From the NCBI GenBank assembly GCA_045545475.1, contig JAZQAZ010000014.1, positions 10,938 to 74,937 on the forward strand: 64,000 nt of DNA. The letters are read 5' to 3'. This DNA is from Clostridia bacterium (GTDB lineage: Bacteria; Bacillota; Clostridia; CAKSNL01; HGM11501). The translations under genes and the position numbers were made by a program. This document shows, in pieces, positions 1-64,000 of this stretch. Position 1 is the stretch's first letter. Every line of letters starts with the position of its first letter. The notes beneath the pieces were generated by a model, which was given only the letters and a program-made list of their open reading frames with translations, was not told where the DNA came from and did not search any database.

Positions 1-1087
1 TTTCAATTCCTTTGACGACCAGCGAGCGATAGGGGATGCTGTAGGATTCACCGTTTTCGTGACGCATTGAAATAGCCTTTGCAAAGCCCTTTACACCGTT
101 TTTGTCGGCACTCATCGGATGAATGTCCACGGGGTAGGAATAGCGGCCTATTTCATCGGGAAAGGCTTCTTTCATAAAGAAGGTGTCGGTTGTCAGCATA
201 TATTCGCATATCACTCTTCTTGACTCTCTTATTCCGAGAAAGTCGGCACTTTTTATTAAAACCGCATTTTCCGCACCGGGAACATAATTTCTGTAATAGG
301 TTTCGTATTCCGAAAGAATTTTACGCCCCTTAAACATTGCATCGGTAATGCTTTCTGTATCGGTGTCTTTGACCTTGAAGCAATGACCGACGTTGCCGAA
401 GCCTACACCGACTTCGGGGAAGTTTGGCTTAATTCCGGGAAGAATGGGGTCGTACTGAGAAAACACCCCTTCGCGGTAGGCCTTTTCATAATCGCCTTCG
501 CTTTTTTTCTTTTCAAAATCAACCCCGCCCCAGACAGAGCATAGTGTGGTGCTCATGGTGTTGCCGTCTTCATCGCCGTAATGGAAGGATGCTCCTGCAA
601 GGAAAGACAAAAATCCCTGCCCGGTGCAGTCGATAAATACCTTTGCACTTATTGCAAAACTGCCTTCAGGTGAGGATAAAACAGCGTGAGTTATTTTATC
701 GCCCTCTTTTATAACATCGGTAAGGTGCGTATAGAAAAGCACTTTAACGCCTGATGATAAGGTGAGGTCATCGTATATCAGTTTTAATTTTTCTGGTCTT
801 ACATTGTGCCAGGAGCGGTTATAGGAATGGGAATAGCCCAAGCGGTCATAAACTTCTCTTCCTATACCTTTTGAAAGAAAGTTTACCCCGTCGTCAAAAT
901 TCATAAGCTCGGGAACGCCTGAAAGCATACTGCTTCCGCCGATTACGCCGGACTGCTCGGAAAGAATAACCTTCATTCCGCATCTTGCGGCACAAACTGC
1001 CGCCGCAAAGCCGGATGGCCCTGCACCCGCTACAAAAACATCCGCATCATATTTGACATTGATGCTTTTGGAATAGCAAATTTCCAT
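1..1087 (-). CDS. FAD-dependent oxidoreductase (partial, C-terminus beyond window start)
   Basis: Minus-strand ORF starting at the ATG at 1085-1087 with RBS AAGGA upstream. Translation begins MEICYSKSINVKYDADVFVAGAGPSGFAAAVCAA, a GxGxxG dinucleotide-binding motif. It runs off the window edge and is absent from the ORF track because there is no stop. Confidence 0.75.
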   Translation of the reverse strand, partial: MEICYSKSINVKYDADVFVAGAGPSGFAAAVCAARCGMKVILSEQSGVIGGSSMLSGVPELMNFDDGVNFLSKGIGREVYDRLGYSHSYNRSWHNVRPEKLKLIYDDLTLSSGVKVLFYTHLTDVIKEGDKITHAVLSSPEGSFAISAKVFIDCTGQGFLSFLAGASFHYGDEDGNTMSTTLCSVWGGVDFEKKKSEGDYEKAYREGVFSQYDPILPGIKPNFPEVGVGFGNVGHCFKVKDTDTESITDAMFKGRKILSEYETYYRNYVPGAENAVLIKSADFLGIRESRRVICEYMLTTDTFFMKEAFPDEIGRYSYPVDIHPMSADKNGVKGFAKAISMRHENGESYSIPYRSLVVKGIE

Positions 1088-1396
1088 ATAATCACATCCT
1101 TTAATTAAAGTATAACCGAAAAAATAATATTGTCAATCATATAGGAAAAAATGACAATTTTTTAATAGGATAGGTCAATTTGAGTATAAATACACAAAAG
1201 AGGGGCGGGGAGAAAGCCTTTTTTAAACTTATTGGTAAATTTTTCACAAAAAGTAATTTTTATGAAAAAAAACATTGATTTATTAAATGTTTTATAGTAT
1301 AATTAAAATAATAATTATAATGGGAAAAAATCGATTTATAATTGTTTTTAAGAAGGTATATAATAACCAAAGGTTAATTTTGAAAGGAGATTTGTT

Positions 1397-3193
1397 ATGG
1401 CATTAACAAACAACAAGGCAGTTTTAGCTTGGCTTGATGAAATGGCAGCTATGACTAAGCCGGCAGAAATCGTTTGGATCGACGGATCCGAAGCACAGCT
1501 TGAAGAGCTTCGTAAGGAAGCTGTATCAACCGGCGAAATGATTAAGCTTAATGAAGAGCTTCTTCCCGGCTGCTACTACCACAGAACTGCAGAAAACGAC
1601 GTTGCAAGAGTAGAGGACAGAACCTTTATCTGCACACCCACTAAAGAAGAAGCAGGCCCCATCAACAACTGGATGGATCCTAAAGAAATGTACGCAAAGC
1701 TTTCTAAGCTTTATGACGGCTCTATGGTTGGAAGAACAATGTATGTTATTCCTTACTCCATGGGTCCTGTTGGCTCTCCCTTCTCAAAAATCGGTGTTGA
1801 GCTTACAGACAGTATCTATGTTGTATTGAACATGGCTATTATGACAAGAATCGGTAAGGCTGTTATGGATTCTCTCGGTGACAGCGACGATTTCGTTAAG
1901 TGCTTACACGCAAAGAAAGACGTAAATCCCGATGACAGATACATCGTTCAGTTCCCCCAGGATAAGACAATCTGGTCTATCAACTCTGCTTACGGCGGAA
2001 ACGTACTCTTAGGTAAGAAGTGCTTCGCTCTCCGTATTGCATCCTATCTTGGTATGCAGGAAGGCTGGATGGCAGAGCATATGCTTATCTTAGGTCTTGA
2101 AAATCCCAAGGGAGAGGTTAAGTACATCTGTGCTGCATTCCCCTCTGCCTGCGGTAAGACAAACCTTGCAATGCTTATTCCTCCCGAGTATTTACAGAAG
2201 AAGGGCTACAAGGTTTGGACAGTTGGTGACGATATTGCATGGCTCAGAATCGGTAAGGACGGAAGACTCTATGCAATCAACCCCGAAGCAGGTTTCTTCG
2301 GTGTTGCTCCAGGTACCAGCGAAAAGACAAACTTCAACGCTCTTGCTGCAACAAAGAAGAACACAATCTTCACAAACGTTGCAATCAACAATGACGATAT
2401 GACAGTTTGGTGGGAAGGTCTCGACAAGAATCCTCCCGAAAATGCAACAGAGTGGAAGGGTGCTAAGGTTAACGGTAAGGAATTTACTGCTGACGGTAAC
2501 AAGCTTGCTCATCCCAACTCACGTTTCACAGCTCCCGCTGTAAACTGCCCCTGCATTTCACCTGAATTTGAAAATCCCGAAGGTGTTCCGATTTCCGCTA
2601 TCGTATTCGGCGGCCGTCGGGCTAAGTGTGCACCGTTAGTATATCAGTCAAGAGACTGGACACACGGTACCTTCGTTGGTGCTACAATGGCATCCGAGAC
2701 AACTGCAGCTGCTGCAGGTGCTGTTGGTGTAGTTCGCCGTGACCCCATGGCTATGAAGCCCTTCGTTGGCTACAATATGGCTGATTACTGGAATCACTGG
2801 CTTGAAATGGGTAAAAAGCTTGGCGACAAGGCTCCTGAAATTTTCCACGTTAACTGGTTCCGTAAGGATGAGAACGACGACTTTATGTGGCCCGGATTCG
2901 GTGACAACATGAGAGTTCTTCTCTGGATACTTGACCGTTGCGAAGGTAAGGTTGGTGCTAAGGAAACAGCTATCGGTTATGTTCCCGAAATCAAGGACCT
3001 CGACGTTGAAGGTCTTGGCATTTCCGAAGAAAAGCTCGCTGAGCTTCTTGCAATCGACAAGCAGAACTGGATCGACGATGTTGAAGATCCCGCTACAGGT
3101 ATCAAGGCATACTTCGCTCAGTTCGGAGATAAGCTTCCCGCTGCCATCAAGGCTGAACTTGAAAAGCTTGAAGCAAACCTTAACAATATGTAA
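1397..3193 (+). CDS. pckG: Phosphoenolpyruvate carboxykinase (GTP)
   Basis: 598 aa. FPSACGKTN kinase-1a motif, NPEAGFFGVAPGT and the overall layout of GTP-PEPCK. Strong RBS GAAAGGAGA upstream. Confidence 0.95.
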   Translation: MALTNNKAVLAWLDEMAAMTKPAEIVWIDGSEAQLEELRKEAVSTGEMIKLNEELLPGCYYHRTAENDVARVEDRTFICTPTKEEAGPINNWMDPKEMYAKLSKLYDGSMVGRTMYVIPYSMGPVGSPFSKIGVELTDSIYVVLNMAIMTRIGKAVMDSLGDSDDFVKCLHAKKDVNPDDRYIVQFPQDKTIWSINSAYGGNVLLGKKCFALRIASYLGMQEGWMAEHMLILGLENPKGEVKYICAAFPSACGKTNLAMLIPPEYLQKKGYKVWTVGDDIAWLRIGKDGRLYAINPEAGFFGVAPGTSEKTNFNALAATKKNTIFTNVAINNDDMTVWWEGLDKNPPENATEWKGAKVNGKEFTADGNKLAHPNSRFTAPAVNCPCISPEFENPEGVPISAIVFGGRRAKCAPLVYQSRDWTHGTFVGATMASETTAAAAGAVGVVRRDPMAMKPFVGYNMADYWNHWLEMGKKLGDKAPEIFHVNWFRKDENDDFMWPGFGDNMRVLLWILDRCEGKVGAKETAIGYVPEIKDLDVEGLGISEEKLAELLAIDKQNWIDDVEDPATGIKAYFAQFGDKLPAAIKAELEKLEANLNNM

Positions 3194-3209
3194 TTTAAGC
3201 CTTAAAGGC

Positions 3210-3243
3210 AAAAAACCTCGGTGTAATACACCGAGGTTTTTTA
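3210..3243. terminator. Bidirectional rho-independent terminator between pckG and the convergent AraC gene
   Basis: A-run, then hairpin cctcggtgta/tacaccgagg (3216-3236), then T-run. Confidence 0.8.
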
Positions 3244-4035
3244 TTTTAAATATTCATTTTGGTGTTGCTTTCTGAATTGTGCAGGAGAAAAATTTTCTTC
3301 GGACTTAAAAATTGATGTCATATATTGCTGGGTCTTAAATCCGGAGCACTCCGCAATTTCAGATAGGGGAAGGTTAGTTGTAATTAAAAGGTTTTTAACC
3401 ATACTTACACGGCACTCGGTTAAATATTCACGGGGAGTAATTCTGCAAACTTCCGTGAAAATGGTGTGGAAATAGTTAGGACTTAAATTTACTTCTCTGG
3501 CAATATCGGAAAGCTTTATCTGCCTGCTGCAATTGTTCTTTATAAAGCTTTGAGCCTGAGCGGTAATTGCACGTTTATAGGATTGCGTTTTCTGAGAGTT
3601 CATTGCTTCTTCAATCAACAAGGATATGTAGGTTAAAAGCTTTCCCTGAAGCAGAATTTCGTTATCCTCCTTTGAGGCGTGAAGAGTTATTATTTCATCA
3701 AGCAAGGACAAAATTTCAAAAGAGCGATTCATATTAAAATATCGGGGAACAGAAGAAAGCATTTCTATAATCTTTCCTTCTGCCCGAAACTTAATATATT
3801 TTGCTTTGAAAGGAAGTTCGCTGTTTCTGACATCTCCGGGTAAAGAAAGGAAAACATGGTTTTTTCGTATGGGAAAAGCCTCATTGTTTAAGAAAATATT
3901 TTTTCCATCTTCTAAAAAATGCTCTACCTCAACCATGGTGCACCTCCGCTTGGGCGTTACTTTTGCGGAAGAAAAAAGACTGCTGTCGTAATATCCGCAC
4001 ATTAAGAGTTCGGGTAATATTAATTCGCTTGACAT
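3241..4035 (-). CDS. AraC family transcriptional regulator
   Basis: C-terminal dual HTH typical of AraC/XylS (IKLSDIAREVNLSPNYFHTIF...ITPREYL...LLITTNLPLSEIAECSGFKTQQYMTSIFK). The N-terminal region is cupin/effector-domain-like. Confidence 0.85.
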   Translation of the reverse strand: MSSELILPELLMCGYYDSSLFSSAKVTPKRRCTMVEVEHFLEDGKNIFLNNEAFPIRKNHVFLSLPGDVRNSELPFKAKYIKFRAEGKIIEMLSSVPRYFNMNRSFEILSLLDEIITLHASKEDNEILLQGKLLTYISLLIEEAMNSQKTQSYKRAITAQAQSFIKNNCSRQIKLSDIAREVNLSPNYFHTIFTEVCRITPREYLTECRVSMVKNLLITTNLPLSEIAECSGFKTQQYMTSIFKSEENFSPAQFRKQHQNEYLK

Positions 4036-4198
4036 AATGTCCTCCTTAAACCTAATCGTAAGATTTTATAAAAATAAAGTTTTATTTTATATTGAATAAA
4101 TTTTGGCAAAGCTTTATAATTAGGGTATAACACCTTTATTCGTAAAAGTCAAGAGGAAAGAGAAATATTATAAAAATATAATGGCAGGAAGTGGGAAA

Positions 4199-5602
4199 AT
4201 GGAAAGATTAAAAAAGCTCGGAACACTTAGATGCGTTTCATCAATAGAGGTATCAGAGTCACCTATGGGCCTTGGAATGGAAAAGCTTGACCGTGATGCC
4301 TTCGATCCCGAAAAAGTATATGATAAAGTGGCATCCCTTGGCGTCAAATGGATAAGAATACAGTCGGGATGGCAAAAGACAGAGAAAAAAGAGGGCGTTT
4401 ATGATTTTTCCTGGCTTGACAGTCAGGTTGATAACCTTATTTCCCGTGGTCTTAAACCCTGGCTTTGCCTTTGCTATGGGAACTCCTTGTATGACGATCT
4501 GGCAAAAGAATATTACGGTGCCGTTGGTTGCCCTCCCATAAGAACTAAAAAAGCATATGATGCGTGGCTTCGTTATGTGGGTGAAACCGCACGACACTTT
4601 AAAGGTAGAATAGAGTACTACGAAATATGGAACGAGCCTGAAGGGGGATGGACCTGGAGACCACATCCAAATCCTTTGGAATATACGGAGTTTGCTGTAA
4701 AGACAGGTAAGGTTATAAAAGAAAATGACGAATCAGCCAAAGTTTTGACAGGCTCGCACTATGAGGATTCCTTGTCTGCTTTCAATGAAGAATTTGCATC
4801 GGGAATATTGGAGGTTACAGACGGGGTTACATATCACTCCTATAATTATGACGAAAGCACTTCCATGCAGAAAGCAAAGGCTATAAAGGCTTTGGCTGAA
4901 AGCTATGGTAAGGACATAGATGTTATTCAGGGGGAGATGGGGTCTCAATCCAAAAGCGGAGGAAACGGTGCTCTTAACTGGGTAAGGACAAACCCCGATA
5001 TGCAGACAAAATATCTTCTTCGTCACATTGTGGGTGAAATAATGTCGGGAGTTTTGTTTACATCGGTATTTTCAGCCGTTGATATGGCAGAAAACCTTGA
5101 TGCAAAAGCAGATGGGCCTATAACTACCTGCGGATATTTCGGTCTGCTCGGTGCGGAATTTGACAGCAAAACGGGAACTTTGGTTGGCGATTATTATGAA
5201 AAGCCATCCTATTATGCATTCCGAAATCTTTGTGCACTCTTTAACGGGAAAATAACACCTGCATACATTCCTTCCATATTCACACCGGGAAGGTCAATAA
5301 GAATAGATGGTTTTGATACCCCTACAAAGGAAATAATTTCAGGCGGTCTTTCAAAAGAAAACGGAGCAAAGGCTTTTTGCTACTGGAATTCTACAAATCT
5401 TGTAACCTGCCACGGCTTTGAAGGAAGTGCTACATTTGAACTTTCGGGAGTTTCGGGAGAAGTAAGACTTATTGACCCTATGGACGGCTCAATTTACGAA
5501 ATCGGCGAAAAAATCATGCAGGATAAGGGAAACGGACTTTTTAAGTTCACCAATATTCCTGTCAAGGACTATCCTCTTATTATTACTTTCGGGGAGTTTT
5601 AA
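4199..5602 (+). CDS. Glycoside hydrolase, clan GH-A (GH5/GH39-like), cytoplasmic
   Basis: YYEIWNEPEG motif, the NEP catalytic acid/base signature of clan GH-A TIM-barrel hydrolases. No signal peptide. The start is ambiguous: ATG at 4181 is in frame, while ATG at 4199 has a better RBS. Confidence 0.7.
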   Translation: MERLKKLGTLRCVSSIEVSESPMGLGMEKLDRDAFDPEKVYDKVASLGVKWIRIQSGWQKTEKKEGVYDFSWLDSQVDNLISRGLKPWLCLCYGNSLYDDLAKEYYGAVGCPPIRTKKAYDAWLRYVGETARHFKGRIEYYEIWNEPEGGWTWRPHPNPLEYTEFAVKTGKVIKENDESAKVLTGSHYEDSLSAFNEEFASGILEVTDGVTYHSYNYDESTSMQKAKAIKALAESYGKDIDVIQGEMGSQSKSGGNGALNWVRTNPDMQTKYLLRHIVGEIMSGVLFTSVFSAVDMAENLDAKADGPITTCGYFGLLGAEFDSKTGTLVGDYYEKPSYYAFRNLCALFNGKITPAYIPSIFTPGRSIRIDGFDTPTKEIISGGLSKENGAKAFCYWNSTNLVTCHGFEGSATFELSGVSGEVRLIDPMDGSIYEIGEKIMQDKGNGLFKFTNIPVKDYPLIITFGEF

Positions 5603-5604
5603 TT

Positions 5605-6987
5605 ATGAAGATTAATTACGGACTTTTAAACGGTGCGGTTTTGCAAAGAGATGAAAATGGTTTTTGCAAGTGCATTTTTGGGGCAGAAGCTTTTGGAGAA
5701 ATAAAAACTTCTTTGGGGAAATTTGAAAAGATTAATGAAAATGCTTATATCCTTTCCGGCATCCCCATAGGTGGACCTTATGAAATAATTATATCGGACG
5801 ATAAGGAAAGCTTAACACTTTCTGATATCTATGTGGGAGATTTATGGCTTTTAGCAGGTCAGTCCAATATGGAAGGGGCAGGAAAACACAGAGGAAAATA
5901 TAAGCTCTACGATGAAAATCCCCTTGCAGATGTCCGCGCCTACTATATGAACGAAAGCTGGGGTGCGGCAAAAACACAGCTTCACCAGCTTTGGGAATCT
6001 ATAGATGAATGCATAAGGGCTCCTTACAGAAACTATAGAAAAAAATCTCCTTGGGGAGAAGAATTCCCAAAGGTGCAAACTGACGGAGTGGGTCCCGGAT
6101 TATATTTTGCTCTTGAAATGAGAAAGCTGACAGAGGGTGTGCCTCAGGGAGTTATACCCTGCGGTGTCGGTGGGTCAAACTTAAAGCAATGGGATCCCGA
6201 TGGGGTTGATAATCTCTATAGTGCTGCAAAACGCCGTGTTAAAGAATGCGGAAGCTACATAAAGGGCGTTTTCTGGCATCAGGGTGAGTCTCAGACCGAC
6301 ATACCGGGAATAGAAAGCTTTATAAGCGATATGAAAAAGCTTGTTTCGGGAATGAGAAGGGACTTCTGTGATGAAAAACTTCCCTTTGTAGAGGTGCAGA
6401 TAAATAAATTTGTGGCGTGCTACAGCGATATTCCATGGAGCAGAACCAGAGAATTGCAACGAATACTTGAAAACTACATAGATAATCTTATAACGGTTTA
6501 TTCTGTTGATCTGGAATTGGATGACCTTATTCATCTTTCGAGCGAATCTCACGAGATACTCGGATTTAGGGCGGCAGAAGCTATGAATTATCTGATTACA
6601 GGAAAAGGCGAGGCGTCTCCCTCCTTTGATTCCTTTGAAATTGTGGAAGATGACTTTGTACCCTTTCGTTCAAATATCCGTGTTAATTTCAAAAACATCA
6701 AAGGGGAACTTACTTCCCTTGGAGTACCGTCCGGATTTTCAATTCACGAAAAGGAAGACGGTGCACCCCTTCGTGCTGTTTCAAGGCTTTGTCTTGAAGG
6801 AGATTCTGTAAGAATTAAAACGGAAATAGATGCTGAAAAGCTGAGCGAATGTTATATATGCTATGGATTCGGCAACAGCTTTTACTGTAATATTACAGAT
6901 ACCGGGAGAAGAAGCATTCCTGCATTCGGACCTCTTAAAATAAAAGATTTTTTGAAAAAGGAGAAAGACTATGGAAGCAATTTATAA
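5605..6987 (+). CDS. Carbohydrate acetylesterase, SASA / DUF303 (sialate O-acetylesterase-like) family
   Basis: GDLWLLAGQSNMEGAG (GQSNMxG motif of the SASA family). No signal peptide. Its start lies 3 nt after the upstream stop. Confidence 0.75.
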   Translation: MKINYGLLNGAVLQRDENGFCKCIFGAEAFGEIKTSLGKFEKINENAYILSGIPIGGPYEIIISDDKESLTLSDIYVGDLWLLAGQSNMEGAGKHRGKYKLYDENPLADVRAYYMNESWGAAKTQLHQLWESIDECIRAPYRNYRKKSPWGEEFPKVQTDGVGPGLYFALEMRKLTEGVPQGVIPCGVGGSNLKQWDPDGVDNLYSAAKRRVKECGSYIKGVFWHQGESQTDIPGIESFISDMKKLVSGMRRDFCDEKLPFVEVQINKFVACYSDIPWSRTRELQRILENYIDNLITVYSVDLELDDLIHLSSESHEILGFRAAEAMNYLITGKGEASPSFDSFEIVEDDFVPFRSNIRVNFKNIKGELTSLGVPSGFSIHEKEDGAPLRAVSRLCLEGDSVRIKTEIDAEKLSECYICYGFGNSFYCNITDTGRRSIPAFGPLKIKDFLKKEKDYGSNL

Positions 6988-8593
6988 AAAGGGTATAAAG
7001 TTTTCCGGCAACACCTATTATAAAGCCGATAAGGCTCGCTATGACATTTATTACGAAGATTGCATATACACCCAAGATAAAGTGTATTTTTCCTATACCA
7101 AATATGAAGGCGAGCCTATGGCGGTGGGCTTCTTTCTGGAAAATTTAGAAAATGTAACTCTTGATTTTAACGGGGCAACCCTGGTTTTTCACGGAAGGAT
7201 AATTCCCTTTATAATCAATAACTGCAAAAATGTAAAACTTAAAAATGTTAAAATAGATTACGACCGACCATTCTATACTCAGGGCAAGGTAATTGAGTGC
7301 GGTGAAGGTCGTATGAAGATAAAAATAGACGAAGGCTTCAGGTACAGAGTGGAGGACGGATTTCTTTATGCGGTAAGCGATATCTGGGAGAAAAAGCTTA
7401 ATTATAACGATTGTCTTCTCTGGCTTTACGACAGTACCGGCGTAAAAGAATATCCCATAATTTTAGGTTTGTTCGGCCCTGAAATATTCCCCTGTGAAAA
7501 ACCGCCCCTTCCCATAAGACAGATTTTAGTTGAAGAAGACGGGGAATACCTGATACTTAAAGGGAATTTCCCAGAAAGATGGGAAGCAAATGAAGGCAAC
7601 AACAGCCTTTTATTCACCCACGAGGTGCGTGATAAGTGTACTGTAATTGTGGTAAATTCGGAGGATACCTTCATCGAAGACTTCATCATTATCCACGGTG
7701 CTTCCTACGGAGTTATGGGTATGAACTGCAAGAATATGTACTTCGATAACTACAGTATGTACATTAATTATGAGGGTAACGGAAGACTTGTAACCAACAA
7801 TGCTGACGGTATTCATATATTCAACTGTAAGGGTGAGTTTGTGCTTAAAAATTCCCATATGGAAGGTCTGCTTGACGATACGGTTAACATCCATAATAAT
7901 TATATAAAGGTAATGAACTTTGAAGGAAAGAAACTTGTATGTAAATTCGTGGGAAAGAACGTGAAAATTGATTGCCCCATATTTGTTAAAGGAGACCGCA
8001 TTGCAATATATCGGGGCAGAACTCAGGAGAAAAGAGGAGAATACACCTTAGAGGATATTTTACTTGATTCTGAAAACGAACAGTTTGTATTTACTCTGGA
8101 TAAGGAAGTCGAGTACGTAGAGACCGGTGATATTGCAGAAAACCTTTCAAGTAATCCTACGATATTAATAGAAAATTGCAGGTTTGGTCGATTCAGAGGT
8201 ACGATGCGCCTGCAAAGCCGAGCTAAAACCATAATAAGAAACTCAGTATTTGATAATAAAACCGAGTCCGTAATTTTTACCGGTGATACAACCTATTGGT
8301 ATGAGTCGGGGCCGGTTAATGATTTTTTAATGGAAAACTGTAAATTGTTGAATACGGAATATTGTGCAAAAATTAATTTTTTAGGTGAAGTGGAATTTAC
8401 AGACAAGGAACCATATTATCATAAAAATATAACAGTGAGAAATTGTTATTTTGATAAGGGTAGAATCATTAATATAAACCACGTTGATAATTTCGTTTTT
8501 GAAGGAAATACTTCCTGCGGAGAAATGGAAATCTACGCAAGAGACTGCGGAAAATTAACCTCGGACGAAAATGTAGTGGTTCACTATGAGTAA
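6971..8593 (+). CDS. Right-handed parallel beta-helix repeat protein (putative glycoside hydrolase or polysaccharide lyase)
   Basis: 540 aa, cytoplasmic. Repeated NxDGIH / NNYI / NC-rich beta-helix-like segments (NADGIHIFNCKG, VNIHNNYIKV). Overlaps the upstream esterase by 17 nt, so likely in the same operon. Confidence 0.5.
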   Translation: MEAIYKKGIKFSGNTYYKADKARYDIYYEDCIYTQDKVYFSYTKYEGEPMAVGFFLENLENVTLDFNGATLVFHGRIIPFIINNCKNVKLKNVKIDYDRPFYTQGKVIECGEGRMKIKIDEGFRYRVEDGFLYAVSDIWEKKLNYNDCLLWLYDSTGVKEYPIILGLFGPEIFPCEKPPLPIRQILVEEDGEYLILKGNFPERWEANEGNNSLLFTHEVRDKCTVIVVNSEDTFIEDFIIIHGASYGVMGMNCKNMYFDNYSMYINYEGNGRLVTNNADGIHIFNCKGEFVLKNSHMEGLLDDTVNIHNNYIKVMNFEGKKLVCKFVGKNVKIDCPIFVKGDRIAIYRGRTQEKRGEYTLEDILLDSENEQFVFTLDKEVEYVETGDIAENLSSNPTILIENCRFGRFRGTMRLQSRAKTIIRNSVFDNKTESVIFTGDTTYWYESGPVNDFLMENCKLLNTEYCAKINFLGEVEFTDKEPYYHKNITVRNCYFDKGRIININHVDNFVFEGNTSCGEMEIYARDCGKLTSDENVVVHYE

Positions 8594-8595
8594 AC

Positions 8596-8630
8596 AAAAA
8601 ACCGTCTTGCATTGCAGGACGGTTTTTTAT
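8596..8630 (+). terminator. Rho-independent terminator
   Basis: ccgtcttgc-attg-gcaggacgg hairpin followed by TTTTTT. Confidence 0.75.
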
Positions 8631-8783
8631 GCTAATTGGTTGACAAAGCATTTTCCCTCATGTTAAAATAAAACAGAAGAAAATAATATTTGCATTTAAG
8701 TTTGAATTTTTGAAAAAAGTTCAAACTTAAATGCAACCTTTCCCGATTCTCGTTTGTATTATACATGAAGGGAGGAAATTCCT

Positions 8784-9275
8784 ATGCAAAAAACGGTCTG
8801 CGCAGACGTTTTTAAGCATGATATGACCAATAAATACTTCGATATGGTATACCGTCTGGCCTTAAACCAGATGAAGGATAAACACATGGCCGAAGATGTG
8901 ACTCAGGATGTATTCGTAAAATACATAAATTCCGACAAGGATTTTGAAAGTGAAGAACACGTTAAAGCGTGGCTCATAAGGGTTACGGTAAATATGTGCA
9001 AAAATGTGTTCAATTCAGCATGGTATAAAAAATCGGCACCGCTTGAGGAAGATATTCCGGAGGAAGAAAAAGAAATAAGCGACTTGTATGAAGAAGTTTT
9101 AAAGCTTCCTAAAAAATATAAGGCGGTAATCCACCTCTTTTACTACGAGGATATGCCGATAGCGGATATTGCAGCATGCCTTGGCGAAAAGGAATCCACC
9201 ATAAAAAGCCAGCTTCATAGAGCGAGGGAAATACTTAAAAAAACGCTGAAAGGAGGATGCGACTATGAATTTTAA
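8784..9275 (+). CDS. RNA polymerase sigma-70 family (ECF-type) sigma factor
   Basis: 163 aa. Region 2 (DVTQDVFVKYI...WLIRVTVNMCKN) and region 4 HTH (YYEDMPIADIAACLGEKESTIKSQLHRAREILKK). Confidence 0.85.
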   Translation: MQKTVCADVFKHDMTNKYFDMVYRLALNQMKDKHMAEDVTQDVFVKYINSDKDFESEEHVKAWLIRVTVNMCKNVFNSAWYKKSAPLEEDIPEEEKEISDLYEEVLKLPKKYKAVIHLFYYEDMPIADIAACLGEKESTIKSQLHRAREILKKTLKGGCDYEF

Positions 9276-10275
9276 GGAAAGCTATAAAAAAGCAAATGAC
9301 GAAATTACAGGAGACAGAGCACTTCTTGATAAAATATTAACTACTCCGGTAAAAGAAAAAAAGAAAATTTCACCGATTGTCTACAGGTTTGCATCCTGTG
9401 CGGCGGCGATATTACTGGTGGGTGCGATAATACTGATGCCTGAAATGAAAGAAAAGTTTATTACAGAAGAAAAAGCAAACGCAAGCGAAGAAGCCAAAGA
9501 AGAAGCTTCTGCAACTATCCTGGCAGATGTTGCGGAAGAAACGGAAGAAGTATATGAAGAGGCATATGACGGTCATACAAGCGTTGAAACGGAAACAAAT
9601 GAGAAAACTAAAACTACTGTAAAAAAAGAAAAAGCGGCAGAAACTTCTGAGAGCGTGGTGGCTACAGAAAATTACGCAAACGAAGAAGCGACAAATTCTG
9701 CACTTACGGAAGATGGGGTTGAGGCTGCATCTGATGAAACAGCCTTCAGCATATATTCTCGCAATGACGAGGAAGATTTTGGAAAAGCAGAGGGACTGAA
9801 GGGGGCAGAAACTTCAGCAGCATCTGAGGAAGTGCAACCTTCGGAATCGGCAGAGCCTAAGATTAAATTATCTTCGGGCGGAAGCGGAGGAGGTTCTTCA
9901 GCAAGAAGTGCGGCGGTGTATGACGATAGCGAGGATGCTGACGTCTTAAGCGTTTCCGATATAATTGGTCATATAGGAATAAACGAAAATAGTCTTGTGC
10001 CATTAAACATGACACTTATTAATTCAGAAGTATCTTATTTTGAATTTTCTCCCGAGGGAAATATTACGGCATATGAGATAAATATGGTTTTCGAGCAGAA
10101 TGATGCAAAATTGATTATTCGCCTTACGGATTCTGCAACGCCTCTTGAATTTAATGTGGCGGGGGATGCAGGGATGATTTCGGCGTCGAAAACCATTGGT
10201 AAAACTGATATTTTTATAACGGCATACAATCTTACTTTTGAAGATGTGGAAAACTACGTAAACAGCATAGCTTAA
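9265..10275 (+). CDS. Putative anti-sigma factor, single-pass membrane protein with acidic low-complexity ectodomain
   Basis: Overlaps the sigma gene by 11 nt. Short cytoplasmic N-terminus, one TM (IVYRFASCAAAILLVGAIILMP), then a long E/A/T/S-rich region and a C-terminal globular domain. Confidence 0.6.
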   Translation: MNFKESYKKANDEITGDRALLDKILTTPVKEKKKISPIVYRFASCAAAILLVGAIILMPEMKEKFITEEKANASEEAKEEASATILADVAEETEEVYEEAYDGHTSVETETNEKTKTTVKKEKAAETSESVVATENYANEEATNSALTEDGVEAASDETAFSIYSRNDEEDFGKAEGLKGAETSAASEEVQPSESAEPKIKLSSGGSGGGSSARSAAVYDDSEDADVLSVSDIIGHIGINENSLVPLNMTLINSEVSYFEFSPEGNITAYEINMVFEQNDAKLIIRLTDSATPLEFNVAGDAGMISASKTIGKTDIFITAYNLTFEDVENYVNSIA

Positions 10276-10287
10276 GGAGGCGTTGGT

Positions 10288-12327
10288 ATGAAAAGAATAA
10301 TGTCATTGTTACTCATATTTGCACTTGTTTTTTCCGTAACGGCTTTTGCCGAGGAAAACGAAAATATGAAGGAAGTGCTTATGTCTGTAAAGGAAAGAAT
10401 TCCGGATACGGAGGAGTTTGAAAACTTCGAAAGTACGGAAAGAACGAGGAACGGCATTACAACCTATACCTTTATGTGGTATAATTCCGGTGAGGACTAC
10501 AGGGAAATGTCGGTAAGGGCAACGGAGAGCGGGCTTATTACAAGCTATAACTTCTACAAAAACGAAAAGTATGAAACTAAACCTTCTATAAATAAGCCGG
10601 AAACAAAGGACTTTCTGGAAAAGGCAAAGGAGCTTTCAAGAAAAATGAATCCTTCCGTAAGCGACAAAATTGAGGTGAGCGTAAGAAGCGGATATGAAAG
10701 CTTATATGACAGGGAGTATTCATTTATCCTTACGCACAAAGAAAACGGAATACCTGTTTACGGAAACACAGGAAGCCTTACCATTGCCTCCGACGGTGAA
10801 ACGCTTACAAACTATTATATAAATTACACAGAGGGAGTCCCTTATCAAAAGCCCGATAAGGCAATCAATCGTGAAGAAGCCGAAAAAGCCTATGCTTCGG
10901 AAATAGGAATGAATCTTGAATACCGCACGGAGTATGAAGAAAGAGAACGCAGGGTTTACCTTTCATATCTTCCCGAAAGAACCTACGGCGTATATATTGA
11001 CGCCTTTACGGGAAAGGCAATTGAGCCTGGCGAAGCCACTGTGGAAACCTTCGGTACGATAACGGAAGAATCAGCGGCAGCAGACAAAGGCGTGGGAGGA
11101 ACCAATTCCGCAAACCGCTTTTCCGAGGCGGAGCTTAAGGAATTTGCAAAGCTTGAAAACTTGATTTCAAAGGAAAAGGCGGAAAAAATCATAAGAGACC
11201 TTAAGGTTTTAAGAGATGATAAGGCAACACTTAAAAATATTTCTACAAGCCGTGACTATTACGACGAAGAAAAGTATTACTATTCATTAAGCTTTGAGGG
11301 CGAAAACTATTATTATGCAAGTGCAAAAATAGATGCCGTAACCGGTAAGGTATTAAACTTCTATCAGGATTCCGATTATAAAGAAGTTTCCGAAGAAGAC
11401 AAGGAAGAAATGGAAAAGAAAATAAACGGCTATCTTGCACTTCTATGCCCCGGTGAAACAGGCGATGACAAAGAATACAGAATGACAGGCGAAAATGGAA
11501 ATATCACAAGCAGCAATTACACACGTTATGTCAATGATATTCCTTATGGTAACGACAGAATCAGAATTGAAGTAAGCGGTTCTGACGGCAGCTTAAGAAG
11601 CTATTCTTATACAAAAACAGATTTGGAATTTCCGTCTCCCGAGGGAATAATAACAGAAGATGTTGCCGCAGAAAAAATGTTTGACTTAACAGAATATAAA
11701 ATGTATTACTATCCCGTAACGGGCGATGATGGCAAAATAAAGGGAAGCTTCCTTTTATATATGCTTGAAGAGTCTGTGGAAATCGATGCGTTTACAGGAG
11801 AAAGAATCCTTGGTTATGAAGTCCTGGAAATCCCGGAGTATACAGACATCAAAGGACACTTTGCCGAAGAAGCAATAACTGTGCTTAAGAAGTTTGGTAT
11901 AGGCTTTGCAGAAAGCGAATTCCGCCCAGATGAAATAATCACACAGAAGGATTTTATAAGCCTTCTTACATATGTGGTGAAGAGACGCTCGACAATTATT
12001 CTTGCCAAGGAATACGATGCGGAAGACACATATAACAGTGCTTATAATTATGAAATCCTTACGAAAGCAGAAAGAAAAGACGATTCAGAGGTAAGAAGAG
12101 TTGATGCGGCTGTTTATTTTATCAGAGCACTTGAACTGGAAGAAGTTGCATCGCTTCCCGGAATATATAACTGTCCGTTTAATGATGTTTCCGACAAGAC
12201 AGGATATGTGAGCATCCTTTACGGACTTGGTGTAGTCAATGGTGACGGAACAGGATTGTTCTATCCCGAAAAGGGAGTGACTCGCGGTGAAGCCGCAGTT
12301 ATGATTTATAACTACTTGTCAAGATAA
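10288..12327 (+). CDS. Secreted cell-surface protein with PepSY-like repeats and C-terminal SLH domains
   Basis: Signal peptide MKRIMSLLLIFALVFSVTAFA. Y-rich PepSY-like repeats. Two C-terminal SLH-like motifs (HFAEEAITVLKKFGI..., FNDVSDKTGYVSILYGLGVVNGDGTGLFYPEKGVTRGEAAVMIYNYL). Confidence 0.7.
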   Translation: MKRIMSLLLIFALVFSVTAFAEENENMKEVLMSVKERIPDTEEFENFESTERTRNGITTYTFMWYNSGEDYREMSVRATESGLITSYNFYKNEKYETKPSINKPETKDFLEKAKELSRKMNPSVSDKIEVSVRSGYESLYDREYSFILTHKENGIPVYGNTGSLTIASDGETLTNYYINYTEGVPYQKPDKAINREEAEKAYASEIGMNLEYRTEYEERERRVYLSYLPERTYGVYIDAFTGKAIEPGEATVETFGTITEESAAADKGVGGTNSANRFSEAELKEFAKLENLISKEKAEKIIRDLKVLRDDKATLKNISTSRDYYDEEKYYYSLSFEGENYYYASAKIDAVTGKVLNFYQDSDYKEVSEEDKEEMEKKINGYLALLCPGETGDDKEYRMTGENGNITSSNYTRYVNDIPYGNDRIRIEVSGSDGSLRSYSYTKTDLEFPSPEGIITEDVAAEKMFDLTEYKMYYYPVTGDDGKIKGSFLLYMLEESVEIDAFTGERILGYEVLEIPEYTDIKGHFAEEAITVLKKFGIGFAESEFRPDEIITQKDFISLLTYVVKRRSTIILAKEYDAEDTYNSAYNYEILTKAERKDDSEVRRVDAAVYFIRALELEEVASLPGIYNCPFNDVSDKTGYVSILYGLGVVNGDGTGLFYPEKGVTRGEAAVMIYNYLSR

Positions 12328-12358
12328 GAACCATTCTCATATTGTTTTTCTCCTTAGA

Positions 12359-12389
12359 AAAAGGGACGTGCTTGGCGCGTCCCTTTTTT
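12359..12389 (+). terminator. Rho-independent terminator
   Basis: gggacgtgc-ttg-gcgcgtccc hairpin followed by TTTTTT. Confidence 0.8.
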
Positions 12390-12410
12390 CTTGACTATAC
12401 ATGGGATTTA
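12382..12410 (+). promoter_or_regulatory. Predicted sigma-A promoter for the TIR-TPR gene
   Basis: TTGACT, 17-nt spacer, TAAAAT, immediately after a terminator. RBS AAGGAGGGG precedes the ATG at 12456. Confidence 0.45.
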
Positions 12411-12455
12411 TGGTAAAATGGCATGGGTTTACCTTAAGATAAAGGAGGGGTATTT

Positions 12456-14645
12456 ATGGCTGATTTTAAAATTAAAACCAAAAATCAGGTTGAAATTGAA
12501 AAAAAGCCAAGGGTATATTTTACCTGCCATCCTGAAGATTTTGAAAAAAGTTTTGATAAAATATGTAATGACATTTTTTTGTGTCATGATTGTGCTATAT
12601 ATTATGCCGAAGATTTGACTGAACGGATTGAAAAAGAGGAACGTGAGATAGAGCTTGGAAGAAGCAACTTGCTTGTGGTTCCGGTTACATACAAGCTTTT
12701 GTCCACAAAAAACCGTGCCATGGATGAGGATGTTCCCTATGCAATAAAAGAGCATATTCCCATTCTTCCGATTATGATGGAAAGCGGAATTGAATCATTG
12801 TATTCCATGGCAGATAAATTTGGCGAGATGCAATATCTTAATCCATACGGATATGATAAAACAGAAATTCCATATGAAGAAAAGCTGAGAAAATATCTAG
12901 AGTCTGTTCTCATAAGCAGCGAACTTGCAGAGGCTATAAGAGCAGCTTTTGATGCATACATATTTTTAAGCTACCGTAAAAAGGACCGCAAGTATGCCAA
13001 CGAGCTTATGAAGCTTATACATAAAAACCCCGAGTGCAGAGATATTGCAATATGGTTTGACGAGTTTTTGACTCCGGGAGAAAATTTCAATGAGAACATT
13101 GAGCGTATATTGAAAGACAGTAAGTTGTTTACACTTCTCGTTACTCCGAACTTGCTTGAAAAGCCAAACTTTGTATTGGATAAGGAATATCCTGCGGCAA
13201 AGGAAGCTGAAATCGGCATTCTCCCAGTGCAGATGGCGGCAACTGATAAAAAAACTTTAGATGAATGCTTTACAGACTTGCCACCCTGTATTGACGCATG
13301 TGAAGATAAACTTTTCAGGGAACGTTTGCTTGGTGCAATAACAGGTCTTGCTGTAAGAGAAAACGATTCTCCGGAGCATAATTTTCTTATAGGGTTGGCA
13401 TATTTTGACGGCATTGATGTGGAAGTTAATCGTGAACTGGGAATAAAGCTTATTACTTCAGCGGCAGAAGAGGGACTTCTTGCGGCAATGCAGAGGCTGG
13501 CTTTGTTATATGAAGACAGGGATTATCATGAAGCCATAAAGTGGGCTGAAAGGATAGTGGACTATTACATAAAGCAAAACGGGGAAGAATACGGAGATAC
13601 ATTAACGGCACTTGGCAATCTGGCGTTGCTTTATGACAAGGCGGGAAAAAGTAAAAAAGCACAGGAAGTGCATGAAAAGGTATACGAAATACGGTGCAGA
13701 ACGCTGGGAGAAGAACACTGTGACACTGTTACAACGCTGAATAATATGGCGGTGTCATACGATAAGTCCAGGAATAGCAAAAAAGCTCAGAAACTTTACG
13801 AAAAAGTTTATAAACTGCAATGCAAAATACATGGAGAAGAACATCCGAACACTTTGGCGGCACTGCATAATCTGGCTTTATCCTACGGAAATACAGGAGA
13901 TTACAGAACTGTACTTGAGTATATGAAAAAAGTTTATAGTCTGGAGTGTAAGATACTTGGCGAGGAAAACAGCGAAACATTGATTACTCTTAACAATGTT
14001 GCAGGAACCTATGCAAATCTTGGCAACTATAAAAGAGCACTGAAAATTCTTGAAGAAGTGTATTCCGTAAGATGCAGGGTGCTTGGGGAAGAACATCCCG
14101 AAACGCTGACAACGCTTAATTTGATTTCCGGTGTTTATGCTAACCTTGCAGAGTATGAAAAAACGATGGAAACAGTCAAAAAGGTATATTCTTCGCAATG
14201 CAAAGTGTTGGGAGAAGAACACCCTGTGACGCTTATAACGCTAGGCAATATGGCGATGGCCTATGGATATAAAAAGGAATACAAAAGAGCACATGAGTTG
14301 CTTAATGAAGTTTATGCTAAGCGATGCAGAATACTTGGTAAAGAGCACCCTGATACCCTTATAACCAGGGAATATCTTGCTGACAGTTATTCTTTTTCAG
14401 GAGACAGCAAAAAAGCTGTTGCGATACTTGATGAAATATATGCTGTGAGACTTAAAAAGCTTGGGGAAAAACACCCTGAGACCATTACAACCATGCATGA
14501 TCTGGGAAGAAATTATATTAAGCTGGGCGAATACAAAAAGGCGTCGGTTATACTTAAAAAGGCATACAACCTACGTTGCGGTACACTTGGAGAAAATCAC
14601 CCGGATACATTGGAAACGCTGAAGTTTTTGGATATGCTTCTATAA
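12456..14645 (+). CDS. Tandem TIR-like domain protein with C-terminal TPR array (KLC-type TPR_10/12 repeats)
   Basis: 729 aa. Two internally duplicated TIR-like modules (RVYFTCHPEDFEK...SNLLVVPVTYKLL...IPILPIMM and YIFLSYRKKDRKY...IAIWFDEFL...KLFTLLVTPNLL...IGILPVQM). These are followed by about 9 TPR repeats with the recurring LGEEHP[DE]TL[TI]TLNNLA..Y motif. Confidence 0.7.
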   Translation: MADFKIKTKNQVEIEKKPRVYFTCHPEDFEKSFDKICNDIFLCHDCAIYYAEDLTERIEKEEREIELGRSNLLVVPVTYKLLSTKNRAMDEDVPYAIKEHIPILPIMMESGIESLYSMADKFGEMQYLNPYGYDKTEIPYEEKLRKYLESVLISSELAEAIRAAFDAYIFLSYRKKDRKYANELMKLIHKNPECRDIAIWFDEFLTPGENFNENIERILKDSKLFTLLVTPNLLEKPNFVLDKEYPAAKEAEIGILPVQMAATDKKTLDECFTDLPPCIDACEDKLFRERLLGAITGLAVRENDSPEHNFLIGLAYFDGIDVEVNRELGIKLITSAAEEGLLAAMQRLALLYEDRDYHEAIKWAERIVDYYIKQNGEEYGDTLTALGNLALLYDKAGKSKKAQEVHEKVYEIRCRTLGEEHCDTVTTLNNMAVSYDKSRNSKKAQKLYEKVYKLQCKIHGEEHPNTLAALHNLALSYGNTGDYRTVLEYMKKVYSLECKILGEENSETLITLNNVAGTYANLGNYKRALKILEEVYSVRCRVLGEEHPETLTTLNLISGVYANLAEYEKTMETVKKVYSSQCKVLGEEHPVTLITLGNMAMAYGYKKEYKRAHELLNEVYAKRCRILGKEHPDTLITREYLADSYSFSGDSKKAVAILDEIYAVRLKKLGEKHPETITTMHDLGRNYIKLGEYKKASVILKKAYNLRCGTLGENHPDTLETLKFLDMLL

Positions 14646-14669
14646 AATTCGGATAAAAGGAGAGAGAAA

Positions 14670-15131
14670 ATGGAAAGAATACAAAGCTTTTCCGTGGACC
14701 ATGATTTTATCAGTCCCGGAATTTATGTGTCAAGAATAGACGAAGATATTACCACTTATGATTTAAGAACGAGAAAACCTAACGCAGGCTTTTATATGGA
14801 TAATGTAACCATGCATACTGTGGAACACATGCTGGCTACGTTTTTCAGAAATTCCGAAATAAAGGACGATGTTATATATTTCGGCCCTATGGGATGTCAG
14901 ACGGGATTTTATCTTCTTTTGAGAAATGCGGATAATGAAAAGACTTTGTCGGTTCTTAAAGATTGCTTATCTAAGGTTTTATCCTATGAGGGAAAGGTTT
15001 TCGGTGCGGAAAGAAAAGAATGCGGTAACTACGAAAACTTAAATCTTGATGCGGCAAAGGCAGAGTGCAGAGAATATCTTAACGCTCTTACAAATAAAGA
15101 ACAGACGTTTACATACGAAAAAACACTTTAA
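14670..15131 (+). CDS. luxS: S-ribosylhomocysteine lyase
   Basis: 153 aa. HTVEHMLATF motif (HxxEH metal site) and overall LuxS pattern. Confidence 0.9.
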   Translation: MERIQSFSVDHDFISPGIYVSRIDEDITTYDLRTRKPNAGFYMDNVTMHTVEHMLATFFRNSEIKDDVIYFGPMGCQTGFYLLLRNADNEKTLSVLKDCLSKVLSYEGKVFGAERKECGNYENLNLDAAKAECREYLNALTNKEQTFTYEKTL

Positions 15132-15141
15132 GGAGAAAATT

Positions 15142-15849
15142 ATGATTTCAAAAGCAGATATCGGAATAATTTGTGCGATGGATGTTGAACTCGCCGAGAT
15201 TAGTAGTGCGATGGACATTACCATGCGAAAGAAAATAAGCGGAGTTGAGTTTTTATACGGAAATTTAGCCGGAAAGAATGTGGTTTGTGCTGTTTGCGGA
15301 GTCGGAAAGGTTTTTGCGGCAATTTGCACCGAGGCGATGATTCTTAATTTTGAACCAGGGGTTATTGTAAATTCAGGTGTTGCCGGAGGACTTTCTGAAA
15401 GTCTTTCTGTGTGTGATGCGGTTGTGGCGGAGAGTTTGGTACAGCACGACATGGACACATCTCCTTTAGGGGATCCCGTGGGCCTTTTATCGGGAATAAA
15501 CATTATAAATATTCCCTGCGATAAAAAGGCGGGAGAGGTTCTTAAAAAAGCGGCAGAAGAGCTTTCTATCCATATGGAAACAGGGATAATTGCAACGGGA
15601 GACCAGTTTATTTCAGAAAACGAAAAAAAGGATTGGCTTTGCAAAACCTTTAATGCAAAAGCTTGCGAGATGGAGGGCGGTTCGGTTGCACATGTATGCT
15701 ATGTAAACGGAGTTAAGTGTGCTGTACTCAGAACCATATCCGATGGCGGAAATGATGATGCTAAAATGGATTTTCCCACCTTCTGTAAAAAGGCGGCACA
15801 CAATTCCTGCGAGATTATGAAAAGATTTGTGAGGGATTATAATGACTGA
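15142..15849 (+). CDS. mtnN: 5'-methylthioadenosine/S-adenosylhomocysteine nucleosidase
   Basis: MISKADIGIICAMDVELAEI... and the overall Pfs/MtnN pattern. Starts at ATG 15142 after RBS AGGAGA; the longer ORF from 15046 is likely an over-extension. Confidence 0.88.
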   Translation: MISKADIGIICAMDVELAEISSAMDITMRKKISGVEFLYGNLAGKNVVCAVCGVGKVFAAICTEAMILNFEPGVIVNSGVAGGLSESLSVCDAVVAESLVQHDMDTSPLGDPVGLLSGINIINIPCDKKAGEVLKKAAEELSIHMETGIIATGDQFISENEKKDWLCKTFNAKACEMEGGSVAHVCYVNGVKCAVLRTISDGGNDDAKMDFPTFCKKAAHNSCEIMKRFVRDYND

Positions 15850-16057
15850 CGAAAAGATTTTAAGGATAAATGAGCTTTCTAAAAAAGCTAAAACAGTTGG
15901 ACTTACAGAAGAGGAATTGGCTGAACAAAAGCGTCTTCGTGATGAATATATTGCAGGCTTTCGTGCATCACTTCAGAGAGAACTTGATAATACATATATC
16001 AAGCGACCTGACGGAAGCGTTGTAAAAATTGAGAAAAAAGGAAATAAAAAAAGCTGA
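15842..16057 (+). CDS. DUF896 / UPF0291 family small protein
   Basis: 71 aa. INELSKKAK..GLTEEELAEQKRLRDEYIAGFR, typical of the YnzC/DUF896 family. Overlaps mtnN by 8 nt. Confidence 0.7.
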   Translation: MTDEKILRINELSKKAKTVGLTEEELAEQKRLRDEYIAGFRASLQRELDNTYIKRPDGSVVKIEKKGNKKS

Positions 16058-16078
16058 GGCTTTGCCTCAGCTTTTTTT
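16044..16078. terminator. Bidirectional rho-independent terminator (DUF896 convergent with metA)
   Basis: A-run, then agctgaggc-ttt-gcctcagct, then T-run. Confidence 0.85.
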
Positions 16079-16994
16079 ATTTGATTTCATCAAGATTAAA
16101 GGGTGTTGCCTGATATACAAAGTAGTTAAGCCAGTTTGAGAAAAGTAAATTTGCGTGAGATCTCCAGGAAACCTTGGGGGGATTTTTCGGGTCATCATCG
16201 GGAAAATAATTCTTGGGAACCTGTATATCCTCGCCCTTAGCCTTGTCTCTGTCGTATTCCTTCTTTAAGGTGTCGGCATCGTATTCGAGATGCCCTGTTA
16301 CGAATATTTGTCTGCCCTTATCTGTGGTTACGATACAAACGCCGGTTTCCTCTGAAGATGCTAAAATTTTAAGAGTCCCAACTTTCTCAACGTCTTCTCT
16401 TGCAACTGTAGTGAAACGTGACTGAGGAACCATAAATACATCGTCGAATCCACGAAGGAGCATGGAATTTTTATAGTCTGCCGTATGGGGATATATGCCG
16501 AAAAGCTTTTTTTCAAGGTTTATTTTGTTTATTCCGTAGTGATAATAAAGCCCTGCCTGAGCACCCCAACAGATGTGAAGTGTGCTTGTAACGTGAGTTT
16601 TGCTCCACTCCATAATTTCACAAAGCTCGTTCCAGTAATCAACATCTTCAAAATCCATGAGTTCAACCGGTGCTCCGGTTATAACCATTCCGTCAAACTT
16701 TAAGTCTTCGATTTCGTCAAAGGTTTTGTAAAAGCTTAACATATGAGCACTGTCAACATGGGTTGATTTGTGAGTTGCAGTCTGTAGAAGCTCCATTTCA
16801 ACCTGAAGAGGGCTGTTTCCCAGCAGTCGTGAAAACTGTGTTTCCGTCACGATTTTAGTGGGCATGAGATTTAAAAGAAGTATCTTAAGGGGACGAATGT
16901 CCTGAGTTACGGCACGGGTTTCGTTGATTACGAATATGTTTTCGTTGTGGAGCGTTTCTGTTGCCGGTAGCCCGTTGGGAATTTTAATAGGCAT
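16077..16994 (-). CDS. metA: Homoserine O-acetyltransferase / O-succinyltransferase (MetA/HTS family)
   Basis: 305 aa. [11 protein letters not shown]...[12 protein letters not shown] is the classic MetA N-terminus. Confidence 0.92.
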
Positions 16995-17006
16995 AAATTC
17001 ACCTCA

Positions 17007-18281
17007 TTATAATTGTTTCAGTGCCTGCTCTATATCGGCTATTATATCTTCGACATTTTCTATGCCCACAGACATTCTGATAAGGTCTGAACTGATGCCG
17101 GCATCGATAAGCTGCTGATCTGTAAGCTGACGGTGGGTGGTGGAAGCGGGATGAAGAACACTTGTTCTTGCATCTGCAACGTGAACAACTATTGCAGCAA
17201 GCTTTAAGCTGTCCATAAACTTAACGGCCGCTTCTCGGCCTCCTTTTATTCCGAAGGAGATAACGCCACAGCTTCCCTTGGGAAGGTATTTTTCAGCCAG
17301 TGTATAGTCGGGACTGGATTTTAATTTGGGATAGTTAACCCAGGCGATTTTATCGTTTGCTTCAAGATATTTTGCAACCGCCAAAGCGTTTTCTGAATGA
17401 CGCTCCATACGAAGGGGGAGAGTCTCCAAATTCATATTAAGTAAAAATGCATTTATGGCAGAGGGAAGTGCACCAAAGTCTCTCATAAGCTGAACCCTTG
17501 CCTTGGTTATGTAAGCAGCCTTGCCGAAATCTGCAACGTATTTAACTCCATGATAGGATTCGTCAGGCTCACACAATTCGGGGAATTTTCCGTTATCCCA
17601 ATTGAAATTACCTGAGTCAACAATTACACCGCCAACGACGGAAGCGTGACCGTCCATATATTTGGTTGTGGAGTGGGTGATAATGTCACAGCCAAACTCA
17701 AAGGGTCTGCAAAGTATGGGAGTTGCAAAAGTATTATCAACAACAAGCGGAACATTATGCTTGTGAGCAAGATTTGCAAAACGCTCAATGTCAAGAACGG
17801 TTAAAGCGGGGTTTGCAATTGTCTCACCGAAAACCAGGCGGGTATTCTCATCAAACTGTGCTTCGATTTCTTCGTCAGTCATGTCCTGTGTTACAAAACG
17901 CACCTCAATGCCCATTCTCTTTATGGTAACGGCAAAAAGGTTAATTGTTCCACCGTATATGGAAGAAAGACAAACGAAGTTCTGACCTGCGGATGTGATG
18001 TTTAAAACAGCCATAAGGCTTGCTGCCTGGCCTGATGTAGTGCAAAGTGCACCAACGCCGCCTTCCAGGTCTGCAATCTTTTCTTCAACCGCACTTACTG
18101 TGGGGTTTGATATTCTTGAATACATATGTCCGTCTGCCTTTAAGTCAAAGAGCTTGCCAAGGTGCTCGGACGAATCGTACTTATATGTGGTGCTCTGGTA
18201 AATGGGGAGCACCCTCGGTTCTCCGTTTTTTGGGGTATATCCCGACTGGATACATTTTGTTTCTATTTTATAATCTGACAT
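17007..18281 (-). CDS. metY: O-acetylhomoserine aminocarboxypropyltransferase (sulfhydrylase), PLP-dependent
   Basis: 424 aa. Cys/Met-metabolism PLP fold. N-terminal CIQSGYTPKNGEPRVLPIYQSTTYKY. Confidence 0.9.
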   Translation of the reverse strand: MSDYKIETKCIQSGYTPKNGEPRVLPIYQSTTYKYDSSEHLGKLFDLKADGHMYSRISNPTVSAVEEKIADLEGGVGALCTTSGQAASLMAVLNITSAGQNFVCLSSIYGGTINLFAVTIKRMGIEVRFVTQDMTDEEIEAQFDENTRLVFGETIANPALTVLDIERFANLAHKHNVPLVVDNTFATPILCRPFEFGCDIITHSTTKYMDGHASVVGGVIVDSGNFNWDNGKFPELCEPDESYHGVKYVADFGKAAYITKARVQLMRDFGALPSAINAFLLNMNLETLPLRMERHSENALAVAKYLEANDKIAWVNYPKLKSSPDYTLAEKYLPKGSCGVISFGIKGGREAAVKFMDSLKLAAIVVHVADARTSVLHPASTTHRQLTDQQLIDAGISSDLIRMSVGIENVEDIIADIEQALKQL

Positions 18282-18333
18282 AATAAAACCTCCGTTTATA
18301 CTATGGATTGCAATTTTTATAAATATTTATTTA

Positions 18334-18362
18334 TTATATCACGGAAAGAGTGAAAATGCAAT
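18334..18362 (-). promoter_or_regulatory. Predicted sigma-A promoter for metY-metA
   Basis: On the minus strand: TTGCAT, 17-nt spacer, TGATATAAT (extended -10). The leader is only about 45 nt. Confidence 0.4.
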
Positions 18363-18385
18363 AAAAAAATACAAACAAGAACATA

Positions 18386-18414
18386 TTGACAAATATGAAT
18401 ATATAGTGTATTAT
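18386..18414 (+). promoter_or_regulatory. Predicted sigma-A promoter for the ArsR-family gene
   Basis: TTGACA, 17-nt spacer, TATTAT. Confidence 0.45.
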
Positions 18415-18434
18415 ATTATAAAGGATGTGATTTT

Positions 18435-18962
18435 ATGAAATCCAGATATGTAATGATGGCGGAAATGTTCAAAGCACTTGGGGACGAAAACCGCTTGAAG
18501 CTTTTGAATGAGTTAAAGAGCGGAGAGAAAAATGCCGGCGAGCTTCTGGAAAGCCTTTCTGTTACTCAGCCGACGCTTTCTCATCATATGAAAATTCTTT
18601 GCGACTCCGGAATAGTTGATGCAAGGCGAGATGGAAAGTGGACATATTACAGCGTTTCGAAAGAGGGCAGGAAGGAACTATTTGATATTATTGATTCCCT
18701 GTTTGGCGGAAAATATATCCCGTCGTTTAACATAGAAGATGTTATAATTCCTGCGGAAGATGAAAGCATAAAGCCTGAAAAAGTAAAGAAAACTGCATCT
18801 AAAAAAACTGCGAAAAAGAAAACAGAAAAGAAAGATACTACAGTTTTGACTTCTGAGACTGTGGAAGAAAAGCCTGCCGAGATTAAGGAAGAAGTCGAAG
18901 AAGCTAAAGAAGAACCGGCTGAGGAAAGAAGAGAACGTAATATGCCGTCATGGCTGTTTTAA
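18435..18962 (+). CDS. ArsR/SmtB family transcriptional regulator with lysine-rich, histone-H1-like C-terminal tail
   Basis: HTH_20 region (LGDENRLKLLNELKSGEKNAGELLESLSVTQPTLSHHMKILCDSGIVDARRDGKWTYYS). A C-terminal roughly 60-aa K/E-rich tail (KKTASKKTAKKKTEKK...). Confidence 0.8.
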   Translation: MKSRYVMMAEMFKALGDENRLKLLNELKSGEKNAGELLESLSVTQPTLSHHMKILCDSGIVDARRDGKWTYYSVSKEGRKELFDIIDSLFGGKYIPSFNIEDVIIPAEDESIKPEKVKKTASKKTAKKKTEKKDTTVLTSETVEEKPAEIKEEVEEAKEEPAEERRERNMPSWLF

Positions 18963-19035
18963 CAAAAGGTGGCAAAGCCAGCTTTGTTTTTGTAGTATAT
19001 ATAGATGTATTTACATAAATGAATATTATAACAAA

Positions 19036-19075
19036 TAGAAAAGCCGTCCGTCGGACGGCTTTCATTTATTTTATA
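19036..19075. terminator. Bidirectional terminator between the ArsR gene and the convergent aminopeptidase
   Basis: aagccgtccg-tc-ggacggctt hairpin flanked by an A-rich 5' side and a T-rich 3' side. Confidence 0.7.
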
Positions 19076-20442
19076 TTACTCTGATAAAAAGCTCTGTATG
19101 CTCTGTAGCTTTCGTATAAGTCAAGCTTTGATACAACCTCGAAGGGGGAGTGCATGGATAATACAGGAACACCTGCATCAATTGTGTCCATATCAAGATT
19201 TGCAGTGTACTGTGCAATGGTTCCGCCGCCACCTCCGTCAACCTTTCCAAGCTCGCCTGTCTGCCAGCAGATTTTGCTTTCATCCATAATTTTTACGATG
19301 GAGGCGAAAAGCTCTGCACTAGCATCTGATGAGCCACTCTTGCCACGAGCCCCTGTATATTTCATAAATGAGATACCGCATCCTGCATAGGGGGTATTCT
19401 GCTTTTCAAAGGGGGAAGGAAAATTTGGATCGAATGCTGCACAAACGTCTGCAGAAAGACAGATTGAGTTTGCCAAGGCATGGCGGACATAAAGGTCGGA
19501 ATATTCGTCGGACATATCAATCATGTCGGCAATCATGTTCTCAAAGTATCTGGATTTCATTCCGGTAACGCCCATGGAGCCAACTTCTTCTTTATCCACA
19601 AGGAGGCAGATTGCGGTTTTATCGGGAGTATTTACATCCAGAATTGCCTGAAGTGCGGCGTAGGCACAAACTCTGTCATCCTGAGCGTAAGCACCAACAA
19701 AGCTCTTGTCAAAGCCTACATCCTTTGCAGGGAATGCGGGGGTAAACTCAAGCTCTGCTGTTAAAAATTCTTCCTCTTCAATGTTGTATTCGTCTCTTAA
19801 AATTGTAAGTATTGCCTTCTTAACGCTCTGTGAATCGCCCTCAACAAGGGGAATGCCGCCAACCAGTACGGTTAAATCTTCACCGCCTATAGCATTTCCT
19901 AAATTTCTTCCCATCTGATCTCCTGCGAGGTGGGGAAGAATGTCTGAAATGGTAAAGCAGAAATCGTCTGTATCTTTACCGATGGAAATGTTAAGCTTTG
20001 TCCCGTCCTTTTTTATAACAACGCCTGAAAGTGTTAAGGGGATTGTTGTCCATTGATATTTCTTGATTCCGCCGTAGTAGTGGGTTTTCATTAAAGCCTG
20101 GTCGCTTTCTTCAAGTAATGGGTTGGGTTTTAAGTCAAGTCTGGGAGAATCCACGTGAGCACCAACAAGGTTGAAGCCTTTTCTTAATGGTTCTTTTCCC
20201 ATAACAGCAAGCATGAGTCCTTTTTCTCGGTTTAAGGAATATATTTTGTCCCCCGGAAGAAGCTCATCTTTTTCTGAAATGTCTACAAAACCTTCGTTTT
20301 TTGCGATGCGGAGTGCTTCCTTTACTATTTCACGTTCGGACTTTCCGCTGTTTAAAAACTCCTTATAGCCTTCGGCAAAGTCGAATACAGCACTGTGATC
20401 AGCATCAACCCAACCGTTTTTATTTTTATAACCTAAATCCAT
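19066..20442 (-). CDS. M18 family aminopeptidase
   Basis: 458 aa. AHVDSPRLDLKPNP (M18 motif AHxDSP) and the length and architecture of aminopeptidase I / aspartyl aminopeptidase. Confidence 0.8.
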   Translation of the reverse strand: MDLGYKNKNGWVDADHSAVFDFAEGYKEFLNSGKSEREIVKEALRIAKNEGFVDISEKDELLPGDKIYSLNREKGLMLAVMGKEPLRKGFNLVGAHVDSPRLDLKPNPLLEESDQALMKTHYYGGIKKYQWTTIPLTLSGVVIKKDGTKLNISIGKDTDDFCFTISDILPHLAGDQMGRNLGNAIGGEDLTVLVGGIPLVEGDSQSVKKAILTILRDEYNIEEEEFLTAELEFTPAFPAKDVGFDKSFVGAYAQDDRVCAYAALQAILDVNTPDKTAICLLVDKEEVGSMGVTGMKSRYFENMIADMIDMSDEYSDLYVRHALANSICLSADVCAAFDPNFPSPFEKQNTPYAGCGISFMKYTGARGKSGSSDASAELFASIVKIMDESKICWQTGELGKVDGGGGGTIAQYTANLDMDTIDAGVPVLSMHSPFEVVSKLDLYESYRAYRAFYQSNIK

Positions 20443-20769
20443 ATTATCATTCCTTTCGGGATTTTTTTATATCGTGCATAAAAGTACCGAAAAAATGTCC
20501 TTTCGTCCTTGAAAAAGGGCATTTTATTATGGTATACTAATAACAGTATAACCTTTTTTTAAAAAGAATCAAGCAAAAAGTGGGAAAATGTAGAATTAAT
20601 TAAAAAATAGATATAAAGCCCGGTAAAGTTTTGTTGTCGCGTTTCTGCAAAAAAGATAAAAAAACTAAGAAATAAGAAGATGATGACAAAAAAATTAAGG
20701 AATCGGATTGTTTTATATGTTAAAATATAGACAATATAGGGTGATATAGCCCGAGGAAGGAGAAAAGAT

Positions 20770-23700
20770 ATGCGTAAATTCATTTCAATGGTGTTGGCAC
20801 TTGTGATGATTTTGTCCTGCGTATACATAAATGTATCGGCAAACGAACTTATTGCAAGTACAAAGGTAGAACTTTATCAGCTTGCTCCCGAAAGTCAGAG
20901 CCTGATGGAGTCATACGTTATTAAGACAGATAACGATAAACTCATCGTTATTGACGGAGGTATTGACGGGGCAGGTCGTACATTGGCTCCATATCTTCCT
21001 GCAGCGCTCCGTGCCATAGCAGGCGTTGGCGAGGGTGAATACTTTGAGGTAGAAGCCTGGTTCTTATCCCACGCTCATGTGGACCATTTTTACGAGCTTT
21101 CCAAAATGCTTAACGAGTACGACGAGAATTCAAACTATAAGATAAACAACTTTTATTTTGATTTTCCCGAGTTCGGAAGCGAAGAATATTCCGGAACCCT
21201 TGGCGAAACAGGAGACGGATATCTTGCGGAATTGAAAGCCGGCCTTGATAACTACGCCGAGGTTAATGAAATTGAGTTTGATTCTGAGACTTACTATGAC
21301 GAAATTAACGGTGCTGTGGTAAACGAATCTGCCATAAGCAAAGGTCTTGATATTAATATAGACGGCGTAAGATTTGAAATACTTCAGACCTGGAGCGCTG
21401 AAGACGGCACAACGGAGATAAACAACACATCTATGATTATAAGAATGCACGCCGCAGGAAAGACAGTTTTATTCTTAAACGATGCATACATCCAGTCGGG
21501 TAACCGTCTTGTTGAAACTTACGGCGAAGACTTAAAGAGCGATTATGTGCAGACGGCTCATCACGGACAGTCGGGCACAAAGCAGAACGTTTATGATGCG
21601 GTTGATGCGGACTTCTTCTTATGGCCCACTCCTAAATGGATATGGACTAACCCGGACAGCTATGCCATTGACGACGTACGTACTTGGATTGCCGGTGAAG
21701 ACTATCTGGAAGTTCGTGAAAACGACCTTGTTGCGGGTATGTATGATGTATATCCCGATGATCCTGCGGTTGTTGCTGACTGGGCAGAAGCGCTTCCCGG
21801 TATGAAAATCACATTTACTAACGAAGATGCAAACTATACTGCACCCAAGGCGAATAAAAACCTTAAATATACAGGTGAAGAACAGGAGCTTATAGCAGAA
21901 GGCAGCACTGATATCGGCACTATGGAATACTGCATTGAAGGAAATGACTATGCAGATGCAATTCCCGCAGCTGTAAATGCCGGAGAATATACTGTATATT
22001 ACAGGATTACAGACGGCGAAAATGTTTTGGTGGAAGAAAGTATTAGTGTTACAATAGCAAAGGCGATACCTGAATTTACAGCTCCCGAAGCAAAAGTTCT
22101 TTTCAACACAGGGGAAGAACAAGAACTCATAGAAGCAGGAAGCATTGCGGAAGGTGAATTCTTATATTCCACCGATGACGTGGACTATTCTGCTGAAATC
22201 CCCACTGCAACAGAAAGCGGTAACTATACCGTATACTATAAAGTGGAGGAAAGCGAAAATTATCTTGAAATTTCAGGTTCCGTTGACGTTACAATAGGTG
22301 ACTATAAAGTTACCTTCAAAAACGGAAACGAACTTGCACCTTTTGATGAGGATGCTTTAGTCAGCGTTATGGATGGCGAAAGCCTTGCCTCTCTTCCTTA
22401 TTTTGAAGCAAAAGCAAATACATCACTTGCATACTTCAAGATAGGGGATGTCAGATTTACAGAAGAAGAACTCCTTTCTTATGAAGTTACGGAAAACACA
22501 GAAGTTTTAGCATATTTCAGAGAGTCGGCTATAACTTCCTGCGATTATGACTTTACCACTATGACTGAGGAAGAATTTGAACTTACTGTTTTTGGTATGG
22601 ACAGCGACTTTGTGCTTACCGAAGGCGTGGGTATTCAGCTTTCCAAGAACACTGAAACCACATATACCATTCCCATGGCAACTGATGTTTCCGAAAGTGC
22701 TTTCTCCATAAGCTACGGATGCACCGGTACTGCCAATACAGGCGGATTCAACGGACATATTACACGTGGAGCTGATGCTGTTGCATCTTTCTATCATACT
22801 GCAAACTCCATGGTTGTTTACGGCTCAGGTGCCACACACAGATTCACAAACGTGGGACAGGTAGACGACGGAACACGTCATACTGTAGAATATATAATAG
22901 ACCTTGAAAATGAAATGCAGTATATGATTGTGGACGGCTATGCCGGCATTGTTCCTGCTGAAGGAGCATATTCTATCCGTGGAAACAGAAAGCCTGACCT
23001 TCTTAAGATTATTGAAAAAGCAGGCGGATCTCTTATTATAGACAGCTTCAGCATAAAGCGTTTTGACGATGCCAAGGCAAGAAAAGTTACTTTAGCTGCA
23101 GGAGAAGGCGTAACAGCGGTTAACTTCTTGAACAGAACGGAAAATGCAACATACGACAATTCATATATTTATATGGTGGAAGGCACAAAGGTTCCTGTTG
23201 GTGCAACGATGGATGAAGAAACTGCCTTTTCCTCATGGGAAGCAACAAGCGGAAGCTTTTCGGACGAAACTGCAATGAAGGCGGTTTATACGGCCGGAAG
23301 TGCAAATGCGACGGTAACCGCAGAAGGTGAAGCACCTCAGATTTCCGAAGGAGACGTTGCGAAAATCGGCAGAGTAGGTTATGCAACACTTCAGGATGCA
23401 ATTAATGCAGTAGGTGACGGACAGACGATCACTCTGCTTTCCGATGAAACTGTTACAACAACACTATTACTCAACACAGGCAACAGCTTTACCATAGACG
23501 GTGCAGGATTTGATCTTATTTTCGGAATGAGCGATAAAACAGTGAACTGTGTTTATGTTTCGGCAGACACAAAGGTGCTCTTTAAGAACATTGATATCTA
23601 CAGAAACAACACCACCACAAACAACTACGGATTTTTCTATATCTCCACCGGTAGCATAACACTTGGTGATGGGGCAGTACTCGGAAGCACTTCCGTTCAG

Positions 23701-26700
23701 ATGGTTCAGGGTAACGGCGGTATAATCTGGGTTCAGAAGGCATCAACCGACACAGGTACGGGCAAAGCATATTTCACCCTTAACGGTGAAGGAGCCAAGA
23801 TTCAGAATGTAAAAGGCTCCTGGCAGAAAGGTTTGTTCGACGGCTCCAACGCAACGGAAGTAAACCTTCTTAAGGGAACAATCGAAAATTGCACACATGG
23901 CACAGCCATGGTTGGAGAAAGAGGAAACTTTATAGTAAACCTGGGCGATGTTACAATTATAAACTCAAAAGAGCCTACAGTTAACGGAAACTCCAATACC
24001 ACGGTTAATATAACAGGAAGCGGAACTCTTGGAACGGTTAAGGCATCTTCTGCTAAGATAAGCTTTAAAAAGAGCCTTACCTATGGTCCTTCTTCACTTA
24101 CATATCAGGGTAGCGACTTTACAGGAAGCGTTGTATTTAATGTGACAGATACTACAGTTCCTGCAAGCTATGCGAAAATTGAAAGCGGAATGAAGGTGGG
24201 AGGTGACATCAAATCAACTGACGGAAAAACCTTCAGGGTTGATGCAGACGGAAACCTTGTTATGAGCAGCTTTGTTGAAACGGGCTATGAGCTTGAAATC
24301 AGCAATACACAGAACAATGGTTTATACAACGCAGTCTTTGTGGTTCCTGCAAGAGATAATATGGAAATTGAATCCGTAACATATGTTGATACATTCGGAA
24401 ACACTTTAGACGGTAAGGCGGCAACAAAAATTACGCCCAACGATGACGGAATAACAATGACAGTTACAATAGCTGGTGACTATACCAAGGAAAACGGCTA
24501 TACTGACTGGGTTGACGGAACATATGCAACCAAATACGGCGAAACTCATTTTGTTTTCGGAAATACCGTATATAACTGGCAGGCAGGAGATATCGTATCA
24601 CCTGATTTCTTCAAGGGTATTTTCATCAGAGAAGTATTGGGTGACGGTGCAGGAGACCACATTATAAATGTTAAGTTTGCCGACGGAGAAACTCTGGAAT
24701 TCAATGTGAAGACAAATCTTCAGTGGGTTGAACTTACAGCACCCGCTGCTGTTAAGGAAACGGAATATACCGATGAAATAACACCCATTGCGGGTTGGAA
24801 AACTGCGGCAACCACAGTAAGTAACAATCTTACAAAGGCCTTTGACGGATATTCCGAATACCTTATTAAGAAGCATGCGTTCACTGATGCATCAGGAAAT
24901 GCAATGTCGGTAAATAACCGCTTTGAGACAGACTTTATATCGCAGGTGGTTAAAACAGCCAGCGGAAACGCTACAATTCCTTCGGGAAGCAAATATGTTT
25001 CATCTATAACTCAGGTTCTTCTGTATCCCGCACTTCGTATGGACTTTTTTGTTGATACCATTGACGGGCTTGATACATCGGGTATCAGAATTTATCCCAG
25101 AATCAACTCTTACAATGAAAATAAGGCATCGGGAAGCGGTAGAGGTGTGCCTTCAAAAATTGTATTCTGGGGTTCAAACGATGGAGAAAACTGGGATAAC
25201 TTAGGTACGTATAATTTCAATAGTACACTCGAAGAAAAGACAGCTCTTTTTGGCAAAAATGTAAGATATCGTTATTACAAGGGCTCCATTCTTGAGGTAA
25301 ATGGAAATACATATAAGCAGACAGCAAACATTTCAGAACTTGTATTTATAAAACCTGAAACAGAGCTTAAGAGTAATACAGCACTTACATTTGATACTGC
25401 AGAGGAAAATGCGATTGAATTTACCTTCAAGACATATCTTGAAGAAACAATCGAAAGCCTTAAGGATAAGTCAGGAAATGATGCGGAATTTACATTTGAA
25501 AATGACACCCTTACAATCGATGCGACTTATCTTAAAGCACTCACAGACGGAACATATGAATTTACTGCTAAATTCACAAATGGTGCAGAATTTGCTCTTA
25601 CCATTATAAAAACTGATGCGACAGAGGTTACATACCTTCTTGCAGACAGCGGAGAGATGGGAAGAGGCACAAATGAACTTGTTCTTGCAAGTGTAAGCGG
25701 AAAAGAGATAAAGAAGGTTACATATAACGGCGGAAAAGCTCTTTCATATACGGCATCCGATGATAATAAGACAATTGCTATCGCAAGATATGATTTCCGT
25801 GGAGGTATGGATCTTTATGCTACAATGACTTTAGAGGAAGACGGACTGGTACCGGTTGTTGTGACATACAGTGATGATACAACAAAAACCTATAATGTTA
25901 CCATAAGCTCCGACTGGGTGGGAATCCCCGCACCTCATCCAGAAGCTACCTTCCTTTCCGACGAACTTAAGCCTAAGGCAGGAGAGTGGAAAGTAAGAAC
26001 AAGCTCTGCAAACACAGCACATAATCATCCTGCTAACTTGTTTACCGGCAAGCTTTACAACGAGAAAAACAAGAATAACTGGCATACAGGATATACATTG
26101 GTAGATGGTGCTCCTATAGCAGATACTGAGCTTGACCAATACATTGATGTGGATTTCGGAGCAAACGTAAAGCCTTACAAGGGAATACGTATTACCGAGC
26201 GTGTAAGCGGCTCAAGATATGAGAATATCACACTTTACGGTAAGAATTCAGACGGTGAGGAGTGGACCTTACTTTACAGCGGTTCTGCTGATGCTGTGGC
26301 ACCTTCTGCAAATGAAATTCTGTTTGAAGAAGCCGTAAATTATCGTTATTTAAGAATGAAGATCAACGGTAGGGACAACCACGTTACTGCAGATATAATG
26401 CGTATTATAAACGGAGTGGAAGAAGGCCAAGTGAACATCAAGGTTACACCCACAACCGGTGGTAACGTAACTGTAACAACAGGCGGAACAACTGCTCCTT
26501 CTCTCGGAGATAACTATGTTGAAGCAAATACAAATGTAACCTTTACGGCTACAAGCGATGAGTCGGGAGAATTCTGCTATTGGATAGAGGCATCTACAGG
26601 CAAAATTCTTGGCAAGAAGGCAACGCTTAATGTAAATACTGCAATAGGTAAGGATATAAAAGCGGTATTCGCATCACCTGCGGATACGGAAGCTTTTGTA

Positions 26701-27540
26701 AGCTTCTACGGAATAGAAAAGGGAAGCATACTGGCAACGGGATATGTAAAGAAAAATGATGCCCCGTCGGCTTTGGTTCCTTCCGCTGAAAAGCTTTATA
26801 CCACGGGTTATGCATTCAGCAAGTGGGTAGATAAGGAAGGAAATGATATTGATGTCGATGCGGCTGTAAGTGAAAACACAGAATACTATGCACTATATTC
26901 TGAAAAGTCAGAAGAAAATAAGAGATTCAGTACAATCACTGTAAACGGCGGTAAAGTAGTTGCATTAGGAAGCGGAAAAGCCGGAGTGACAAGCGGAACA
27001 TTTGCATATGATACTGTGCTTCGAGCAACTGCTGATGAACCCAATGAGGGCGAAGAGTTCAAGTACTGGACCTTGGAAGGTAATATCGTAAGCTATGATG
27101 AGAAATACAAATTCTATGCTCCCGACGCAGACATCACTCTTACAGCGGTATTCGGACCTAAAGAAGAAGCGGTTACAGAAAAGGTACAGATAGCAATAAC
27201 CGAGACATCTGACGTAGTTAATGGTGTAAATGTCGCTGGATTTATCACAACGAGATATGTGCCTTCCGGAGTTAATGTTATTGAAACCGGTGTTATTTAT
27301 GTAAAGGATGCAAGCTACGAAGGCTCAGGCGAAGACGGTAAGCTTACTGTAGCTGATGCGGGAAATACAAGTGCCAACGGAAAGACGGTAAAGGTGGCAT
27401 TTTCCTCCAAAACGGAATCCGGTCAGCATAAACTTTCTGCAAGCTATACAGATCTTGGTATAAAGGCGGTTGGTTTCATAACTTATGTTGAAGGTGAGGG
27501 CATAACAACACTTTACACAGATATGATAACGGTTAAATAA
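20770..27540 (+). CDS. Giant secreted multidomain surface protein: N-terminal MBL-fold (ComEC-like) domain, MBG/Ig-like repeats, beta-helix and discoidin-like regions
   Basis: 2256 aa. Signal peptide MRKFISMVLALVMILSCVYINVSA. HAHVDH metal-binding motif (WFLSHAHVDHFYEL) and TAHHGQSG. Duplicated KYTGEEQELI...EYTVYY MBG-like repeats. Gly/Asn-rich beta-helix-like stretch. F5/8-type-C-like segments (NLTKAFDG..., NPANLFTGKLYN...). Confidence 0.75.
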   Translation: MRKFISMVLALVMILSCVYINVSANELIASTKVELYQLAPESQSLMESYVIKTDNDKLIVIDGGIDGAGRTLAPYLPAALRAIAGVGEGEYFEVEAWFLSHAHVDHFYELSKMLNEYDENSNYKINNFYFDFPEFGSEEYSGTLGETGDGYLAELKAGLDNYAEVNEIEFDSETYYDEINGAVVNESAISKGLDINIDGVRFEILQTWSAEDGTTEINNTSMIIRMHAAGKTVLFLNDAYIQSGNRLVETYGEDLKSDYVQTAHHGQSGTKQNVYDAVDADFFLWPTPKWIWTNPDSYAIDDVRTWIAGEDYLEVRENDLVAGMYDVYPDDPAVVADWAEALPGMKITFTNEDANYTAPKANKNLKYTGEEQELIAEGSTDIGTMEYCIEGNDYADAIPAAVNAGEYTVYYRITDGENVLVEESISVTIAKAIPEFTAPEAKVLFNTGEEQELIEAGSIAEGEFLYSTDDVDYSAEIPTATESGNYTVYYKVEESENYLEISGSVDVTIGDYKVTFKNGNELAPFDEDALVSVMDGESLASLPYFEAKANTSLAYFKIGDVRFTEEELLSYEVTENTEVLAYFRESAITSCDYDFTTMTEEEFELTVFGMDSDFVLTEGVGIQLSKNTETTYTIPMATDVSESAFSISYGCTGTANTGGFNGHITRGADAVASFYHTANSMVVYGSGATHRFTNVGQVDDGTRHTVEYIIDLENEMQYMIVDGYAGIVPAEGAYSIRGNRKPDLLKIIEKAGGSLIIDSFSIKRFDDAKARKVTLAAGEGVTAVNFLNRTENATYDNSYIYMVEGTKVPVGATMDEETAFSSWEATSGSFSDETAMKAVYTAGSANATVTAEGEAPQISEGDVAKIGRVGYATLQDAINAVGDGQTITLLSDETVTTTLLLNTGNSFTIDGAGFDLIFGMSDKTVNCVYVSADTKVLFKNIDIYRNNTTTNNYGFFYISTGSITLGDGAVLGSTSVQMVQGNGGIIWVQKASTDTGTGKAYFTLNGEGAKIQNVKGSWQKGLFDGSNATEVNLLKGTIENCTHGTAMVGERGNFIVNLGDVTIINSKEPTVNGNSNTTVNITGSGTLGTVKASSAKISFKKSLTYGPSSLTYQGSDFTGSVVFNVTDTTVPASYAKIESGMKVGGDIKSTDGKTFRVDADGNLVMSSFVETGYELEISNTQNNGLYNAVFVVPARDNMEIESVTYVDTFGNTLDGKAATKITPNDDGITMTVTIAGDYTKENGYTDWVDGTYATKYGETHFVFGNTVYNWQAGDIVSPDFFKGIFIREVLGDGAGDHIINVKFADGETLEFNVKTNLQWVELTAPAAVKETEYTDEITPIAGWKTAATTVSNNLTKAFDGYSEYLIKKHAFTDASGNAMSVNNRFETDFISQVVKTASGNATIPSGSKYVSSITQVLLYPALRMDFFVDTIDGLDTSGIRIYPRINSYNENKASGSGRGVPSKIVFWGSNDGENWDNLGTYNFNSTLEEKTALFGKNVRYRYYKGSILEVNGNTYKQTANISELVFIKPETELKSNTALTFDTAEENAIEFTFKTYLEETIESLKDKSGNDAEFTFENDTLTIDATYLKALTDGTYEFTAKFTNGAEFALTIIKTDATEVTYLLADSGEMGRGTNELVLASVSGKEIKKVTYNGGKALSYTASDDNKTIAIARYDFRGGMDLYATMTLEEDGLVPVVVTYSDDTTKTYNVTISSDWVGIPAPHPEATFLSDELKPKAGEWKVRTSSANTAHNHPANLFTGKLYNEKNKNNWHTGYTLVDGAPIADTELDQYIDVDFGANVKPYKGIRITERVSGSRYENITLYGKNSDGEEWTLLYSGSADAVAPSANEILFEEAVNYRYLRMKINGRDNHVTADIMRIINGVEEGQVNIKVTPTTGGNVTVTTGGTTAPSLGDNYVEANTNVTFTATSDESGEFCYWIEASTGKILGKKATLNVNTAIGKDIKAVFASPADTEAFVSFYGIEKGSILATGYVKKNDAPSALVPSAEKLYTTGYAFSKWVDKEGNDIDVDAAVSENTEYYALYSEKSEENKRFSTITVNGGKVVALGSGKAGVTSGTFAYDTVLRATADEPNEGEEFKYWTLEGNIVSYDEKYKFYAPDADITLTAVFGPKEEAVTEKVQIAITETSDVVNGVNVAGFITTRYVPSGVNVIETGVIYVKDASYEGSGEDGKLTVADAGNTSANGKTVKVAFSSKTESGQHKLSASYTDLGIKAVGFITYVEGEGITTLYTDMITVK

Positions 27541-27550
27541 TCATAAATTA

Positions 27551-27584
27551 AAAGAACGCAGAATTATATCTGCGTTCTTTTTAC
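27551..27584 (+). terminator. Rho-independent terminator
   Basis: agaacgcag-aattatat-ctgcgttct followed by TTTTT. Confidence 0.8.
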
Positions 27585-27663
27585 ATGTAAATGAATAAAA
27601 AGATATTGGCAAAAGTATATTTTTGTGGTAAAATAAATTAATTATATAATGAGGCGGATTTTT

Positions 27664-28995
27664 ATGGAAATAAACAAGAATGATGAAGTAAGAATTTATA
27701 TAGACGGATATACCTCGGAGGGTGCCGGTGTTGGCAGAATAGGTAAATATCCTATATTTATACCAAACACTGTGCGGGGAGATTATATCCTTTGCCGTAT
27801 AGTTAAACCCGGCAAAACCTTTGCGTGGGGTAAGTGTATGGAAATCCTTACGCCCTCAGAGGAAAGGATAGAGGCAGTCTGCCCTCACTTTTACGAGTGC
27901 GGCGGTTGTGCCATTATGCATATGTCGGAAAAGGAGCGTGCCTTTTTCAAAAAGGACAAGGTAAAAAACGCCTTTTCCCATATAGCGGGGATGGATATAG
28001 AAGTGGCAGATACTGCAATTGGTGAAGAGACAGGCTATCGCAACAAAACACAGATGCCGGTTTCAAGCGATTATACTCAGGCTATGTACAAAAATCGTAC
28101 CAATATCAAGGTAAGTGTGCCCCATTGCGTTATTCAGGACGAAGAGGCAAAGAAAGTGACGGAAATAATTATTTCTTATCTTAAGGAGAAGAAAATCCCG
28201 CCTTATGAGCCTACGGAAAAACGGGGCGTTGTCCGCCATGTGTATACCAGGGTTTCAAAATCAACAGGCGAAATACTGGCTATAGTAATAGCGACTGAAA
28301 AAATCGACCTTACGGATATTGAAGCCCCCCTTCGTAAAGCGAATGTGACAGGATTGGTTCTTAACATTAACGAAAAGCATACAAATACCATCCTTGGAGA
28401 TAAATCTATTACGGTTTTCGGTAAAAACTTTATAACCGACCGCCTTTGCGGAACGGATTTTGACATTTATCCCGACTCCTTTTTTCAGGTAAATAAGTAC
28501 CTAACGGAGCAGCTTTACAATAAGGCTGTAAAGCTCTGTCATTTGACAGGCAAGGAAACGGTATTCGATCTTTATTGCGGAGCGGGCACGATAACTGCAG
28601 CACTTTCAAAGGGTGCTGAAAAAGTAATCGGTGTTGAAATTGTACCCTCTGCCGTAAAATCTGCAAAATACAGTCTGGAGCGTGCCGGCATTACCAATGC
28701 TGAAATTTACGAGGGATCATCAGAAGTTGTGGCACCAAAGCTTATAGAAGAAGGAGAAAAGGCGGACGTTGTAGTTGTTGATCCGCCCAGAAAAGGCTGC
28801 GGAGAGGAGCTTCTTTCCTCAATAGCCAAAATGAAGCCGGAAAGAATCGTTTACGTATCCTGCGATGTTGCAACATTAGCACGTGATGCAAAGTATTTAT
28901 CCGAACACGGCTATAAGGTCGAGAAAGCTTATCCTTTTGACATGTTTCCTTTTACATACCATGTAGAGACGATTGCTTTGCTTAAGCTTAAATGA
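27664..28995 (+). CDS. rlmD: 23S rRNA (uracil-5-)-methyltransferase RlmD/RumA family (TRAM + Fe-S + SAM MTase)
   Basis: N-terminal TRAM-like domain. Cys cluster CPHFYECGGCAIMHM. SAM motif DLYCGAGT. VVVDPPRKG. Starts at ATG 27664 after a GAGG RBS; the ORF track starts slightly upstream. Confidence 0.85.
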   Translation: MEINKNDEVRIYIDGYTSEGAGVGRIGKYPIFIPNTVRGDYILCRIVKPGKTFAWGKCMEILTPSEERIEAVCPHFYECGGCAIMHMSEKERAFFKKDKVKNAFSHIAGMDIEVADTAIGEETGYRNKTQMPVSSDYTQAMYKNRTNIKVSVPHCVIQDEEAKKVTEIIISYLKEKKIPPYEPTEKRGVVRHVYTRVSKSTGEILAIVIATEKIDLTDIEAPLRKANVTGLVLNINEKHTNTILGDKSITVFGKNFITDRLCGTDFDIYPDSFFQVNKYLTEQLYNKAVKLCHLTGKETVFDLYCGAGTITAALSKGAEKVIGVEIVPSAVKSAKYSLERAGITNAEIYEGSSEVVAPKLIEEGEKADVVVVDPPRKGCGEELLSSIAKMKPERIVYVSCDVATLARDAKYLSEHGYKVEKAYPFDMFPFTYHVETIALLKLK

Positions 28996-29008
28996 GAGGG
29001 GGACAGAT

Positions 29009-29701
29009 GTGGGCTATACAAAAGAAAAGATTATTGAAAAATGCGAAAAAGCATTTTGCGATATAAAGACTTTTTATAAAAAAGATTTTATAAATTACGG
29101 CGGACGTACAACTGATACGGATGAATATTATACAGAGGTTGTAGCGGAGTTTCTTATTAAGCGTATTGCACAATACGTCAAAGGTATTCCTGAGATAACA
29201 AGAGAAAGCACATATAAAACGCCGACTCATGACGGAATGTATGATGAAAATACGCCCCGTGAGGAAGAAAAAATTGCAATGGAAATGTTTAATCAGTCAA
29301 AAGAAGGTAAGAGTTATAATTTTATAGGGGATATTATTGATTATCAGACACCTCTTAAAAACAAACGTGAGGATGTTGCGGGGAAGATTGATTTGCTTTC
29401 TTATGACGGTAACTTTTTAAGGATTCTGGAACTTAAAAAGCCGTTGAGTGATGAAAGTATGTTAAGGTGTGTTCTCGAAGGATATACATATCTCAAAACG
29501 GTAAATAAGAAAAAATTACTTGAAGATTTCACCTTGCCTGCAGAAACAGAAGTTGTTGCTTGTCCTTTTGTTTTTAAATACGGAAAGCAGCATGAGGAGA
29601 TGAGCGAGGAAAGACCTTATTTATTTAAGCTTATGGAACTGCTATGCAGCAAGCCATATTATATAAAAAAAGAAAAAGACATTTATATTGTGGAGGAATG
29701 A
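29009..29701 (+). CDS. Hypothetical protein, putative PD-(D/E)xK-like nuclease (low-GC cassette gene 1)
   Basis: GTG start with RBS GAGAGGGGGA 5 nt upstream. Segment VAGKIDLLSYDGNFLRILELKKP fits a hhhDhhh...(13 aa)...hhEhK restriction-endonuclease-fold core. No other recognisable domain. Local GC is about 35%. Confidence 0.4.
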   Translation: MGYTKEKIIEKCEKAFCDIKTFYKKDFINYGGRTTDTDEYYTEVVAEFLIKRIAQYVKGIPEITRESTYKTPTHDGMYDENTPREEEKIAMEMFNQSKEGKSYNFIGDIIDYQTPLKNKREDVAGKIDLLSYDGNFLRILELKKPLSDESMLRCVLEGYTYLKTVNKKKLLEDFTLPAETEVVACPFVFKYGKQHEEMSEERPYLFKLMELLCSKPYYIKKEKDIYIVEE

Positions 29702-29705
29702 GTTT

Positions 29706-30347
29706 ATGAAAAAGTTATTGGAAAAGAGCGATTTATTAGCAGGGATATTTGCAGTGATTGCGGTGGTTGCTATAATGTGCGAGGTGGTCTTTGGGGGATT
29801 CACAAAAGAAAGTGTTGTGGGCGGAATAAAAGATATAATGGGAATTACAGTAGATATTTTGGTGTTACTTGTGGCGGCAAGTGCGCTTATTCGTAAACCG
29901 TTGAATTTCAGGAAGGCATTTACGGAAGCGATGAATGAAATAACAGAAAAATATAACCCTCTTCTTATCGAAGATAAAAAAGAGGATGTTATCAGATATA
30001 GGATTGCAAGTAATTCGGATGCTTTATTTACAGGGGAAGCCAAGGATCCCGAAAGAGTGTTTGAACTTGAAAAAAATAAACCTGAAGAAATTCGTTTTTA
30101 TGTTAACAAAAGCTTTTTTGATCATAAGGGTGGAGAAGATTTTGATGCTGAATTAATAGCAAACCAAATTTCTGTAAGGTTGGCAGCTGTATACAAAAAC
30201 TACAATATTTTACCGTTTGAAAATAAAAAGAATTATGGCATTAAAGTGAATTTCACTCGTACGATGAATAAGAGAGAGGATATTGACGAGATTGTATCCT
30301 TGATAGATTACGCTTTGTTTTTATTTGTTGCAAGGAATAAATCATGA
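29706..30347 (+). CDS. Hypothetical 2-TM membrane protein (low-GC cassette gene 2)
   Basis: RBS GGAGG then ATG 29706. Two N-terminal hydrophobic helices (LLAGIFAVIAVVAIMCEVVFGGF, ITVDILVLLVAASALI) then a roughly 150-aa soluble domain with no recognisable motif. Confidence 0.45.
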   Translation: MKKLLEKSDLLAGIFAVIAVVAIMCEVVFGGFTKESVVGGIKDIMGITVDILVLLVAASALIRKPLNFRKAFTEAMNEITEKYNPLLIEDKKEDVIRYRIASNSDALFTGEAKDPERVFELEKNKPEEIRFYVNKSFFDHKGGEDFDAELIANQISVRLAAVYKNYNILPFENKKNYGIKVNFTRTMNKREDIDEIVSLIDYALFLFVARNKS

Positions 30348-31492
30348 AAATTAAAATTCATCGTGGACAAAATCAGATAGGCGGCTCTATAATTGAAGTA
30401 TCAAGCGATAATGCCAGAATATTTTTGGATATTGGCATTGAACTGGACGAGGATAAAGAGATTGAAGTGCCAAAGATAGAAGGCTTGTTTTGCGGAACTA
30501 AAAACTGTGACGCTGTTATAATCACTCATTATCACTCAGACCATATAGGACTTGCGAATTATCTTCTTTCTGATATTCCTGTTTACATGGGAAATAAGGC
30601 ATACAAGGTGATGAAAGCGGCCTATGATTACAGAGATATTGAAATGAATTTTACGCCCGACTTTATTGAAGACGGAAAGATTATTCAGATTAAAGATATT
30701 AAAATAACGCCTGTTTCTTGTGACCATTCTGCTTTTGATTCGTATATGCTTTTGATAGAACACGGCGAAGAGAAAACCTTATATACGGGGGATTTCAGAG
30801 GAAACGGCAGAATGGATTTTGAAAAGATTATTGGAAAACTGCCATGTGTGGATAATTTGATTATTGAAGGAACAACACTTTCACGCAAAGATAATATGGA
30901 AAATATACAGGAAGAAAAGCTGGAAGATATTGCTGTAGAATATCTTGATAAGCATAAGGGACCTGCGTTTATTATGATGTCGGCTATGAATATAGATAGG
31001 GTTGTAACAGCTAAAAATATTGCAAAAAGAACAAACCGATTATTTTTGGAGGATATTTATACTGCCGATATTATGACATCAATAGGGATGGATATAGAAA
31101 ATACAGGCGTGTTTATGACAGGCGGAGATAAGCAGTATGAAAAACTGCAAAGGTATCCCGACATAAAAATCGGCAAAAAAAGAATTGCAGAAACTCATTT
31201 TGTTATGTGCGTCAGAGCATCAATGAAAAACTATTTGTCTAAATTGAATGAGTTAATGTCCTTTGAAGATGGAGTGTTGTTCTATGGAATGTGGAAGGGG
31301 TATTTAGAAAGACCGGAAACAAAAGAGTTTATTGAGTTCATGGAAAGCAAAGGCGTGAAAGTTCATATTCTTCATACAAGTGGCCATGCTGATAGTATGA
31401 CTATAAAAAGGTTGATCGAGGCTGTTAAGCCTGGAAAGATAATTCCGGTTCATACTGAAAATGCGAAATGGTTTGAAAACTATAAATATTAA
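30344..31492 (+). CDS. MBL-fold beta-CASP family nuclease, compact RNase J-like (low-GC cassette gene 3)
   Basis: 382 aa. HxHxDH (ITHYHSDHIG), CDHSAF His, YTGDFRG Asp, the beta-CASP motif-C HTSGHA, and KPGKIIPVHTE. The start overlaps the upstream gene by 4 nt (ATGA). Confidence 0.75.
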   Translation: MKIKIHRGQNQIGGSIIEVSSDNARIFLDIGIELDEDKEIEVPKIEGLFCGTKNCDAVIITHYHSDHIGLANYLLSDIPVYMGNKAYKVMKAAYDYRDIEMNFTPDFIEDGKIIQIKDIKITPVSCDHSAFDSYMLLIEHGEEKTLYTGDFRGNGRMDFEKIIGKLPCVDNLIIEGTTLSRKDNMENIQEEKLEDIAVEYLDKHKGPAFIMMSAMNIDRVVTAKNIAKRTNRLFLEDIYTADIMTSIGMDIENTGVFMTGGDKQYEKLQRYPDIKIGKKRIAETHFVMCVRASMKNYLSKLNELMSFEDGVLFYGMWKGYLERPETKEFIEFMESKGVKVHILHTSGHADSMTIKRLIEAVKPGKIIPVHTENAKWFENYKY

Positions 31493-31556
31493 AGGCTTTC
31501 TTCATTATTAAAAGCCGCAGGCAACATTTCTGATAATGGAGCTAAGGGGAGAGGTA

Positions 31557-32159
31557 ATGACTGATTTGTTGAAAGAAAAAGCAAGCGAAATAATATCGTT
31601 GATTAATGATATTCCGGGAGTTAAAAATTGTACTCTTTACGGAAGCATTGCAAAAGATACATATGATGAATTGTCAGATATTGACATAGAGATAGATGTT
31701 TCGGGGATGGATAACGGACTCTTTATGCTGAAAATTTCAGAGCTTCTCAAGGATAAAATGGATATTTATTATGCTGATTATGCTCCGAGCCTTGCTCCCG
31801 ACAAATACATCGTGTCACTTGCAATTGATAAGGATAATCCGTTTCTTATTCTTGATTTGTGTATTGTTGCAAATCCCCACTGCACTACTGTTACGAAAGA
31901 AGATGTAATGGGTAAAAACGGAAAATACACTCATACATTAAAGCTGTGGACAGCAAACCTCAAGCATTATGTAAGAGGGAATGAGTGCCTGAAAGATATT
32001 TTGAAGATGGCAAAGAAAATCGGGATAGAAGATGCAGAAGACAGAAAAGAAGCTGAACTGCTTTTGGAAACCTTGCACTATCTTGAGGCAAATGTTCCGA
32101 GCGGTCTTTCGGAAGTTGTGAAATCCTGCAGAATGGTTTTTGATAAATTGATGAAATAA
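31557..32159 (+). CDS. Pol-beta superfamily nucleotidyltransferase with C-terminal helical domain (low-GC cassette gene 4)
   Basis: LYGSIAKDTYDELSDIDIEIDV matches the [GS]x9-13Dh[DE]h NTase signature, as in KNTase/Lnu/ANT-type or MNT enzymes. Starts at ATG 31557 after RBS AAGGGGAGAGG; the ORF track starts at 31536. Confidence 0.7.
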   Translation: MTDLLKEKASEIISLINDIPGVKNCTLYGSIAKDTYDELSDIDIEIDVSGMDNGLFMLKISELLKDKMDIYYADYAPSLAPDKYIVSLAIDKDNPFLILDLCIVANPHCTTVTKEDVMGKNGKYTHTLKLWTANLKHYVRGNECLKDILKMAKKIGIEDAEDRKEAELLLETLHYLEANVPSGLSEVVKSCRMVFDKLMK

Positions 32160-32171
32160 CAGGTGAAGAAA

Positions 32172-32738
32172 ATGGAAAAGCAAAAAAAGAGCGGCCCCGC
32201 CATATTTATGTATATTGTTATCGGTATGACAGCCGTGGCATCTGCCGTCTGCCTTTATCTGTACTATGGAGGAATTAATAAAAGCGATGCAATTCTCTGG
32301 GCAGGCATTGTGTCTTTTATGATAATGTATCATCTTTGGACAAGAATCATAATGGGGAATGTTTCAAAGCTTTTCAAAATAAATATGGATAATGCCTGGT
32401 TTTCGGAAAAGCCCTTTGAGAAAAAGCTCTATGAGCTATTGAGGGTTAAAAAGTGGAAAGATAAGGCTCTTACATACAATCCCGAAGCCTTTTCATTTAA
32501 GAAGCATACCCAGGAAGAAATCGTTTATGTTATGACAAAATCGGAAGTAGACCACTGGATAAACGAAATAATCTCACTTACAAGTATTTTGTTTTCCCTT
32601 ATCTGGGGTAAGGCGTGGATATTTTGTATAACTGCAGCTTTAGCTATGATTTTTGATGCACAGTTCATCATAATTCAGCGATATAACCGCCCCAGGCTTT
32701 TAAGAATTATTGAAAAGAAAAAAGGAAGAAGCATATGA
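32172..32738 (+). CDS. Small polytopic membrane protein, CrtO-like (glycosyl-4,4'-diaponeurosporenoate acyltransferase-like) family
   Basis: Two N-terminal TMs, then KKWKDKALTYNPEAFSFKKHTQEEI...DHW...FDAQFIIIQRYNRPRLL. This resembles the widespread Firmicutes family PGAP labels this way, from memory. The start is uncertain (32163 or 32172). Confidence 0.45.
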   Translation: MEKQKKSGPAIFMYIVIGMTAVASAVCLYLYYGGINKSDAILWAGIVSFMIMYHLWTRIIMGNVSKLFKINMDNAWFSEKPFEKKLYELLRVKKWKDKALTYNPEAFSFKKHTQEEIVYVMTKSEVDHWINEIISLTSILFSLIWGKAWIFCITAALAMIFDAQFIIIQRYNRPRLLRIIEKKKGRSI

Positions 32739-33667
32739 ACCTTTATTATGCACCCTTAGAGGGAATAAGCCTTCGGGTTTTAAGGCGTGTACACAGCGAA
32801 GTTTTCGGCTATTGCGATGCTTATTTTGCACCTTTCATAAGCCCCGGAGACCAAGAACGGGTGAACAGGAAAGGCATGAGGGATATTGCCCCGGAAGAGA
32901 ATAAAGAAATAAAACCTAAAATTCAGGTGCTTACAGGGTGTGCAGAATCATTTCTGCGTTTTGCCGAAAATGTAAAAGCACTTGGCTATGATGAAATAAA
33001 CATAAATATGGGTTGCCCCGTTCAGATGGTTACAAAAAAAGGAAGAGGCTCCGGTATTTTGAGAGAACCGGAGGCCCTGGATAATTTCCTTTCAGAAATC
33101 TTTTCTATTAGTGACGTGAAAATTTCAATCAAGACCAGAATAGGCTTTTATTCAGCAGATGAACTACCACGCCTTATTGAAATATTCAATAAATATCCCA
33201 TTTCCGAGCTTATGGTTCATCCAAGAATCCGTGAACAGTTTTACAAAGGTGTGCCTGACATGGATGCTTTTTTATATGCATATAATAATTATAAAGGCAG
33301 GCTTTGCTATAACGGGGATATATGGAATAAAGAGGACTTTGACGCTATAGAGAATACATACCCTGACCTTTCGGGTGTTATGATAGGTCGTGGAGCGGTT
33401 AAAAATCCCGCCATATTCAGAGAGATAAAGGGAGGAAAAGGTTTAAGCACAGAAGAACTTTGCACCTTTACCGAAAGAATGGCAAAAGAGTGGTATGAGG
33501 TATTGAAATCAGAAACCTACACTCTTTACAAGCTTAAGGAACTCTGGGGATATATGAGCCTCAATTTTCCGGATGAAAAGAAGATAACAAAGGCAATTAA
33601 AAAGGCATCAAAACCAGATGAACTTATCGGACTTGCAAAATTATTACCTGACATAAAGAAAGGCTGA
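32735..33667 (+). CDS. tRNA-dihydrouridine synthase family protein
   Basis: 310 aa. MNLYYAPLEGISLRVLRRV... and an FMN TIM-barrel Dus-like pattern (NMGCPV). Overlaps the upstream gene by 4 nt. Confidence 0.8.
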   Translation: MNLYYAPLEGISLRVLRRVHSEVFGYCDAYFAPFISPGDQERVNRKGMRDIAPEENKEIKPKIQVLTGCAESFLRFAENVKALGYDEININMGCPVQMVTKKGRGSGILREPEALDNFLSEIFSISDVKISIKTRIGFYSADELPRLIEIFNKYPISELMVHPRIREQFYKGVPDMDAFLYAYNNYKGRLCYNGDIWNKEDFDAIENTYPDLSGVMIGRGAVKNPAIFREIKGGKGLSTEELCTFTERMAKEWYEVLKSETYTLYKLKELWGYMSLNFPDEKKITKAIKKASKPDELIGLAKLLPDIKKG

Positions 33668-33671
33668 TTAT

Positions 33672-34199
33672 ATGAATGCGATTGTAATTTATAAAACCAA
33701 ATACGGAAGCACGAAAACTTATGCCGAATGGATAGCGGAGGAGCTTTCCTGCGACATTAAAGAGGCAAGGGATGTGAAGGCTGACGACCTGCTTAAGTAC
33801 GACACCATAATTTACGGCGGTGGGCTTTACGCCGAAATAATCAACGGCGTGTCGCTTATTACCAAAAATTATGAAAAGCTTAAAGATAAAAAGCTTATTG
33901 TATACACAACGGGAATTACCCCGCCTGACTGCAGAGAGTATTATGACGGCGAAGTAATTGAAAAGAATTTCAAAAACGGACTCGGCAACATAAAGGTGTA
34001 TAATTATCTTGGTAAAATGATTTTGGATGAGCTTACTCCCGTACACCGTATGGCAATAAAAACCCTTAAAAAGATAATGAGTGCCAAGGAAAATCCCAGA
34101 GAAATAGAAAAGCTTTTAATAAAGCTTTGCGACACCTTTGGGGATTTTACGGATAAAAAGGCTATAGGCGATCTTATAGAATATGCAAAAGCGGAGTGA
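33672..34199 (+). CDS. Flavodoxin family protein
   Basis: MNAIVIYKTKYGSTKTYAEWIAEEL...YDTIIYGGGLYA, the flavodoxin-like fold signature. Confidence 0.7.
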   Translation: MNAIVIYKTKYGSTKTYAEWIAEELSCDIKEARDVKADDLLKYDTIIYGGGLYAEIINGVSLITKNYEKLKDKKLIVYTTGITPPDCREYYDGEVIEKNFKNGLGNIKVYNYLGKMILDELTPVHRMAIKTLKKIMSAKENPREIEKLLIKLCDTFGDFTDKKAIGDLIEYAKAE

Positions 34200-34203
34200 T
34201 GAA

Positions 34204-34827
34204 ATGAAATTTATATTTGATATGGATGGCACGCTTATAGACTCTATGGATGCCTACGGCGGTGCGATGGTAAGATTTCTTGACGACAACAAAATAGAAT
34301 ATCCTTCCGATATAGTTAAGATAATAACGCCTCTTGGCTTTAAGGGCTCGGCAAAGTATTTTCTGACCCTGGGTGCGAAAAAAACAATTAATGAAATGCT
34401 TGCGGATTTTACGGAGTATATGATAGAGCCCTACACGAAAACAATCCCTGAAAAGGAAGGGGTAACGGAGACGCTTTTAAGGCTTAAAAAGGAAGGTCAT
34501 TCATTAAATGTACTTACCGCAAGCCCCCACGTTACGCTTGACCCCTGCCTTAAAAGGCTGGGCCTTTTTGACCTTTTTGAAAACGTATGGTCATGCGACG
34601 ATTTTGGTATGACAAAATCTGAACCGGAAATCTACGTTGAGGCGGCAAGAAGGCTTGGCACAACGGTTTCTGAGTGTATATTCATTGACGATAATGTAAA
34701 CGCCGTTAAAACCGCAAAGGAAGCGGGAATGCACGCCTGGGGCATTTACGATAAGTCCTCGGATTCCTATGTGGATGAAATGAAAGAAATTGCAGAACGA
34801 TATATATACACATTTTCAGAAATATAG
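34204..34827 (+). CDS. HAD family hydrolase (subfamily IA)
   Basis: FIFDMDGTLIDS (DxDGT motif I) and motif IV IFIDDNVNAV. Starts at ATG 34204 after a GGAG RBS. Confidence 0.8.
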   Translation: MKFIFDMDGTLIDSMDAYGGAMVRFLDDNKIEYPSDIVKIITPLGFKGSAKYFLTLGAKKTINEMLADFTEYMIEPYTKTIPEKEGVTETLLRLKKEGHSLNVLTASPHVTLDPCLKRLGLFDLFENVWSCDDFGMTKSEPEIYVEAARRLGTTVSECIFIDDNVNAVKTAKEAGMHAWGIYDKSSDSYVDEMKEIAERYIYTFSEI

Positions 34828-34842
34828 AAAAGAGGTATAAAG

Positions 34843-36726
34843 ATGAAAAGAAAGCTTTACGTTCCGCTTATGAACAAAGCGGTAACTGAAGAAACAAGGG
34901 AAACCTATCTTGATATGCTGAAAAAATGCGGAGCAGACACCATATTTCTCGCCAGCGGAGACAGAACGAATTTTTATACAGACGGCGAGGGAACGGCAAA
35001 TCTTGAATCAAACATAAAATATTTTGAAGATAAGGGTTATGAGGTTGGCGTATGGATAACATCCCTCGGCTACGGAACTCCCATTGCGCCGAAATACATT
35101 CCTTATATAAAGGATTATACAAAAGTTAAGGGCGTAGAAACTATATGCTACGGTGATGGCTTTTGTCCCGAAGATGAGGCTTATATGGAAAAGTATCTCG
35201 CCTGGGTGGACAGGATTGTTAAAAAAGGCGTTAAGCTTCTTATGATAGATGATGAGCTTTGCCTTTCTGCAAGACCGGGACTTGGATGCTTCTGCGATAA
35301 GCATATAAAGCTTATGGAGGATGCACTCGGCGAAAGCTTGGAGGGGAAGGACCTTAAGGAACTTTTCTTTACGGGAAAGACAAACCGCTACAGAAAGGTA
35401 TGGGAAAAAACCGTTGGCGACACGCTCCGCAATTTTGCGAAAAAGGTGCGTGCAAAGGTAGACGAAACGGATAAAAATATTCGTGTGGGCTTTTGTGCAG
35501 GCTACACCTCCTGGGACATTGAGGGAGTTGATGCCCTTGAACTTACAAAAATCCTTGCAGGGGACAATGCACCGTTCCTTCGTTTTACGGGAGCGCCTTA
35601 CTGGATTTCAAAGTGGCTTAACAAGTTTCCGGGGCAAAACCTTTCAAGCGTTTGTGAAATGGCAAGAATGCAGGAGGGGTGGAGCAGAGGAAGCGGCGTT
35701 GAAGTTTTCGCCGAGGCGGACTCATACCCACGCCCCAGATATATGATTCCCGCAAGCTATCTTGAGTGCTTTGACGCAGCTGTTACCGCAAGCGGAAATA
35801 TGGGACAGCTTAAATATATGTTTGACTATTATGCATCGCCCGAATATGAAACAGGCTATATGAAGCGTCATATTAAAAACAAACCGCTTTATGCATTTTT
35901 GGAGGAGCATTTTGCCGATAAAAAAGCATACGGCGTAAAGGTGTATGAGAAAATCCATAAGTTTACTGATATGACCTTGCCCAAGCGCTATACAAATTCT
36001 GCAGACCTTATGAAGCGCTCACTTTCTCCTGCATCATCAATGCTGGCGTTTCTGGGTGTGCCCACGGTTTATGCCGAGGACAGCGAATGTGCCATTGCCT
36101 TCGGAGAAAATGTAAAGGCGATAGAGAAAATGCCAAAGAAGCTTATTCTTGATATAACCGGTGCAAAAATCCTTAAAGAGCAGGGGATTGATACGGGCAT
36201 TGAAAGCCTTACACCGATGGACGTTCCTACCCATATGATTTGCGGAAAGGTAAGAACTACACTTACCAATCCCTGGGCAGAGTATTATAACCTTAACCTT
36301 AAAAAAGGCACAGAGGTTAAATATTACTTTGAAGCACAGGATAAAGTTTTTCCCGGTGCATACACCTATAAAAACGGAGATACTGAATTTTTGGTATTCT
36401 CCTTTGACGGATTTATAAATAAGTACGACAGCGGACTTTTTACATCCTACATCCAGGAAAAGACCGTAAAGGATTTCCTTGGCGATGAGTTTTGCTATAT
36501 AAGAAAAGAGCCTGCGGTTTATCAGATTTGTAAGCGTGACGAAGACGAAACAGCCGTATTTTTTGAAAACCTGTGGGAGGATAGTCTCTTCGATTTTGAA
36601 ATTGAGCTCGATAGGGAGTATAAAGAAGTTTCCTTCTTCGGCGCAGAGGGAATTCTCTGCGGCAAAAAAATAAAAATAACAAGTGAGATTGCACCCTACG
36701 GTATGTTTGCAGTGGTATTAAAGTAA
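34843..36726 (+). CDS. Uncharacterised 627-aa cytoplasmic protein
   Basis: Long uninterrupted ORF with good RBS AAGAGGTATAAAG. No signal peptide and no motif I can assign. Confidence 0.6.
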   Translation: MKRKLYVPLMNKAVTEETRETYLDMLKKCGADTIFLASGDRTNFYTDGEGTANLESNIKYFEDKGYEVGVWITSLGYGTPIAPKYIPYIKDYTKVKGVETICYGDGFCPEDEAYMEKYLAWVDRIVKKGVKLLMIDDELCLSARPGLGCFCDKHIKLMEDALGESLEGKDLKELFFTGKTNRYRKVWEKTVGDTLRNFAKKVRAKVDETDKNIRVGFCAGYTSWDIEGVDALELTKILAGDNAPFLRFTGAPYWISKWLNKFPGQNLSSVCEMARMQEGWSRGSGVEVFAEADSYPRPRYMIPASYLECFDAAVTASGNMGQLKYMFDYYASPEYETGYMKRHIKNKPLYAFLEEHFADKKAYGVKVYEKIHKFTDMTLPKRYTNSADLMKRSLSPASSMLAFLGVPTVYAEDSECAIAFGENVKAIEKMPKKLILDITGAKILKEQGIDTGIESLTPMDVPTHMICGKVRTTLTNPWAEYYNLNLKKGTEVKYYFEAQDKVFPGAYTYKNGDTEFLVFSFDGFINKYDSGLFTSYIQEKTVKDFLGDEFCYIRKEPAVYQICKRDEDETAVFFENLWEDSLFDFEIELDREYKEVSFFGAEGILCGKKIKITSEIAPYGMFAVVLK

Positions 36727-36764
36727 AAAAGAGTGTTCGCCGAAGCGAACACTCTTTTTATTTT
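36725..36764. terminator. Bidirectional rho-independent terminator
   Basis: A-run, then gagtgttcgc-cgaa-gcgaacactc, then T-run. Serves the + strand 627-aa gene and the minus-strand glycogen operon. Confidence 0.85.
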
Positions 36765-36859
36765 ATTATATTTCCCATCATGGCAACAGCCCAGCGGGCG
36801 AAAATTATTAAAACGATAATTAAAATGATGTATAAATACATTTTCTTTTTCTTATCCAT
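36758..36859 (-). CDS. Possible 33-aa small membrane peptide
   Basis: MDKKKKMYLYIILIIVLIIFARWAVAMMGNIIK. RBS GGAGAAAT 6 nt upstream, embedded in the 3' end of the GH13 gene. It ends inside the terminator region. Not in the ORF track because it is under the length cutoff. Confidence 0.25.
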   Translation of the reverse strand: MDKKKKMYLYIILIIVLIIFARWAVAMMGNIIK

Positions 36860-36860
36860 A

Positions 36861-38660
36861 TTATTTCTCCTTGTATAATGCGAAGTTATCGCCTGAAATT
36901 ATAATTTCCTTTCCCTCTGTCATATCTCTAACATCATTTCCTACATAAGCGTAAAGTTTCTCGGAATCGGTCATACGTTCCATTAATAAGCTTTTGTCAT
37001 CCATGGTGATAAAGCGGGTATCGCCAAGTCTTAAAGCAATATGTGAGTTTTTTATTTCGGCAAGAACTTTGAAAAAATCAAGTATTTCAGAGTTTTCCTT
37101 GCCCCAGGGATAAAATGCACGGTTAAAGGGGTCTTCAAATCCCTCCATTCCGGCTTCGTCACCGTAGTATATACAGGGACAACCGGGAAGACAAAACTGC
37201 AAAAATGCTGCAGTTTTAAGACGCTGTATGGCTTTTTCTTTCATTTCACCGGAAAGGCGGAAGAAAGCTCTTTCTTCTCTTTTCTCCATATAAGGAGCGT
37301 CCGATAAAAGGGTTAAAATTCTTGGCGTGTCGTGGGTTGACAGGTTGTTCATCAAAGCGTCTAAAACGTCCTTGGGATAATTTTCGCATATGGTCATAAC
37401 CGATGCGGCAAAATCCTTTGCACACATATTTCCCTTGACAAATGAAAGTATGGCATCCCTGAAAGGATAGTTCATAACCGAATCAAGCTCCGGTGCAGTA
37501 AAATAGCGTCGCCTTACGCTGTAGCTTATTTTGTTTGAGGCATCCTCCCACACTTCGCCCAATACTAAAGCATCAGGATTTATCTCTTTTACTCTTTTTC
37601 TTAGCTTTATAATAAATTCATCGGGAAGCTCGTCCGCTACGTCCAAACGGAAGCCGTCAGCACCCAAAGTGAGCCAATGAGCAACTACGCTGTCAGAATC
37701 TTCTATTATATAATTAAGGAAGGATTCGGAAAGCTCGTTTACGCAAGGCAATGTGTCGATACCCCACCATGATGTGTAGGAATCGGGATAATTATTGAAC
37801 TGATACCAGTCTTTATAAGGGGAGTCAGGATTATGATATGCTCCCATACCATATCGATTGTATTTGTCAAAATATATGCTGTCACATCCTGTATGGGAAA
37901 ATACGCCGTCAAGAAGTATTTTTATTCCAAGTTTGTGTGCCTTTTCGCAAAGAAGCTTAAAATCCTCTTCTGTTCCCAGAAGCGGATCTATCTTCTTGTA
38001 GTCCGAGGTATCGTAGCGGTGGTTGGAATACGCCGAAAAAATTGGGTTTAAGTAAATTACGCCTACTCCTAAATCCTTAAGATAGGGGAGCTTTTTTATT
38101 ATGCCTTCTATGTTCCCGCCAAAAAAGTCGTTATTTTGAATTATGCCCTTTTCATCGGGAAGAAAAACCGGAATGTCTCCTTCGTCATCGTGTAGATGAT
38201 AGGGAGTTTTCTTATCCTCGGCAGAAAGAATTCTTTCCTTATAAAAACGGTCGGGAAAAATCTGATAATAAACCCTGCCTTTGAAGCAGGAAGGCACAGT
38301 GAAATCTGAAGGAATGCAAGATAACTGCCAGGATGCGCCTTCTTCCATATTGGTGTCACTATCGCCGCATTTATAAAGGTGGAAGGTTGAACATTCCGTC
38401 TCTATTAAAAAGTGGTAAAAGTAAAGCCCTGTCTTATAAAGAGAAAAGGTTTCGGAGTAGTACTCGTAGGAATTTTCCTTTTTTATGCATGAGAGTGGAA
38501 GTGTTAATTTCATTCCCTCGTCTGATTCTATTAAAAGATATGCCCTTTTGGTTTTACAACTTTCGGGAATGTGTATGGAAATGGTACACTCCTCGTTCTT
38601 CTTAAGGCAACCGAAGGGCTTTTTATGAAGTTCTGATTTACTGTCGTATAAAATGCGCAT
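36861..38660 (-). CDS. GH13 alpha-amylase family enzyme (neopullulanase/cyclomaltodextrinase-like), cytoplasmic
   Basis: GH13 conserved regions: GADGFRLDVADELPDEF (region II, nucleophile Asp), EVWEDAS (region III), LSTHDTPR (region IV). Confidence 0.88.
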   Translation of the reverse strand: MRILYDSKSELHKKPFGCLKKNEECTISIHIPESCKTKRAYLLIESDEGMKLTLPLSCIKKENSYEYYSETFSLYKTGLYFYHFLIETECSTFHLYKCGDSDTNMEEGASWQLSCIPSDFTVPSCFKGRVYYQIFPDRFYKERILSAEDKKTPYHLHDDEGDIPVFLPDEKGIIQNNDFFGGNIEGIIKKLPYLKDLGVGVIYLNPIFSAYSNHRYDTSDYKKIDPLLGTEEDFKLLCEKAHKLGIKILLDGVFSHTGCDSIYFDKYNRYGMGAYHNPDSPYKDWYQFNNYPDSYTSWWGIDTLPCVNELSESFLNYIIEDSDSVVAHWLTLGADGFRLDVADELPDEFIIKLRKRVKEINPDALVLGEVWEDASNKISYSVRRRYFTAPELDSVMNYPFRDAILSFVKGNMCAKDFAASVMTICENYPKDVLDALMNNLSTHDTPRILTLLSDAPYMEKREERAFFRLSGEMKEKAIQRLKTAAFLQFCLPGCPCIYYGDEAGMEGFEDPFNRAFYPWGKENSEILDFFKVLAEIKNSHIALRLGDTRFITMDDKSLLMERMTDSEKLYAYVGNDVRDMTEGKEIIISGDNFALYKEK

Positions 38661-38718
38661 GTTTTACCTACCTTCATTAAGGCACACAGGAAAATCCTGT
38701 GTGCCTTAAAAATTAGTT

Positions 38719-41136
38719 TCACTTCATGTACCAGATGTTCTTTGCATACTCATTTATTGCACGGTCAGCTGAGAAGATACCTGCCTTTGCAATATTGGTA
38801 AGGGACATCTTAGTGAATTTTTCTCTGTCCTTATAGGTTTCGGAAACCGCTTCCTGAGCTCTTACATAATCGCCGAAGTCGGCAAGAGTCATATAAGCAT
38901 CGGCTGTTCCGAAGGAACTTGTAAGGAGTGATTTAACAATATCATCAAAGTTTGAACCGAAGGAGCCGTTTGTAAGCATTTCAAGAATTGCGGAAAGCTC
39001 TCTGTCACGTCTTACGTAACTTAAAGGATCATAACCTTTTCTCCAAAGTGCCTCAACCTCAGGTGCTTTAAGACCGAAGAGGAACATGTTGTCGTCGCCA
39101 ACCTGTTCGTGAATTTCGACATTTGCACCGTCGAGAGTGCCGAGTGTTACGGCACCGTTAATCATAAGTTTCATATTACCTGTGCCCGAAGCTTCCTTTC
39201 CGGCAATGGAAATCTGCTCTGAAATTTCAGCTGCAGGAATGATGATTTCAGCCAAGGATACCTTGTAGTCTTCCAAGAATACAACCTTTATTTTTTCTCT
39301 TGCAACGGGATCTGCATTAATGGTGTTGGCAATTGCACAAATAAGTCTTATAACCTGCTTTGCCATGAAATAACCGCTGGATGCTTTTGCTGCAAAGATA
39401 AAGGTGCGGGGAGGAATGTCAAGGGCAGGATTTTCTTTAATCATGCGGTACATGTGGATTATCTGAAGTGCGTTTAAGAGCTGTCTCTTATACTCGTGAA
39501 GTCTCTTTATTTGCACATCGAAAATGGAATCCGGGTCAACATTTATACCGTTTGCAGTTGAAATGTAGTTTGCAAGACGAATTTTGTTTGCACGCTTAAC
39601 CTCACGGAGGGAAGCGAGAACTGTTGCATCTTCACGGAAGGATAAAAGATCTTCTAGCTTATTTGCATCCTTCATAAAGCCGTCACCTATTAAGTTTTTA
39701 AGAAGAGCGGTGAGTCCGGGGTTAGCCTGACAGAGCCATCTTCTGTATGCTATACCGTTGGTTACGTTGGTGAAACGGTCGGGCGTCAAGGCATAATAAT
39801 CATGGAAAATGCTGTCCTTTAAAATTTCGGAGTGAAGCTTTGATACGCCGTTTATCTTGTGGCAGGCAGCTAAGCAAAGATTTGCCATTTTGACTTCTCC
39901 ACAAGAAATTGCCGCCATATAATCAATTTTTGCAACATCACCGGGATAACTTTCGTAAAGCCCGGAGGTAAGACGACGGTTAATTTCGACAACAATCTTG
40001 TAAACTCTGGGAAGAAGCTCCGAGAAAAGATGCTCAGGCCAACGCTCAAGTGCCTCGCTCATGACGGTGTGGTTGGTGTAAGAAAGCGTACGGCAGGTGA
40101 TATCCCACGCTTCATCCCATCCGAAGGAATACTCGTCCATTAAAATTCTCATAAGCTCGGGTACACAAAGTGCGGGATGAGTATCGTTGATGTGAATAGC
40201 AACCTTATCGGGAAGATTTCGGAGTGTTCCGTAATTCTTCATATGGTTTTTAAGGATGCTCTGAAGAGAAGCGGAAACAAGAAGATACTGCTGCTTTAAT
40301 CTTAAACGCTTACCTTCGATATGGTCATCTGCAGGATATAGTACTTTACTTATAACTTCCGCCATGGTGTTTCTTTCGAGAGCCTTTAAATGTTCACCTC
40401 GTACGAAATAGTTAAGGTCAATGGATGCGGAGGAAGGGGATTTTGCACTCCAGAGTACCAGGGGATTAACCGCTTTTGAATTGTAGCCTGAGATAAAGAG
40501 GTCGTACGGAACGGCCATTACTGAGTTGTAGTTTACATGCTCAGACTTGAAGTTGCCGTTTTCAAACCATTCTTTAACTTCGCCGCCGAATTTTACTTCG
40601 AAGGCTTCATCCTGTCTCGGACGAAGCCAGGAATCACCAAGAGAAAGCCAGTCATCGGGAAATTCCATCTGCCAGCCGTCAACAATTTTCTGACGGAAAA
40701 TACCAAATTCGTAGCGGATGGAAAAGCCTGTTCCGGGAAGTCCCAGTGTAGTCATAGAATCCATATAGCAGGATGCGAGACGTCCGAGACCGCCGTTGCC
40801 AAGACCTGCATCGGGTTCCATTTCGTAAAGCTCTGCAAGGTCAATTCCTACACCTGCCAGGATGCTCTTTGCCTTTGCCTCAAGCCCCATGTTGAAGAGG
40901 TTGTTGTGAAGGGATGTTCCAACAAGGAATTCCATTGACATATAGAAAACCTGTTTTTTCTCCTTTGCGGTAACCTCGTCGGAGAAGTTCTTGCGTTCTT
41001 CTGCAAGCAGGTCACGAAGAACGGTGCAAAGTGTTTTGTATACCTGGATTTTTGAAGCCTCGGAAAGGCTACAGCCCGAACCTCTTAAGGATTCGGATTC
41101 AAGCAATTTTTTAAATTCGTCTTTTTTTAAGTTCAT
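38719..41136 (-). CDS. glgP: Glycogen/starch/alpha-glucan phosphorylase
   Basis: 805 aa. The PLP-site signature EASGTGNMKLMINGAVTLGTLDGANVEI. Confidence 0.95.
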   Translation of the reverse strand: MNLKKDEFKKLLESESLRGSGCSLSEASKIQVYKTLCTVLRDLLAEERKNFSDEVTAKEKKQVFYMSMEFLVGTSLHNNLFNMGLEAKAKSILAGVGIDLAELYEMEPDAGLGNGGLGRLASCYMDSMTTLGLPGTGFSIRYEFGIFRQKIVDGWQMEFPDDWLSLGDSWLRPRQDEAFEVKFGGEVKEWFENGNFKSEHVNYNSVMAVPYDLFISGYNSKAVNPLVLWSAKSPSSASIDLNYFVRGEHLKALERNTMAEVISKVLYPADDHIEGKRLRLKQQYLLVSASLQSILKNHMKNYGTLRNLPDKVAIHINDTHPALCVPELMRILMDEYSFGWDEAWDITCRTLSYTNHTVMSEALERWPEHLFSELLPRVYKIVVEINRRLTSGLYESYPGDVAKIDYMAAISCGEVKMANLCLAACHKINGVSKLHSEILKDSIFHDYYALTPDRFTNVTNGIAYRRWLCQANPGLTALLKNLIGDGFMKDANKLEDLLSFREDATVLASLREVKRANKIRLANYISTANGINVDPDSIFDVQIKRLHEYKRQLLNALQIIHMYRMIKENPALDIPPRTFIFAAKASSGYFMAKQVIRLICAIANTINADPVAREKIKVVFLEDYKVSLAEIIIPAAEISEQISIAGKEASGTGNMKLMINGAVTLGTLDGANVEIHEQVGDDNMFLFGLKAPEVEALWRKGYDPLSYVRRDRELSAILEMLTNGSFGSNFDDIVKSLLTSSFGTADAYMTLADFGDYVRAQEAVSETYKDREKFTKMSLTNIAKAGIFSADRAINEYAKNIWYMK

Positions 41137-41181
41137 TGATATCGTCCTTTATAGATTATTAATAGCAAGTTTTTTCTTAAG

Positions 41182-42609
41182 TTACACTAAGGAGTTGTAA
41201 ATTGCTCCGTATTCCTTAACCGGCTCAGACCAACTTGAGTCATATTTCATAAGGGCCTTTATGTGCTTTTCACGTTTGGCTTCATCTCGCCAGAATTCTG
41301 CCGCTCTCTCTACTGCATTTAACATATCGTGAGCGTTGAAAAGCTTAAAGGTAAAACCTTTTCCTTCAAGTGTTTCGGTATTAAGTGCGGGTACCGTATC
41401 AAAAAGACCGCCGGTTTCACGGACTATCGGAATTGTGCCGTAACGCATTGCGATAAGCTGTGAAAGCCCGCAGGGTTCGCTCTTTGACGGCATTAAGAAT
41501 AAATCGCTTCCTGCATAAATGCGGCTTGCCAAAGCACTGTTGAAGGTAATTAATGCTTTTAAGCGACCGGGATAGTAATATTCTGCAAAGCGGAACATTT
41601 CTTCAAAGCGGGAATCTCCTGTGCCAAGAACTACAAGCTGAAGATCATTTTTCATCATTTCGTGAATCACGCATTCAACCAGCTCAAGTCCCTTGTGAGA
41701 AACAAGACGAGTAACCATAGAAACTATGGGAACGTCATTTCTCACTTCAAGGCCAAGCTCCTTCTGAAGTTCCTCCTTACAGATGTATTTGCCCGAAGGA
41801 TTGGTGGGGGAGAACTTCTTGGGGATGTTTTTGTCATTCTTGGGATTGTAAAGATTAGTATTTATTCCGTTTACAATACCCGTAAGCTTGTATTCATTCT
41901 CTCTTAAAATGGGGTCAAGCCCGTGAGAGAAGTAAGCGTATTTTATTTCGTGAGCATATGTCCTTGAAACCGTTGTTATCTTGTCGGATGCCACAATTGC
42001 ACCTTTCATAAAGTTGATGGCACCGTCATAAGTCAAGACATTTTTCCATTCGCCTGAAAGCTCCATAATGTTTTCTGAGAATTCCATGGGCATTCTGCCC
42101 TGATATTCAATATTATGGATGGTAAACACGGTTTTTATTTTGGAATATGCTTCTATGTGGGAGTAGCACGCCTTTAAGAAGACGGGAATCGTTGCCGTCT
42201 GCCAGTCATTCAAGTGAATGATATCGGGAAAATATCCGATTTCGGCAAAGGAGGCAAGGATTGCCTTTGAATAATAAGCGAAACGCTCACCGTCATCAAA
42301 ATGACCGTAATAGCCCCCGTCACGAAGGAAATAAAATTCGTTGTCAATAAAATAATAGGTGATATTTTTGTTCTTAAGGGTAAATACACCCACATAAGTA
42401 TCCCTGTAAGCAATGGAAACATAAAAGCTTTTTATAAACTCGGGATTGAATTCGGGGTTTTCCTTAAGTGATTTATAGTAGGGAAGCACCACCGAAACTT
42501 CGTATTCGGGATTATTGGAAAGCTCAGAAGGGAGTGCTTCGATTACGTCGCCAAGGCCACCGGATTTTATAAACGGTGCACCTTCGCTTGCTGCGAAAAG
42601 TATTTTCAT
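41182..42609 (-). CDS. glgA: Glycogen synthase (ADP-glucose type)
   Basis: MKILFAASEGAPFIKSGGLGDV, the canonical GlgA N-terminus. 475 aa. Confidence 0.95.
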   Translation of the reverse strand: MKILFAASEGAPFIKSGGLGDVIEALPSELSNNPEYEVSVVLPYYKSLKENPEFNPEFIKSFYVSIAYRDTYVGVFTLKNKNITYYFIDNEFYFLRDGGYYGHFDDGERFAYYSKAILASFAEIGYFPDIIHLNDWQTATIPVFLKACYSHIEAYSKIKTVFTIHNIEYQGRMPMEFSENIMELSGEWKNVLTYDGAINFMKGAIVASDKITTVSRTYAHEIKYAYFSHGLDPILRENEYKLTGIVNGINTNLYNPKNDKNIPKKFSPTNPSGKYICKEELQKELGLEVRNDVPIVSMVTRLVSHKGLELVECVIHEMMKNDLQLVVLGTGDSRFEEMFRFAEYYYPGRLKALITFNSALASRIYAGSDLFLMPSKSEPCGLSQLIAMRYGTIPIVRETGGLFDTVPALNTETLEGKGFTFKLFNAHDMLNAVERAAEFWRDEAKREKHIKALMKYDSSWSEPVKEYGAIYNSLV

Positions 42610-43724
42610 ACTGTTTCTCCTTTTTCTACAATTAAGGGAGCGTTTTTGGCACCCTTAAGTATGGTACCTGCAGATATTTTCGCATCCTTATCGATGATTG
42701 CGTATTCAATTTCGCAACCTTCGCCTATAACGCTGCCTTGCATGATGATTGAATTTTTAACAGATGCTCTTTTTTCTATCTTGACATCACGGAAGAGGAC
42801 GGAGTTCTCAATATGTCCCTTAATTCTGCAACCGTCTGCAACAAGACACTCGTCTGCAGAAGAATCGGAAGAATAGAATGTGGGAACCTCGTCACGGACC
42901 TTGGTGTAAATGGGGCGTGCGGGGTTGAAAATATCACGTCTTAATTCTTCGTCGGAAATAAGAGCTAAGTTGTTATTAAAGTAGCTTGCGATGCTGTTGT
43001 TTCTTATAACCTTGCCCTTGAATTCAAATACATTTACATTTAATGTGCCTTTATTGAATTCACGCTGGATTAAGTCACGCTCTAAGTGATGTTTGCCCTT
43101 GGAAACAGACTCTTTTATTGCGGCAACCAATTTCTGCTTTTCCATTATGTACATACCCATGGAGGCAAGAGTGCCGTCCTTCAATGCGGGATAGTCAACT
43201 AAAATTTCTGTCACCTTTTTCTTTGACATTTCCGTAATCATAGAATAATTTCTCTGCTTGTCTGCTTTAACCTTGTTGGCGATAACAGTTATGTCGGCAC
43301 CGGACTTTATGTGCGATTCCAACGCATCGCCATAGTCGATGTTGCAGATTACGGTGGAGTCTGATAAAACTACATAATCCTGGTCTATCTTGTCAAGAAA
43401 TGAAAATGCGGAATAAAGTGCTTCAAGCTTTCCCTGATAAACCGTGGTCTGACCGGATGAGAAGGGGGGAAGAAGATAAACTCCGCCGTTTTTACGGTTT
43501 AAGTCCCATTCTGCTGAGGAACCCAGATGGTCCATAAGGGAATTGTAGTTATACTTTGTTACGATACCCACATTGGTTATTGTGGAGTTTGACATATTGG
43601 ACAAAACAAAGTCGATAAGACGGTATCTTCCGCCGAAGGGGAGAGATGCCACCGTTCTGTTTTTGGTAAGTAAGCCGAAATTTTCGTCAAAAAGATTTGA
43701 AAATATAATACCTGCCATATTCAT
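42606..43724 (-). CDS. glgD: Glucose-1-phosphate adenylyltransferase subunit GlgD
   Basis: 372 aa. An NTP-transferase/LbH paralog lacking the GGxGxRL catalytic motif (MAGIIFSNLFDEN...PFGGRYRLIDFVLSNM). Overlaps glgA by 4 nt. Confidence 0.85.
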   Translation of the reverse strand: MNMAGIIFSNLFDENFGLLTKNRTVASLPFGGRYRLIDFVLSNMSNSTITNVGIVTKYNYNSLMDHLGSSAEWDLNRKNGGVYLLPPFSSGQTTVYQGKLEALYSAFSFLDKIDQDYVVLSDSTVICNIDYGDALESHIKSGADITVIANKVKADKQRNYSMITEMSKKKVTEILVDYPALKDGTLASMGMYIMEKQKLVAAIKESVSKGKHHLERDLIQREFNKGTLNVNVFEFKGKVIRNNSIASYFNNNLALISDEELRRDIFNPARPIYTKVRDEVPTFYSSDSSADECLVADGCRIKGHIENSVLFRDVKIEKRASVKNSIIMQGSVIGEGCEIEYAIIDKDAKISAGTILKGAKNAPLIVEKGETV

Positions 43725-43738
43725 GGTTACACGCCTCC

Positions 43739-44929
43739 TTATATAATTTCCTTGGGCTTCACTACGGTATTAGCCGCAATAATGTTGCCTTTGCCGATGA
43801 CTGCAATGCCCCATTCCGACTTGGAATAGTATTCCGGCTTGTCGCCGATGCGGGCGTTTTTGTCAATTTCAACATTCTCGGAAAGGATGGCATATTTAAC
43901 AGTTGCACCCTTTCTTATTATGGTGTTTGGCATAATAACGCTGTCTTCGACAACAGCATCTTCTTCAATGGTGCAGCCTGTGGAAATGATGGAGTTTTTA
44001 ACACTTCCCTTTATGCTGCAACCTTCTGCAACGTAGGAATTATCAATAGTAGCACTCTTTGCTATGTAGCTTGAGGGCTGGGCATAGTTTCTTGCATAAA
44101 TTCTGAACTTGGAATCCTTTAAGTTAAGTCCGCTTTCGGGATCAAGCAGATCCATGTTTGCCTGCCATAAGCTGTCGATTGTTCCTACATCCTTCCAGTA
44201 ACCTTCAAAGCCGTAAGCGAAAAGTCTCTTATTGTTTTCGATAAGCTTGGGGATGATGTTTTTGCCGAAGTCGTTGGAGGAGGTTTCGTCCTCTTCGTCT
44301 TCGATTAAATAATCACGAAGAAGCTGCCAATTGAAAATGTAAATACCCATGGAAGCCTTTGTGCTCTTGGGATTTTTCGGTTTTTCTTCAAATTCGTAAA
44401 TGGAAGAATCGGGGTTTACGTTCATTATTCCGAATCTGCTTGCCTCTTCAATGGGAACATCCAGTACTGCGATGGTACATTCGGAATTTTTTTCCTTATG
44501 GAAATCAAGCATCTTTGAATAGTCCATTTTGTAGATGTGGTCACCTGACAGAATCAGGACATATTCGGGGTTGTAACGCTCAATAAATGGAATGTTCTGG
44601 TATACGGCGTTTGCTGTGCCCTTATACCACTCGGATTTTTTACTCTTGGAGTATGGCGGAAGGATATGTGCTCCGCCAAAATTACGGTTAAGTCCCCATG
44701 GGCGACCTGTGCCCACATAATCGTTAAGCTCCAAAGGCTGATATTGTGTCAGAATACCAACGGTGTCAATGCCGGAGTTTACGCAATTGGAAAGGGGAAA
44801 GTCGATAATTCTGTACTTTCCTCCAAAGGGAACTGCAGGCTTTGCGGTTTCCTCGGTTAAAACCATAAGTCTGCTGCCCTGTCCTCCCGCGAGGAGAATT
44901 GCTACACATTCTTTGCTCTTGTTTAACAT
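43739..44929 (-). CDS. glgC: Glucose-1-phosphate adenylyltransferase
   Basis: [39 protein letters not shown] plus a C-terminal LbH domain. Confidence 0.95.
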
Positions 44930-44946
44930 TTAAAGCCCTCCTAACA

Positions 44947-46821
44947 TTATTTGACTATTTTATAAAAAGTTACGCTCATCGGGGGAATGGTTACCTCTGA
45001 TGAATTTTCGAGTCCGTGATAAGGTATTGCCTTTACCGGAACGGTGCGAAGGGGTGTTCCGGTACCGCCGTATTTCTTATAGTCCGATGAAAATACAGGG
45101 GTTATCTTTTTTCCGTAAGGGATTCCGATTCTGTATTTATCACGCCTTACGGGGCAGAAGTTGCAGATAATGATAAGCTCGTCGCCTTTTTTATCAATTC
45201 TCCTGAAAACGATAATGCTCTGGTCCGCATCGTCTCCGCTTATCCAGGATGTGCCCTCCTGTTCTGTGTCCATCTCATACAGCGGAGGATTATCAAGATA
45301 AAAGCGGTTTAGGTCTTTTACAAATTTATGCATTTTTTTATGAGCATCTACGGAAAGCAGGAACCAGTCCAGCTCTTTCTTGAAATCCCACTCAATAAAC
45401 TGGGCAAACTCACTTCCCATAAAGGTGAGCTTCTTTCCGGGGTGTGCCACCATGTATGCATAAAAAGTTCTGAGGTTTGAAAATTTGTCTTCGTAAACTC
45501 CAGGCATCTTTCCGATCATCGAACACTTTCCGTGAACTACCTCGTCGTGGGAGAGGGGAAGGATATAATTTTCCGTGAAAGCGTAGGAAAATGAATGGGT
45601 CAACATTCCGTGAATGCTTTTTCTGAACAGAGGATCGTTGGAAATATATTTGAGCATATCGTTCATCCAACCCATATTCCACTTATAGTTAAAGCCAAGA
45701 CCGCCCATATAATCGGGTTTTGTTACCATTGGGAAGATGGTGGATTCTTCTGCAATCATCATAACGGAAGGCTTGAAGGCAAACGCTGCGGCATTCATTT
45801 TTCGCATGAAGTCTATGGCCTCTAAATTTTCTTTGCCGCCGAAATAATTCGGGTGCCATTCTCTGCCGCTTCTTCCGTAGTCCAGGTAAAGCATGGAAGC
45901 CACGGCATCAACTCTTATTCCGTCTATATGATACTTGTCCAACCAGTATAATACATTTGATATAAGAAATGAGCGGACTTCGTTTCTTCCGTAGTTAAAA
46001 ATTCTTGTGTTCCAGTCGGGGTGTTCGTTCATCACATAGTCGTTTGATTCATAACAGCATGTGCCGTCAAATTCTATGAGACCGTATTCATCTTTGGGGA
46101 AATGTGCACCAACCCAATCTATAATAACGCCTATTCCTGCTTCGTGACATGTGTTTACAAGATACATGAAATCGTGTGGTGTTCCGTAACGGGAGGTGGG
46201 AGCATAGTAGCCTGTCACCTGATAACCCCAGGAAGGATCAAAAGGATATTCCGACACAGGCATAAGCTCCACATGGGTGTAATTCATTTCCTTTAAGTAG
46301 TGAACCAGATCGTCAGCAGTCGTGCGGTATGAGAAAAAGTTGCCGTCTGAGTGCTTACGCCATGAGCCTAAATGCAGTTCATATATATTCACAGGGGAGT
46401 TAAGGGTGTTCTTTTTTGCATTTTTGGTCATATAGGATTTGTCGGTCCATTTGAACCCGCCAAGGTCATAAACCTTGGAATCATTATCCGGGCGTGTACA
46501 CATGTGAAATCCGTATGGGTCGCACTTATACACAAAGGAACCGTCTGATTTTTCGATATAGTACTTATAGGAATCGTAAACCTTGGCACAGGGAACAGAA
46601 AGTTCAAAAACTCCGTATCCTATATTGTTCATAAAGGCGTTCTTGTCCCATGAATTGAAATCGCCTGTGAGCCTTACTGAGCGGGCGTTGGGGGCCCAGA
46701 CTCTGAAGATGAAGCCACCTGATGAAACTTTGTGACAGCCCATGTATTCATAAGCGTCAGTCGCATTGCCCTGGTTGAATTTTTCCAAGAAATCTCCTAA
46801 TGAAGCCTTGTTTGATTTCAC
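44947..46821 (-). CDS. glgB: 1,4-alpha-glucan branching enzyme
   Basis: 624 aa. N-terminal CBM48 then GH13 catalytic domain (HIDGIRVDAVASMLYLDYGR, IAEEST). Confidence 0.93.
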   Translation of the reverse strand: MKSNKASLGDFLEKFNQGNATDAYEYMGCHKVSSGGFIFRVWAPNARSVRLTGDFNSWDKNAFMNNIGYGVFELSVPCAKVYDSYKYYIEKSDGSFVYKCDPYGFHMCTRPDNDSKVYDLGGFKWTDKSYMTKNAKKNTLNSPVNIYELHLGSWRKHSDGNFFSYRTTADDLVHYLKEMNYTHVELMPVSEYPFDPSWGYQVTGYYAPTSRYGTPHDFMYLVNTCHEAGIGVIIDWVGAHFPKDEYGLIEFDGTCCYESNDYVMNEHPDWNTRIFNYGRNEVRSFLISNVLYWLDKYHIDGIRVDAVASMLYLDYGRSGREWHPNYFGGKENLEAIDFMRKMNAAAFAFKPSVMMIAEESTIFPMVTKPDYMGGLGFNYKWNMGWMNDMLKYISNDPLFRKSIHGMLTHSFSYAFTENYILPLSHDEVVHGKCSMIGKMPGVYEDKFSNLRTFYAYMVAHPGKKLTFMGSEFAQFIEWDFKKELDWFLLSVDAHKKMHKFVKDLNRFYLDNPPLYEMDTEQEGTSWISGDDADQSIIVFRRIDKKGDELIIICNFCPVRRDKYRIGIPYGKKITPVFSSDYKKYGGTGTPLRTVPVKAIPYHGLENSSEVTIPPMSVTFYKIVK

Positions 46822-47012
46822 CTTTAATTCACCTCTTTGGTTGTGATATATTTAAATAGGTAGAAACATTATAAACAGTATAACATACAATTGTTACAAA
46901 ATCCAGTATTTTTGGAAAAAATATGAAAATAATTTCTTTAATTATATATGCGGTATATATAGTTTATTATAAATTCTTGAAATTATGAATTTTTTTCTCG
47001 CATTTTTTCGCT

Positions 47013-47041
47013 TGACACCCGGGTTTTTGTGGTATAAAATT
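47013..47041 (+). promoter_or_regulatory. Predicted sigma-A promoter for the tautomerase-apbE-eamA unit
   Basis: TTGACA, 16-17-nt spacer, TG-n-TATAAAAT. Confidence 0.45.
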
Positions 47042-47068
47042 AATGTGATTTTCAGAAAGGGTGATAGT

Positions 47069-47413
47069 ATGCCGTTTATAGAAACGAAAACTACAGCTAA
47101 CGTAACAGATGAAAAAAGAGAAGAAATAAAAACACTTCTCGGCAAAGCGATAGAACTTATTCCGGGAAAGAGCGAAAGCTGGCTTATGCTTTCTTTTTCC
47201 GACAATCTCAAAATGTATTTCAAAGGCGATGATTCTGCGGACACCGCTTATATCGATGTGAAAATTTTCGGAAAAGCTGAAAAGAAGGCGTACGATGCTC
47301 TTACAAAAGAAATCTGCAGAATTTATTCTGAAGTTTTGTCAATCCCGGGGGACAGGATTTATGTAAAGTATGAAGAAGCCGATATCTGGGGCTGGAACGG
47401 AATGAATTTTTAA
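47069..47413 (+). CDS. Tautomerase / MIF superfamily protein
   Basis: 114 aa, starting Met-Pro (the catalytic Pro1 hallmark): MPFIETKTT...; the size and pattern fit the MIF/PptA family. Confidence 0.55.
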   Translation: MPFIETKTTANVTDEKREEIKTLLGKAIELIPGKSESWLMLSFSDNLKMYFKGDDSADTAYIDVKIFGKAEKKAYDALTKEICRIYSEVLSIPGDRIYVKYEEADIWGWNGMNF

Positions 47414-47419
47414 TTGATT

Positions 47420-48355
47420 ATGAAAAAGAAAATTTCTGCAGTAATTTTATTGCTTATTGTGCTGTTTTTTGTGTTTTTGTCATTTTATAACCAAAGGGTA
47501 ACAAAAGACATTTTTGCCATGGATACGGTGATAAGTCTTAATATCAAAGGACTTGGTGCAAAAAAGTGTGCAGAGAAAATTGAGGAGGAAATAATCCGTC
47601 TTCATGAAGAACTTTCCGTTAACGGAAACGGAGCACTTGCTGCTTACAATAAGGGAGAAAATCCGGGAGAAGAAGTATCCTTTCTTCTTTCCGAAAGCGA
47701 CCGCATAAGGAGAGAAACCGGGGGTGCATTTGATGCGGGGATTTACTCTGTGACAAAGCTCTGGGGCTTTACGACAGGGGATTTTTCGGTGCCGTCTGAT
47801 GCGGATATAAAAGAAGCTCTTTCGCTTAAAGGAATAAGATTTGATTTCGGAGCAATTGCTAAAGGGTACGGTGCCGATTCGGCAAGAAAAATTATAGAGG
47901 ATCACAATGTGAAAGAGGCTGTCATATCCCTTGGCGGTACAGTTCTTGTTTTTGGGAAAGATAAGCGTGTGGCAATATCCTCGCCCGACTCGGATGGCTA
48001 TGCCGCATATCTTGATGTGGCAGACTGTGTTATATCAACGTCGGGTGGATATGAAAGGTATTTTTCTGAAAACGGAGAGACCTATTCACACATAATGAAT
48101 CCTGAAACCGGTTACCCTGCGAAAAGCGGAATAGTAAGTGCAACTGTTATAATGGAAGACGGTATGCGCTCTGATGCCTATTCCACGGCGGTTTTTGTGA
48201 TGGGTGAGGAAAAGGCGAAGGAATTCTGGAAAGAATTAACTTTCGGACTTGTGATAATAACCGAAGATAACCGCATGATTATATCCGAGAATTTAGAAGG
48301 AAAAATAAGCGGAATTGACGAAAAATACGATTTGGAGATATGGCATCATGAATAA
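47420..48355 (+). CDS. apbE: FAD:protein FMN transferase (ApbE family) lipoprotein/membrane-anchored
   Basis: N-terminal hydrophobic anchor, FDFGAIAKGYGAD (ApbE DxGGIAKGYA-like motif) and VAISSPD. Confidence 0.85.
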   Translation: MKKKISAVILLLIVLFFVFLSFYNQRVTKDIFAMDTVISLNIKGLGAKKCAEKIEEEIIRLHEELSVNGNGALAAYNKGENPGEEVSFLLSESDRIRRETGGAFDAGIYSVTKLWGFTTGDFSVPSDADIKEALSLKGIRFDFGAIAKGYGADSARKIIEDHNVKEAVISLGGTVLVFGKDKRVAISSPDSDGYAAYLDVADCVISTSGGYERYFSENGETYSHIMNPETGYPAKSGIVSATVIMEDGMRSDAYSTAVFVMGEEKAKEFWKELTFGLVIITEDNRMIISENLEGKISGIDEKYDLEIWHHE

Positions 48356-49217
48356 AAAATATATCGGCATGCTGGAAATGGCAGTGTGTGCGATTCTCTG
48401 GAGTATAGCGGGAGTTTTCATTAAGAAAATTTCTGTTGGAGCTATTGTTATAGCAGGGACAAGAAGTGCTTTTGCAGTTCTTTGCACCTTTATTTATATG
48501 AAAATTATGAAAATAAAGTTCTGCATAAATAAAAGAGTGTTTTTCGGAAGCCTTTGCACTTCGGCAACATTTTTGCTTTTCGTTAGTGCAAATAAGCTGA
48601 CTGATGCGGCGAATGCCATAGTGCTTCAGTATACGCAGCCACTTTTTATTCTCATTTTCTCGTGGATATTCTACAGGGAAAAATTTGTAAAAAGAGATAT
48701 TGCGGTGGCTCTTACCACTCTTTTCGGAATAGCTTTGTTTTTTGCTGACAACATATCGGGAGAAAAACTTTTCGGAAACTTCGTGGCCATTGGAGCGGGA
48801 GCAGCCATCGCTCTTGCGTTTATGATATACGGACACGTTACAAAGGAAGAACGTTTCAGCGGTATGCTTATGGGGCATCTGATGACCGCTGTGGTGGGCG
48901 TTGGCTTTTTGATTGCATCGCCTGTCAATATAACAGTAACGGACTGGCTTTACATGGGGATTCTGGGGATTTTTCAGCTTGGAGTCGCATACATATTTTT
49001 CTGCCTGGCTGTTGAAAAAATATCGGGTTTTGCCTGCTCGATTATTGGAGTTATCGAGCCGCTTTTGAACCCTTTGCTTGTTATGATTTTTATCGGAGAA
49101 AAACCCGGAAAATTTGCATTTTGGGGTTGTGCCGTGGTTATATTGGCCGTAACGGCATGGGGTATGCTTGATGCAAAAGATGATGCGTTGAAAAAAGAAA
49201 AATCTGCTGTCAACTGA
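48348..49217 (+). CDS. EamA/DMT superfamily transporter
   Basis: About 10 TM helices in two EamA-like halves. Overlaps apbE by 8 nt. Confidence 0.75.
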   Translation: MNKKYIGMLEMAVCAILWSIAGVFIKKISVGAIVIAGTRSAFAVLCTFIYMKIMKIKFCINKRVFFGSLCTSATFLLFVSANKLTDAANAIVLQYTQPLFILIFSWIFYREKFVKRDIAVALTTLFGIALFFADNISGEKLFGNFVAIGAGAAIALAFMIYGHVTKEERFSGMLMGHLMTAVVGVGFLIASPVNITVTDWLYMGILGIFQLGVAYIFFCLAVEKISGFACSIIGVIEPLLNPLLVMIFIGEKPGKFAFWGCAVVILAVTAWGMLDAKDDALKKEKSAVN

Positions 49218-49230
49218 CAGCAGATTTTTT
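49198..49230. terminator. Bidirectional terminator shared by the convergent, overlapping eamA and vanZ-like genes
   Basis: tctgctgtca-ac-tgacagcaga hairpin with an A-run 5' and T7 3'. The stop codons of both genes lie inside the hairpin. Confidence 0.8.
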
Positions 49231-49704
49231 TGTTAATTTCTTTATAATATGTTTTATAAAAAGGAATATTAATATTCCGAGAATAACTCCGGCAAAGTCA
49301 ATGGAAATATCCTTGAATTGAAAACTTCTGCCGGGGACGAATATCTGATGTACTTCGTCGGCTAAAGAGAAGAGGGCACATCCTGTAAAAGACAGGAGTG
49401 CTTTTTTTATTTTATCCGAATTTGAAAGAGAGAAAAAGGCAAAGGTTAGAAATCCGAGAGCGGTATATTCTGTGAAATGAGCCAGTGAGCGTATGGTTGA
49501 GTCTGTTTTTTTTATCAACGCTTTTTGCTCTTTTTCCGGCATGGAAGAGAAATCTTCTATAAATATTTCGAGTATTTGTTCCGTTACTTTTTTGCTTGTT
49601 TTTGAAGATACGGATGCCTTTTCGGAAGAAAAATGAAATATAAGTGCCACGTTGCAGATAATAAGGAGCGATATCAGTGTTCGTAAAATGATTTTTAGCT
49701 TCAT
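49210..49704 (-). CDS. VanZ family protein
   Basis: HFTEYTALGFL and ADEVHQIFVPGRSFQFKDISIDFAGVILG motifs of the VanZ-like family. RBS GGAGG precedes the start Met (MKLKIIL). Confidence 0.8.
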   Translation of the reverse strand: MKLKIILRTLISLLIICNVALIFHFSSEKASVSSKTSKKVTEQILEIFIEDFSSMPEKEQKALIKKTDSTIRSLAHFTEYTALGFLTFAFFSLSNSDKIKKALLSFTGCALFSLADEVHQIFVPGRSFQFKDISIDFAGVILGILIFLFIKHIIKKLTKKSAVS

Positions 49705-49783
49705 AAAAACCTCCATTTTAAGGACTGTTTTTTATAGTATAGCGTTTTTTATAAAAAAAGTCAAAAAAAATTGAAAAAAATTA

Positions 49784-49812
49784 AAAAAAGTATTGAAATT
49801 TGAATGGAAGTG
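49784..49812 (+). promoter_or_regulatory. Predicted sigma-A promoter of the dcw cluster (Pmra)
   Basis: TTGAAA, 17-nt spacer, TATAAT. Confidence 0.55.
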
Positions 49813-49830
49813 GTTTATAATGGAGTTACA

Positions 49831-49856
49831 GTAGTGACTTGATGGGTTTCGGTGGG
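49831..49856 (+). promoter_or_regulatory. MraZ operator: three GTGG[GA]-type direct repeats at 10-bp spacing
   Basis: gaTGGGtttcgGTGGGcaaaaGTGGA, between the promoter and the mraZ start. This matches the known MraZ-box architecture. Confidence 0.6.
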
Positions 49857-49896
49857 CAAAAGTGGATATTTGAAACATAGAAAGGGAGGTGGCAGG

Positions 49897-50355
49897 ATGA
49901 ATAGAAATGTTTTTTATGGCGAATACACACATACTTTGGATGAAAAAGGCAGAGTGATACTTCCTGCCAAGTTCCGTGAAATGCTGGGAGAACAGTGCCA
50001 TATCACAGTAGGATACGATTCCTGCGTTACTGTTTATGACGATGCCGGATGGGATGCTTTCTTGGGAAAGCTCTTTGATGAACTTGAACACGAAACCGAT
50101 GAAGACTACAGAAGAAGAATAAGAATTATGGCATCCGGCGGTATGGATATTAATATAGATAAACAGGGGAGAATGTTGATTCCCCCTCCGCTCAGAGCGA
50201 GAGCGAAAATAGATAAAGAAGTAAGCATCGTGGGTAACCTTAATAAAATTGAAATATGGCCCAGCGAAGTATGGAACGGATATCTTAACGATGAAGCAAA
50301 TCCTCTTGAAAAAGTATCTCAGAAAGTAGAGGAAAAGAAAAATGCCAGAGTTTAA
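49897..50355 (+). CDS. mraZ: Transcriptional regulator MraZ
   Basis: MNRNVFYGEYTHTLDEKGRVILPAKFRE..., with a second half GRMLIPPPLRARAKIDKEV. Starts at ATG 49897 after GGGAGGTGG. Confidence 0.92.
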   Translation: MNRNVFYGEYTHTLDEKGRVILPAKFREMLGEQCHITVGYDSCVTVYDDAGWDAFLGKLFDELEHETDEDYRRRIRIMASGGMDINIDKQGRMLIPPPLRARAKIDKEVSIVGNLNKIEIWPSEVWNGYLNDEANPLEKVSQKVEEKKNARV

Positions 50356-51268
50356 TCATGTATCGGTGTTAAAAGAAGAACTTACCGGCGGAATAATAAC
50401 CGATAGGAACGGGATTTATTGCGACATGACTCTTGGCGGTGCGGGACACAGCAAAAGGCTTTTGGAACTTACAGATAAGGCTGTGCTTCTCGGAATAGAC
50501 CGTGATCCGTTGGCTCTTGAAGTGGCAAAGGAAAGACTTTCGGATTTTTCAGACAGAGTAAAGCTCTATCACGGGAATTTTTCTGAGATAGATATTGCGG
50601 CCTGGGAAAATGAAATTGATGCTTTTGACGGCATAATGGCTGACCTTGGAGTATCAAGCCCGCAACTTGACGATGCGGACAGAGGATTCTCCTATATGCA
50701 CGATGCTCCACTGGATATGAGGATGGATACCACGAGCGATTTTTCGGCGTATGATGTGGTTAATAAATACTCAGAAGCGGAACTTATGAGAATAATCGGA
50801 AGCTACGGGGAGGAACGCTGGGCGAAAAGAATCGCAGAGTTTATAGTGAAAAACCGCCCTGTGAAAACAACGTTGGAGCTTGTTGACATAATAAAAGCGG
50901 CGGTTCCTGCAGGAGCAAGAGAAAAGGGCGGACATCCTGCGAAAAGAACATTTCAGGCAATAAGAATAGAGGTTAACGGCGAACTTGAAGCAGTAGAAAA
51001 TGCTCTTGGTAAAGCGGTTTCGCTTTTGAAGAGCGGTGGAAGAATAGGGGTTATAACCTTCCACAGCCTGGAGGACAGATTGGTTAAACAGACGTTTCAG
51101 ACTTTGGCCAAAGGTTGCACTTGTCCTTCTTCGTTTCCGGTATGTGTATGCGGAAAGCAACCGGAGATAAAGATAATAACGAAAAAGCCGATATTGCCGG
51201 CTGATAAAGAAATCATTGAAAACAGCAGAGCGAAGAGTGCTAAACTCAGAATCGCGGAAAAATTATAG
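50342..51268 (+). CDS. rsmH: 16S rRNA (cytosine1402-N4)-methyltransferase
   Basis: LGGAGHS, GIDRDP, ADLGVSSPQLD motifs. Confidence 0.93.
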   Translation: MPEFNHVSVLKEELTGGIITDRNGIYCDMTLGGAGHSKRLLELTDKAVLLGIDRDPLALEVAKERLSDFSDRVKLYHGNFSEIDIAAWENEIDAFDGIMADLGVSSPQLDDADRGFSYMHDAPLDMRMDTTSDFSAYDVVNKYSEAELMRIIGSYGEERWAKRIAEFIVKNRPVKTTLELVDIIKAAVPAGAREKGGHPAKRTFQAIRIEVNGELEAVENALGKAVSLLKSGGRIGVITFHSLEDRLVKQTFQTLAKGCTCPSSFPVCVCGKQPEIKIITKKPILPADKEIIENSRAKSAKLRIAEKL

Positions 51269-51289
51269 AATAAAAGGAAGGGTATGGGA

Positions 51290-51733
51290 ATGGAACATTA
51301 TAACGGTAATAATGCTTACAGAGTAAGATTAAAGGAAAGAGAAGAAAGAAAACTTATAAGCCGTGAAAATCCCGGATATGAATCGTTTGTAAGAGCCAAG
51401 CGAAAAGAAATTATAGGTTCTATACTTATAATCATGGCAGTGGCACTTATGATAATACTTAGATATGCTCAGATTTCGGTGCTTAATTCCGATGTTCAGT
51501 CAACGAAAAAAGCGTTGGAAGAGGCCAGAGCCGAATATACCAATCTGGAAATAGAAAGAGACAGAATAATAGACTTGTCTCATGTTGAAGATGTTGCCGT
51601 AAACTCATACGGTATGACAACGCCGACGAAAGATCAGATTGTATATATCAGCGTTGAGAGAGGTGACTGCATAAAGGTGGCAAAATCCGGTGGCGGAGCA
51701 TCTTTATTTTGGGGACAATCGGCTTTTAATTAA
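51290..51733 (+). CDS. ftsL: Cell division protein FtsL-like (septum formation initiator family)
   Basis: One TM (IIGSILIIMAVALMIIL) followed by a coiled-coil. Sits at the ftsL position in the dcw cluster. The start could be 51284 or 51290. Confidence 0.7.
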   Translation: MEHYNGNNAYRVRLKEREERKLISRENPGYESFVRAKRKEIIGSILIIMAVALMIILRYAQISVLNSDVQSTKKALEEARAEYTNLEIERDRIIDLSHVEDVAVNSYGMTTPTKDQIVYISVERGDCIKVAKSGGGASLFWGQSAFN

Positions 51734-51844
51734 TCGGAACAAAAAATATGCTGCTATTGGTAAAATGCTTTCAGGCGTTTTATAATTGCGGCATTTTTCC
51801 GTTTCATAGAACTTGTCGTTTTTTGTTATTTAGAGGGGTAATGT

Positions 51845-54037
51845 ATGAGTATACTTTCTGTAAAAAAGAGAATGAAAAATCTGGCGTTTGCATTTATATG
51901 TGTTCTTGTGGCACTTGTAATATGGCTCTGTTATCAAAGTATAACTTTGGGAGAAAGGTACAGAGAAGCGGCAGAAAGACAGCAGACAAAGGATATAGAG
52001 GTTGCAGCGAAGCGCGGGACAATATATGACAGAAACAAAAAACAGCTTGCGGTAAGCGTTTCTGCGGATACGGTTATTTTAGACCCTGCTTTAATCAGAA
52101 AAAATGAAAAAGCGGAAAAGGTGGCTTCTGCACTTTCTGAAATACTTGATATGCCTTATGAGGATGTATATAAAGTTACGCAGAAGGAAAGCAGCTATGA
52201 AATATTGAAAAAAAGAATTACTCAGGAAGAGAGTAAGGCTATAAAGGAACTGAAGGACAAAACCGGAATAATGCTTGAGGAAGACACAAAGAGAAACTAT
52301 GTATACGGTTCTCTTGCGGCAAATATTCTGGGCTTTACCGGATATGACAATCAGGGGCTTGACGGACTTGAAAGTGTATATGATAGCGTGCTCTCAGGAA
52401 AAAACGGCAGAAAGAGTGTTGCTGTTGCTAACGGCGGCATTGAATTGCCCTATGCATACGAGCAGTATGTGGATCCGGAAAACGGAAAAAGTCTGGTATT
52501 AACCATAGACGAAACCATACAGCATATTGCGGAATCAAGACTTAATGAAGCAATTAATAAATATGGAGTAAAGGAAGAGGGTTGTGTTATTGTAATGAAC
52601 CCCAACACCGCCGAAATTCTGGCGATGGCGGCAACTCCCGGGTATGATCCGAATGCTCCCTTTGAAATTTACGATGAAGAATTGCTATCAGAGCTTGAAG
52701 GACTCGAAGGGGAAGAAAAGAGCGATGCGAAAGGTAAAGCTCAGTATCGCCAGTGGAGAAATAAGGCGATATCGGATACATATGAGCCGGGTTCGGTGTT
52801 TAAGATAATAACTGCTGCAGCTTGCCTTGAAGAAGGTATTGTTGATGAAAATACGGCATTTAATTGCCCCGGCTCGATGCATGTGGCAGGATGGAACATA
52901 AATTGCTGGAGATATTACAACCCTCACGGTATACAAAACATCGAAGCAGGTTTGGCCAATTCCTGTAACTGTGTATTTATGACACTGGGACTTAATCTTG
53001 GTGGTGAAAGATTCAGAGAATATGTTAAGGCTTTTGGATTTGAAGAAAAAACCGGTATTAATCTTCCGGGGGAATCAGAGCCTATTATAAGAAACCAGTA
53101 TGCGGATATCGACGTGGCGACTGCCGCCTTCGGACAGAACATAAATGTTACTCCGATACAGATGATAACAGCCGTTTCATCCGTAATTAATGGCGGAGAA
53201 CTGCTTAAACCCATGATAGTTAAAGAATATCTTGATGAAGACGGCAAAGTTACGGAGAGTTTTGAGAAAACCGTTGTCAGAAGGGTGATTTCCGAAAAGA
53301 CAAGCGAAAGCATGAAAAAATATCTTGAGGGTGTTGTTAAAAACGGAACCGGAAGCGGAGCAAAAATTTCAGGACAGAGAGTCGGAGGAAAGACCGGAAC
53401 CAGTGAAAAGCAACCGAGAGACGGAAGAAAAATAGCGTCTTTTTGCGGATTTGCTCCTGCGAATGATCCGGAGATAATAGTTCTTGTTATGCTGGATGAA
53501 CCGACCCCCGGTGTGGGAGAGGGAAATATAAATGCCGGTGGTGGCCAGATTGCGGCACCTACGGCAGGACTTATAATTGATGACATATTAAGATATATGG
53601 GAATTGAAGCACAGTATAGTGAAAGCGAAATACTCTCATCCGGTGCATATATTCCGGATCTTACTGGATTAAGCAGAAAAGAAGCGGAAGAAACCGCTAA
53701 AAAAAGTGGCTTTAATATAAACCTTATAGGCGGAGGAGATAAGGTTACCGATCAGCAGCCTTTAAGCGGAATTATGCTTTCCGAAGGCTCGACTATCATA
53801 GTTTATACAGAAGGATCCTCCGAGGCACAGCTCACAACAGTTCCATCTGTAACCGGAATGAGCAGAGCGAATGCTGAGGCGACTATAAAAGGTGCAAATC
53901 TCAATTTCAGGAACTCCGATATGGGAGCAGGCATGAACGGCGGAGTAATCGCCAGCGAACAAAGTCCTGCGGCAGGTGAAGTTGTTGAAATGGGAACCGT
54001 GGTTTATGTGAAATTCGTCCTGCAGGACGTTGACTGA
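51845..54037 (+). CDS. spoVD: Class B penicillin-binding protein (SpoVD/FtsI-type) with two C-terminal PASTA domains
   Basis: SxxK (GSVFKII), SxN (ANSCN), KTGT (GGKTGTSEK) and two PASTA repeats at the C-terminus. Confidence 0.9.
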   Translation: MSILSVKKRMKNLAFAFICVLVALVIWLCYQSITLGERYREAAERQQTKDIEVAAKRGTIYDRNKKQLAVSVSADTVILDPALIRKNEKAEKVASALSEILDMPYEDVYKVTQKESSYEILKKRITQEESKAIKELKDKTGIMLEEDTKRNYVYGSLAANILGFTGYDNQGLDGLESVYDSVLSGKNGRKSVAVANGGIELPYAYEQYVDPENGKSLVLTIDETIQHIAESRLNEAINKYGVKEEGCVIVMNPNTAEILAMAATPGYDPNAPFEIYDEELLSELEGLEGEEKSDAKGKAQYRQWRNKAISDTYEPGSVFKIITAAACLEEGIVDENTAFNCPGSMHVAGWNINCWRYYNPHGIQNIEAGLANSCNCVFMTLGLNLGGERFREYVKAFGFEEKTGINLPGESEPIIRNQYADIDVATAAFGQNINVTPIQMITAVSSVINGGELLKPMIVKEYLDEDGKVTESFEKTVVRRVISEKTSESMKKYLEGVVKNGTGSGAKISGQRVGGKTGTSEKQPRDGRKIASFCGFAPANDPEIIVLVMLDEPTPGVGEGNINAGGGQIAAPTAGLIIDDILRYMGIEAQYSESEILSSGAYIPDLTGLSRKEAEETAKKSGFNINLIGGGDKVTDQQPLSGIMLSEGSTIIVYTEGSSEAQLTTVPSVTGMSRANAEATIKGANLNFRNSDMGAGMNGGVIASEQSPAAGEVVEMGTVVYVKFVLQDVD

Positions 54038-54066
54038 TAATAAGACTTCGGAAAGGGATGACTTAA

Positions 54067-55503
54067 ATGAAACTCAGAGAACTGTTGGAAAACAGAGAAT
54101 ACAGTGTTGTAAGCGGCAGCGTGGACGTTGAGATTGCTAAAATCGAGATTGACTCACGAAAAATAGGGAAGGGTGACGTGTTTTTTGCGCTTACCGGACT
54201 AGGAGCAGACGGACATAACTATATTGAAAAAGCAGTAAATATGGGAGCTGTGGCCGTAGTTGCGGAAAAAGAATGCGAAAGCTTCGGTGCAACTTTGATT
54301 GTGTGCGAAAGCTCAAGAAAGATGCTTGCCTGGGCCTCTGCAGCTTTTTACGGGCATCCCGCAGATAAGATGAGACTTATTGGCGTTACCGGAACAAACG
54401 GCAAGACCACGGTTACGCATATAATAAAGAAAATTCTTGACATGAAAGGTGCAAAGGTTGGGCTTATAGGAACCAACCACTATCTTATAGGAGAAAGTGA
54501 ATTGCCTTCCACAGGAACCACACCTGAAGCAATGGAGCTTCATTGGATATTCAAGGAGATGTATGAAGCAGGTTGTGAATATGTGGTAATGGAAACATCA
54601 AGCCATGCTCTTGCACTTGACAGATGCCTGGGACTTACTTTCGATGTGGGCGTATTCACGAATCTGACACAGGATCATTTGAATTATCATAATGATATGG
54701 AAAATTATGCGGAGGCCAAGGCGAAATTATTTGGCATGAGCAGAATTTCGGTTATTAATGCAGATGATTCGTGGTGTAAAATTATGAAGAAAAACGCCTC
54801 TAAAATATACACCTACGGTATCGAAAAAAATGCTGACATGCAGGCAACTATGATAGAGTATTCGGAAAAAGGTGTCAGCTTCAATTGGAGTTTTAAGAAC
54901 ACCACCGTTCCGATGAGAATGGCCATTCCGGGTAAGTTTTCGGTTTATAATGCTCTTGCCGGAGTGGGAGCATGTGCGGCATTGGGCCTCAGTGACGAAA
55001 GGCTTATGAAGGGGCTTTTAATGGTAAGAGGGGTAAAGGGAAGAGCAGAAGTTGTTCCGGTAAACGAAAAGTATACGGTTATGATAGATTATGCTCATAC
55101 ACCCGACGGAATAGAGAATATCTTAGGAGCAATCAGAGGCTTTGTTAAAAACAGAATAATTATAGTTTTTGGTTGCGGTGGAGACAGAGACAGGGATAAA
55201 AGACCTAAAATGGGTGCAGCTGCAATTCGTCTTGCGGATTTCTGTGTGGTTACTAGTGATAATCCGAGAACAGAAGATCCCGATGCAATTATTCAGGATA
55301 TTTTGCCTGGACTTTCGGGAATGGAAGATAAATATAAGGCAATTACGGACAGAACAGAGGCTATACGCTATGCCCTTTCCATTGCAACAGAAGGAGATGT
55401 TGTGTTGCTTGCCGGAAAAGGACATGAAACTTATCAGGATATAATGGGAGAAAAGATCCATTATGACGAGAGGGAAATCGTTAAAAAAATACTTGAGAAT
55501 TAA
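54067..55503 (+). CDS. murE: UDP-N-acetylmuramoyl-L-alanyl-D-glutamate--2,6-diaminopimelate ligase
   Basis: GVTGTNGKTT P-loop and overall Mur ligase pattern (DNPR motif present, fitting a DAP-type enzyme). Confidence 0.9.
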   Translation: MKLRELLENREYSVVSGSVDVEIAKIEIDSRKIGKGDVFFALTGLGADGHNYIEKAVNMGAVAVVAEKECESFGATLIVCESSRKMLAWASAAFYGHPADKMRLIGVTGTNGKTTVTHIIKKILDMKGAKVGLIGTNHYLIGESELPSTGTTPEAMELHWIFKEMYEAGCEYVVMETSSHALALDRCLGLTFDVGVFTNLTQDHLNYHNDMENYAEAKAKLFGMSRISVINADDSWCKIMKKNASKIYTYGIEKNADMQATMIEYSEKGVSFNWSFKNTTVPMRMAIPGKFSVYNALAGVGACAALGLSDERLMKGLLMVRGVKGRAEVVPVNEKYTVMIDYAHTPDGIENILGAIRGFVKNRIIIVFGCGGDRDRDKRPKMGAAAIRLADFCVVTSDNPRTEDPDAIIQDILPGLSGMEDKYKAITDRTEAIRYALSIATEGDVVLLAGKGHETYQDIMGEKIHYDEREIVKKILEN

Positions 55504-55515
55504 GGGGACTTTGCT

Positions 55516-56490
55516 ATGACAGGTTGGATTTGGGGTATATTTGCATTCTCTATTGCTTTGATAATATCCGTTTTATGCGGCGGAATGGTTATAAAAAAAC
55601 TTAAAGAAGCAAGCTTCGGACAGGAAATAAGAGAAGAAGGTCCTGCCTGGCATAAGAAAAAAAGCGGAACACCCACCATGGGCGGATTTATATTCTTTGC
55701 GGGCCTTATACCCGCTGCAGTAATTATACTTCTGCTTTCAAAAATGGCGGATATTACGGCTTTGATTGTACTTTTATGCGCGGCTTTTTTTGGCGTAATC
55801 GGATTTTCTGATGACTACATAAAGGTTATTAAAAAGAGAAATCTCGGCCTCACCGCAAAACAAAAGTTTATGGCGCAGATCCTGGTAAGTGCAGCTTTCT
55901 CTTTGGCTCTTTATTATGTTAAGGGCGGAGAAATTCTGCTTTTTGGTGGGTTTTACAATTGGTCATATTTCATAATACCTTTTAATATTCTTGTATTACT
56001 TGCAACAAACAATGCCGTTAATCTTACGGACGGAGTTGATGCATTGGCCGGAAGCACCACATTTTTCTGTATGGGATACTTTGCTTTTGCTGCATACTAT
56101 GCAAAAATGAATTCCCTGGGAATAGTGCTTATGGCAGTGATGGGTGGAGTAGCAGGATTTCTTTGCTATAACCGTCATCCTGCAAAGGTATTTATGGGAG
56201 ATACCGGATCTTTGTTTTTAGGAGGTCTTATCGGTGCGGTTGCTTGCACATTGGGACTTCAGTTTACTGTTATAACGGCGGGAGTGGTATTTTTCATTGA
56301 AACTCTTTCCGTTATTATGCAGGTTACATATTTTAAGCTTACTCACGGAAAGAGAATATTTCTTATGACTCCCATACATCATCATTTTGAGAAAAAAGGT
56401 TGGTCAGAGGTTAAAATTGTAGTGGTGGCTTCGGCTATTACAATAATTATGGGAGTAGTAAGTGCATTGTATATAAAAATGTACATATAG
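55516..56490 (+). CDS. mraY: Phospho-N-acetylmuramoyl-pentapeptide transferase
   Basis: 324 aa polytopic. NAVNLTDGVDALAG and PIHHHFE motifs. Confidence 0.93.
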   Translation: MTGWIWGIFAFSIALIISVLCGGMVIKKLKEASFGQEIREEGPAWHKKKSGTPTMGGFIFFAGLIPAAVIILLLSKMADITALIVLLCAAFFGVIGFSDDYIKVIKKRNLGLTAKQKFMAQILVSAAFSLALYYVKGGEILLFGGFYNWSYFIIPFNILVLLATNNAVNLTDGVDALAGSTTFFCMGYFAFAAYYAKMNSLGIVLMAVMGGVAGFLCYNRHPAKVFMGDTGSLFLGGLIGAVACTLGLQFTVITAGVVFFIETLSVIMQVTYFKLTHGKRIFLMTPIHHHFEKKGWSEVKIVVVASAITIIMGVVSALYIKMYI

Positions 56491-56508
56491 TTTGGAGGAT
56501 AGTTGAAA

Positions 56509-57690
56509 ATGGCTAGGGCAGAAGGGAAAACTAATGAAAGAGCCAATGGCAGAGTGAGAAGAAAAGGAGAACTTGACGGAGTTTATCTGATTTTGTTGTG
56601 TGCCTTGGTTTGTGCCGGTCTTTTAATGCTGATAAGTGCCAGCACACCGGATTCCATAGGAACAGAAAGTCCTTATTCGGGAATAATAAAAAACTGTGTT
56701 GTAGCTGTGGTAAGCTTTGCCGTAATGCTTATCGTTGCCAATGCACCCGACTATACGCTTTTCAGAAAATATGTTAAAGCGTTTTACATTTTTTGTGTTA
56801 TACTTATGTACCTTACTCCTTTTATAGGAAAGGAAAGCCTTGGTGCTACTCGTTGGATTTTTATAGGCCCTATATCAGTACAGCCATCTGAAATTATGAA
56901 AATAGCTCTCATATTATATCTTGCGGATGTATTATCGGGAGAGAAAAAACGCAATGTGAACAGAATGAATCTGCTTCAGAGAATTTTATACAGCTTCAGG
57001 GCGGAAATTATTATCTTGATACCTGCTGTGGGAGCTGTAATGCAGCGTCATCTTTCGGGAGCAATAATCCTTTGTCTCATAGGGTTTGTGGTTCTGTTTG
57101 CTTACGGTATGCCCAAAAGCCATATTATAGGAGTAGGCGGGGGAGTTGTCGCTGCCGGAGTAGCTCTTGCGATAATGGAGCCTTACAGATTGCAGCGTAT
57201 TTTAGGTTCGAGAAATCCGGAATCAGACCCCTTAGGAAGCGGATGGCAGATTCTGCAGTCGCTGTATGCAATATGTTCAGGCGGTCTTTTCGGGGTAGGA
57301 TTCGGACAGTCAAGGCAAAAATACAACTGGCTTCCTGAAGCTTCAAATGACTACATTTTTGCAATTATTTGCGAAGAAATGGGGATAGTCGGAGGTATTG
57401 CGGTTATCGTGATGTTCGGCCTTTTTGTATGGAGAGGCGTTAAAATATCAATAAATGCCAGAGATATGTTTGGTAGTCTCATTGCCTTCGGAGTATCTGT
57501 GATGATAGGTCTTCAGGTTGCAATAAATATAGCTGTTGTAACAAATCTTATCCCTTCTACCGGAATGCAGCTTCCGTTTTTCAGTTCCGGCGGAACATCT
57601 TTGCTTTTCATGTTGATAGCAACCGGAATAGTGCTTAATATTTCAAGGTACCAGAAAAAAGGGGCAGGAATTATTCATGAAGTAAAATAA
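56509..57690 (+). CDS. ftsW: SEDS family protein FtsW/SpoVE
   Basis: 10-TM SEDS pattern (SDYIFAII..EE.G, PSTGMQLPFFSSGGTSLL). Placed in the dcw cluster. Confidence 0.88.
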   Translation: MARAEGKTNERANGRVRRKGELDGVYLILLCALVCAGLLMLISASTPDSIGTESPYSGIIKNCVVAVVSFAVMLIVANAPDYTLFRKYVKAFYIFCVILMYLTPFIGKESLGATRWIFIGPISVQPSEIMKIALILYLADVLSGEKKRNVNRMNLLQRILYSFRAEIIILIPAVGAVMQRHLSGAIILCLIGFVVLFAYGMPKSHIIGVGGGVVAAGVALAIMEPYRLQRILGSRNPESDPLGSGWQILQSLYAICSGGLFGVGFGQSRQKYNWLPEASNDYIFAIICEEMGIVGGIAVIVMFGLFVWRGVKISINARDMFGSLIAFGVSVMIGLQVAINIAVVTNLIPSTGMQLPFFSSGGTSLLFMLIATGIVLNISRYQKKGAGIIHEVK

Positions 57691-57706
57691 AGAACGGAGA
57701 GGTTTT

Positions 57707-58807
57707 ATGCGAGTAATAGTATCTGGTGGCGGAACCGGTGGTCATATAAATCCGGCGATAGCCATTGCAAAATACATTAAAGAAGTTGAGCCGGAATCTG
57801 AAATTTTATATGTGGGAACAGAACACGGACTTGAAAAAAAACTTGTGCCGGCACAGAATATTGATATAGCATATATTGATGTGTACGGATTTAAGAGGAA
57901 ACTGTCTCCTAAGAATATATATGTTGCATTTAAAGCACTTAAAGGTATAGCGGACAGTAAAAAAATTATTAAAAAATTCAAGCCTGATGCTGTTATAGGC
58001 ACAGGTGGCTATGTATGCGGCCCGCTTCTTCAGGCGGCTGTTAAAATGAAAATTCCCACGTTGATACATGAGCAGAATGTAATTCCGGGACTGACGGTTA
58101 AAATGCTTGCAGACAAAGTAGATGTGGTAGCTACAAGCTTTGATACCACTAAAAACTATCTTAAAAAACATAAAAAGATAGTGCTTGCAGGTAATCCTGT
58201 AAGGGCAGATTTGCTGAAAGTTACCCGCTTTGAGGCCAGAATAAAATTTAATCTTGACGAAAAGCCTACAGTACTTTTCATGGGCGGAAGCCTTGGGGCG
58301 AAAAGCATAAACAATGCCCTTGCTGAAATTGTTTCCAGGGGAATGGCGGAGGACTACAACATCATAGCTTCGACAGGGGAACGCAATTACGAAGCGGTTA
58401 TGAGTGAGATTAAAAAGAATATTGACGAAATTCCTTCTAACATTACAATCGCACCTTATATTTATAATACCGATGTGGCTTTTGCGGCAGCAGACTTGAT
58501 TGTGTGCAGAACAGGAGCGGTGACGGTAAGCGAACTTGCAGCGACAGGTAAACCTTCAATTGTTGTTCCCAGTCCCAATGTTGCACATAATCATCAGGAA
58601 TATAATGCGAGATATTTATCAGACAGGGGTGCAGCCGTTCTTATACATGATGATGAACTTACGGGAATAAAGCTTAATGCAGAAATTCTTGCTCTTGTAA
58701 ATAACCGTGATTTACTTTCGGAAATGAGCAAAAATGCAAAAACAGTTGCGATTTATGATGCAACGGACAAAATTTATACTACAGTAAAAAAGCTCATCAA
58801 AGATTAA
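57707..58807 (+). CDS. murG: UDP-N-acetylglucosamine--N-acetylmuramyl-(pentapeptide) pyrophosphoryl-undecaprenol GlcNAc transferase
   Basis: MRVIVSGGGTGGHINPAIAIA and the GT28 fold. Confidence 0.93.
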   Translation: MRVIVSGGGTGGHINPAIAIAKYIKEVEPESEILYVGTEHGLEKKLVPAQNIDIAYIDVYGFKRKLSPKNIYVAFKALKGIADSKKIIKKFKPDAVIGTGGYVCGPLLQAAVKMKIPTLIHEQNVIPGLTVKMLADKVDVVATSFDTTKNYLKKHKKIVLAGNPVRADLLKVTRFEARIKFNLDEKPTVLFMGGSLGAKSINNALAEIVSRGMAEDYNIIASTGERNYEAVMSEIKKNIDEIPSNITIAPYIYNTDVAFAAADLIVCRTGAVTVSELAATGKPSIVVPSPNVAHNHQEYNARYLSDRGAAVLIHDDELTGIKLNAEILALVNNRDLLSEMSKNAKTVAIYDATDKIYTTVKKLIKD

Positions 58808-58855
58808 CACAAAAAAGCTTCCTTGCATAGAATATTGCATAGGGGGCGATAGGAT

Positions 58856-60106
58856 TTGAGCAAGTACATAATAAATGGTGATAGAGCTTTAAGAGGCCGT
58901 GTGAAGATACACGGTGCCAAAAATGCGGTATTGCCGATTTTAGCCGCTGCTGTTGTAAGCGGAAAAGAAAGCATAATTCATAACTGTCCTAATTTAAGCG
59001 ATGTGGCAGAGTCTCTTGAAATTCTTAAGTTTCTTGGGTGCGACGCCACATTGAAAGAAGGAACGGCAGTAATTGATTCGGGAAATCTTGTAACAAATGA
59101 AGTTCCCGGAGAGCTTATGCTCAAAATGCGTTCTTCGGTAATTTTCCTGGGTGCTCTTATTGCAAGGTGTAAAAGCGGAAGAGTAACACTTCCGGGAGGC
59201 TGTGAAATCGGGCCAAGACCCATTGATTTGCATCTTAAGGCCTTTAGAAAAATGGGGATAGAAATTGAGGATGCCGGAGGAATTATTTCGTGTGATGCAC
59301 GTCATATGAAAAGTGCAGAGGTGCATCTTGATTTTCCCAGCGTCGGAGCAACGGAAAATATAATGCTTGCAGCGACAGGAGCAAAGGGGATTACAAAGAT
59401 AACCAATGCTGCAAAAGAACCTGAAATAGCGGATTTACAGGAATATCTTAAAAAAGCCGGTTATAATGTATCCGGAGCCGGCAGTGATACTGTATACATA
59501 GAAGGCAGAGTCGAGGGAGAAAAGGCAGAGCATACCATAATTCCCGACAGAATTGAAGCGGCTACTTACGCTTGTGCTGTGCTCATGACAAAAGGAAAGG
59601 CGGAGCTGTGCGATATTTGTGCGGAACATATGCAAGCATTTTTTGCAGCTCTCAAAGATTGCGGTGCAAGTGTTGATTTTAGAAATAAAAGTGCTATAAT
59701 AGAATATAAAGAACGATTAAAAGCAGTAAAGCATATAAGAACACAACCTTATCCCGGATTTCCCACCGATATGCAGTCGGTATTCATGAGTCTTATGACA
59801 ATGGCAGAAGGAACATCTGTTATTACCGAAAACATTTTCAGAGACAGATTTCATCACGTTGACGGACTTATAAGGATGGGTGCCGATATTGTCACTGACG
59901 GAAGTGTTGCTGTTATAAGAGGTAAAAACAGCCTTTCCGGAGCACATGTTTCAGCCAACGATTTAAGAGGCGGTGCGGCTCTTACCGTGGCGGCTTTGGC
60001 GGCGAAAGGGAAAAGCGTTGTGGATAACCTTTGCTACATAGACAGAGGTTATGAAAAATTTGAGGAGAATTTAAGACTGCTGGGAGCAGATATACAAAGG
60101 AAGTGA
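58856..60106 (+). CDS. murA: UDP-N-acetylglucosamine 1-carboxyvinyltransferase
   Basis: INGDRALRGRVKIHGAKNAVLPILAAA and overall EPT-fold pattern. Apparent TTG start. Confidence 0.9.
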   Translation: MSKYIINGDRALRGRVKIHGAKNAVLPILAAAVVSGKESIIHNCPNLSDVAESLEILKFLGCDATLKEGTAVIDSGNLVTNEVPGELMLKMRSSVIFLGALIARCKSGRVTLPGGCEIGPRPIDLHLKAFRKMGIEIEDAGGIISCDARHMKSAEVHLDFPSVGATENIMLAATGAKGITKITNAAKEPEIADLQEYLKKAGYNVSGAGSDTVYIEGRVEGEKAEHTIIPDRIEAATYACAVLMTKGKAELCDICAEHMQAFFAALKDCGASVDFRNKSAIIEYKERLKAVKHIRTQPYPGFPTDMQSVFMSLMTMAEGTSVITENIFRDRFHHVDGLIRMGADIVTDGSVAVIRGKNSLSGAHVSANDLRGGAALTVAALAAKGKSVVDNLCYIDRGYEKFEENLRLLGADIQRK

Positions 60107-60110
60107 TTGC

Positions 60111-61016
60111 GTGCCGGATGCGAAAAACAAAAGAAGAAATACCGATGAAAATGGCGACAGGGTAAAACGAAGAAGAAAAAGAAGGCGTAAAAGAGGTATT
60201 ATAAGCTTTCTGTTTATAATTCTTATCTTGCTTTGTGTTGGGCTTATAATAATCAAGACTCCGCTTTTTAATGTGGAAAAAGTGACGGTTAAAGGAAACG
60301 TGCTGGTATCGGAAGAAGACATTTTTAAGGTATCCGGTATATATGAGGGGCAAAATATTTTTGATCACTTAAGTTCCTACTATGAAGAAAAAATTCATAC
60401 ACTGCCGTATGTAAGTACAGTTAAAGTGCAAAAGAAGTTTCCTTCCGAGATTTATATAACAGTGAGTGAGGAATATGAATACGCCGTTTTGGATTTCGGA
60501 GGAGTGGGAGTGTTCTGCGATAAACATGGTAAATCTATAAAAATCGCTACAATGGAAGAAACGGAAAAACTGATAAAGTTTACCGGATGTCACGAAGGGA
60601 CCTATGAATTGGGAAATTATATCAGGCTTGAAAGTGACAAGGAGACGGAAACTTTTAAAAAGTGCCTGGCAGCCATTGAAGAATACGGATTCCTTGATGT
60701 AACGGAAGTGAATATGGCAGATATAAACGATTTGGTATTCACAGTGGACGGGAATCTTACGGTAAAGATTGGCGAGCTCGGAGACGAAGATGAGCTTTCG
60801 TATAAAATGGCATATATAAAAGAGGTCATAGATTCACTGCCTCACGGCATCAGCGGAATTATTGATGCAACCAATCCGGAAGCAGGAGTATCATACAGAA
60901 CCGGGGAATATGAATATACACCTTCCGCAGAAGAAGCTACAGAAGAAATTATGGAAGAAGTGGCGGAAGAGGGTGTTGAAAGCATAGAAGAGACGGAAAA
61001 TACGGCAGGTGAATAA
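60111..61016 (+). CDS. ftsQ: Cell division protein FtsQ/DivIB (POTRA domain)
   Basis: GTG start. Arg-rich cytoplasmic tail, one TM, then a POTRA domain (VEKVTVKGNVLVSEEDI). Confidence 0.8.
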   Translation: MPDAKNKRRNTDENGDRVKRRRKRRRKRGIISFLFIILILLCVGLIIIKTPLFNVEKVTVKGNVLVSEEDIFKVSGIYEGQNIFDHLSSYYEEKIHTLPYVSTVKVQKKFPSEIYITVSEEYEYAVLDFGGVGVFCDKHGKSIKIATMEETEKLIKFTGCHEGTYELGNYIRLESDKETETFKKCLAAIEEYGFLDVTEVNMADINDLVFTVDGNLTVKIGELGDEDELSYKMAYIKEVIDSLPHGISGIIDATNPEAGVSYRTGEYEYTPSAEEATEEIMEEVAEEGVESIEETENTAGE

Positions 61017-61158
61017 AGGAAGAAATATAAACTATGAAAACCGAAGGTTGAAGTGAAAAAATAAGGATAATTGCGAAAAAAGTTTCACTTTAGTCATTGA
61101 CAAATTGCAAAAAATAGTATAATATATAATAGTAAAATTGGATAAGGAGGCAATAAAT

Positions 61159-62217
61159 ATGCCGGAGGATAGAATTGATATGAATGAAACACAGGTTATA
61201 AAAGTAATTGGTGTAGGTGGCGGCGGTAACAACGCTGTTAACCGAATGGTAGATGCAGGTGTTAAACACGTTGAGTTTATCGCTGTTAATACAGACGCTC
61301 AGGCTTTGGCTTGCTCAAAGGCTGACAGAACTCTTCAGATAGGTGACAAAGTAACAAAGGGACAGGGTGCAGGTTCAGATCCCGAAGTTGGTAAGAAAGC
61401 CGCTGAAGAATCCGTTGCTGAAATTGAAAAGGCAATAGAAAATGCAGACATGGTATTCATCGCTGCAGGTATGGGTGGCGGAACCGGTACAGGTGCAGCT
61501 CCCGTTATCGCAGGCATTGCAAAGAATAAGGGTATCCTTACAGTAGGTATCGTTACAAAGCCCTTCCAGTTTGAAGGTAAGAGAAGAATGGACAAGGCTA
61601 TGGAAGGTATCGAAGCTCTTAAGGCTAATGTTGATACAATCGTTGTTATCCCCAATGACAAGCTTCTTACAATCGGAAGTGCAAAGACCACATTAATCGA
61701 TGCATTCAAGATGGCTGACGAAGCTCTCCGTCAGGGTGTACAGGGTATCACAGAACTTATCGGAAATGTTGGTTTCATGAACGCAGACTTTGCTGACGTA
61801 ACAAGCGTTATGAAGGATGCAGGATGTGCACACTTCGGTATCGGACGTGCTTCCGGCGAAAACAGAGCAGAACTTGCTGCTAAGGCTGCAATTGAAGCTC
61901 CCCTTCTTGAAACAAATATTGAAGGTGCAACAGGTATTCTTATGTGCATCTCCGGTAACAGAGACCTTTCTCTCTTTGAAGTTAACGAAGCTGCAGAGCT
62001 TGTTCAGAGCTATGCTGACCCCAACGTATTCTTTAAGATGGGTATGATTAATGACGAAGCTATGGGAGATGATGTTTCTATTACAATCATCGCAACAGGC
62101 TTTGAGGGCAAGGAAAAGAAGAAGGAAGATTCTATTTTCGGAGCACTTAATTTAGGTGGATCTGACGATACATATCCCGACATTCCCAGCTTTCTTAAAA
62201 AGCCTGACTTAGAATAA
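61159..62217 (+). CDS. ftsZ: Cell division GTPase FtsZ
   Basis: [13 protein letters not shown] tubulin signature and [17 protein letters not shown]. Starts at ATG 61159 after AAGGAGG. Confidence 0.97.
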
Positions 62218-62223
62218 GAAATA

Positions 62224-62252
62224 TAAAAGCCCGGTTTTCCGGGCTTTTTTGA
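62224..62252 (+). terminator. Rho-independent terminator after ftsZ
   Basis: aagcccgg-tttt-ccgggctt followed by TTTTTT. Confidence 0.85.
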
Positions 62253-62265
62253 TAGGAGGATAACT

Positions 62266-63312
62266 GTGTTTGATTTAGATAGATATATGATTCCTTTCTG
62301 GGAAGGAAGCGTTGTAGAGGACGAATCATGCTTTGTAATGGAGGATGAGGCAGGGACTCTAATTCCCATAAACCTTTTATACAAGCCGGATAAAGTTCTC
62401 AAGGTAACAGACTATACACTTACGGTTACTTATGAAGAGGGAAAAGATTATAAGGTGGAGGACGGAAAAATTATAGTTCTTCCAGAAGGAAAGATTCCGG
62501 TTATGAAGAGGAAGGACTTCTTTCTTGATGAAAAAATAGAAGGAAAGTCTTTTATGCGTTGTAACGGAAAGTATCTTGCCTTTGCTGAGTGGGTACTTAT
62601 GTATCCTTATCAGATAGCGGTTACTTATGAACATTCGGATAAGTGGGATAGATATATCCCCGGGTCAAAAGGAACGAAGCTTGAAAACTTTATAAAGAAG
62701 CTTGAAGCGAAAGCTCCTGTAAAAATTCTCGTTTTCGGGGACAGTATATCGGCAGGTGCGAATGCTACATCCTTAAAGGCAGAAATGTTGCCCGGTCTTC
62801 CTAAGTGGGACGCACTTTTGGTGCATGAACTAAAAAAGAAATACGGATATGATGATATTGAAATCGTAAATACATCCGTTGGCGGAAAGGCTAGTAAATG
62901 GGGTGTTGAAACGGTGGAAGAAAACGCTGTAAAATATGATGCTGACCTTGCAATTATCGGCTTTGGCATGAATAACTGTGCTACAACACTTCCCGATTTC
63001 AAGGAGGATATAGAGAATATATGTAAGGCTCTTCGCAAAGGAAAGAGCGACACGGATATTATTCTTCTCGCAACAATGCTTCCGAATAAGCTTCTTGCAG
63101 GTTTCTGGGGAAATCAGATGTATCAGCAATATGTACTTAATGAAATTGCCGAGGATTTTAAGAATACGGTTGTCTGCAATATGACAGAGTATCATAAGGC
63201 GATGCTTGAAACCAAGAAGTTTGAAGATATGACGGGAAATAACGTAAATCATCCTAATGATTTTCTTATAAGAGGATATGCTCAGTGCCTCGTAAAAACA
63301 CTTGAAAAATAA
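62266..63312 (+). CDS. SGNH/GDSL hydrolase family protein
   Basis: GTG start after AGGAGGA. VFGDSISAG (block I GDS) and DLAIIGFGMNN (block III). C-terminal DxxH-like NHPND. Confidence 0.75.
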   Translation: MFDLDRYMIPFWEGSVVEDESCFVMEDEAGTLIPINLLYKPDKVLKVTDYTLTVTYEEGKDYKVEDGKIIVLPEGKIPVMKRKDFFLDEKIEGKSFMRCNGKYLAFAEWVLMYPYQIAVTYEHSDKWDRYIPGSKGTKLENFIKKLEAKAPVKILVFGDSISAGANATSLKAEMLPGLPKWDALLVHELKKKYGYDDIEIVNTSVGGKASKWGVETVEENAVKYDADLAIIGFGMNNCATTLPDFKEDIENICKALRKGKSDTDIILLATMLPNKLLAGFWGNQMYQQYVLNEIAEDFKNTVVCNMTEYHKAMLETKKFEDMTGNNVNHPNDFLIRGYAQCLVKTLEK

Positions 63313-63321
63313 TATAGATAA

Positions 63322-63358
63322 ACGAAAAACGGAAATGCTTTTGCATTTCCGTTTTTCG
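63322..63358. terminator. Bidirectional terminator (SGNH gene convergent with recA)
   Basis: A-run, then acggaaatgc-tttt-gcatttccgt, then T-run. Confidence 0.85.
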
Positions 63359-63436
63359 TTTAGAAAATCATTGAATAAAAGGGTATATATCTCTCAAAGC
63401 CATTTGGGGTAAAGGACTTTGAAGGGATTGGTGAAA

Positions 63437-64000
63437 TTACTCTTCCTCGTTACCTTCAAGGAAATCGTCAGACAAATCATCGTCCTTGCTCTTGGGAGCA
63501 GTTTCAGCCTTGTAGTGAGCTAAAACCTTTTCTTTTACTTCACTGAATACCTCGGGATGCTCGATTAAGTACTGCTTGGCGTTTTCTCTGCCCTGTGCGA
63601 TACGTTCTCCGTTATAGGAAATCCACGCACCTGCCTTGTTTATGATGTCAAGCTCAACAGCCATGTCAAGAACAACACCTTCGGGAGCAAAGCCTTTACC
63701 GAAAATCATATCAAACTCAGCCTTCTTGAAGGGAGGAGCAACCTTATTTTTAACAATTTTAACCTTGGTTTTGGTACCGATAACATTTGCACCTTCTTTT
63801 ATAGGCTCTCCCTTACGGATGTCCATTCTTACGGAGGAATAGAACTTTAGAGCCATACCGCCGGTGGTTGTTTCGGGATTTCCGAACATAACGCCGACTT
63901 TTTCACGGAGCTGGTTGATAAATACAACGATGGTATTTGTCTTGTTAATAACACCGGCAAGCTTTCTTAATGCCTTGGACATAAGTCTTGCTTGCATGCC
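63437..64000 (-). CDS. recA: Recombinase RecA (C-terminal part; N-terminus beyond window end)
   Basis: [37 protein letters not shown] and acidic C-terminal tail. The ORF continues past position 64000. Confidence 0.95.

What the first reader, a model, noticed from the sequence alone, without database searches (positions are those of the whole stretch)
12456..14645. Stand-alone tandem-TIR + TPR protein with its own promoter, read through into luxS-mtnN
Seen in sequence: two internally duplicated TIR-like modules (the FxSYRxxD beta-A, WFDE beta-B, LLVTPNLL beta-C and ILPV beta-D elements occur twice). These are followed by about 9 KLC-type TPR repeats. A terminator and promoter sit immediately upstream, but there is no terminator before luxS, which starts 25 nt downstream. 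Established: bacterial TIR domains are NAD+-cleaving effectors in Thoeris and other defense systems, and TPR arrays serve as sensor platforms. Inference: this may be a single-protein sensor-effector immunity gene, or a TIR scaffold. The co-transcription with the activated-methyl-cycle genes (luxS, mtnN) is unexpected.
Basis: partly seen in the sequence, partly recalled or inferred. Interest (0 to 1): 0.6.

Follow-up and report, generated by a model that had tools for sequence, protein, structure and literature searches.

The report
Tandem-TIR plus TPR immune-like protein
This gene encodes a cytoplasmic protein with a probable NAD-cleaving TIR domain, a divergent second TIR-like domain and a repeat "sensor" tail; it belongs to a large, uncharacterised, multi-copy family of gut Clostridia that looks like an immune receptor, and its position next to luxS is accidental.

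Summary
ORF 12456-14645 (729 aa) carries an N-terminal divergent TIR-like module (aa 1-160), a Pfam-significant TIR_2 module (aa 161-300), a Sel1-like linker and 8.75 exact 42-aa KLC-type TPR units. It has its own terminator, promoter and RBS upstream. No terminator or RNA structure lies in the 24 nt before luxS.

Module 2 keeps SARM1-like NADase signature residues, including an invariant Glu (E244). Module 1 matches no Pfam model. It has a conserved Asp (D92) at the Glu position and lacks the BB-loop motif.

The protein belongs to a very large family: 2258 clusters at 50% identity and 563 loci in species-representative genomes. Members are restricted to gut Clostridia and are often multi-copy or tandemly arrayed. 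The tandem-TIR head is conserved (82-92% between neighbouring paralogs), while the TPR tail sits at baseline repeat similarity (28-41%).

No neighbouring gene is conserved. luxS/mtnN is adjacent in 0 of 79 homolog loci, and 0 of 26 luxS relatives have the gene upstream, so that linkage is incidental.

The best reading is a single-chain sensor (TPR) plus NADase (TIR) immunity protein, related in kind to E. coli TIR-II and BcTir/Tpr (Thoeris VIII). It is a new variant of a known kind. Function is inferred, not shown.

The parts
12357..12389 (+). Intrinsic-terminator-like hairpin ending the upstream SLH/YcdB-repeat gene (10288-12327)
   Evidence: RNA fold gives dG -22.7 kcal/mol, z -5.45, with 0 of 200 shuffles folding as well, followed by a T-run. 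Sequence shown.
12391..12419 (+). Sigma-70-like promoter: -35 TTGACT (12391-12396), 17-nt spacer, extended -10 TGgTAAAAT (12411-12419)
   Evidence: Consensus scan matches 10 of 12 positions and finds the TG motif. Sequence. This is a consensus match only, not shown to be functional.
12442..12450 (+). Ribosome-binding site AAGGAGGGG, 5 nt before the ATG
   Evidence: Sequence read directly.
12456..14645 (+). Whole ORF, 729 aa: tandem TIR + Sel1-like linker + TPR array. It has no signal peptide or TM segment, and the N-terminus is hydrophilic.
   Evidence: Homologs start at the same Met and share the N-terminal K-T-[KR] motif (consensus KTKGN) within the first residues.
12456..12935 (+). Module 1 (aa 1-160): divergent TIR-like domain absent from Pfam. 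Its family signature is FTCHPxD, NRAMxxD and FGxxQY.
   Evidence: No Pfam hit. Homology to module 2. AF2 pLDDT 89.4 and pTM 0.85. Foldseek top hits are TIR domains with TM 0.5-0.65. Mean column identity is 67% across 29 homologs.
12729..12731 (+). Codon for D92 of module 1, which occupies the position equivalent to the catalytic Glu of module 2
   Evidence: hhalign and BLASTP pair N86 with N238 and D92 with E244. D92 is conserved in at least 90% of homologs.
12936..13355 (+). Module 2 (aa 161-300): canonical TIR_2 domain with SARM1-like signature FLSYRKKD, IWFDEFLTPGENF, LLVTPN and N238-x5-E244-Y-P
   Evidence: Pfam TIR_2 at 40.4 bits against a cut-off of 28. PDB profile hits to AbTir, BtTir, TIR-1/SARM1 and TLR10. 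Invariant residues listed.
13185..13187 (+). Codon for E244, the putative catalytic glutamate of module 2
   Evidence: Invariant in 30 of 30 sequences. It aligns to the E of 'WVHKE' in TIR-1. Its spacing to the beta-D 'ILP' is 13 residues; by my recollection of the SARM1 sequence this matches SARM1 (inference). Alignments to AbTir and BtTir are shifted by 4 and 2 residues.
13356..13538 (+). Helical linker with one Sel1-like unit (aa 301-361)
   Evidence: Pfam Sel1 gives E 5e-4 at aa 311-340, below the cut-off. Many homologs carry PF08238 in the same place.
13539..14642 (+). TPR array: 8 full units plus 1 partial unit of exactly 42 aa (KLC-type, TPR_10/TPR_12), aa 362-729
   Evidence: Pfam TPR_10 E 1e-62 and TPR_12 E 2e-59. 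The register and the 40% mean unit identity come. There is no DNA-level tandem repeat.
14646..14669 (+). 24-nt spacer to luxS, containing the luxS RBS (AAAGGAGAG, 14656-14664). It has no hairpin and no consensus promoter.
   Evidence: Sequence. Fold energy is 0 kcal/mol. There is no + strand promoter-like site between 14048 and 14669.
14670..16057 (+). Downstream housekeeping genes probably read through from the same promoter: luxS (14670-15131), mtnN (15142-15849), DUF896 (15842-16057)
   Evidence: Pfam and NCBIfam: LuxS E 3e-47, MTA/SAH nucleosidase at 245 bits against a cut-off of 169, DUF896 E 3e-21.
16042..16082 (.). Bidirectional terminator-like hairpin closing the unit, shared with the convergent metA gene
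   Evidence: 19-bp stem. dG -25.8 kcal/mol, z -6.25.

Best explanation
The gene encodes a cytoplasmic, single-chain sensor-effector protein. It belongs to a large, functionally uncharacterised family confined to gut Clostridia (Oscillospirales and relatives).

**Shown**
- The head is two homologous TIR-fold modules in tandem.
- Module 2 is a canonical TIR_2 domain. It keeps the residues that make SARM1-type TIRs NAD+ glycohydrolases: beta-A SYRK-x-D, a BB-loop W-x-D-E...P-G-E-x-F, and an invariant Glu (E244) in alpha-C.
- Module 1 is a divergent but equally well conserved TIR-like domain. It has Asp in place of that Glu and no BB-loop motif.
- The tail is a variable-length TPR (or Sel1) array.

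**Inferred mechanism**
- The TPR array holds the head inactive and binds a trigger, most likely a phage protein.
- Binding releases or oligomerises the head. Module 1 then acts as the built-in non-catalytic partner that regulates or completes the active site of module 2, as asymmetric TIR pairs do elsewhere and as the dead BcTir does for BcTpr.
- Module 2 then degrades NAD+ and/or makes an ADPR-type product, stopping growth of the infected cell.
- The genome-to-genome and paralog-to-paralog pattern of conserved head and unrelated tail suggests a repertoire of receptors with different specificities.

**luxS position**
The location upstream of luxS-mtnN-DUF896 is a lineage-specific juxtaposition. 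The housekeeping genes are probably transcribed by read-through from the promoter upstream of the TIR-TPR gene (12391-12419), but they are not part of the system.
For: - **Architecture:**
- **Duplication:**
- **NADase signature:** the invariant module-2 residues are Y173, R174, K175, D177, W200, D202, E203, P207, N238, E244 and P246. The HMMER alignment to TIR-1 places E244 on the catalytic Glu, D202 on the BB-loop Asp and F211 on the BB-loop Phe.
- **Family size and range:** 542 proteins in the word-indexed search. 2258 clusters at 50% identity, 1301 of them at E<=1e-30, almost all with the module at the N-terminus and lengths of 600-1965 aa. 563 loci in GTDB species representatives, all gut Clostridia MAGs.
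- **Multi-copy:** up to 5 copies per MAG among only the 79 loci kept, and a four-gene tandem array in L036.
- **Head versus tail:** adjacent paralogs share 82-92% identity in the head in most arrays (61% in L048), against 28-41% in the tail over alignments of 429-697 aa. Family-wide the figures are 67% vs 40%, with no correlation (r = -0.07).
- **Stand-alone gene:** there is no conserved neighbour. The commonest neighbours are further family members and other TIR_2 proteins.
- **Precedent:** the single-chain TIR+TPR system 'TIR-II' defends E. coli against phage and needs its TIR active site (PMC11350192). BcTir (dead TIR) plus BcTpr (NADase-TPR) defends via NAD+ depletion (bioRxiv 10.1101/2023.05.26.542521).
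Against: - There is no biochemical or phage data for any member.
- Neighbourhoods are mostly housekeeping. Only a few of the 150 neighbours hit defence models: CARF-PDDEXK 2, TIR effectors about 3. No background comparison was made.
- PADLOC and NCBIfam give only sub-threshold hits to ThsB, SAVED-TIR and ThcB4.
- The placement of E244 on the catalytic Glu depends on the reference. AbTir and BtTir alignments put the Glu on V240 or D242, and I could not superpose coordinates.
- The relative orientation of the two modules is uncertain (pTM 0.57 for the tandem model).
- Low tail identity may partly reflect out-of-register repeat alignment.
Confidence: 0.5

Rival explanations
1. Non-enzymatic scaffold or adaptor. 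The TIR modules and TPR array mediate protein-protein assembly in a housekeeping or regulatory process of these spore-forming anaerobes, with no NAD+ cleavage.
For: Neighbours are mostly housekeeping. Several members sit directly upstream of housekeeping genes on the same strand: spoVT in 4 loci, metA in 2 loci, and luxS here. There is no defence-island signature. Many TIR domains act as scaffolds (established knowledge).
Against: The invariant residues fall exactly on the NADase signature positions, including E244. Multi-copy expansion with a conserved head and unrelated tails is unusual for a housekeeping scaffold. The family is patchy and restricted to certain lineages.
Confidence: 0.15
2. 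Fused two-step TIR signalling system, a Thoeris-like pathway in one chain. One TIR module produces a cADPR/ADPR-type signal. The other module and/or the TPR array perceives it and executes the response, as in ThsB + ThsI (type VIII Thoeris) or BcTir + BcTpr.
For: The domain order (TIR, then TIR-like hydrolase, then TPR) mirrors the gene order and content of BcTir/BcTpr and of type VIII Thoeris. BcTIR (8fz9) is the best structural match to module 1. MilB and DNPH1 folds appear among the hits. Module 1 is as conserved as module 2 and has its own polar signature (H25, D28, R87, D92), compatible with ligand binding.
Against: Module 1 has no sequence similarity to BcTIR (no PDB hit at E<=10). The catalytic-looking module is a TIR_2 domain, not a CMP-hydrolase domain. 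The TPRs here are generic KLC-type units with hypervariable sequence, which fits protein ligands better than one conserved small molecule. NCBIfam Thoeris models are far below cut-off.
Confidence: 0.15
3. Functional partner of the activated-methyl-cycle / AI-2 genes. The TIR-TPR protein is co-regulated with luxS and mtnN because it senses or modulates that pathway.
For: The 24-nt spacing, the absence of a terminator or consensus promoter before luxS, and a shared terminator after DUF896. metA lies next to the homolog in L046 and L056, and 1.4 kb away here.
Against: luxS/mtnN are within +/-10 kb in 0 of 79 homolog loci. None of the 26 luxS-relative loci has the gene upstream, although luxS-mtnN pairing is common. 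The family is multi-copy while luxS is single.
Confidence: 0.03
4. Host-directed Tcp-like effector. A gut commensal TIR protein that interferes with animal TLR/MyD88 signalling, as proposed for BtpA/TcpB, TcpC and TirS.
For: All members come from animal-gut bacteria. BtpA and PdTIR are among the structural matches.
Against: There is no signal peptide or secretion-associated neighbour. The protein is large with a cytoplasmic-type TPR array. Multi-copy hypervariable tails are not explained by this reading.
Confidence: 0.03

Closest known systems
E. coli 'TIR-II' single-protein TIR+TPR antiphage system (Nat Commun 2024, PMC11350192)
   Same: TIR and TPR lie in one polypeptide. The gene stands alone. 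In TIR-II the TIR active site is required for defence, which acts by cell death or growth arrest. The paper describes it as the most widespread of the E. coli TIR systems.
   Different: About 30% of TIR-II relatives carry an ATPase domain, whereas this family shows none. The paper does not describe a tandem or degenerate second TIR. TIR-II is reported broadly and also in phages, while this family is absent from phage genomes and restricted to gut Clostridia.
BcTir/BcTpr of Bacillus cereus, and type VIII Thoeris (ThsB + ThsI)
   Same: A catalytically altered TIR is followed by a TIR/MilB-fold N-glycosidase fused to TPRs. BcTpr depletes NAD+, and its TPR length tunes the output. BcTIR (PDB 8fz9) is the top structural match of module 1.
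   Different: That system has two genes, while here there is one chain. Its effector head is annotated as CMP-hydrolase/MilB-like, not Pfam TIR_2. BcTir has Lys at the Glu position, whereas module 1 has Asp. No sequence similarity is detectable between module 1 and BcTIR. Spacing of the N...E motif differs (N82-E86 in BcTpr, N238-E244 here).
SARM1 / TIR-1 TIR domain (NAD+ hydrolase)
   Same: Module 2 shares the beta-A 'SYR[RK]' motif, the BB-loop Asp and Phe, and the alpha-C Glu in the HMMER alignment. Foldseek gives TM 0.6-0.65.
   Different: There are no ARM or SAM domains. E-values are only marginal (0.018-0.07). Regulation would be by TPRs rather than by an NMN/NAD-sensing ARM domain.
Bacterial STAND/NLR-like TIR-NTPase-TPR proteins (e.g. 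Avs-like, FxSxx-COOH system TPR protein NF040586, actinobacterial 'group 6' TIR-TPR proteins, PMC7075850)
   Same: An N-terminal TIR effector with a C-terminal KLC-type TPR_10/TPR_12 sensor array. Paralog expansion with variable repeat number. The NF040586 model matches the TPR part.
   Different: There is no NB-ARC, NACHT or AAA module between head and tail. NF040586 scores 209.9 against a cut-off of 300, over the TPR region only. In place of the NTPase there is a second TIR-fold module.

Membership tests
TIR domain superfamily (Pfam TIR_2, PF13676): module 2 | Score above the curated gathering threshold of the family model | tested here: met
   40.4 bits against a cut-off of 28, aa 169-264. 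PDB profile hits to AbTir at E 1e-4.
TIR domain superfamily (Pfam TIR_2, PF13676): module 2 | Catalytic glutamate in alpha-C, required for NADase-type TIRs | tested here: inconclusive
   E244 is invariant and aligns to the Glu of TIR-1 'WVHKE'. AbTir and BtTir alignments place their Glu on V240 and D242. No coordinate superposition was possible.
TIR domain superfamily (Pfam TIR_2, PF13676): module 2 | NAD+ glycohydrolase or cyclase activity | not testable with these tools
   Needs a biochemical assay.
TIR domain superfamily: module 1 | Match to a curated TIR model (TIR, TIR_2, TIR-like, etc.) | tested here: not met
   No Pfam family at E<=1 in any of 29 members. No PDB sequence hit.
TIR domain superfamily: module 1 | TIR fold and homology to a bona fide TIR | tested here: met
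   hhalign against module 2 gives probability 95.9%, E 5.9e-9. Foldseek top hits are TIR domains with TMt 0.58-0.65.
TIR domain superfamily: module 1 | Catalytic Glu and BB-loop motif | tested here: not met
   Asp (D92) occupies the Glu position. The W-x-D-E...PGE motif is replaced by YY[AT]xD, with no PGE.
Thoeris (ThsB TIR plus a separate effector ThsA/ThsH/ThsI etc.) | A conserved adjacent effector gene in an operon with the TIR gene | tested here: not met
   No conserved neighbour across 79 loci and 527 neighbouring ORFs.
Thoeris (ThsB TIR plus a separate effector ThsA/ThsH/ThsI etc.) | Match to ThsB / Thoeris family models | tested here: not met
   PADLOC ThsB gives E 3e-4 to 7e-4 at about 18 bits. 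NCBIfam ThcB4 scores 19.4 bits against a cut-off of 220.
BcTir/BcTpr, type VIII Thoeris | Two-gene operon: a TIR gene plus a CMP-hydrolase(MilB-like)-TPR effector gene | tested here: not met
   Here there is a single ORF. The hydrolase-like module is TIR_2. MilB (4jem) appears only at rank 27 of the fold hits.
BcTir/BcTpr, type VIII Thoeris | Sequence homology to BcTpr/ThsI | not tested
STAND / NLR-like TIR-NTPase-TPR | A central P-loop NTPase (NB-ARC, NACHT or AAA) domain | tested here: not met
   No NTPase family among the Pfam hits on the 729-aa protein. NF040586 matches only aa 335-579 and is below cut-off.
E. coli TIR-II (TIR+TPR single-protein defence) | TIR and TPR in one protein, stand-alone gene | tested here: met
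   The architecture is described in PMC11350192.
E. coli TIR-II (TIR+TPR single-protein defence) | Sequence homology to TIR-II and antiphage activity | not tested
   No sequence is held. Activity needs experiments.
luxS-mtnN (activated methyl cycle) operon | Conserved adjacency of the gene with luxS/mtnN | tested here: not met
   0 of 79 homolog loci. 0 of 26 luxS-relative loci.

The most novel reading that the evidence does not exclude
This would be an NTPase-less, NLR-like receptor repertoire in gut Clostridia. Each genome would carry several copies of one conserved tandem-TIR 'engine' joined to unrelated TPR or Sel1 tails, each recognising a different invader protein. The uncatalogued N-terminal TIR-like domain (signature FTCHPxD / NRAMxxD / FGxxQY, with Asp in place of Glu) would be a new functional class. 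It could be a built-in allosteric partner that replaces the oligomerisation NTPase, or an enzyme or ligand-binding domain with its own chemistry.
Probability: 0.2. Interest if true: 0.75.

Novelty: new variant of a known kind. Interest (0 to 1): 0.5.

Why it matters
TIR NADases are central to immunity in bacteria, plants and animals, and how they are switched on is an active question. This family offers three things if the inferred function is right.

- **A natural single-chain pair.** A catalytic-looking TIR is covalently paired with a degenerate TIR. This could model the asymmetric TIR-TIR activation seen in SARM1, plant TNL resistosomes and AbTir filaments.
- **A large receptor-like family without an NTPase.** It spans about 2,000 clusters at 50% identity, with conserved heads and hypervariable repeat tails. 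It occurs in abundant but poorly studied gut Oscillospirales, where almost no defence systems have been tested.
- **A new domain.** The N-terminal TIR-like domain is missing from Pfam.

The work also removes a false lead, because the luxS/AI-2 linkage is incidental.

Tried and rejected
- **luxS/mtnN partnership:** rejected. tblastn of luxS, mtnN, DUF896, the SLH protein and the sigma/anti-sigma pair against 79 homolog loci found luxS/mtnN in none. A metagenome scan with luxS found 26 relatives, none with the TIR-TPR gene upstream.
- **Defence-island context:** Pfam and PADLOC scans of 150 flanking proteins showed no dominant defence content. This is not decisive, because no background was computed.
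- **Phage origin:** rejected. There was no tblastn hit in 50,697 phage genomes and only 2 IMG/VR contigs.
- **Recent repeat homogenisation of the TPRs:** rejected. TRF finds no 126-nt DNA repeat, and the units are only about 40% identical.
- **Source contig:** exact-sequence look-ups of the TIR-TPR, LuxS and MtnN proteins found nothing on record.
- **STAND/NLR membership:** rejected, because there is no NTPase domain.
- **EngA/EngB GTPase hits:** Foldseek hits of the tandem model to these proteins were dismissed as generic two-Rossmann-like-domain similarity (rmsd 12-17 Å).
Full report
**1. What is there**

The window contains a single long ORF at exactly the reported coordinates: 12456-14645, + strand, 729 aa. 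Pfam assigns a TIR_2 domain to aa 169-264 (40.4 bits against a cut-off of 28). It also finds a dense array of TPR_10/TPR_12 repeats (E 1e-62 and 2e-59) and a weak Sel1 unit at aa 311-340.

The repeats are in perfect 42-aa register. There are eight full units (aa 362-697) and a truncated ninth (aa 698-729), with about 40% mean identity between units. There is no DNA-level tandem repeat.

The gene's surroundings in the window are ordinary chromosomal genes:
- PEP carboxykinase, glycoside hydrolases, and an ECF sigma/anti-sigma pair.
- An SLH/YcdB-repeat wall protein, then luxS, mtnN and DUF896.
- Convergent metA and an O-acetylhomoserine sulfhydrylase-like gene.
- ArsR, an M18 peptidase, a 2256-aa surface protein and a tRNA methyltransferase.

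GC content of the gene (about 0.39) matches its neighbours.

**2. The internal duplication is real, but the copies are unequal**

The first 160 residues match no Pfam family, even at E<=1, in any of 29 family members. They match no PDB sequence either. Four lines of evidence nevertheless show that this region is a TIR-fold duplicate of module 2:
- BLASTP of the two halves gives E 1e-7.
- Profile-profile comparison gives 95.9% probability, E 5.9e-9, over beta-B to beta-D.
- AF2 folds it confidently into a four-stranded alpha/beta domain (pLDDT 89.4, pTM 0.85).
- Its best Foldseek matches in the PDB are TIR domains: B. cereus TIR 8fz9, BtpA, PdTIR, AbTir, SARM1 and plant TIRs. DNPH1 and nucleoside deoxyribosyltransferase, which belong to the same wider fold class, also appear.

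**3. Catalytic residues**

In 30 aligned homologs sharing 52-69% identity, the invariant module-2 residues are Y173, R174, K175, D177, W200, D202, E203, P207, N238, E244 and P246, among others.

The HMMER alignment of the module-2 profile to C. elegans TIR-1 (the SARM1 orthologue, PDB 8p2m) makes the following pairings:

| Module 2 | TIR-1 |
|---|---|
| FLSYRK | FISYRR |
| D202 | BB-loop Asp |
| F211 | BB-loop Phe |
| E244 | Glu of 'WVHKE' (the catalytic Glu) |

The distance from E244 to the beta-D 'ILP' is 13 residues. By my recollection of the SARM1 sequence this is the same as in SARM1.

Alignments to AbTir and BtTir instead put their Glu on V240 or D242. I attribute that to the four-residue-longer alpha-C/beta-D connection of those proteins. 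This is inference, because I could not superpose coordinates.

In module 1 the equivalent position is D92, conserved in at least 90% of sequences, and N86 matches N238. However, the BB-loop signature (W-x-D-E...P-G-E) and the SYR motif are gone.

Module 1 is as strongly conserved as module 2 (67% vs 63% mean column identity). It is therefore functional, not decaying.

**4. The family**

- The head region finds 542 proteins in the word-indexed search. The best 120 share 52-73% identity over the best local alignment. Sources call them only 'TIR domain-containing protein' or 'tetratricopeptide repeat protein'.
- An exhaustive profile search with module 1 alone finds 2258 clusters at 50% identity, 1301 of them at E<=1e-30. 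Nearly all carry the module at the extreme N-terminus with a second, weaker stretch corresponding to module 2. Lengths range from about 600 to 1965 aa.
- In one genome per species, 563 loci encode a relative. All listed loci come from gut Clostridia MAGs (Oscillospiraceae, Acutalibacteraceae, Ruminococcus, Faecousia and others). The hosts are goat, sheep, yak, buffalo, deer, rabbit and human.
- Among only the 79 loci retained, nine assemblies have 2-5 copies. Tandem arrays occur: four in a row in L036, and pairs in L047, L048 and L058.
- Phage genomes have none, and IMG/VR has two contigs.

**5. Conserved head, unrelated tails**

Adjacent paralogs share 82-92% identity over the 300-aa head in most arrays (61% in L048). 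Over the tails they share only 28-41%, in alignments of 429-697 aa. That tail figure is the baseline similarity of any two TPR units.

Family-wide, heads average 67% identity and tails 40%, with no correlation between the two (r = -0.07, 98 pairs). Tail length varies from about 3 to 15 or more recognisable 42-aa units. Some tails lack KLC-type units altogether and are Sel1-type instead.

This is the pattern of an effector module recombined with diversifying recognition modules.

**6. Context**

There is no conserved neighbour. Among 527 flanking ORFs the largest cluster is further family members (25 ORFs in 10 loci). Next come BspA-type LRR proteins, other TIR proteins, SpoVT, ABC transporters and RyR-domain proteins.

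PADLOC hits among 150 neighbours are sparse: CARF-PDDEXK 2, TIR effectors about 3.

luxS, mtnN and DUF896 are absent from all 79 loci. Conversely, 26 metagenomic loci with LuxS relatives (58-87% identity) often keep the luxS-mtnN pair but never have the TIR-TPR gene upstream. The closest of these (L080, 87%) keeps luxS-mtnN-DUF896, but its contig ends 50 nt upstream of luxS, so that junction is unresolved.

The luxS linkage is therefore lineage-specific and incidental.

**7. Transcription signals**

- Upstream there is a strong hairpin plus T-run at 12357-12389 (dG -22.7 kcal/mol, z -5.45).
- A near-consensus promoter with an extended -10 lies at 12391-12419.
- A strong RBS follows.
- Between the stop codon (14643-14645) and luxS (14670) there are 24 unstructured nucleotides carrying only the luxS RBS.
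- No consensus-like + strand promoter occurs in the last ~620 nt of the gene.
- The next strong hairpin is at 16042-16082, after DUF896.

Read-through into luxS-mtnN-DUF896 is thus the simplest reading. It remains an inference, and a weak internal promoter cannot be excluded.

**8. Mechanism proposed**

I propose a single-chain sensor-effector, working as follows:
- The TPR/Sel1 tail binds a trigger, most likely a phage protein, and controls the head.
- Module 2 is the NAD+-cleaving enzyme.
- Module 1 is a built-in non-catalytic TIR partner that regulates or completes the active site.

Shown here: the architecture, the duplication, the residue conservation, the family size, the copy number, the head/tail contrast and the lack of operon partners. 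Inferred: NADase activity, the trigger, the role of module 1 and the immune function.

Precedents exist in the literature:
- E. coli TIR-II is a stand-alone TIR+TPR protein that defends against phages and needs its TIR active site (PMC11350192).
- B. cereus BcTir/BcTpr pairs a Glu-to-Lys TIR with an NADase-TPR protein whose TPR length tunes its output (bioRxiv 10.1101/2023.05.26.542521).
- Type VIII Thoeris pairs a TIR with ThsI, a CMP-hydrolase-TPR effector (bioRxiv 10.64898/2025.12.03.692087).

**9. Comparison and membership**

- Module 2 is a member of Pfam TIR_2. Module 1 is a TIR-fold homolog outside every curated model.
- The protein is not a Thoeris component. It has no partner gene, and its ThsB/ThcB4 scores are sub-threshold.
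- It is not a STAND/NLR protein, because there is no NTPase.
- It is not a BcTir/BcTpr operon, because it is one chain with a TIR_2 head.
- It works like, and may be related to, TIR-II-type single-chain TIR-TPR defence proteins. Sequence relatedness to TIR-II, BcTpr and ThsI could not be tested.

I found no paper describing a tandem TIR-TIR-TPR family in Clostridia.

**10. Verdict**

This is a new variant of a known kind. Interest is moderate (0.5). It would be higher if the N-terminal TIR-like domain proves to be a new regulatory or enzymatic class, and if the family proves to be an NTPase-less receptor repertoire.

Noticed in passing
L036:444-12334 (JAFSBG010000033.1, goat rectum Clostridia MAG): Four family members lie head-to-tail in one array (932, 987, 1197 and 800 aa). 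Their heads share 82-92% identity while their tails share about 28-41%. The same MAG has a fifth copy on another contig (L035).
   Followed up: partly
window 16077-18281 (-); L046:2668-3696; L056:3-272: metA (homoserine O-acyltransferase, HTS family) lies 1.4 kb downstream of the gene here. It lies immediately upstream of the TIR-TPR homolog, on the same strand, in two other loci. This is a recurrent but unexplained proximity to methionine-pathway genes, possibly residual synteny in a sub-lineage.
   Followed up: partly
L001:11967-12608 and three other loci (+1 position, same strand): In four loci the gene immediately downstream of the TIR-TPR homolog is spoVT (Pfam SpoVT_C + MazE_antitoxin/AbrB fold). 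This parallels the luxS situation here, with the family member at the head of a housekeeping gene.
   Followed up: no
L080:1-52 (closest luxS relative, 87% identity): The contig ends 50 nt upstream of luxS. That short stretch carries an extended -10-like TGGTAAAAT, the same nonamer as in the promoter upstream of the TIR-TPR gene in the window (12411-12419). The TIR-TPR gene may have inserted between an ancestral luxS promoter and luxS, or the motif may simply be common in this organism.
   Followed up: partly
P0121 (1903 aa): One representative protein contains two complete heads (four module-1-profile stretches, the best at aa 938-1092). It is either a fusion of two tandem paralogs or a missed stop or frameshift in the assembly.
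   Followed up: no
L003:12476-12751 and two other loci: Small proteins of about 90-100 aa with a RyR (ryanodine-receptor) domain flank family members in three loci (Pfam RyR, best E 1.9e-39). Their function is unknown.
   Followed up: no
window 8784-12327 (+): An ECF sigma factor, a probable anti-sigma protein with an acidic low-complexity region (no Pfam hit), and a 679-aa YcdB/YcdC-repeat + SLH cell-wall protein form an apparent operon. It ends at the terminator just upstream of the TIR-TPR promoter.
   Followed up: partly
window 20770-27540 (+): A giant 2256-aa ORF with F5/8 type C (discoidin) and InlB B-repeat-like domains. It is probably a surface adhesin or carbohydrate-binding protein.
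   Followed up: no
window 6971-8593 (+): A 540-aa ORF downstream of a glycoside hydrolase and a SASA-family esterase has no Pfam match at E<=1e-5.
   Followed up: no
L001:6848-9695 region and L027:7302-9797: Other unrelated TIR proteins lie near family members. One is a roughly 385-aa protein with two TIR-like 'FLSHSH/FISYA' units, and another is a protein of about 1738 aa beginning with a TIR. TIR_2 was the commonest Pfam family among neighbours (6 of 150).
   Followed up: no

Follow-up and report, generated by a model that had tools for sequence, protein, structure and literature searches.

The question raised by this locus is whether a run of low-GC genes between rlmD and dus constitutes a single acquired defence system, as the initial annotation of the window (the whole 64-kb stretch of DNA analysed) had proposed, or whether only part of the run forms a unit and, if so, what that unit might do. 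The basic description of the run was borne out. Four co-directional ORFs span 29009–32159 with successive gaps of 4, -4 and 64 nt, the G2 stop overlapping the G3 start (ATGA), and no terminator-like site was found within the four-gene run by a simple scan. The four genes are low in GC (G1 0.341, G2 0.346, G3 0.352 and g4 0.367) compared with rlmD at 0.428, as had been claimed; dus, however, has a GC of 0.395 and not the 43–45 % attributed to it. A windowed GC calculation, which had been proposed as a check, shows that the G1–G3 segment (28971–31566, GC 0.350) is the lowest 2.6-kb stretch of the window, 3.3 SD under the mean. An Rfam scan of 27.4–34.3 kb returned no match near any gathering score.

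The interval also contains a fifth gene, g5, which had been overlooked between g4 and dus. The features of the interval are collected in Table 1.

Table 1. Features between the 3′ end of rlmD and the start of dus, in window positions
Feature	Position	Strand	Description
rlmD last 12 codons (HVETIALLKLK*)	28960–28995	+	Left boundary of acquired segment; att-like sequence
G1	29009–29701	+	230 aa, GTG start, PD-(D/E)xK fold; constant hub of the proposed module
Imperfect 26–29-nt direct repeat, left copy	29704–29732	+	Repeat families D1, D4; right copy 30817–30845
G2	29706–30347	+	213 aa; N-terminal two-helix membrane hairpin and variable alpha/beta C-terminal domain
G3	30344–31492	+	382 aa, compact beta-CASP metallo-beta-lactamase (MBL) protein, predicted nuclease; putative exchangeable effector
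Spacer after G3	31493–31556	+	Decayed trace of right-hand rlmD-end repeat; homology to relatives resumes at 31567
g4	31557–32159	+	200-aa Pol-beta-type nucleotidyltransferase (NTase); resident, outside the G1–G3 module
g5	32172–32738	+	188-aa CrtO-like membrane protein (PF18927, E 2.6e-25); overlaps dus start codon

The G1, G2 and G3 proteins and their linkage

G1 has the alpha/beta core fold of restriction endonucleases by which members of the PD-(D/E)xK superfamily are recognised, so that the reading of its D...ELK spacing as a restriction-endonuclease-fold core was confirmed. In 43 homologs with identities down to 37–40 %, the predicted catalytic residues D128, E141 and K143 reach at least 95 % conservation, as do D111, Q113 and K117. 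G1 is thus a putative metal-dependent nuclease of the PD-(D/E)xK type. A D...ExK triad on the same fold is shared with Upx, Shedu SduA, Hachiman HamA, McrC and Can2/Card1. No match was obtained for the G1 profile against PDB sequences, and neither G1 nor G2 has a match in Pfam, NCBIfam, PADLOC 2.0 or PHROGs. The G1 family comprises about 1300 sequence clusters from gut and rumen bacteria, and relatives are also found in Fusobacterium, Veillonellaceae, Symbiobacterium and Thermodesulfovibrionales.

The prediction that gene 2 encodes a membrane-anchored protein with two transmembrane segments likewise held, as hydropathy and the AF2 model both give a hairpin of two hydrophobic helices. This hairpin is conserved, with G13, E26, K42 and D43 invariant. 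The C-terminal domain is mosaic: even where two loci are 80–90 % identical in G1 and G3, it is only 23–40 % identical. No significant fold match was found for the predicted structure of G2.

G3 scores above the Pfam cut-offs for Lactamase_B, Lactamase_B_2 and RMMBL and carries MBL motifs 1–4 and beta-CASP motifs A, B and C, motif C being a histidine. The full beta-CASP set noticed in only 382 aa is thus genuine, and no variation is seen among 30 homologs at D29, H62xH64xD66H67, H128, D150, E175, H348 or H370. By sequence search the nearest solved relative is the uncharacterised Enterococcus protein EF2904 (PDB 2AZ4, E 2.4e-15). In its MBL plus beta-CASP architecture and its full set of seven motifs, the motif-C histidine included, G3 agrees with RNase J, archaeal CPSF1 and EF2904; unlike RNase J it lacks the RNase J C-terminal domain and is an accessory, mobile gene rather than a core gene. 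Assignment to RNase J was rejected (TIGR00649 gave 73.9 bits where 400 are required and RnjA 62.1 where 820 are required, with only residues 8–234 aligning), as was assignment to aCPSF1 (60.5 bits against a cut-off of 580). Assignment to Cas14 was also rejected, since the NCBIfam cas14_MBL_CASP model gave 34.8 bits against 800, only the N-terminal ~75 residues align and no cas genes are located in this region of the window. Judging from its RMMBL match and its histidine at motif C, G3 probably acts on RNA, with DNA also possible.

Linkage was assessed at 56 non-redundant G1 loci besides the window, of which 50 are assessable and 6 undeterminable. Twenty-two have G1, G2 and G3, 14 have G1 and G3, and 6 have G1 alone; in the remaining 8 an alternative protein of ~300 aa, here called c4, is located beside G1 in place of G3, with G2 present (7 loci) or without it (1 locus). 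In total, G1 adjoins G3 or c4 in 44 of the 50 assessable loci and in many different neighbourhoods, so that the linkage is independent of context. Single-chain fusions are also apparent, joining G1 to G3 (P0417), to G2 (P0342, P0345), to c4 (P0340) and to a REase-ARP/PDDEXK_13 domain (P0423, P0353); these proteins are metagenome gene calls, some of which may be frameshift artefacts. No match for c4 was found in Pfam, PADLOC or PDB, and comparison with the G1 profile gave no similarity (hhalign probability 0.3 %); a D...EAK motif is the sole basis for regarding c4 as a putative nuclease. The expectation that the homologs would co-occur as a conserved block in other genomes therefore holds for genes 1–3, which do so in varied contexts, and fails for gene 4, which is found at no other G1 locus. 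Together, G1–G3 make up a conserved and so far uncharacterised cassette that is passed among gut bacteria.

Limits of the cassette and insertion at the 3′ end of rlmD

The assignment of gene 4 as a Pol-beta NTase is sound, as g4 passes the Pfam cut-offs for both Polbeta and NTP_transf_2 and its annotated start was confirmed. Its membership of the same system is contradicted. Neither g4 nor g5 lies beside G1–G3 in any of 52 G1 loci from other genomes, and g4 is also absent at loci L001, L002 and L055. Conversely, an ortholog of g4 (81–82 % aa identity) occupies the same place beside dus in the close relatives L064–L066, all of which lack G1–G3. In these relatives rlmD is followed by a small PF05635 gene, then by the NTase ortholog and finally by dus. 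The NTase gene starts 4 nt after the PF05635 gene, which encodes a small helical protein; this partner is missing in the window. The linkage of gene 4 to genes 1–3, whose absence the initial annotation had itself named as evidence against a four-gene system, was therefore not found. In relatives, g4 resembles the NTase of MNT-HEPN and AbiE pairs in having a small-gene partner, and it shares with them an N-terminal Pol-beta NTase domain and the GS...DxD signature; it differs in that the partner is PF05635 rather than HEPN or AbiEi, and in an extra C-terminal helical region of ~120 aa. A specific identity as MntA of a HEPN-MNT pair was rejected (20 bits against a cut-off of 60, no HEPN gene, and PF05635 as the partner in relatives). 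The suggested alternative of a resistance-type (Lnu/ANT-like) enzyme was also discarded, since the NCBIfam scan gave no match to an ANT or Lnu family and only sub-threshold matches to MntA and a CBASS cyclase, and PDB gave only weak MNT matches. g4 is the remnant of an older, neighbouring PF05635-NTase pair. The gene next to it, g5, is absent from L064–L066, where the NTase-dus distance is 44 nt, and present in L063; it is a separate, independent indel. The unit is therefore three genes, G1–G3, without g4, and tight packing together with a common low GC in one genome is insufficient to define a system.

Horizontal insertion into a housekeeping run, which had been suggested from GC, is supported by comparison with relatives. 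The cassette is absent from L064–L066, which are 86–90 % identical to the window at the nucleotide level. Homology to L064 stops within the rlmD end, after ~28970–28980, and the rlmD C-terminus reads KLK* in the window compared with VRTVSAI* in L064. A strain that is 94–97 % identical to the window (L063) keeps the 36-nt rlmD end (28960–28995) joined to G1, although the DNA further upstream is unrelated. This strain carries a deleted version of the cassette: window positions 29702–30848 are missing, so that G2 is gone entirely and G3 has lost its 5′ part. Two copies of a direct repeat mark the ends of the deletion (Table 1). G1 and G3 are 70–93 % identical between genomes in which the adjacent rlmD proteins are only 35–52 % identical.

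Copies of the rlmD 3′ end are located on both sides of the cassette in L006 and L007; in these two loci both marks of a rumA/rlmD element are present, namely a copy of the target at each end and a changed C-terminus of rlmD. A clear rlmD-end repeat copy follows G3 in L001 and L003–L007, whereas in the window only a weak resemblance is left at this position and the left copy alone is clear. No convincing direct repeats flanking the cassette were found within the window itself, the repeats being visible only in related loci, and an exact search of JGI metagenomes with the leader of the right-end repeat gave 0 matches. No recombinase is located between the repeats or elsewhere in 27–37 kb of the window; recombinases were found only near some of the copies away from rlmD. 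The rumA gene is a known target of serine-integrase ICEs, which exchange its 3′ end (PMC4701971). Elements of this kind, as well as integrase-less cis-mobilisable accretion elements, have several features in common with the cassette: insertion at the 3′ end of the gene for a 23S rRNA uracil methyltransferase, an altered C-terminus of the encoded protein, and tandem units separated by target copies (PMC4701971). In contrast to these elements, the cassette is only ~2.6 kb long, has no integrase or conjugation genes, and has repeats of ~40–70 nt of the rlmD end compared with the 2–21 bp reported for streptococcal ICEs. The cassette is horizontally mobile and is located at a recombination hotspot, the rlmD 3′ end, without a recombinase of its own. 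Functional coupling of the cassette to rlmD was rejected because the att-like duplications of the rlmD 3′ end account for the adjacency.

Possible function

The best explanation, with a probability of roughly 0.55, is that 28960–31556 is a self-contained mobile three-gene nuclease module that protects against phages or other invading DNA. In such a module G1 would be the constant core that binds its partners, and G2 would tether the complex to the membrane while its variable cytoplasmic domain senses a trigger. G3 would be an exchangeable nuclease that degrades nucleic acid after the trigger, its place being taken in other genomes by a REase-ARP domain or by c4. Because neither c4 nor the C-terminal domain of G2 can be assigned to a fold or family, the roles of sensor and effector are guesswork. 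Effector swapping between G3, c4 and REase-ARP and the mosaic G2 C-terminal domain are counted as defence-like traits, as are the conservation of the catalytic residues in G1 and G3 and the absence of G1 relatives from searches of the phage collections IMG/VR and INPHARED. Some cassettes are located in contexts with a TIR_2 protein, SLOG/YAcAr, serine recombinases, a KAP NTPase, HIRAN or a Panacea toxin-antitoxin pair, and further contexts include McrBC, type II REases, RhuM and SoFic. Counted against a defence function are neighbours such as RecA, acetate kinase and a tRNA synthetase, housekeeping genes that are common as well, the conservation of 60–90 % across many gut Clostridia, which is unusually high for a defence gene, and the arrangement in the window, where the cassette forms an operon-like run together with two RNA-modification genes, rlmD and dus.

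The statement that no named defence system is recognisable holds for G1–G3, which match none in PADLOC 2.0 (2023) or NCBIfam 20 (2026). A limited literature search found no description of a defence system of PD-(D/E)xK, TM and beta-CASP proteins, nor any of EF2904 or REase-ARP. Partial precedents exist for G3. In type VII CRISPR-Cas the effector nuclease, Cas14, is a beta-CASP protein recruited by other proteins (PMC13069675, PMC10910872); the likeness is that a beta-CASP nuclease does the cutting for an immune system, which for G3 is a proposed role, and no cas genes or repeats are located near G3. MBL-fold hydrolases also serve as exchangeable effectors in multi-gene defence modules such as Lamassu LmuA-MBL, HamMAB and protease-activated MBL modules (PMC13069673, PMC12642450). 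Unlike these, the cassette has no SMC-like, helicase or protease partner. The matches of G3 in PADLOC 2.0 have E values of 3e-4 or weaker and cover only N-terminal MBL segments of LmuA, RTasMBL and PDC-M48B, and the likeness to Lamassu is confined to the first 70 residues of an LmuA model, at E 3e-4.

The nucleases could instead serve the spread or retention of the cassette itself, through homing cleavage of empty rlmD 3′ ends, excision control (G1 resembles XisH-type proteins) or post-segregational killing. This reading of a selfish cassette is unlikely, as about three quarters of G1 loci are located away from rlmD and have no such repeats, serine recombinases near some loci could act in trans, and homing normally leaves its target unduplicated. 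Effector swapping and a variable membrane-anchored domain would also be unexpected for a mobility function.

A housekeeping or stress-related nucleic-acid complex at the membrane, active in RNA turnover or maturation or in DNA repair and tied to rlmD and dus, would account for the RNase J/CPSF-type motif set of G3 with its motif-C histidine and RMMBL match, for the high sequence conservation and for the nine loci in which rlmD is directly upstream of the cassette. It is quite improbable given that the closest relatives have either no cassette or a degraded one, that the spread of the cassette is patchy and crosses phyla, that G3 can be replaced by unrelated proteins and that the GC is unusual within the window; the duplications described above account for the position beside rlmD. 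A single four-component system of PD-(D/E)xK, 2-TM, beta-CASP and NTase proteins, to which the co-directional, tightly packed run without a terminator-like site and the weak matches of the NTase to PADLOC PDC-S09 and MntA would lend themselves, is very improbable in view of the other G1 loci without a g4 homolog, the ortholog paired with a PF05635 gene in L064–L066 without G1–G3 and the homology breakpoints that put g4 outside the inserted segment.

The three-gene defence module also raises a broader and more doubtful possibility. The G1 family may mark a widespread, undescribed class of immune modules consisting of a PD-(D/E)xK hub, a variable sensor anchored in the membrane and a nuclease that can be exchanged (beta-CASP, c4 or REase-ARP). 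Within a single clade of gut Clostridia, such modules would travel as promoter-less, recombinase-less cassettes. Along with other small cassettes, among them that with PF05635, they would accumulate after copies of the rlmD 3′ end, as an integron-like defence array read through from a housekeeping gene.

If the module does protect against phages or plasmids, it would be a new multi-gene system whose core proteins G1, G2 and c4 have no family assignment, and it would provide the second immune context with a beta-CASP nuclease after type VII CRISPR. Short cassettes without their own recombinase or an obvious promoter, bounded by copies of the rlmD end, suggest a cheap route of exchange, by which gut Clostridia may be swapping small defence modules at one fixed chromosomal site.

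Layout and base composition of the rlmD–dus run

The initial annotation had proposed a four-gene defence cassette (G1 to g4) between rlmD and dus, and its observation is largely correct. The four ORFs agree with it in coordinates and in intergenic gaps of 4, −4 and 64 nt, and a simple scan found no terminator-like site inside the run. The GC content it gave for dus was too high (measured, 0.395), and a fifth gene before dus, g5, had been overlooked. GC content is 0.34–0.35 in G1–G3 (0.30–0.33 at third codon positions, GC3), 0.367 in g4 and 0.428 in rlmD. The segment holding G1–G3 has the lowest GC for its size across the window. A large ORF lies immediately 5′ of rlmD. The related contig L064 has a 1727-aa counterpart, with DNA homology (81 %) limited to the first ~4.5 kb, thus the C-terminal part is variable between related strains.

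Coordinates of features in the window and in homologous loci
Feature	Contig	Position (nt)	Length	Remarks
Large ORF	window	20770–27540	2256 aa	
Low-GC segment	window	28971–31566	2596 nt	GC 0.350; 3.3 SD under mean
G1	window	29009–29701	230 aa	PD-(D/E)xK fold; GTG start preceded by GAGGGGGA ribosome-binding site
Segment deleted in L063	window	29702–30848	1147 bp	G2 and catalytic N-terminus of G3
Imperfect direct repeats	window	29704–29732; 30817–30845	26–29 nt	
G2	window	29706–30347	213 aa	Two-helix membrane protein
G3	window	30344–31492	382 aa	Compact beta-CASP metallo-nuclease; ATGA overlap with G2
g4	window	31557–32159	200 aa	Pol-beta NTase; start confirmed by exact database entry
g5	window	32172–32738	188 aa	CrtO-like PF18927 membrane protein; stop overlaps dus start
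c4	L012	11361–12266		
c7 gene	L014; L019	4091–4498; 9565–9996		
Panacea and membrane-protein genes	L038; L043	2044–3239; 10636–11825		Fusobacterium
Deletion junction	L063	1172–1177		
PF05635 gene	L064; L007; L006	9020–9370; 9156–9503; 2–61	116 aa	Directly 3′ of rlmD
rlmD/PF05635 spacer	L064	8842–9019		

Protein features and conserved partners of G1

G3 matches Lactamase_B, Lactamase_B_2 and RMMBL in Pfam, and its MBL and beta-CASP motif residues are all invariant across 30 homologs. It falls within the beta-CASP superfamily but belongs to neither RNase J nor Cas14; similarity to these and to aCPSF1 is far under curated cut-offs, and among solved structures its nearest relative is EF2904 (PDB 2AZ4), itself uncharacterised. 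G1 is a PD-(D/E)xK superfamily member outside every described family, with no match in Pfam, NCBIfam, PADLOC or PHROGs and no relative among PDB sequences; D128, E141 and K143 are invariant in the homolog alignment. G2 has two hydrophobic helices, and the positive-inside rule places its C-terminal alpha/beta domain, by prediction, in the cytoplasm. Its only four invariant residues (G13, E26, K42 and D43) lie in the hairpin, and the C-terminal domain matched no known fold. Within that domain (residues 68–212) a helix, beta-hairpin, beta-hairpin pattern is repeated; Foldseek gave no more than a weak resemblance, to the C-terminal DNA-binding domain of T4 MotA (5jlt, TM ~0.5, E 0.07). The NTase g4 is above Pfam thresholds for Polbeta and NTP_transf_2; curated models for resistance NTases, MntA and CD-NTases gave no match.

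Searching 185,579 species genomes with the G1 alignment gave 52 loci, in Clostridia, Oscillospiraceae, Acutalibacteraceae, Lachnospiraceae and Ruminococcus, and further in Fusobacterium, Veillonellaceae, Desulfitobacteriaceae, Symbiobacterium and Thermodesulfovibrionales. Among 1.84 billion representative proteins, a profile search returned 1302 G1 clusters, of which 893 reach E ≤ 1e-10. With loci fetched via homologous proteins added, 56 non-redundant loci were compared, the window not counted. G1, G2 and G3 occur together in 22 and G1 with G3 in 14; G1 and G2 are followed by c4 in seven, G1 is paired with c4 in one and stands alone in six, the remaining six being cut by a contig end. The inverted order (G3-G1) is found in Fusobacterium and others. 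Fusions join G1 to G3 (P0417), G2 (P0342, P0345), c4 (P0340) or REase-ARP/PDDEXK_13 (P0423, P0353), as well as to HEAT, Sel1 or HTH domains. G1 is thus the constant element, combined with changing nuclease domains and with the membrane protein.

The orphan c4 family (~300 aa, D...EAK motif) occupies the beta-CASP nuclease position after G1-G2 (L012, L016, L018, L020, L024, L026, L027 and L037); its invariant motifs are PPKMASFGSSSR and NLDGF...FVEAKCREPY, and it has no match in Pfam, PADLOC or PDB. A conserved 133–143-aa protein of no assigned function (c7) precedes G1 in several distant loci, and a 74-aa Cys-rich protein (c64) lies 3′ of G1 in L044 and L047; either may be an accessory component. 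Directly downstream of G1 in Fusobacterium lie genes for a Panacea (SocA-like) antitoxin and a membrane protein; G1 itself is truncated in L043.

Exchange and decay at the rlmD 3′ end

Three related contigs, L064–L066, align to the window at 86–90 % nucleotide identity, their dus being 90 % or more identical to the window's, with synteny extending another 10 kb. Their order is rlmD (93 % amino acid identity), a PF05635 ‘23S_rRNA_IVP’ gene, an NTase (81–82 % identical to g4) and dus. They contain no counterpart of the G1–G3 segment, and the window contains no trace of the PF05635 gene. This reciprocal absence indicates that g4 is resident and that G1–G3 stand in place of its former partner. Additionally, g5 has no counterpart in L064–L066 and is present in L063, and is therefore a separate indel at the same hotspot. 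L063 is 94–97 % identical to the window and reads G1, deletion, g4, g5, dus. As the deletion ends coincide with direct repeats, the deletion is probably genuine and due to microhomology, which would mean that a dispensable module is decaying. At its junction the start of G2 is joined to the C-terminal half of G3; a comparable G1/G3 deletion-fusion protein occurs elsewhere (P0446).

At nine loci including the window rlmD is directly upstream of G1; across these the rlmD proteins are 35–52 % identical, whereas G1 is 70–93 % and G3 78–89 % identical. A short rlmD 3′-end fragment (HVE[CT]..LL..stop) is retained beside G1 without adjacent rlmD in L006, L007, L031 and L063, with two copies in L006 and three in L007 exactly bracketing G1-G2-G3. 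In L001 and L003–L005 a degenerate copy follows G3, with a conserved TGATACTGTCGCAGACACCACACAACC leader ahead. The window's cassette is bounded on the left by the rlmD end (C-terminus KLK*, versus VRTVSAI* in L064), and after G3 the repeat persists only as a faint remnant. For rumA, a methyltransferase gene of the same family as rlmD, site-specific targeting by serine-integrase ICEs is documented in streptococci and Clostridioides difficile, and their insertion exchanges its 3′ part (PMC4701971). Carriage of the cassette resembles that of rumA-targeting and integrase-less accretion elements, but the cassette differs in its small size and long repeats. As it contains no recombinase and G1 starts 7–45 nt past the repeat in L006, L007 and L063, we infer mobilization in trans and read-through transcription.

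The PF05635 gene seems to represent another type of mobile cassette at the rlmD end: L064 and L007 share it at 88 % identity, though their rlmD proteins are 42 % identical, and the second gene after it differs each time (NTase, 129-aa protein or Zn-ribbon protein). The spacer ahead of it in L064 holds about eight densely packed ATATCG/CGATAT motifs, and the sequence after the rlmD stop in L007 begins similarly (ATAAATCTCT...GAGATTTTCGATAT).

Approximately three quarters of G1 loci occupy other chromosomal sites. Some neighbour serine recombinases, TIR_2, SLOG/YAcAr, KAP NTPase, HIRAN, a Panacea toxin–antitoxin pair, McrBC, type II restriction enzymes, RhuM or SoFic; many others adjoin housekeeping genes. 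No G1 relatives were found in IMG/VR or INPHARED phage records, and plasmids gave one weak match only.

Candidate function of the G1–G3 module

G1–G3 show several traits typical of accessory modules for conflict or defence. The three-gene unit is conserved, its catalytic sites are intact, and its nuclease is exchangeable (G3, c4 or REase-ARP). The G2 anchor is conserved but the soluble domain is mosaic (23–65 % identity where G1/G3 have 70–90 %). Distribution across phyla is patchy, close relatives show loss and decay, and the site of carriage is an integration hotspot. On these grounds a nuclease-based anti-phage or anti-mobile-DNA module is the favoured reading, with a probability of about 0.55. 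G1 would serve as hub, G2 as membrane tether and sensor, and G3 as effector, with complex formation, trigger, substrate and phenotype all presumed. RNA-cleaving members of the beta-CASP family typically have a histidine at motif C; G3 has this histidine, which weakly favours RNA as its substrate.

Two rival readings carry some, though little, weight: a selfish cassette, its nucleases serving its own mobility or retention, is improbable, and a housekeeping RNA- or DNA-processing complex is slightly more improbable still. The four-gene model is essentially excluded, g4 being resident in L064–L066 without G1–G3 and homologs of g4 or g5 being absent across the 56 G1 loci save the near-identical L063; the module has three genes, and the NTase is a bystander.

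No PADLOC 2.0 system or NCBIfam name was matched by the module, and a literature search found no published description. The proposal of an acquired, undescribed, defence-like module is thus upheld, and G1–G3, although short of an established system, are a solid candidate for experimental testing.
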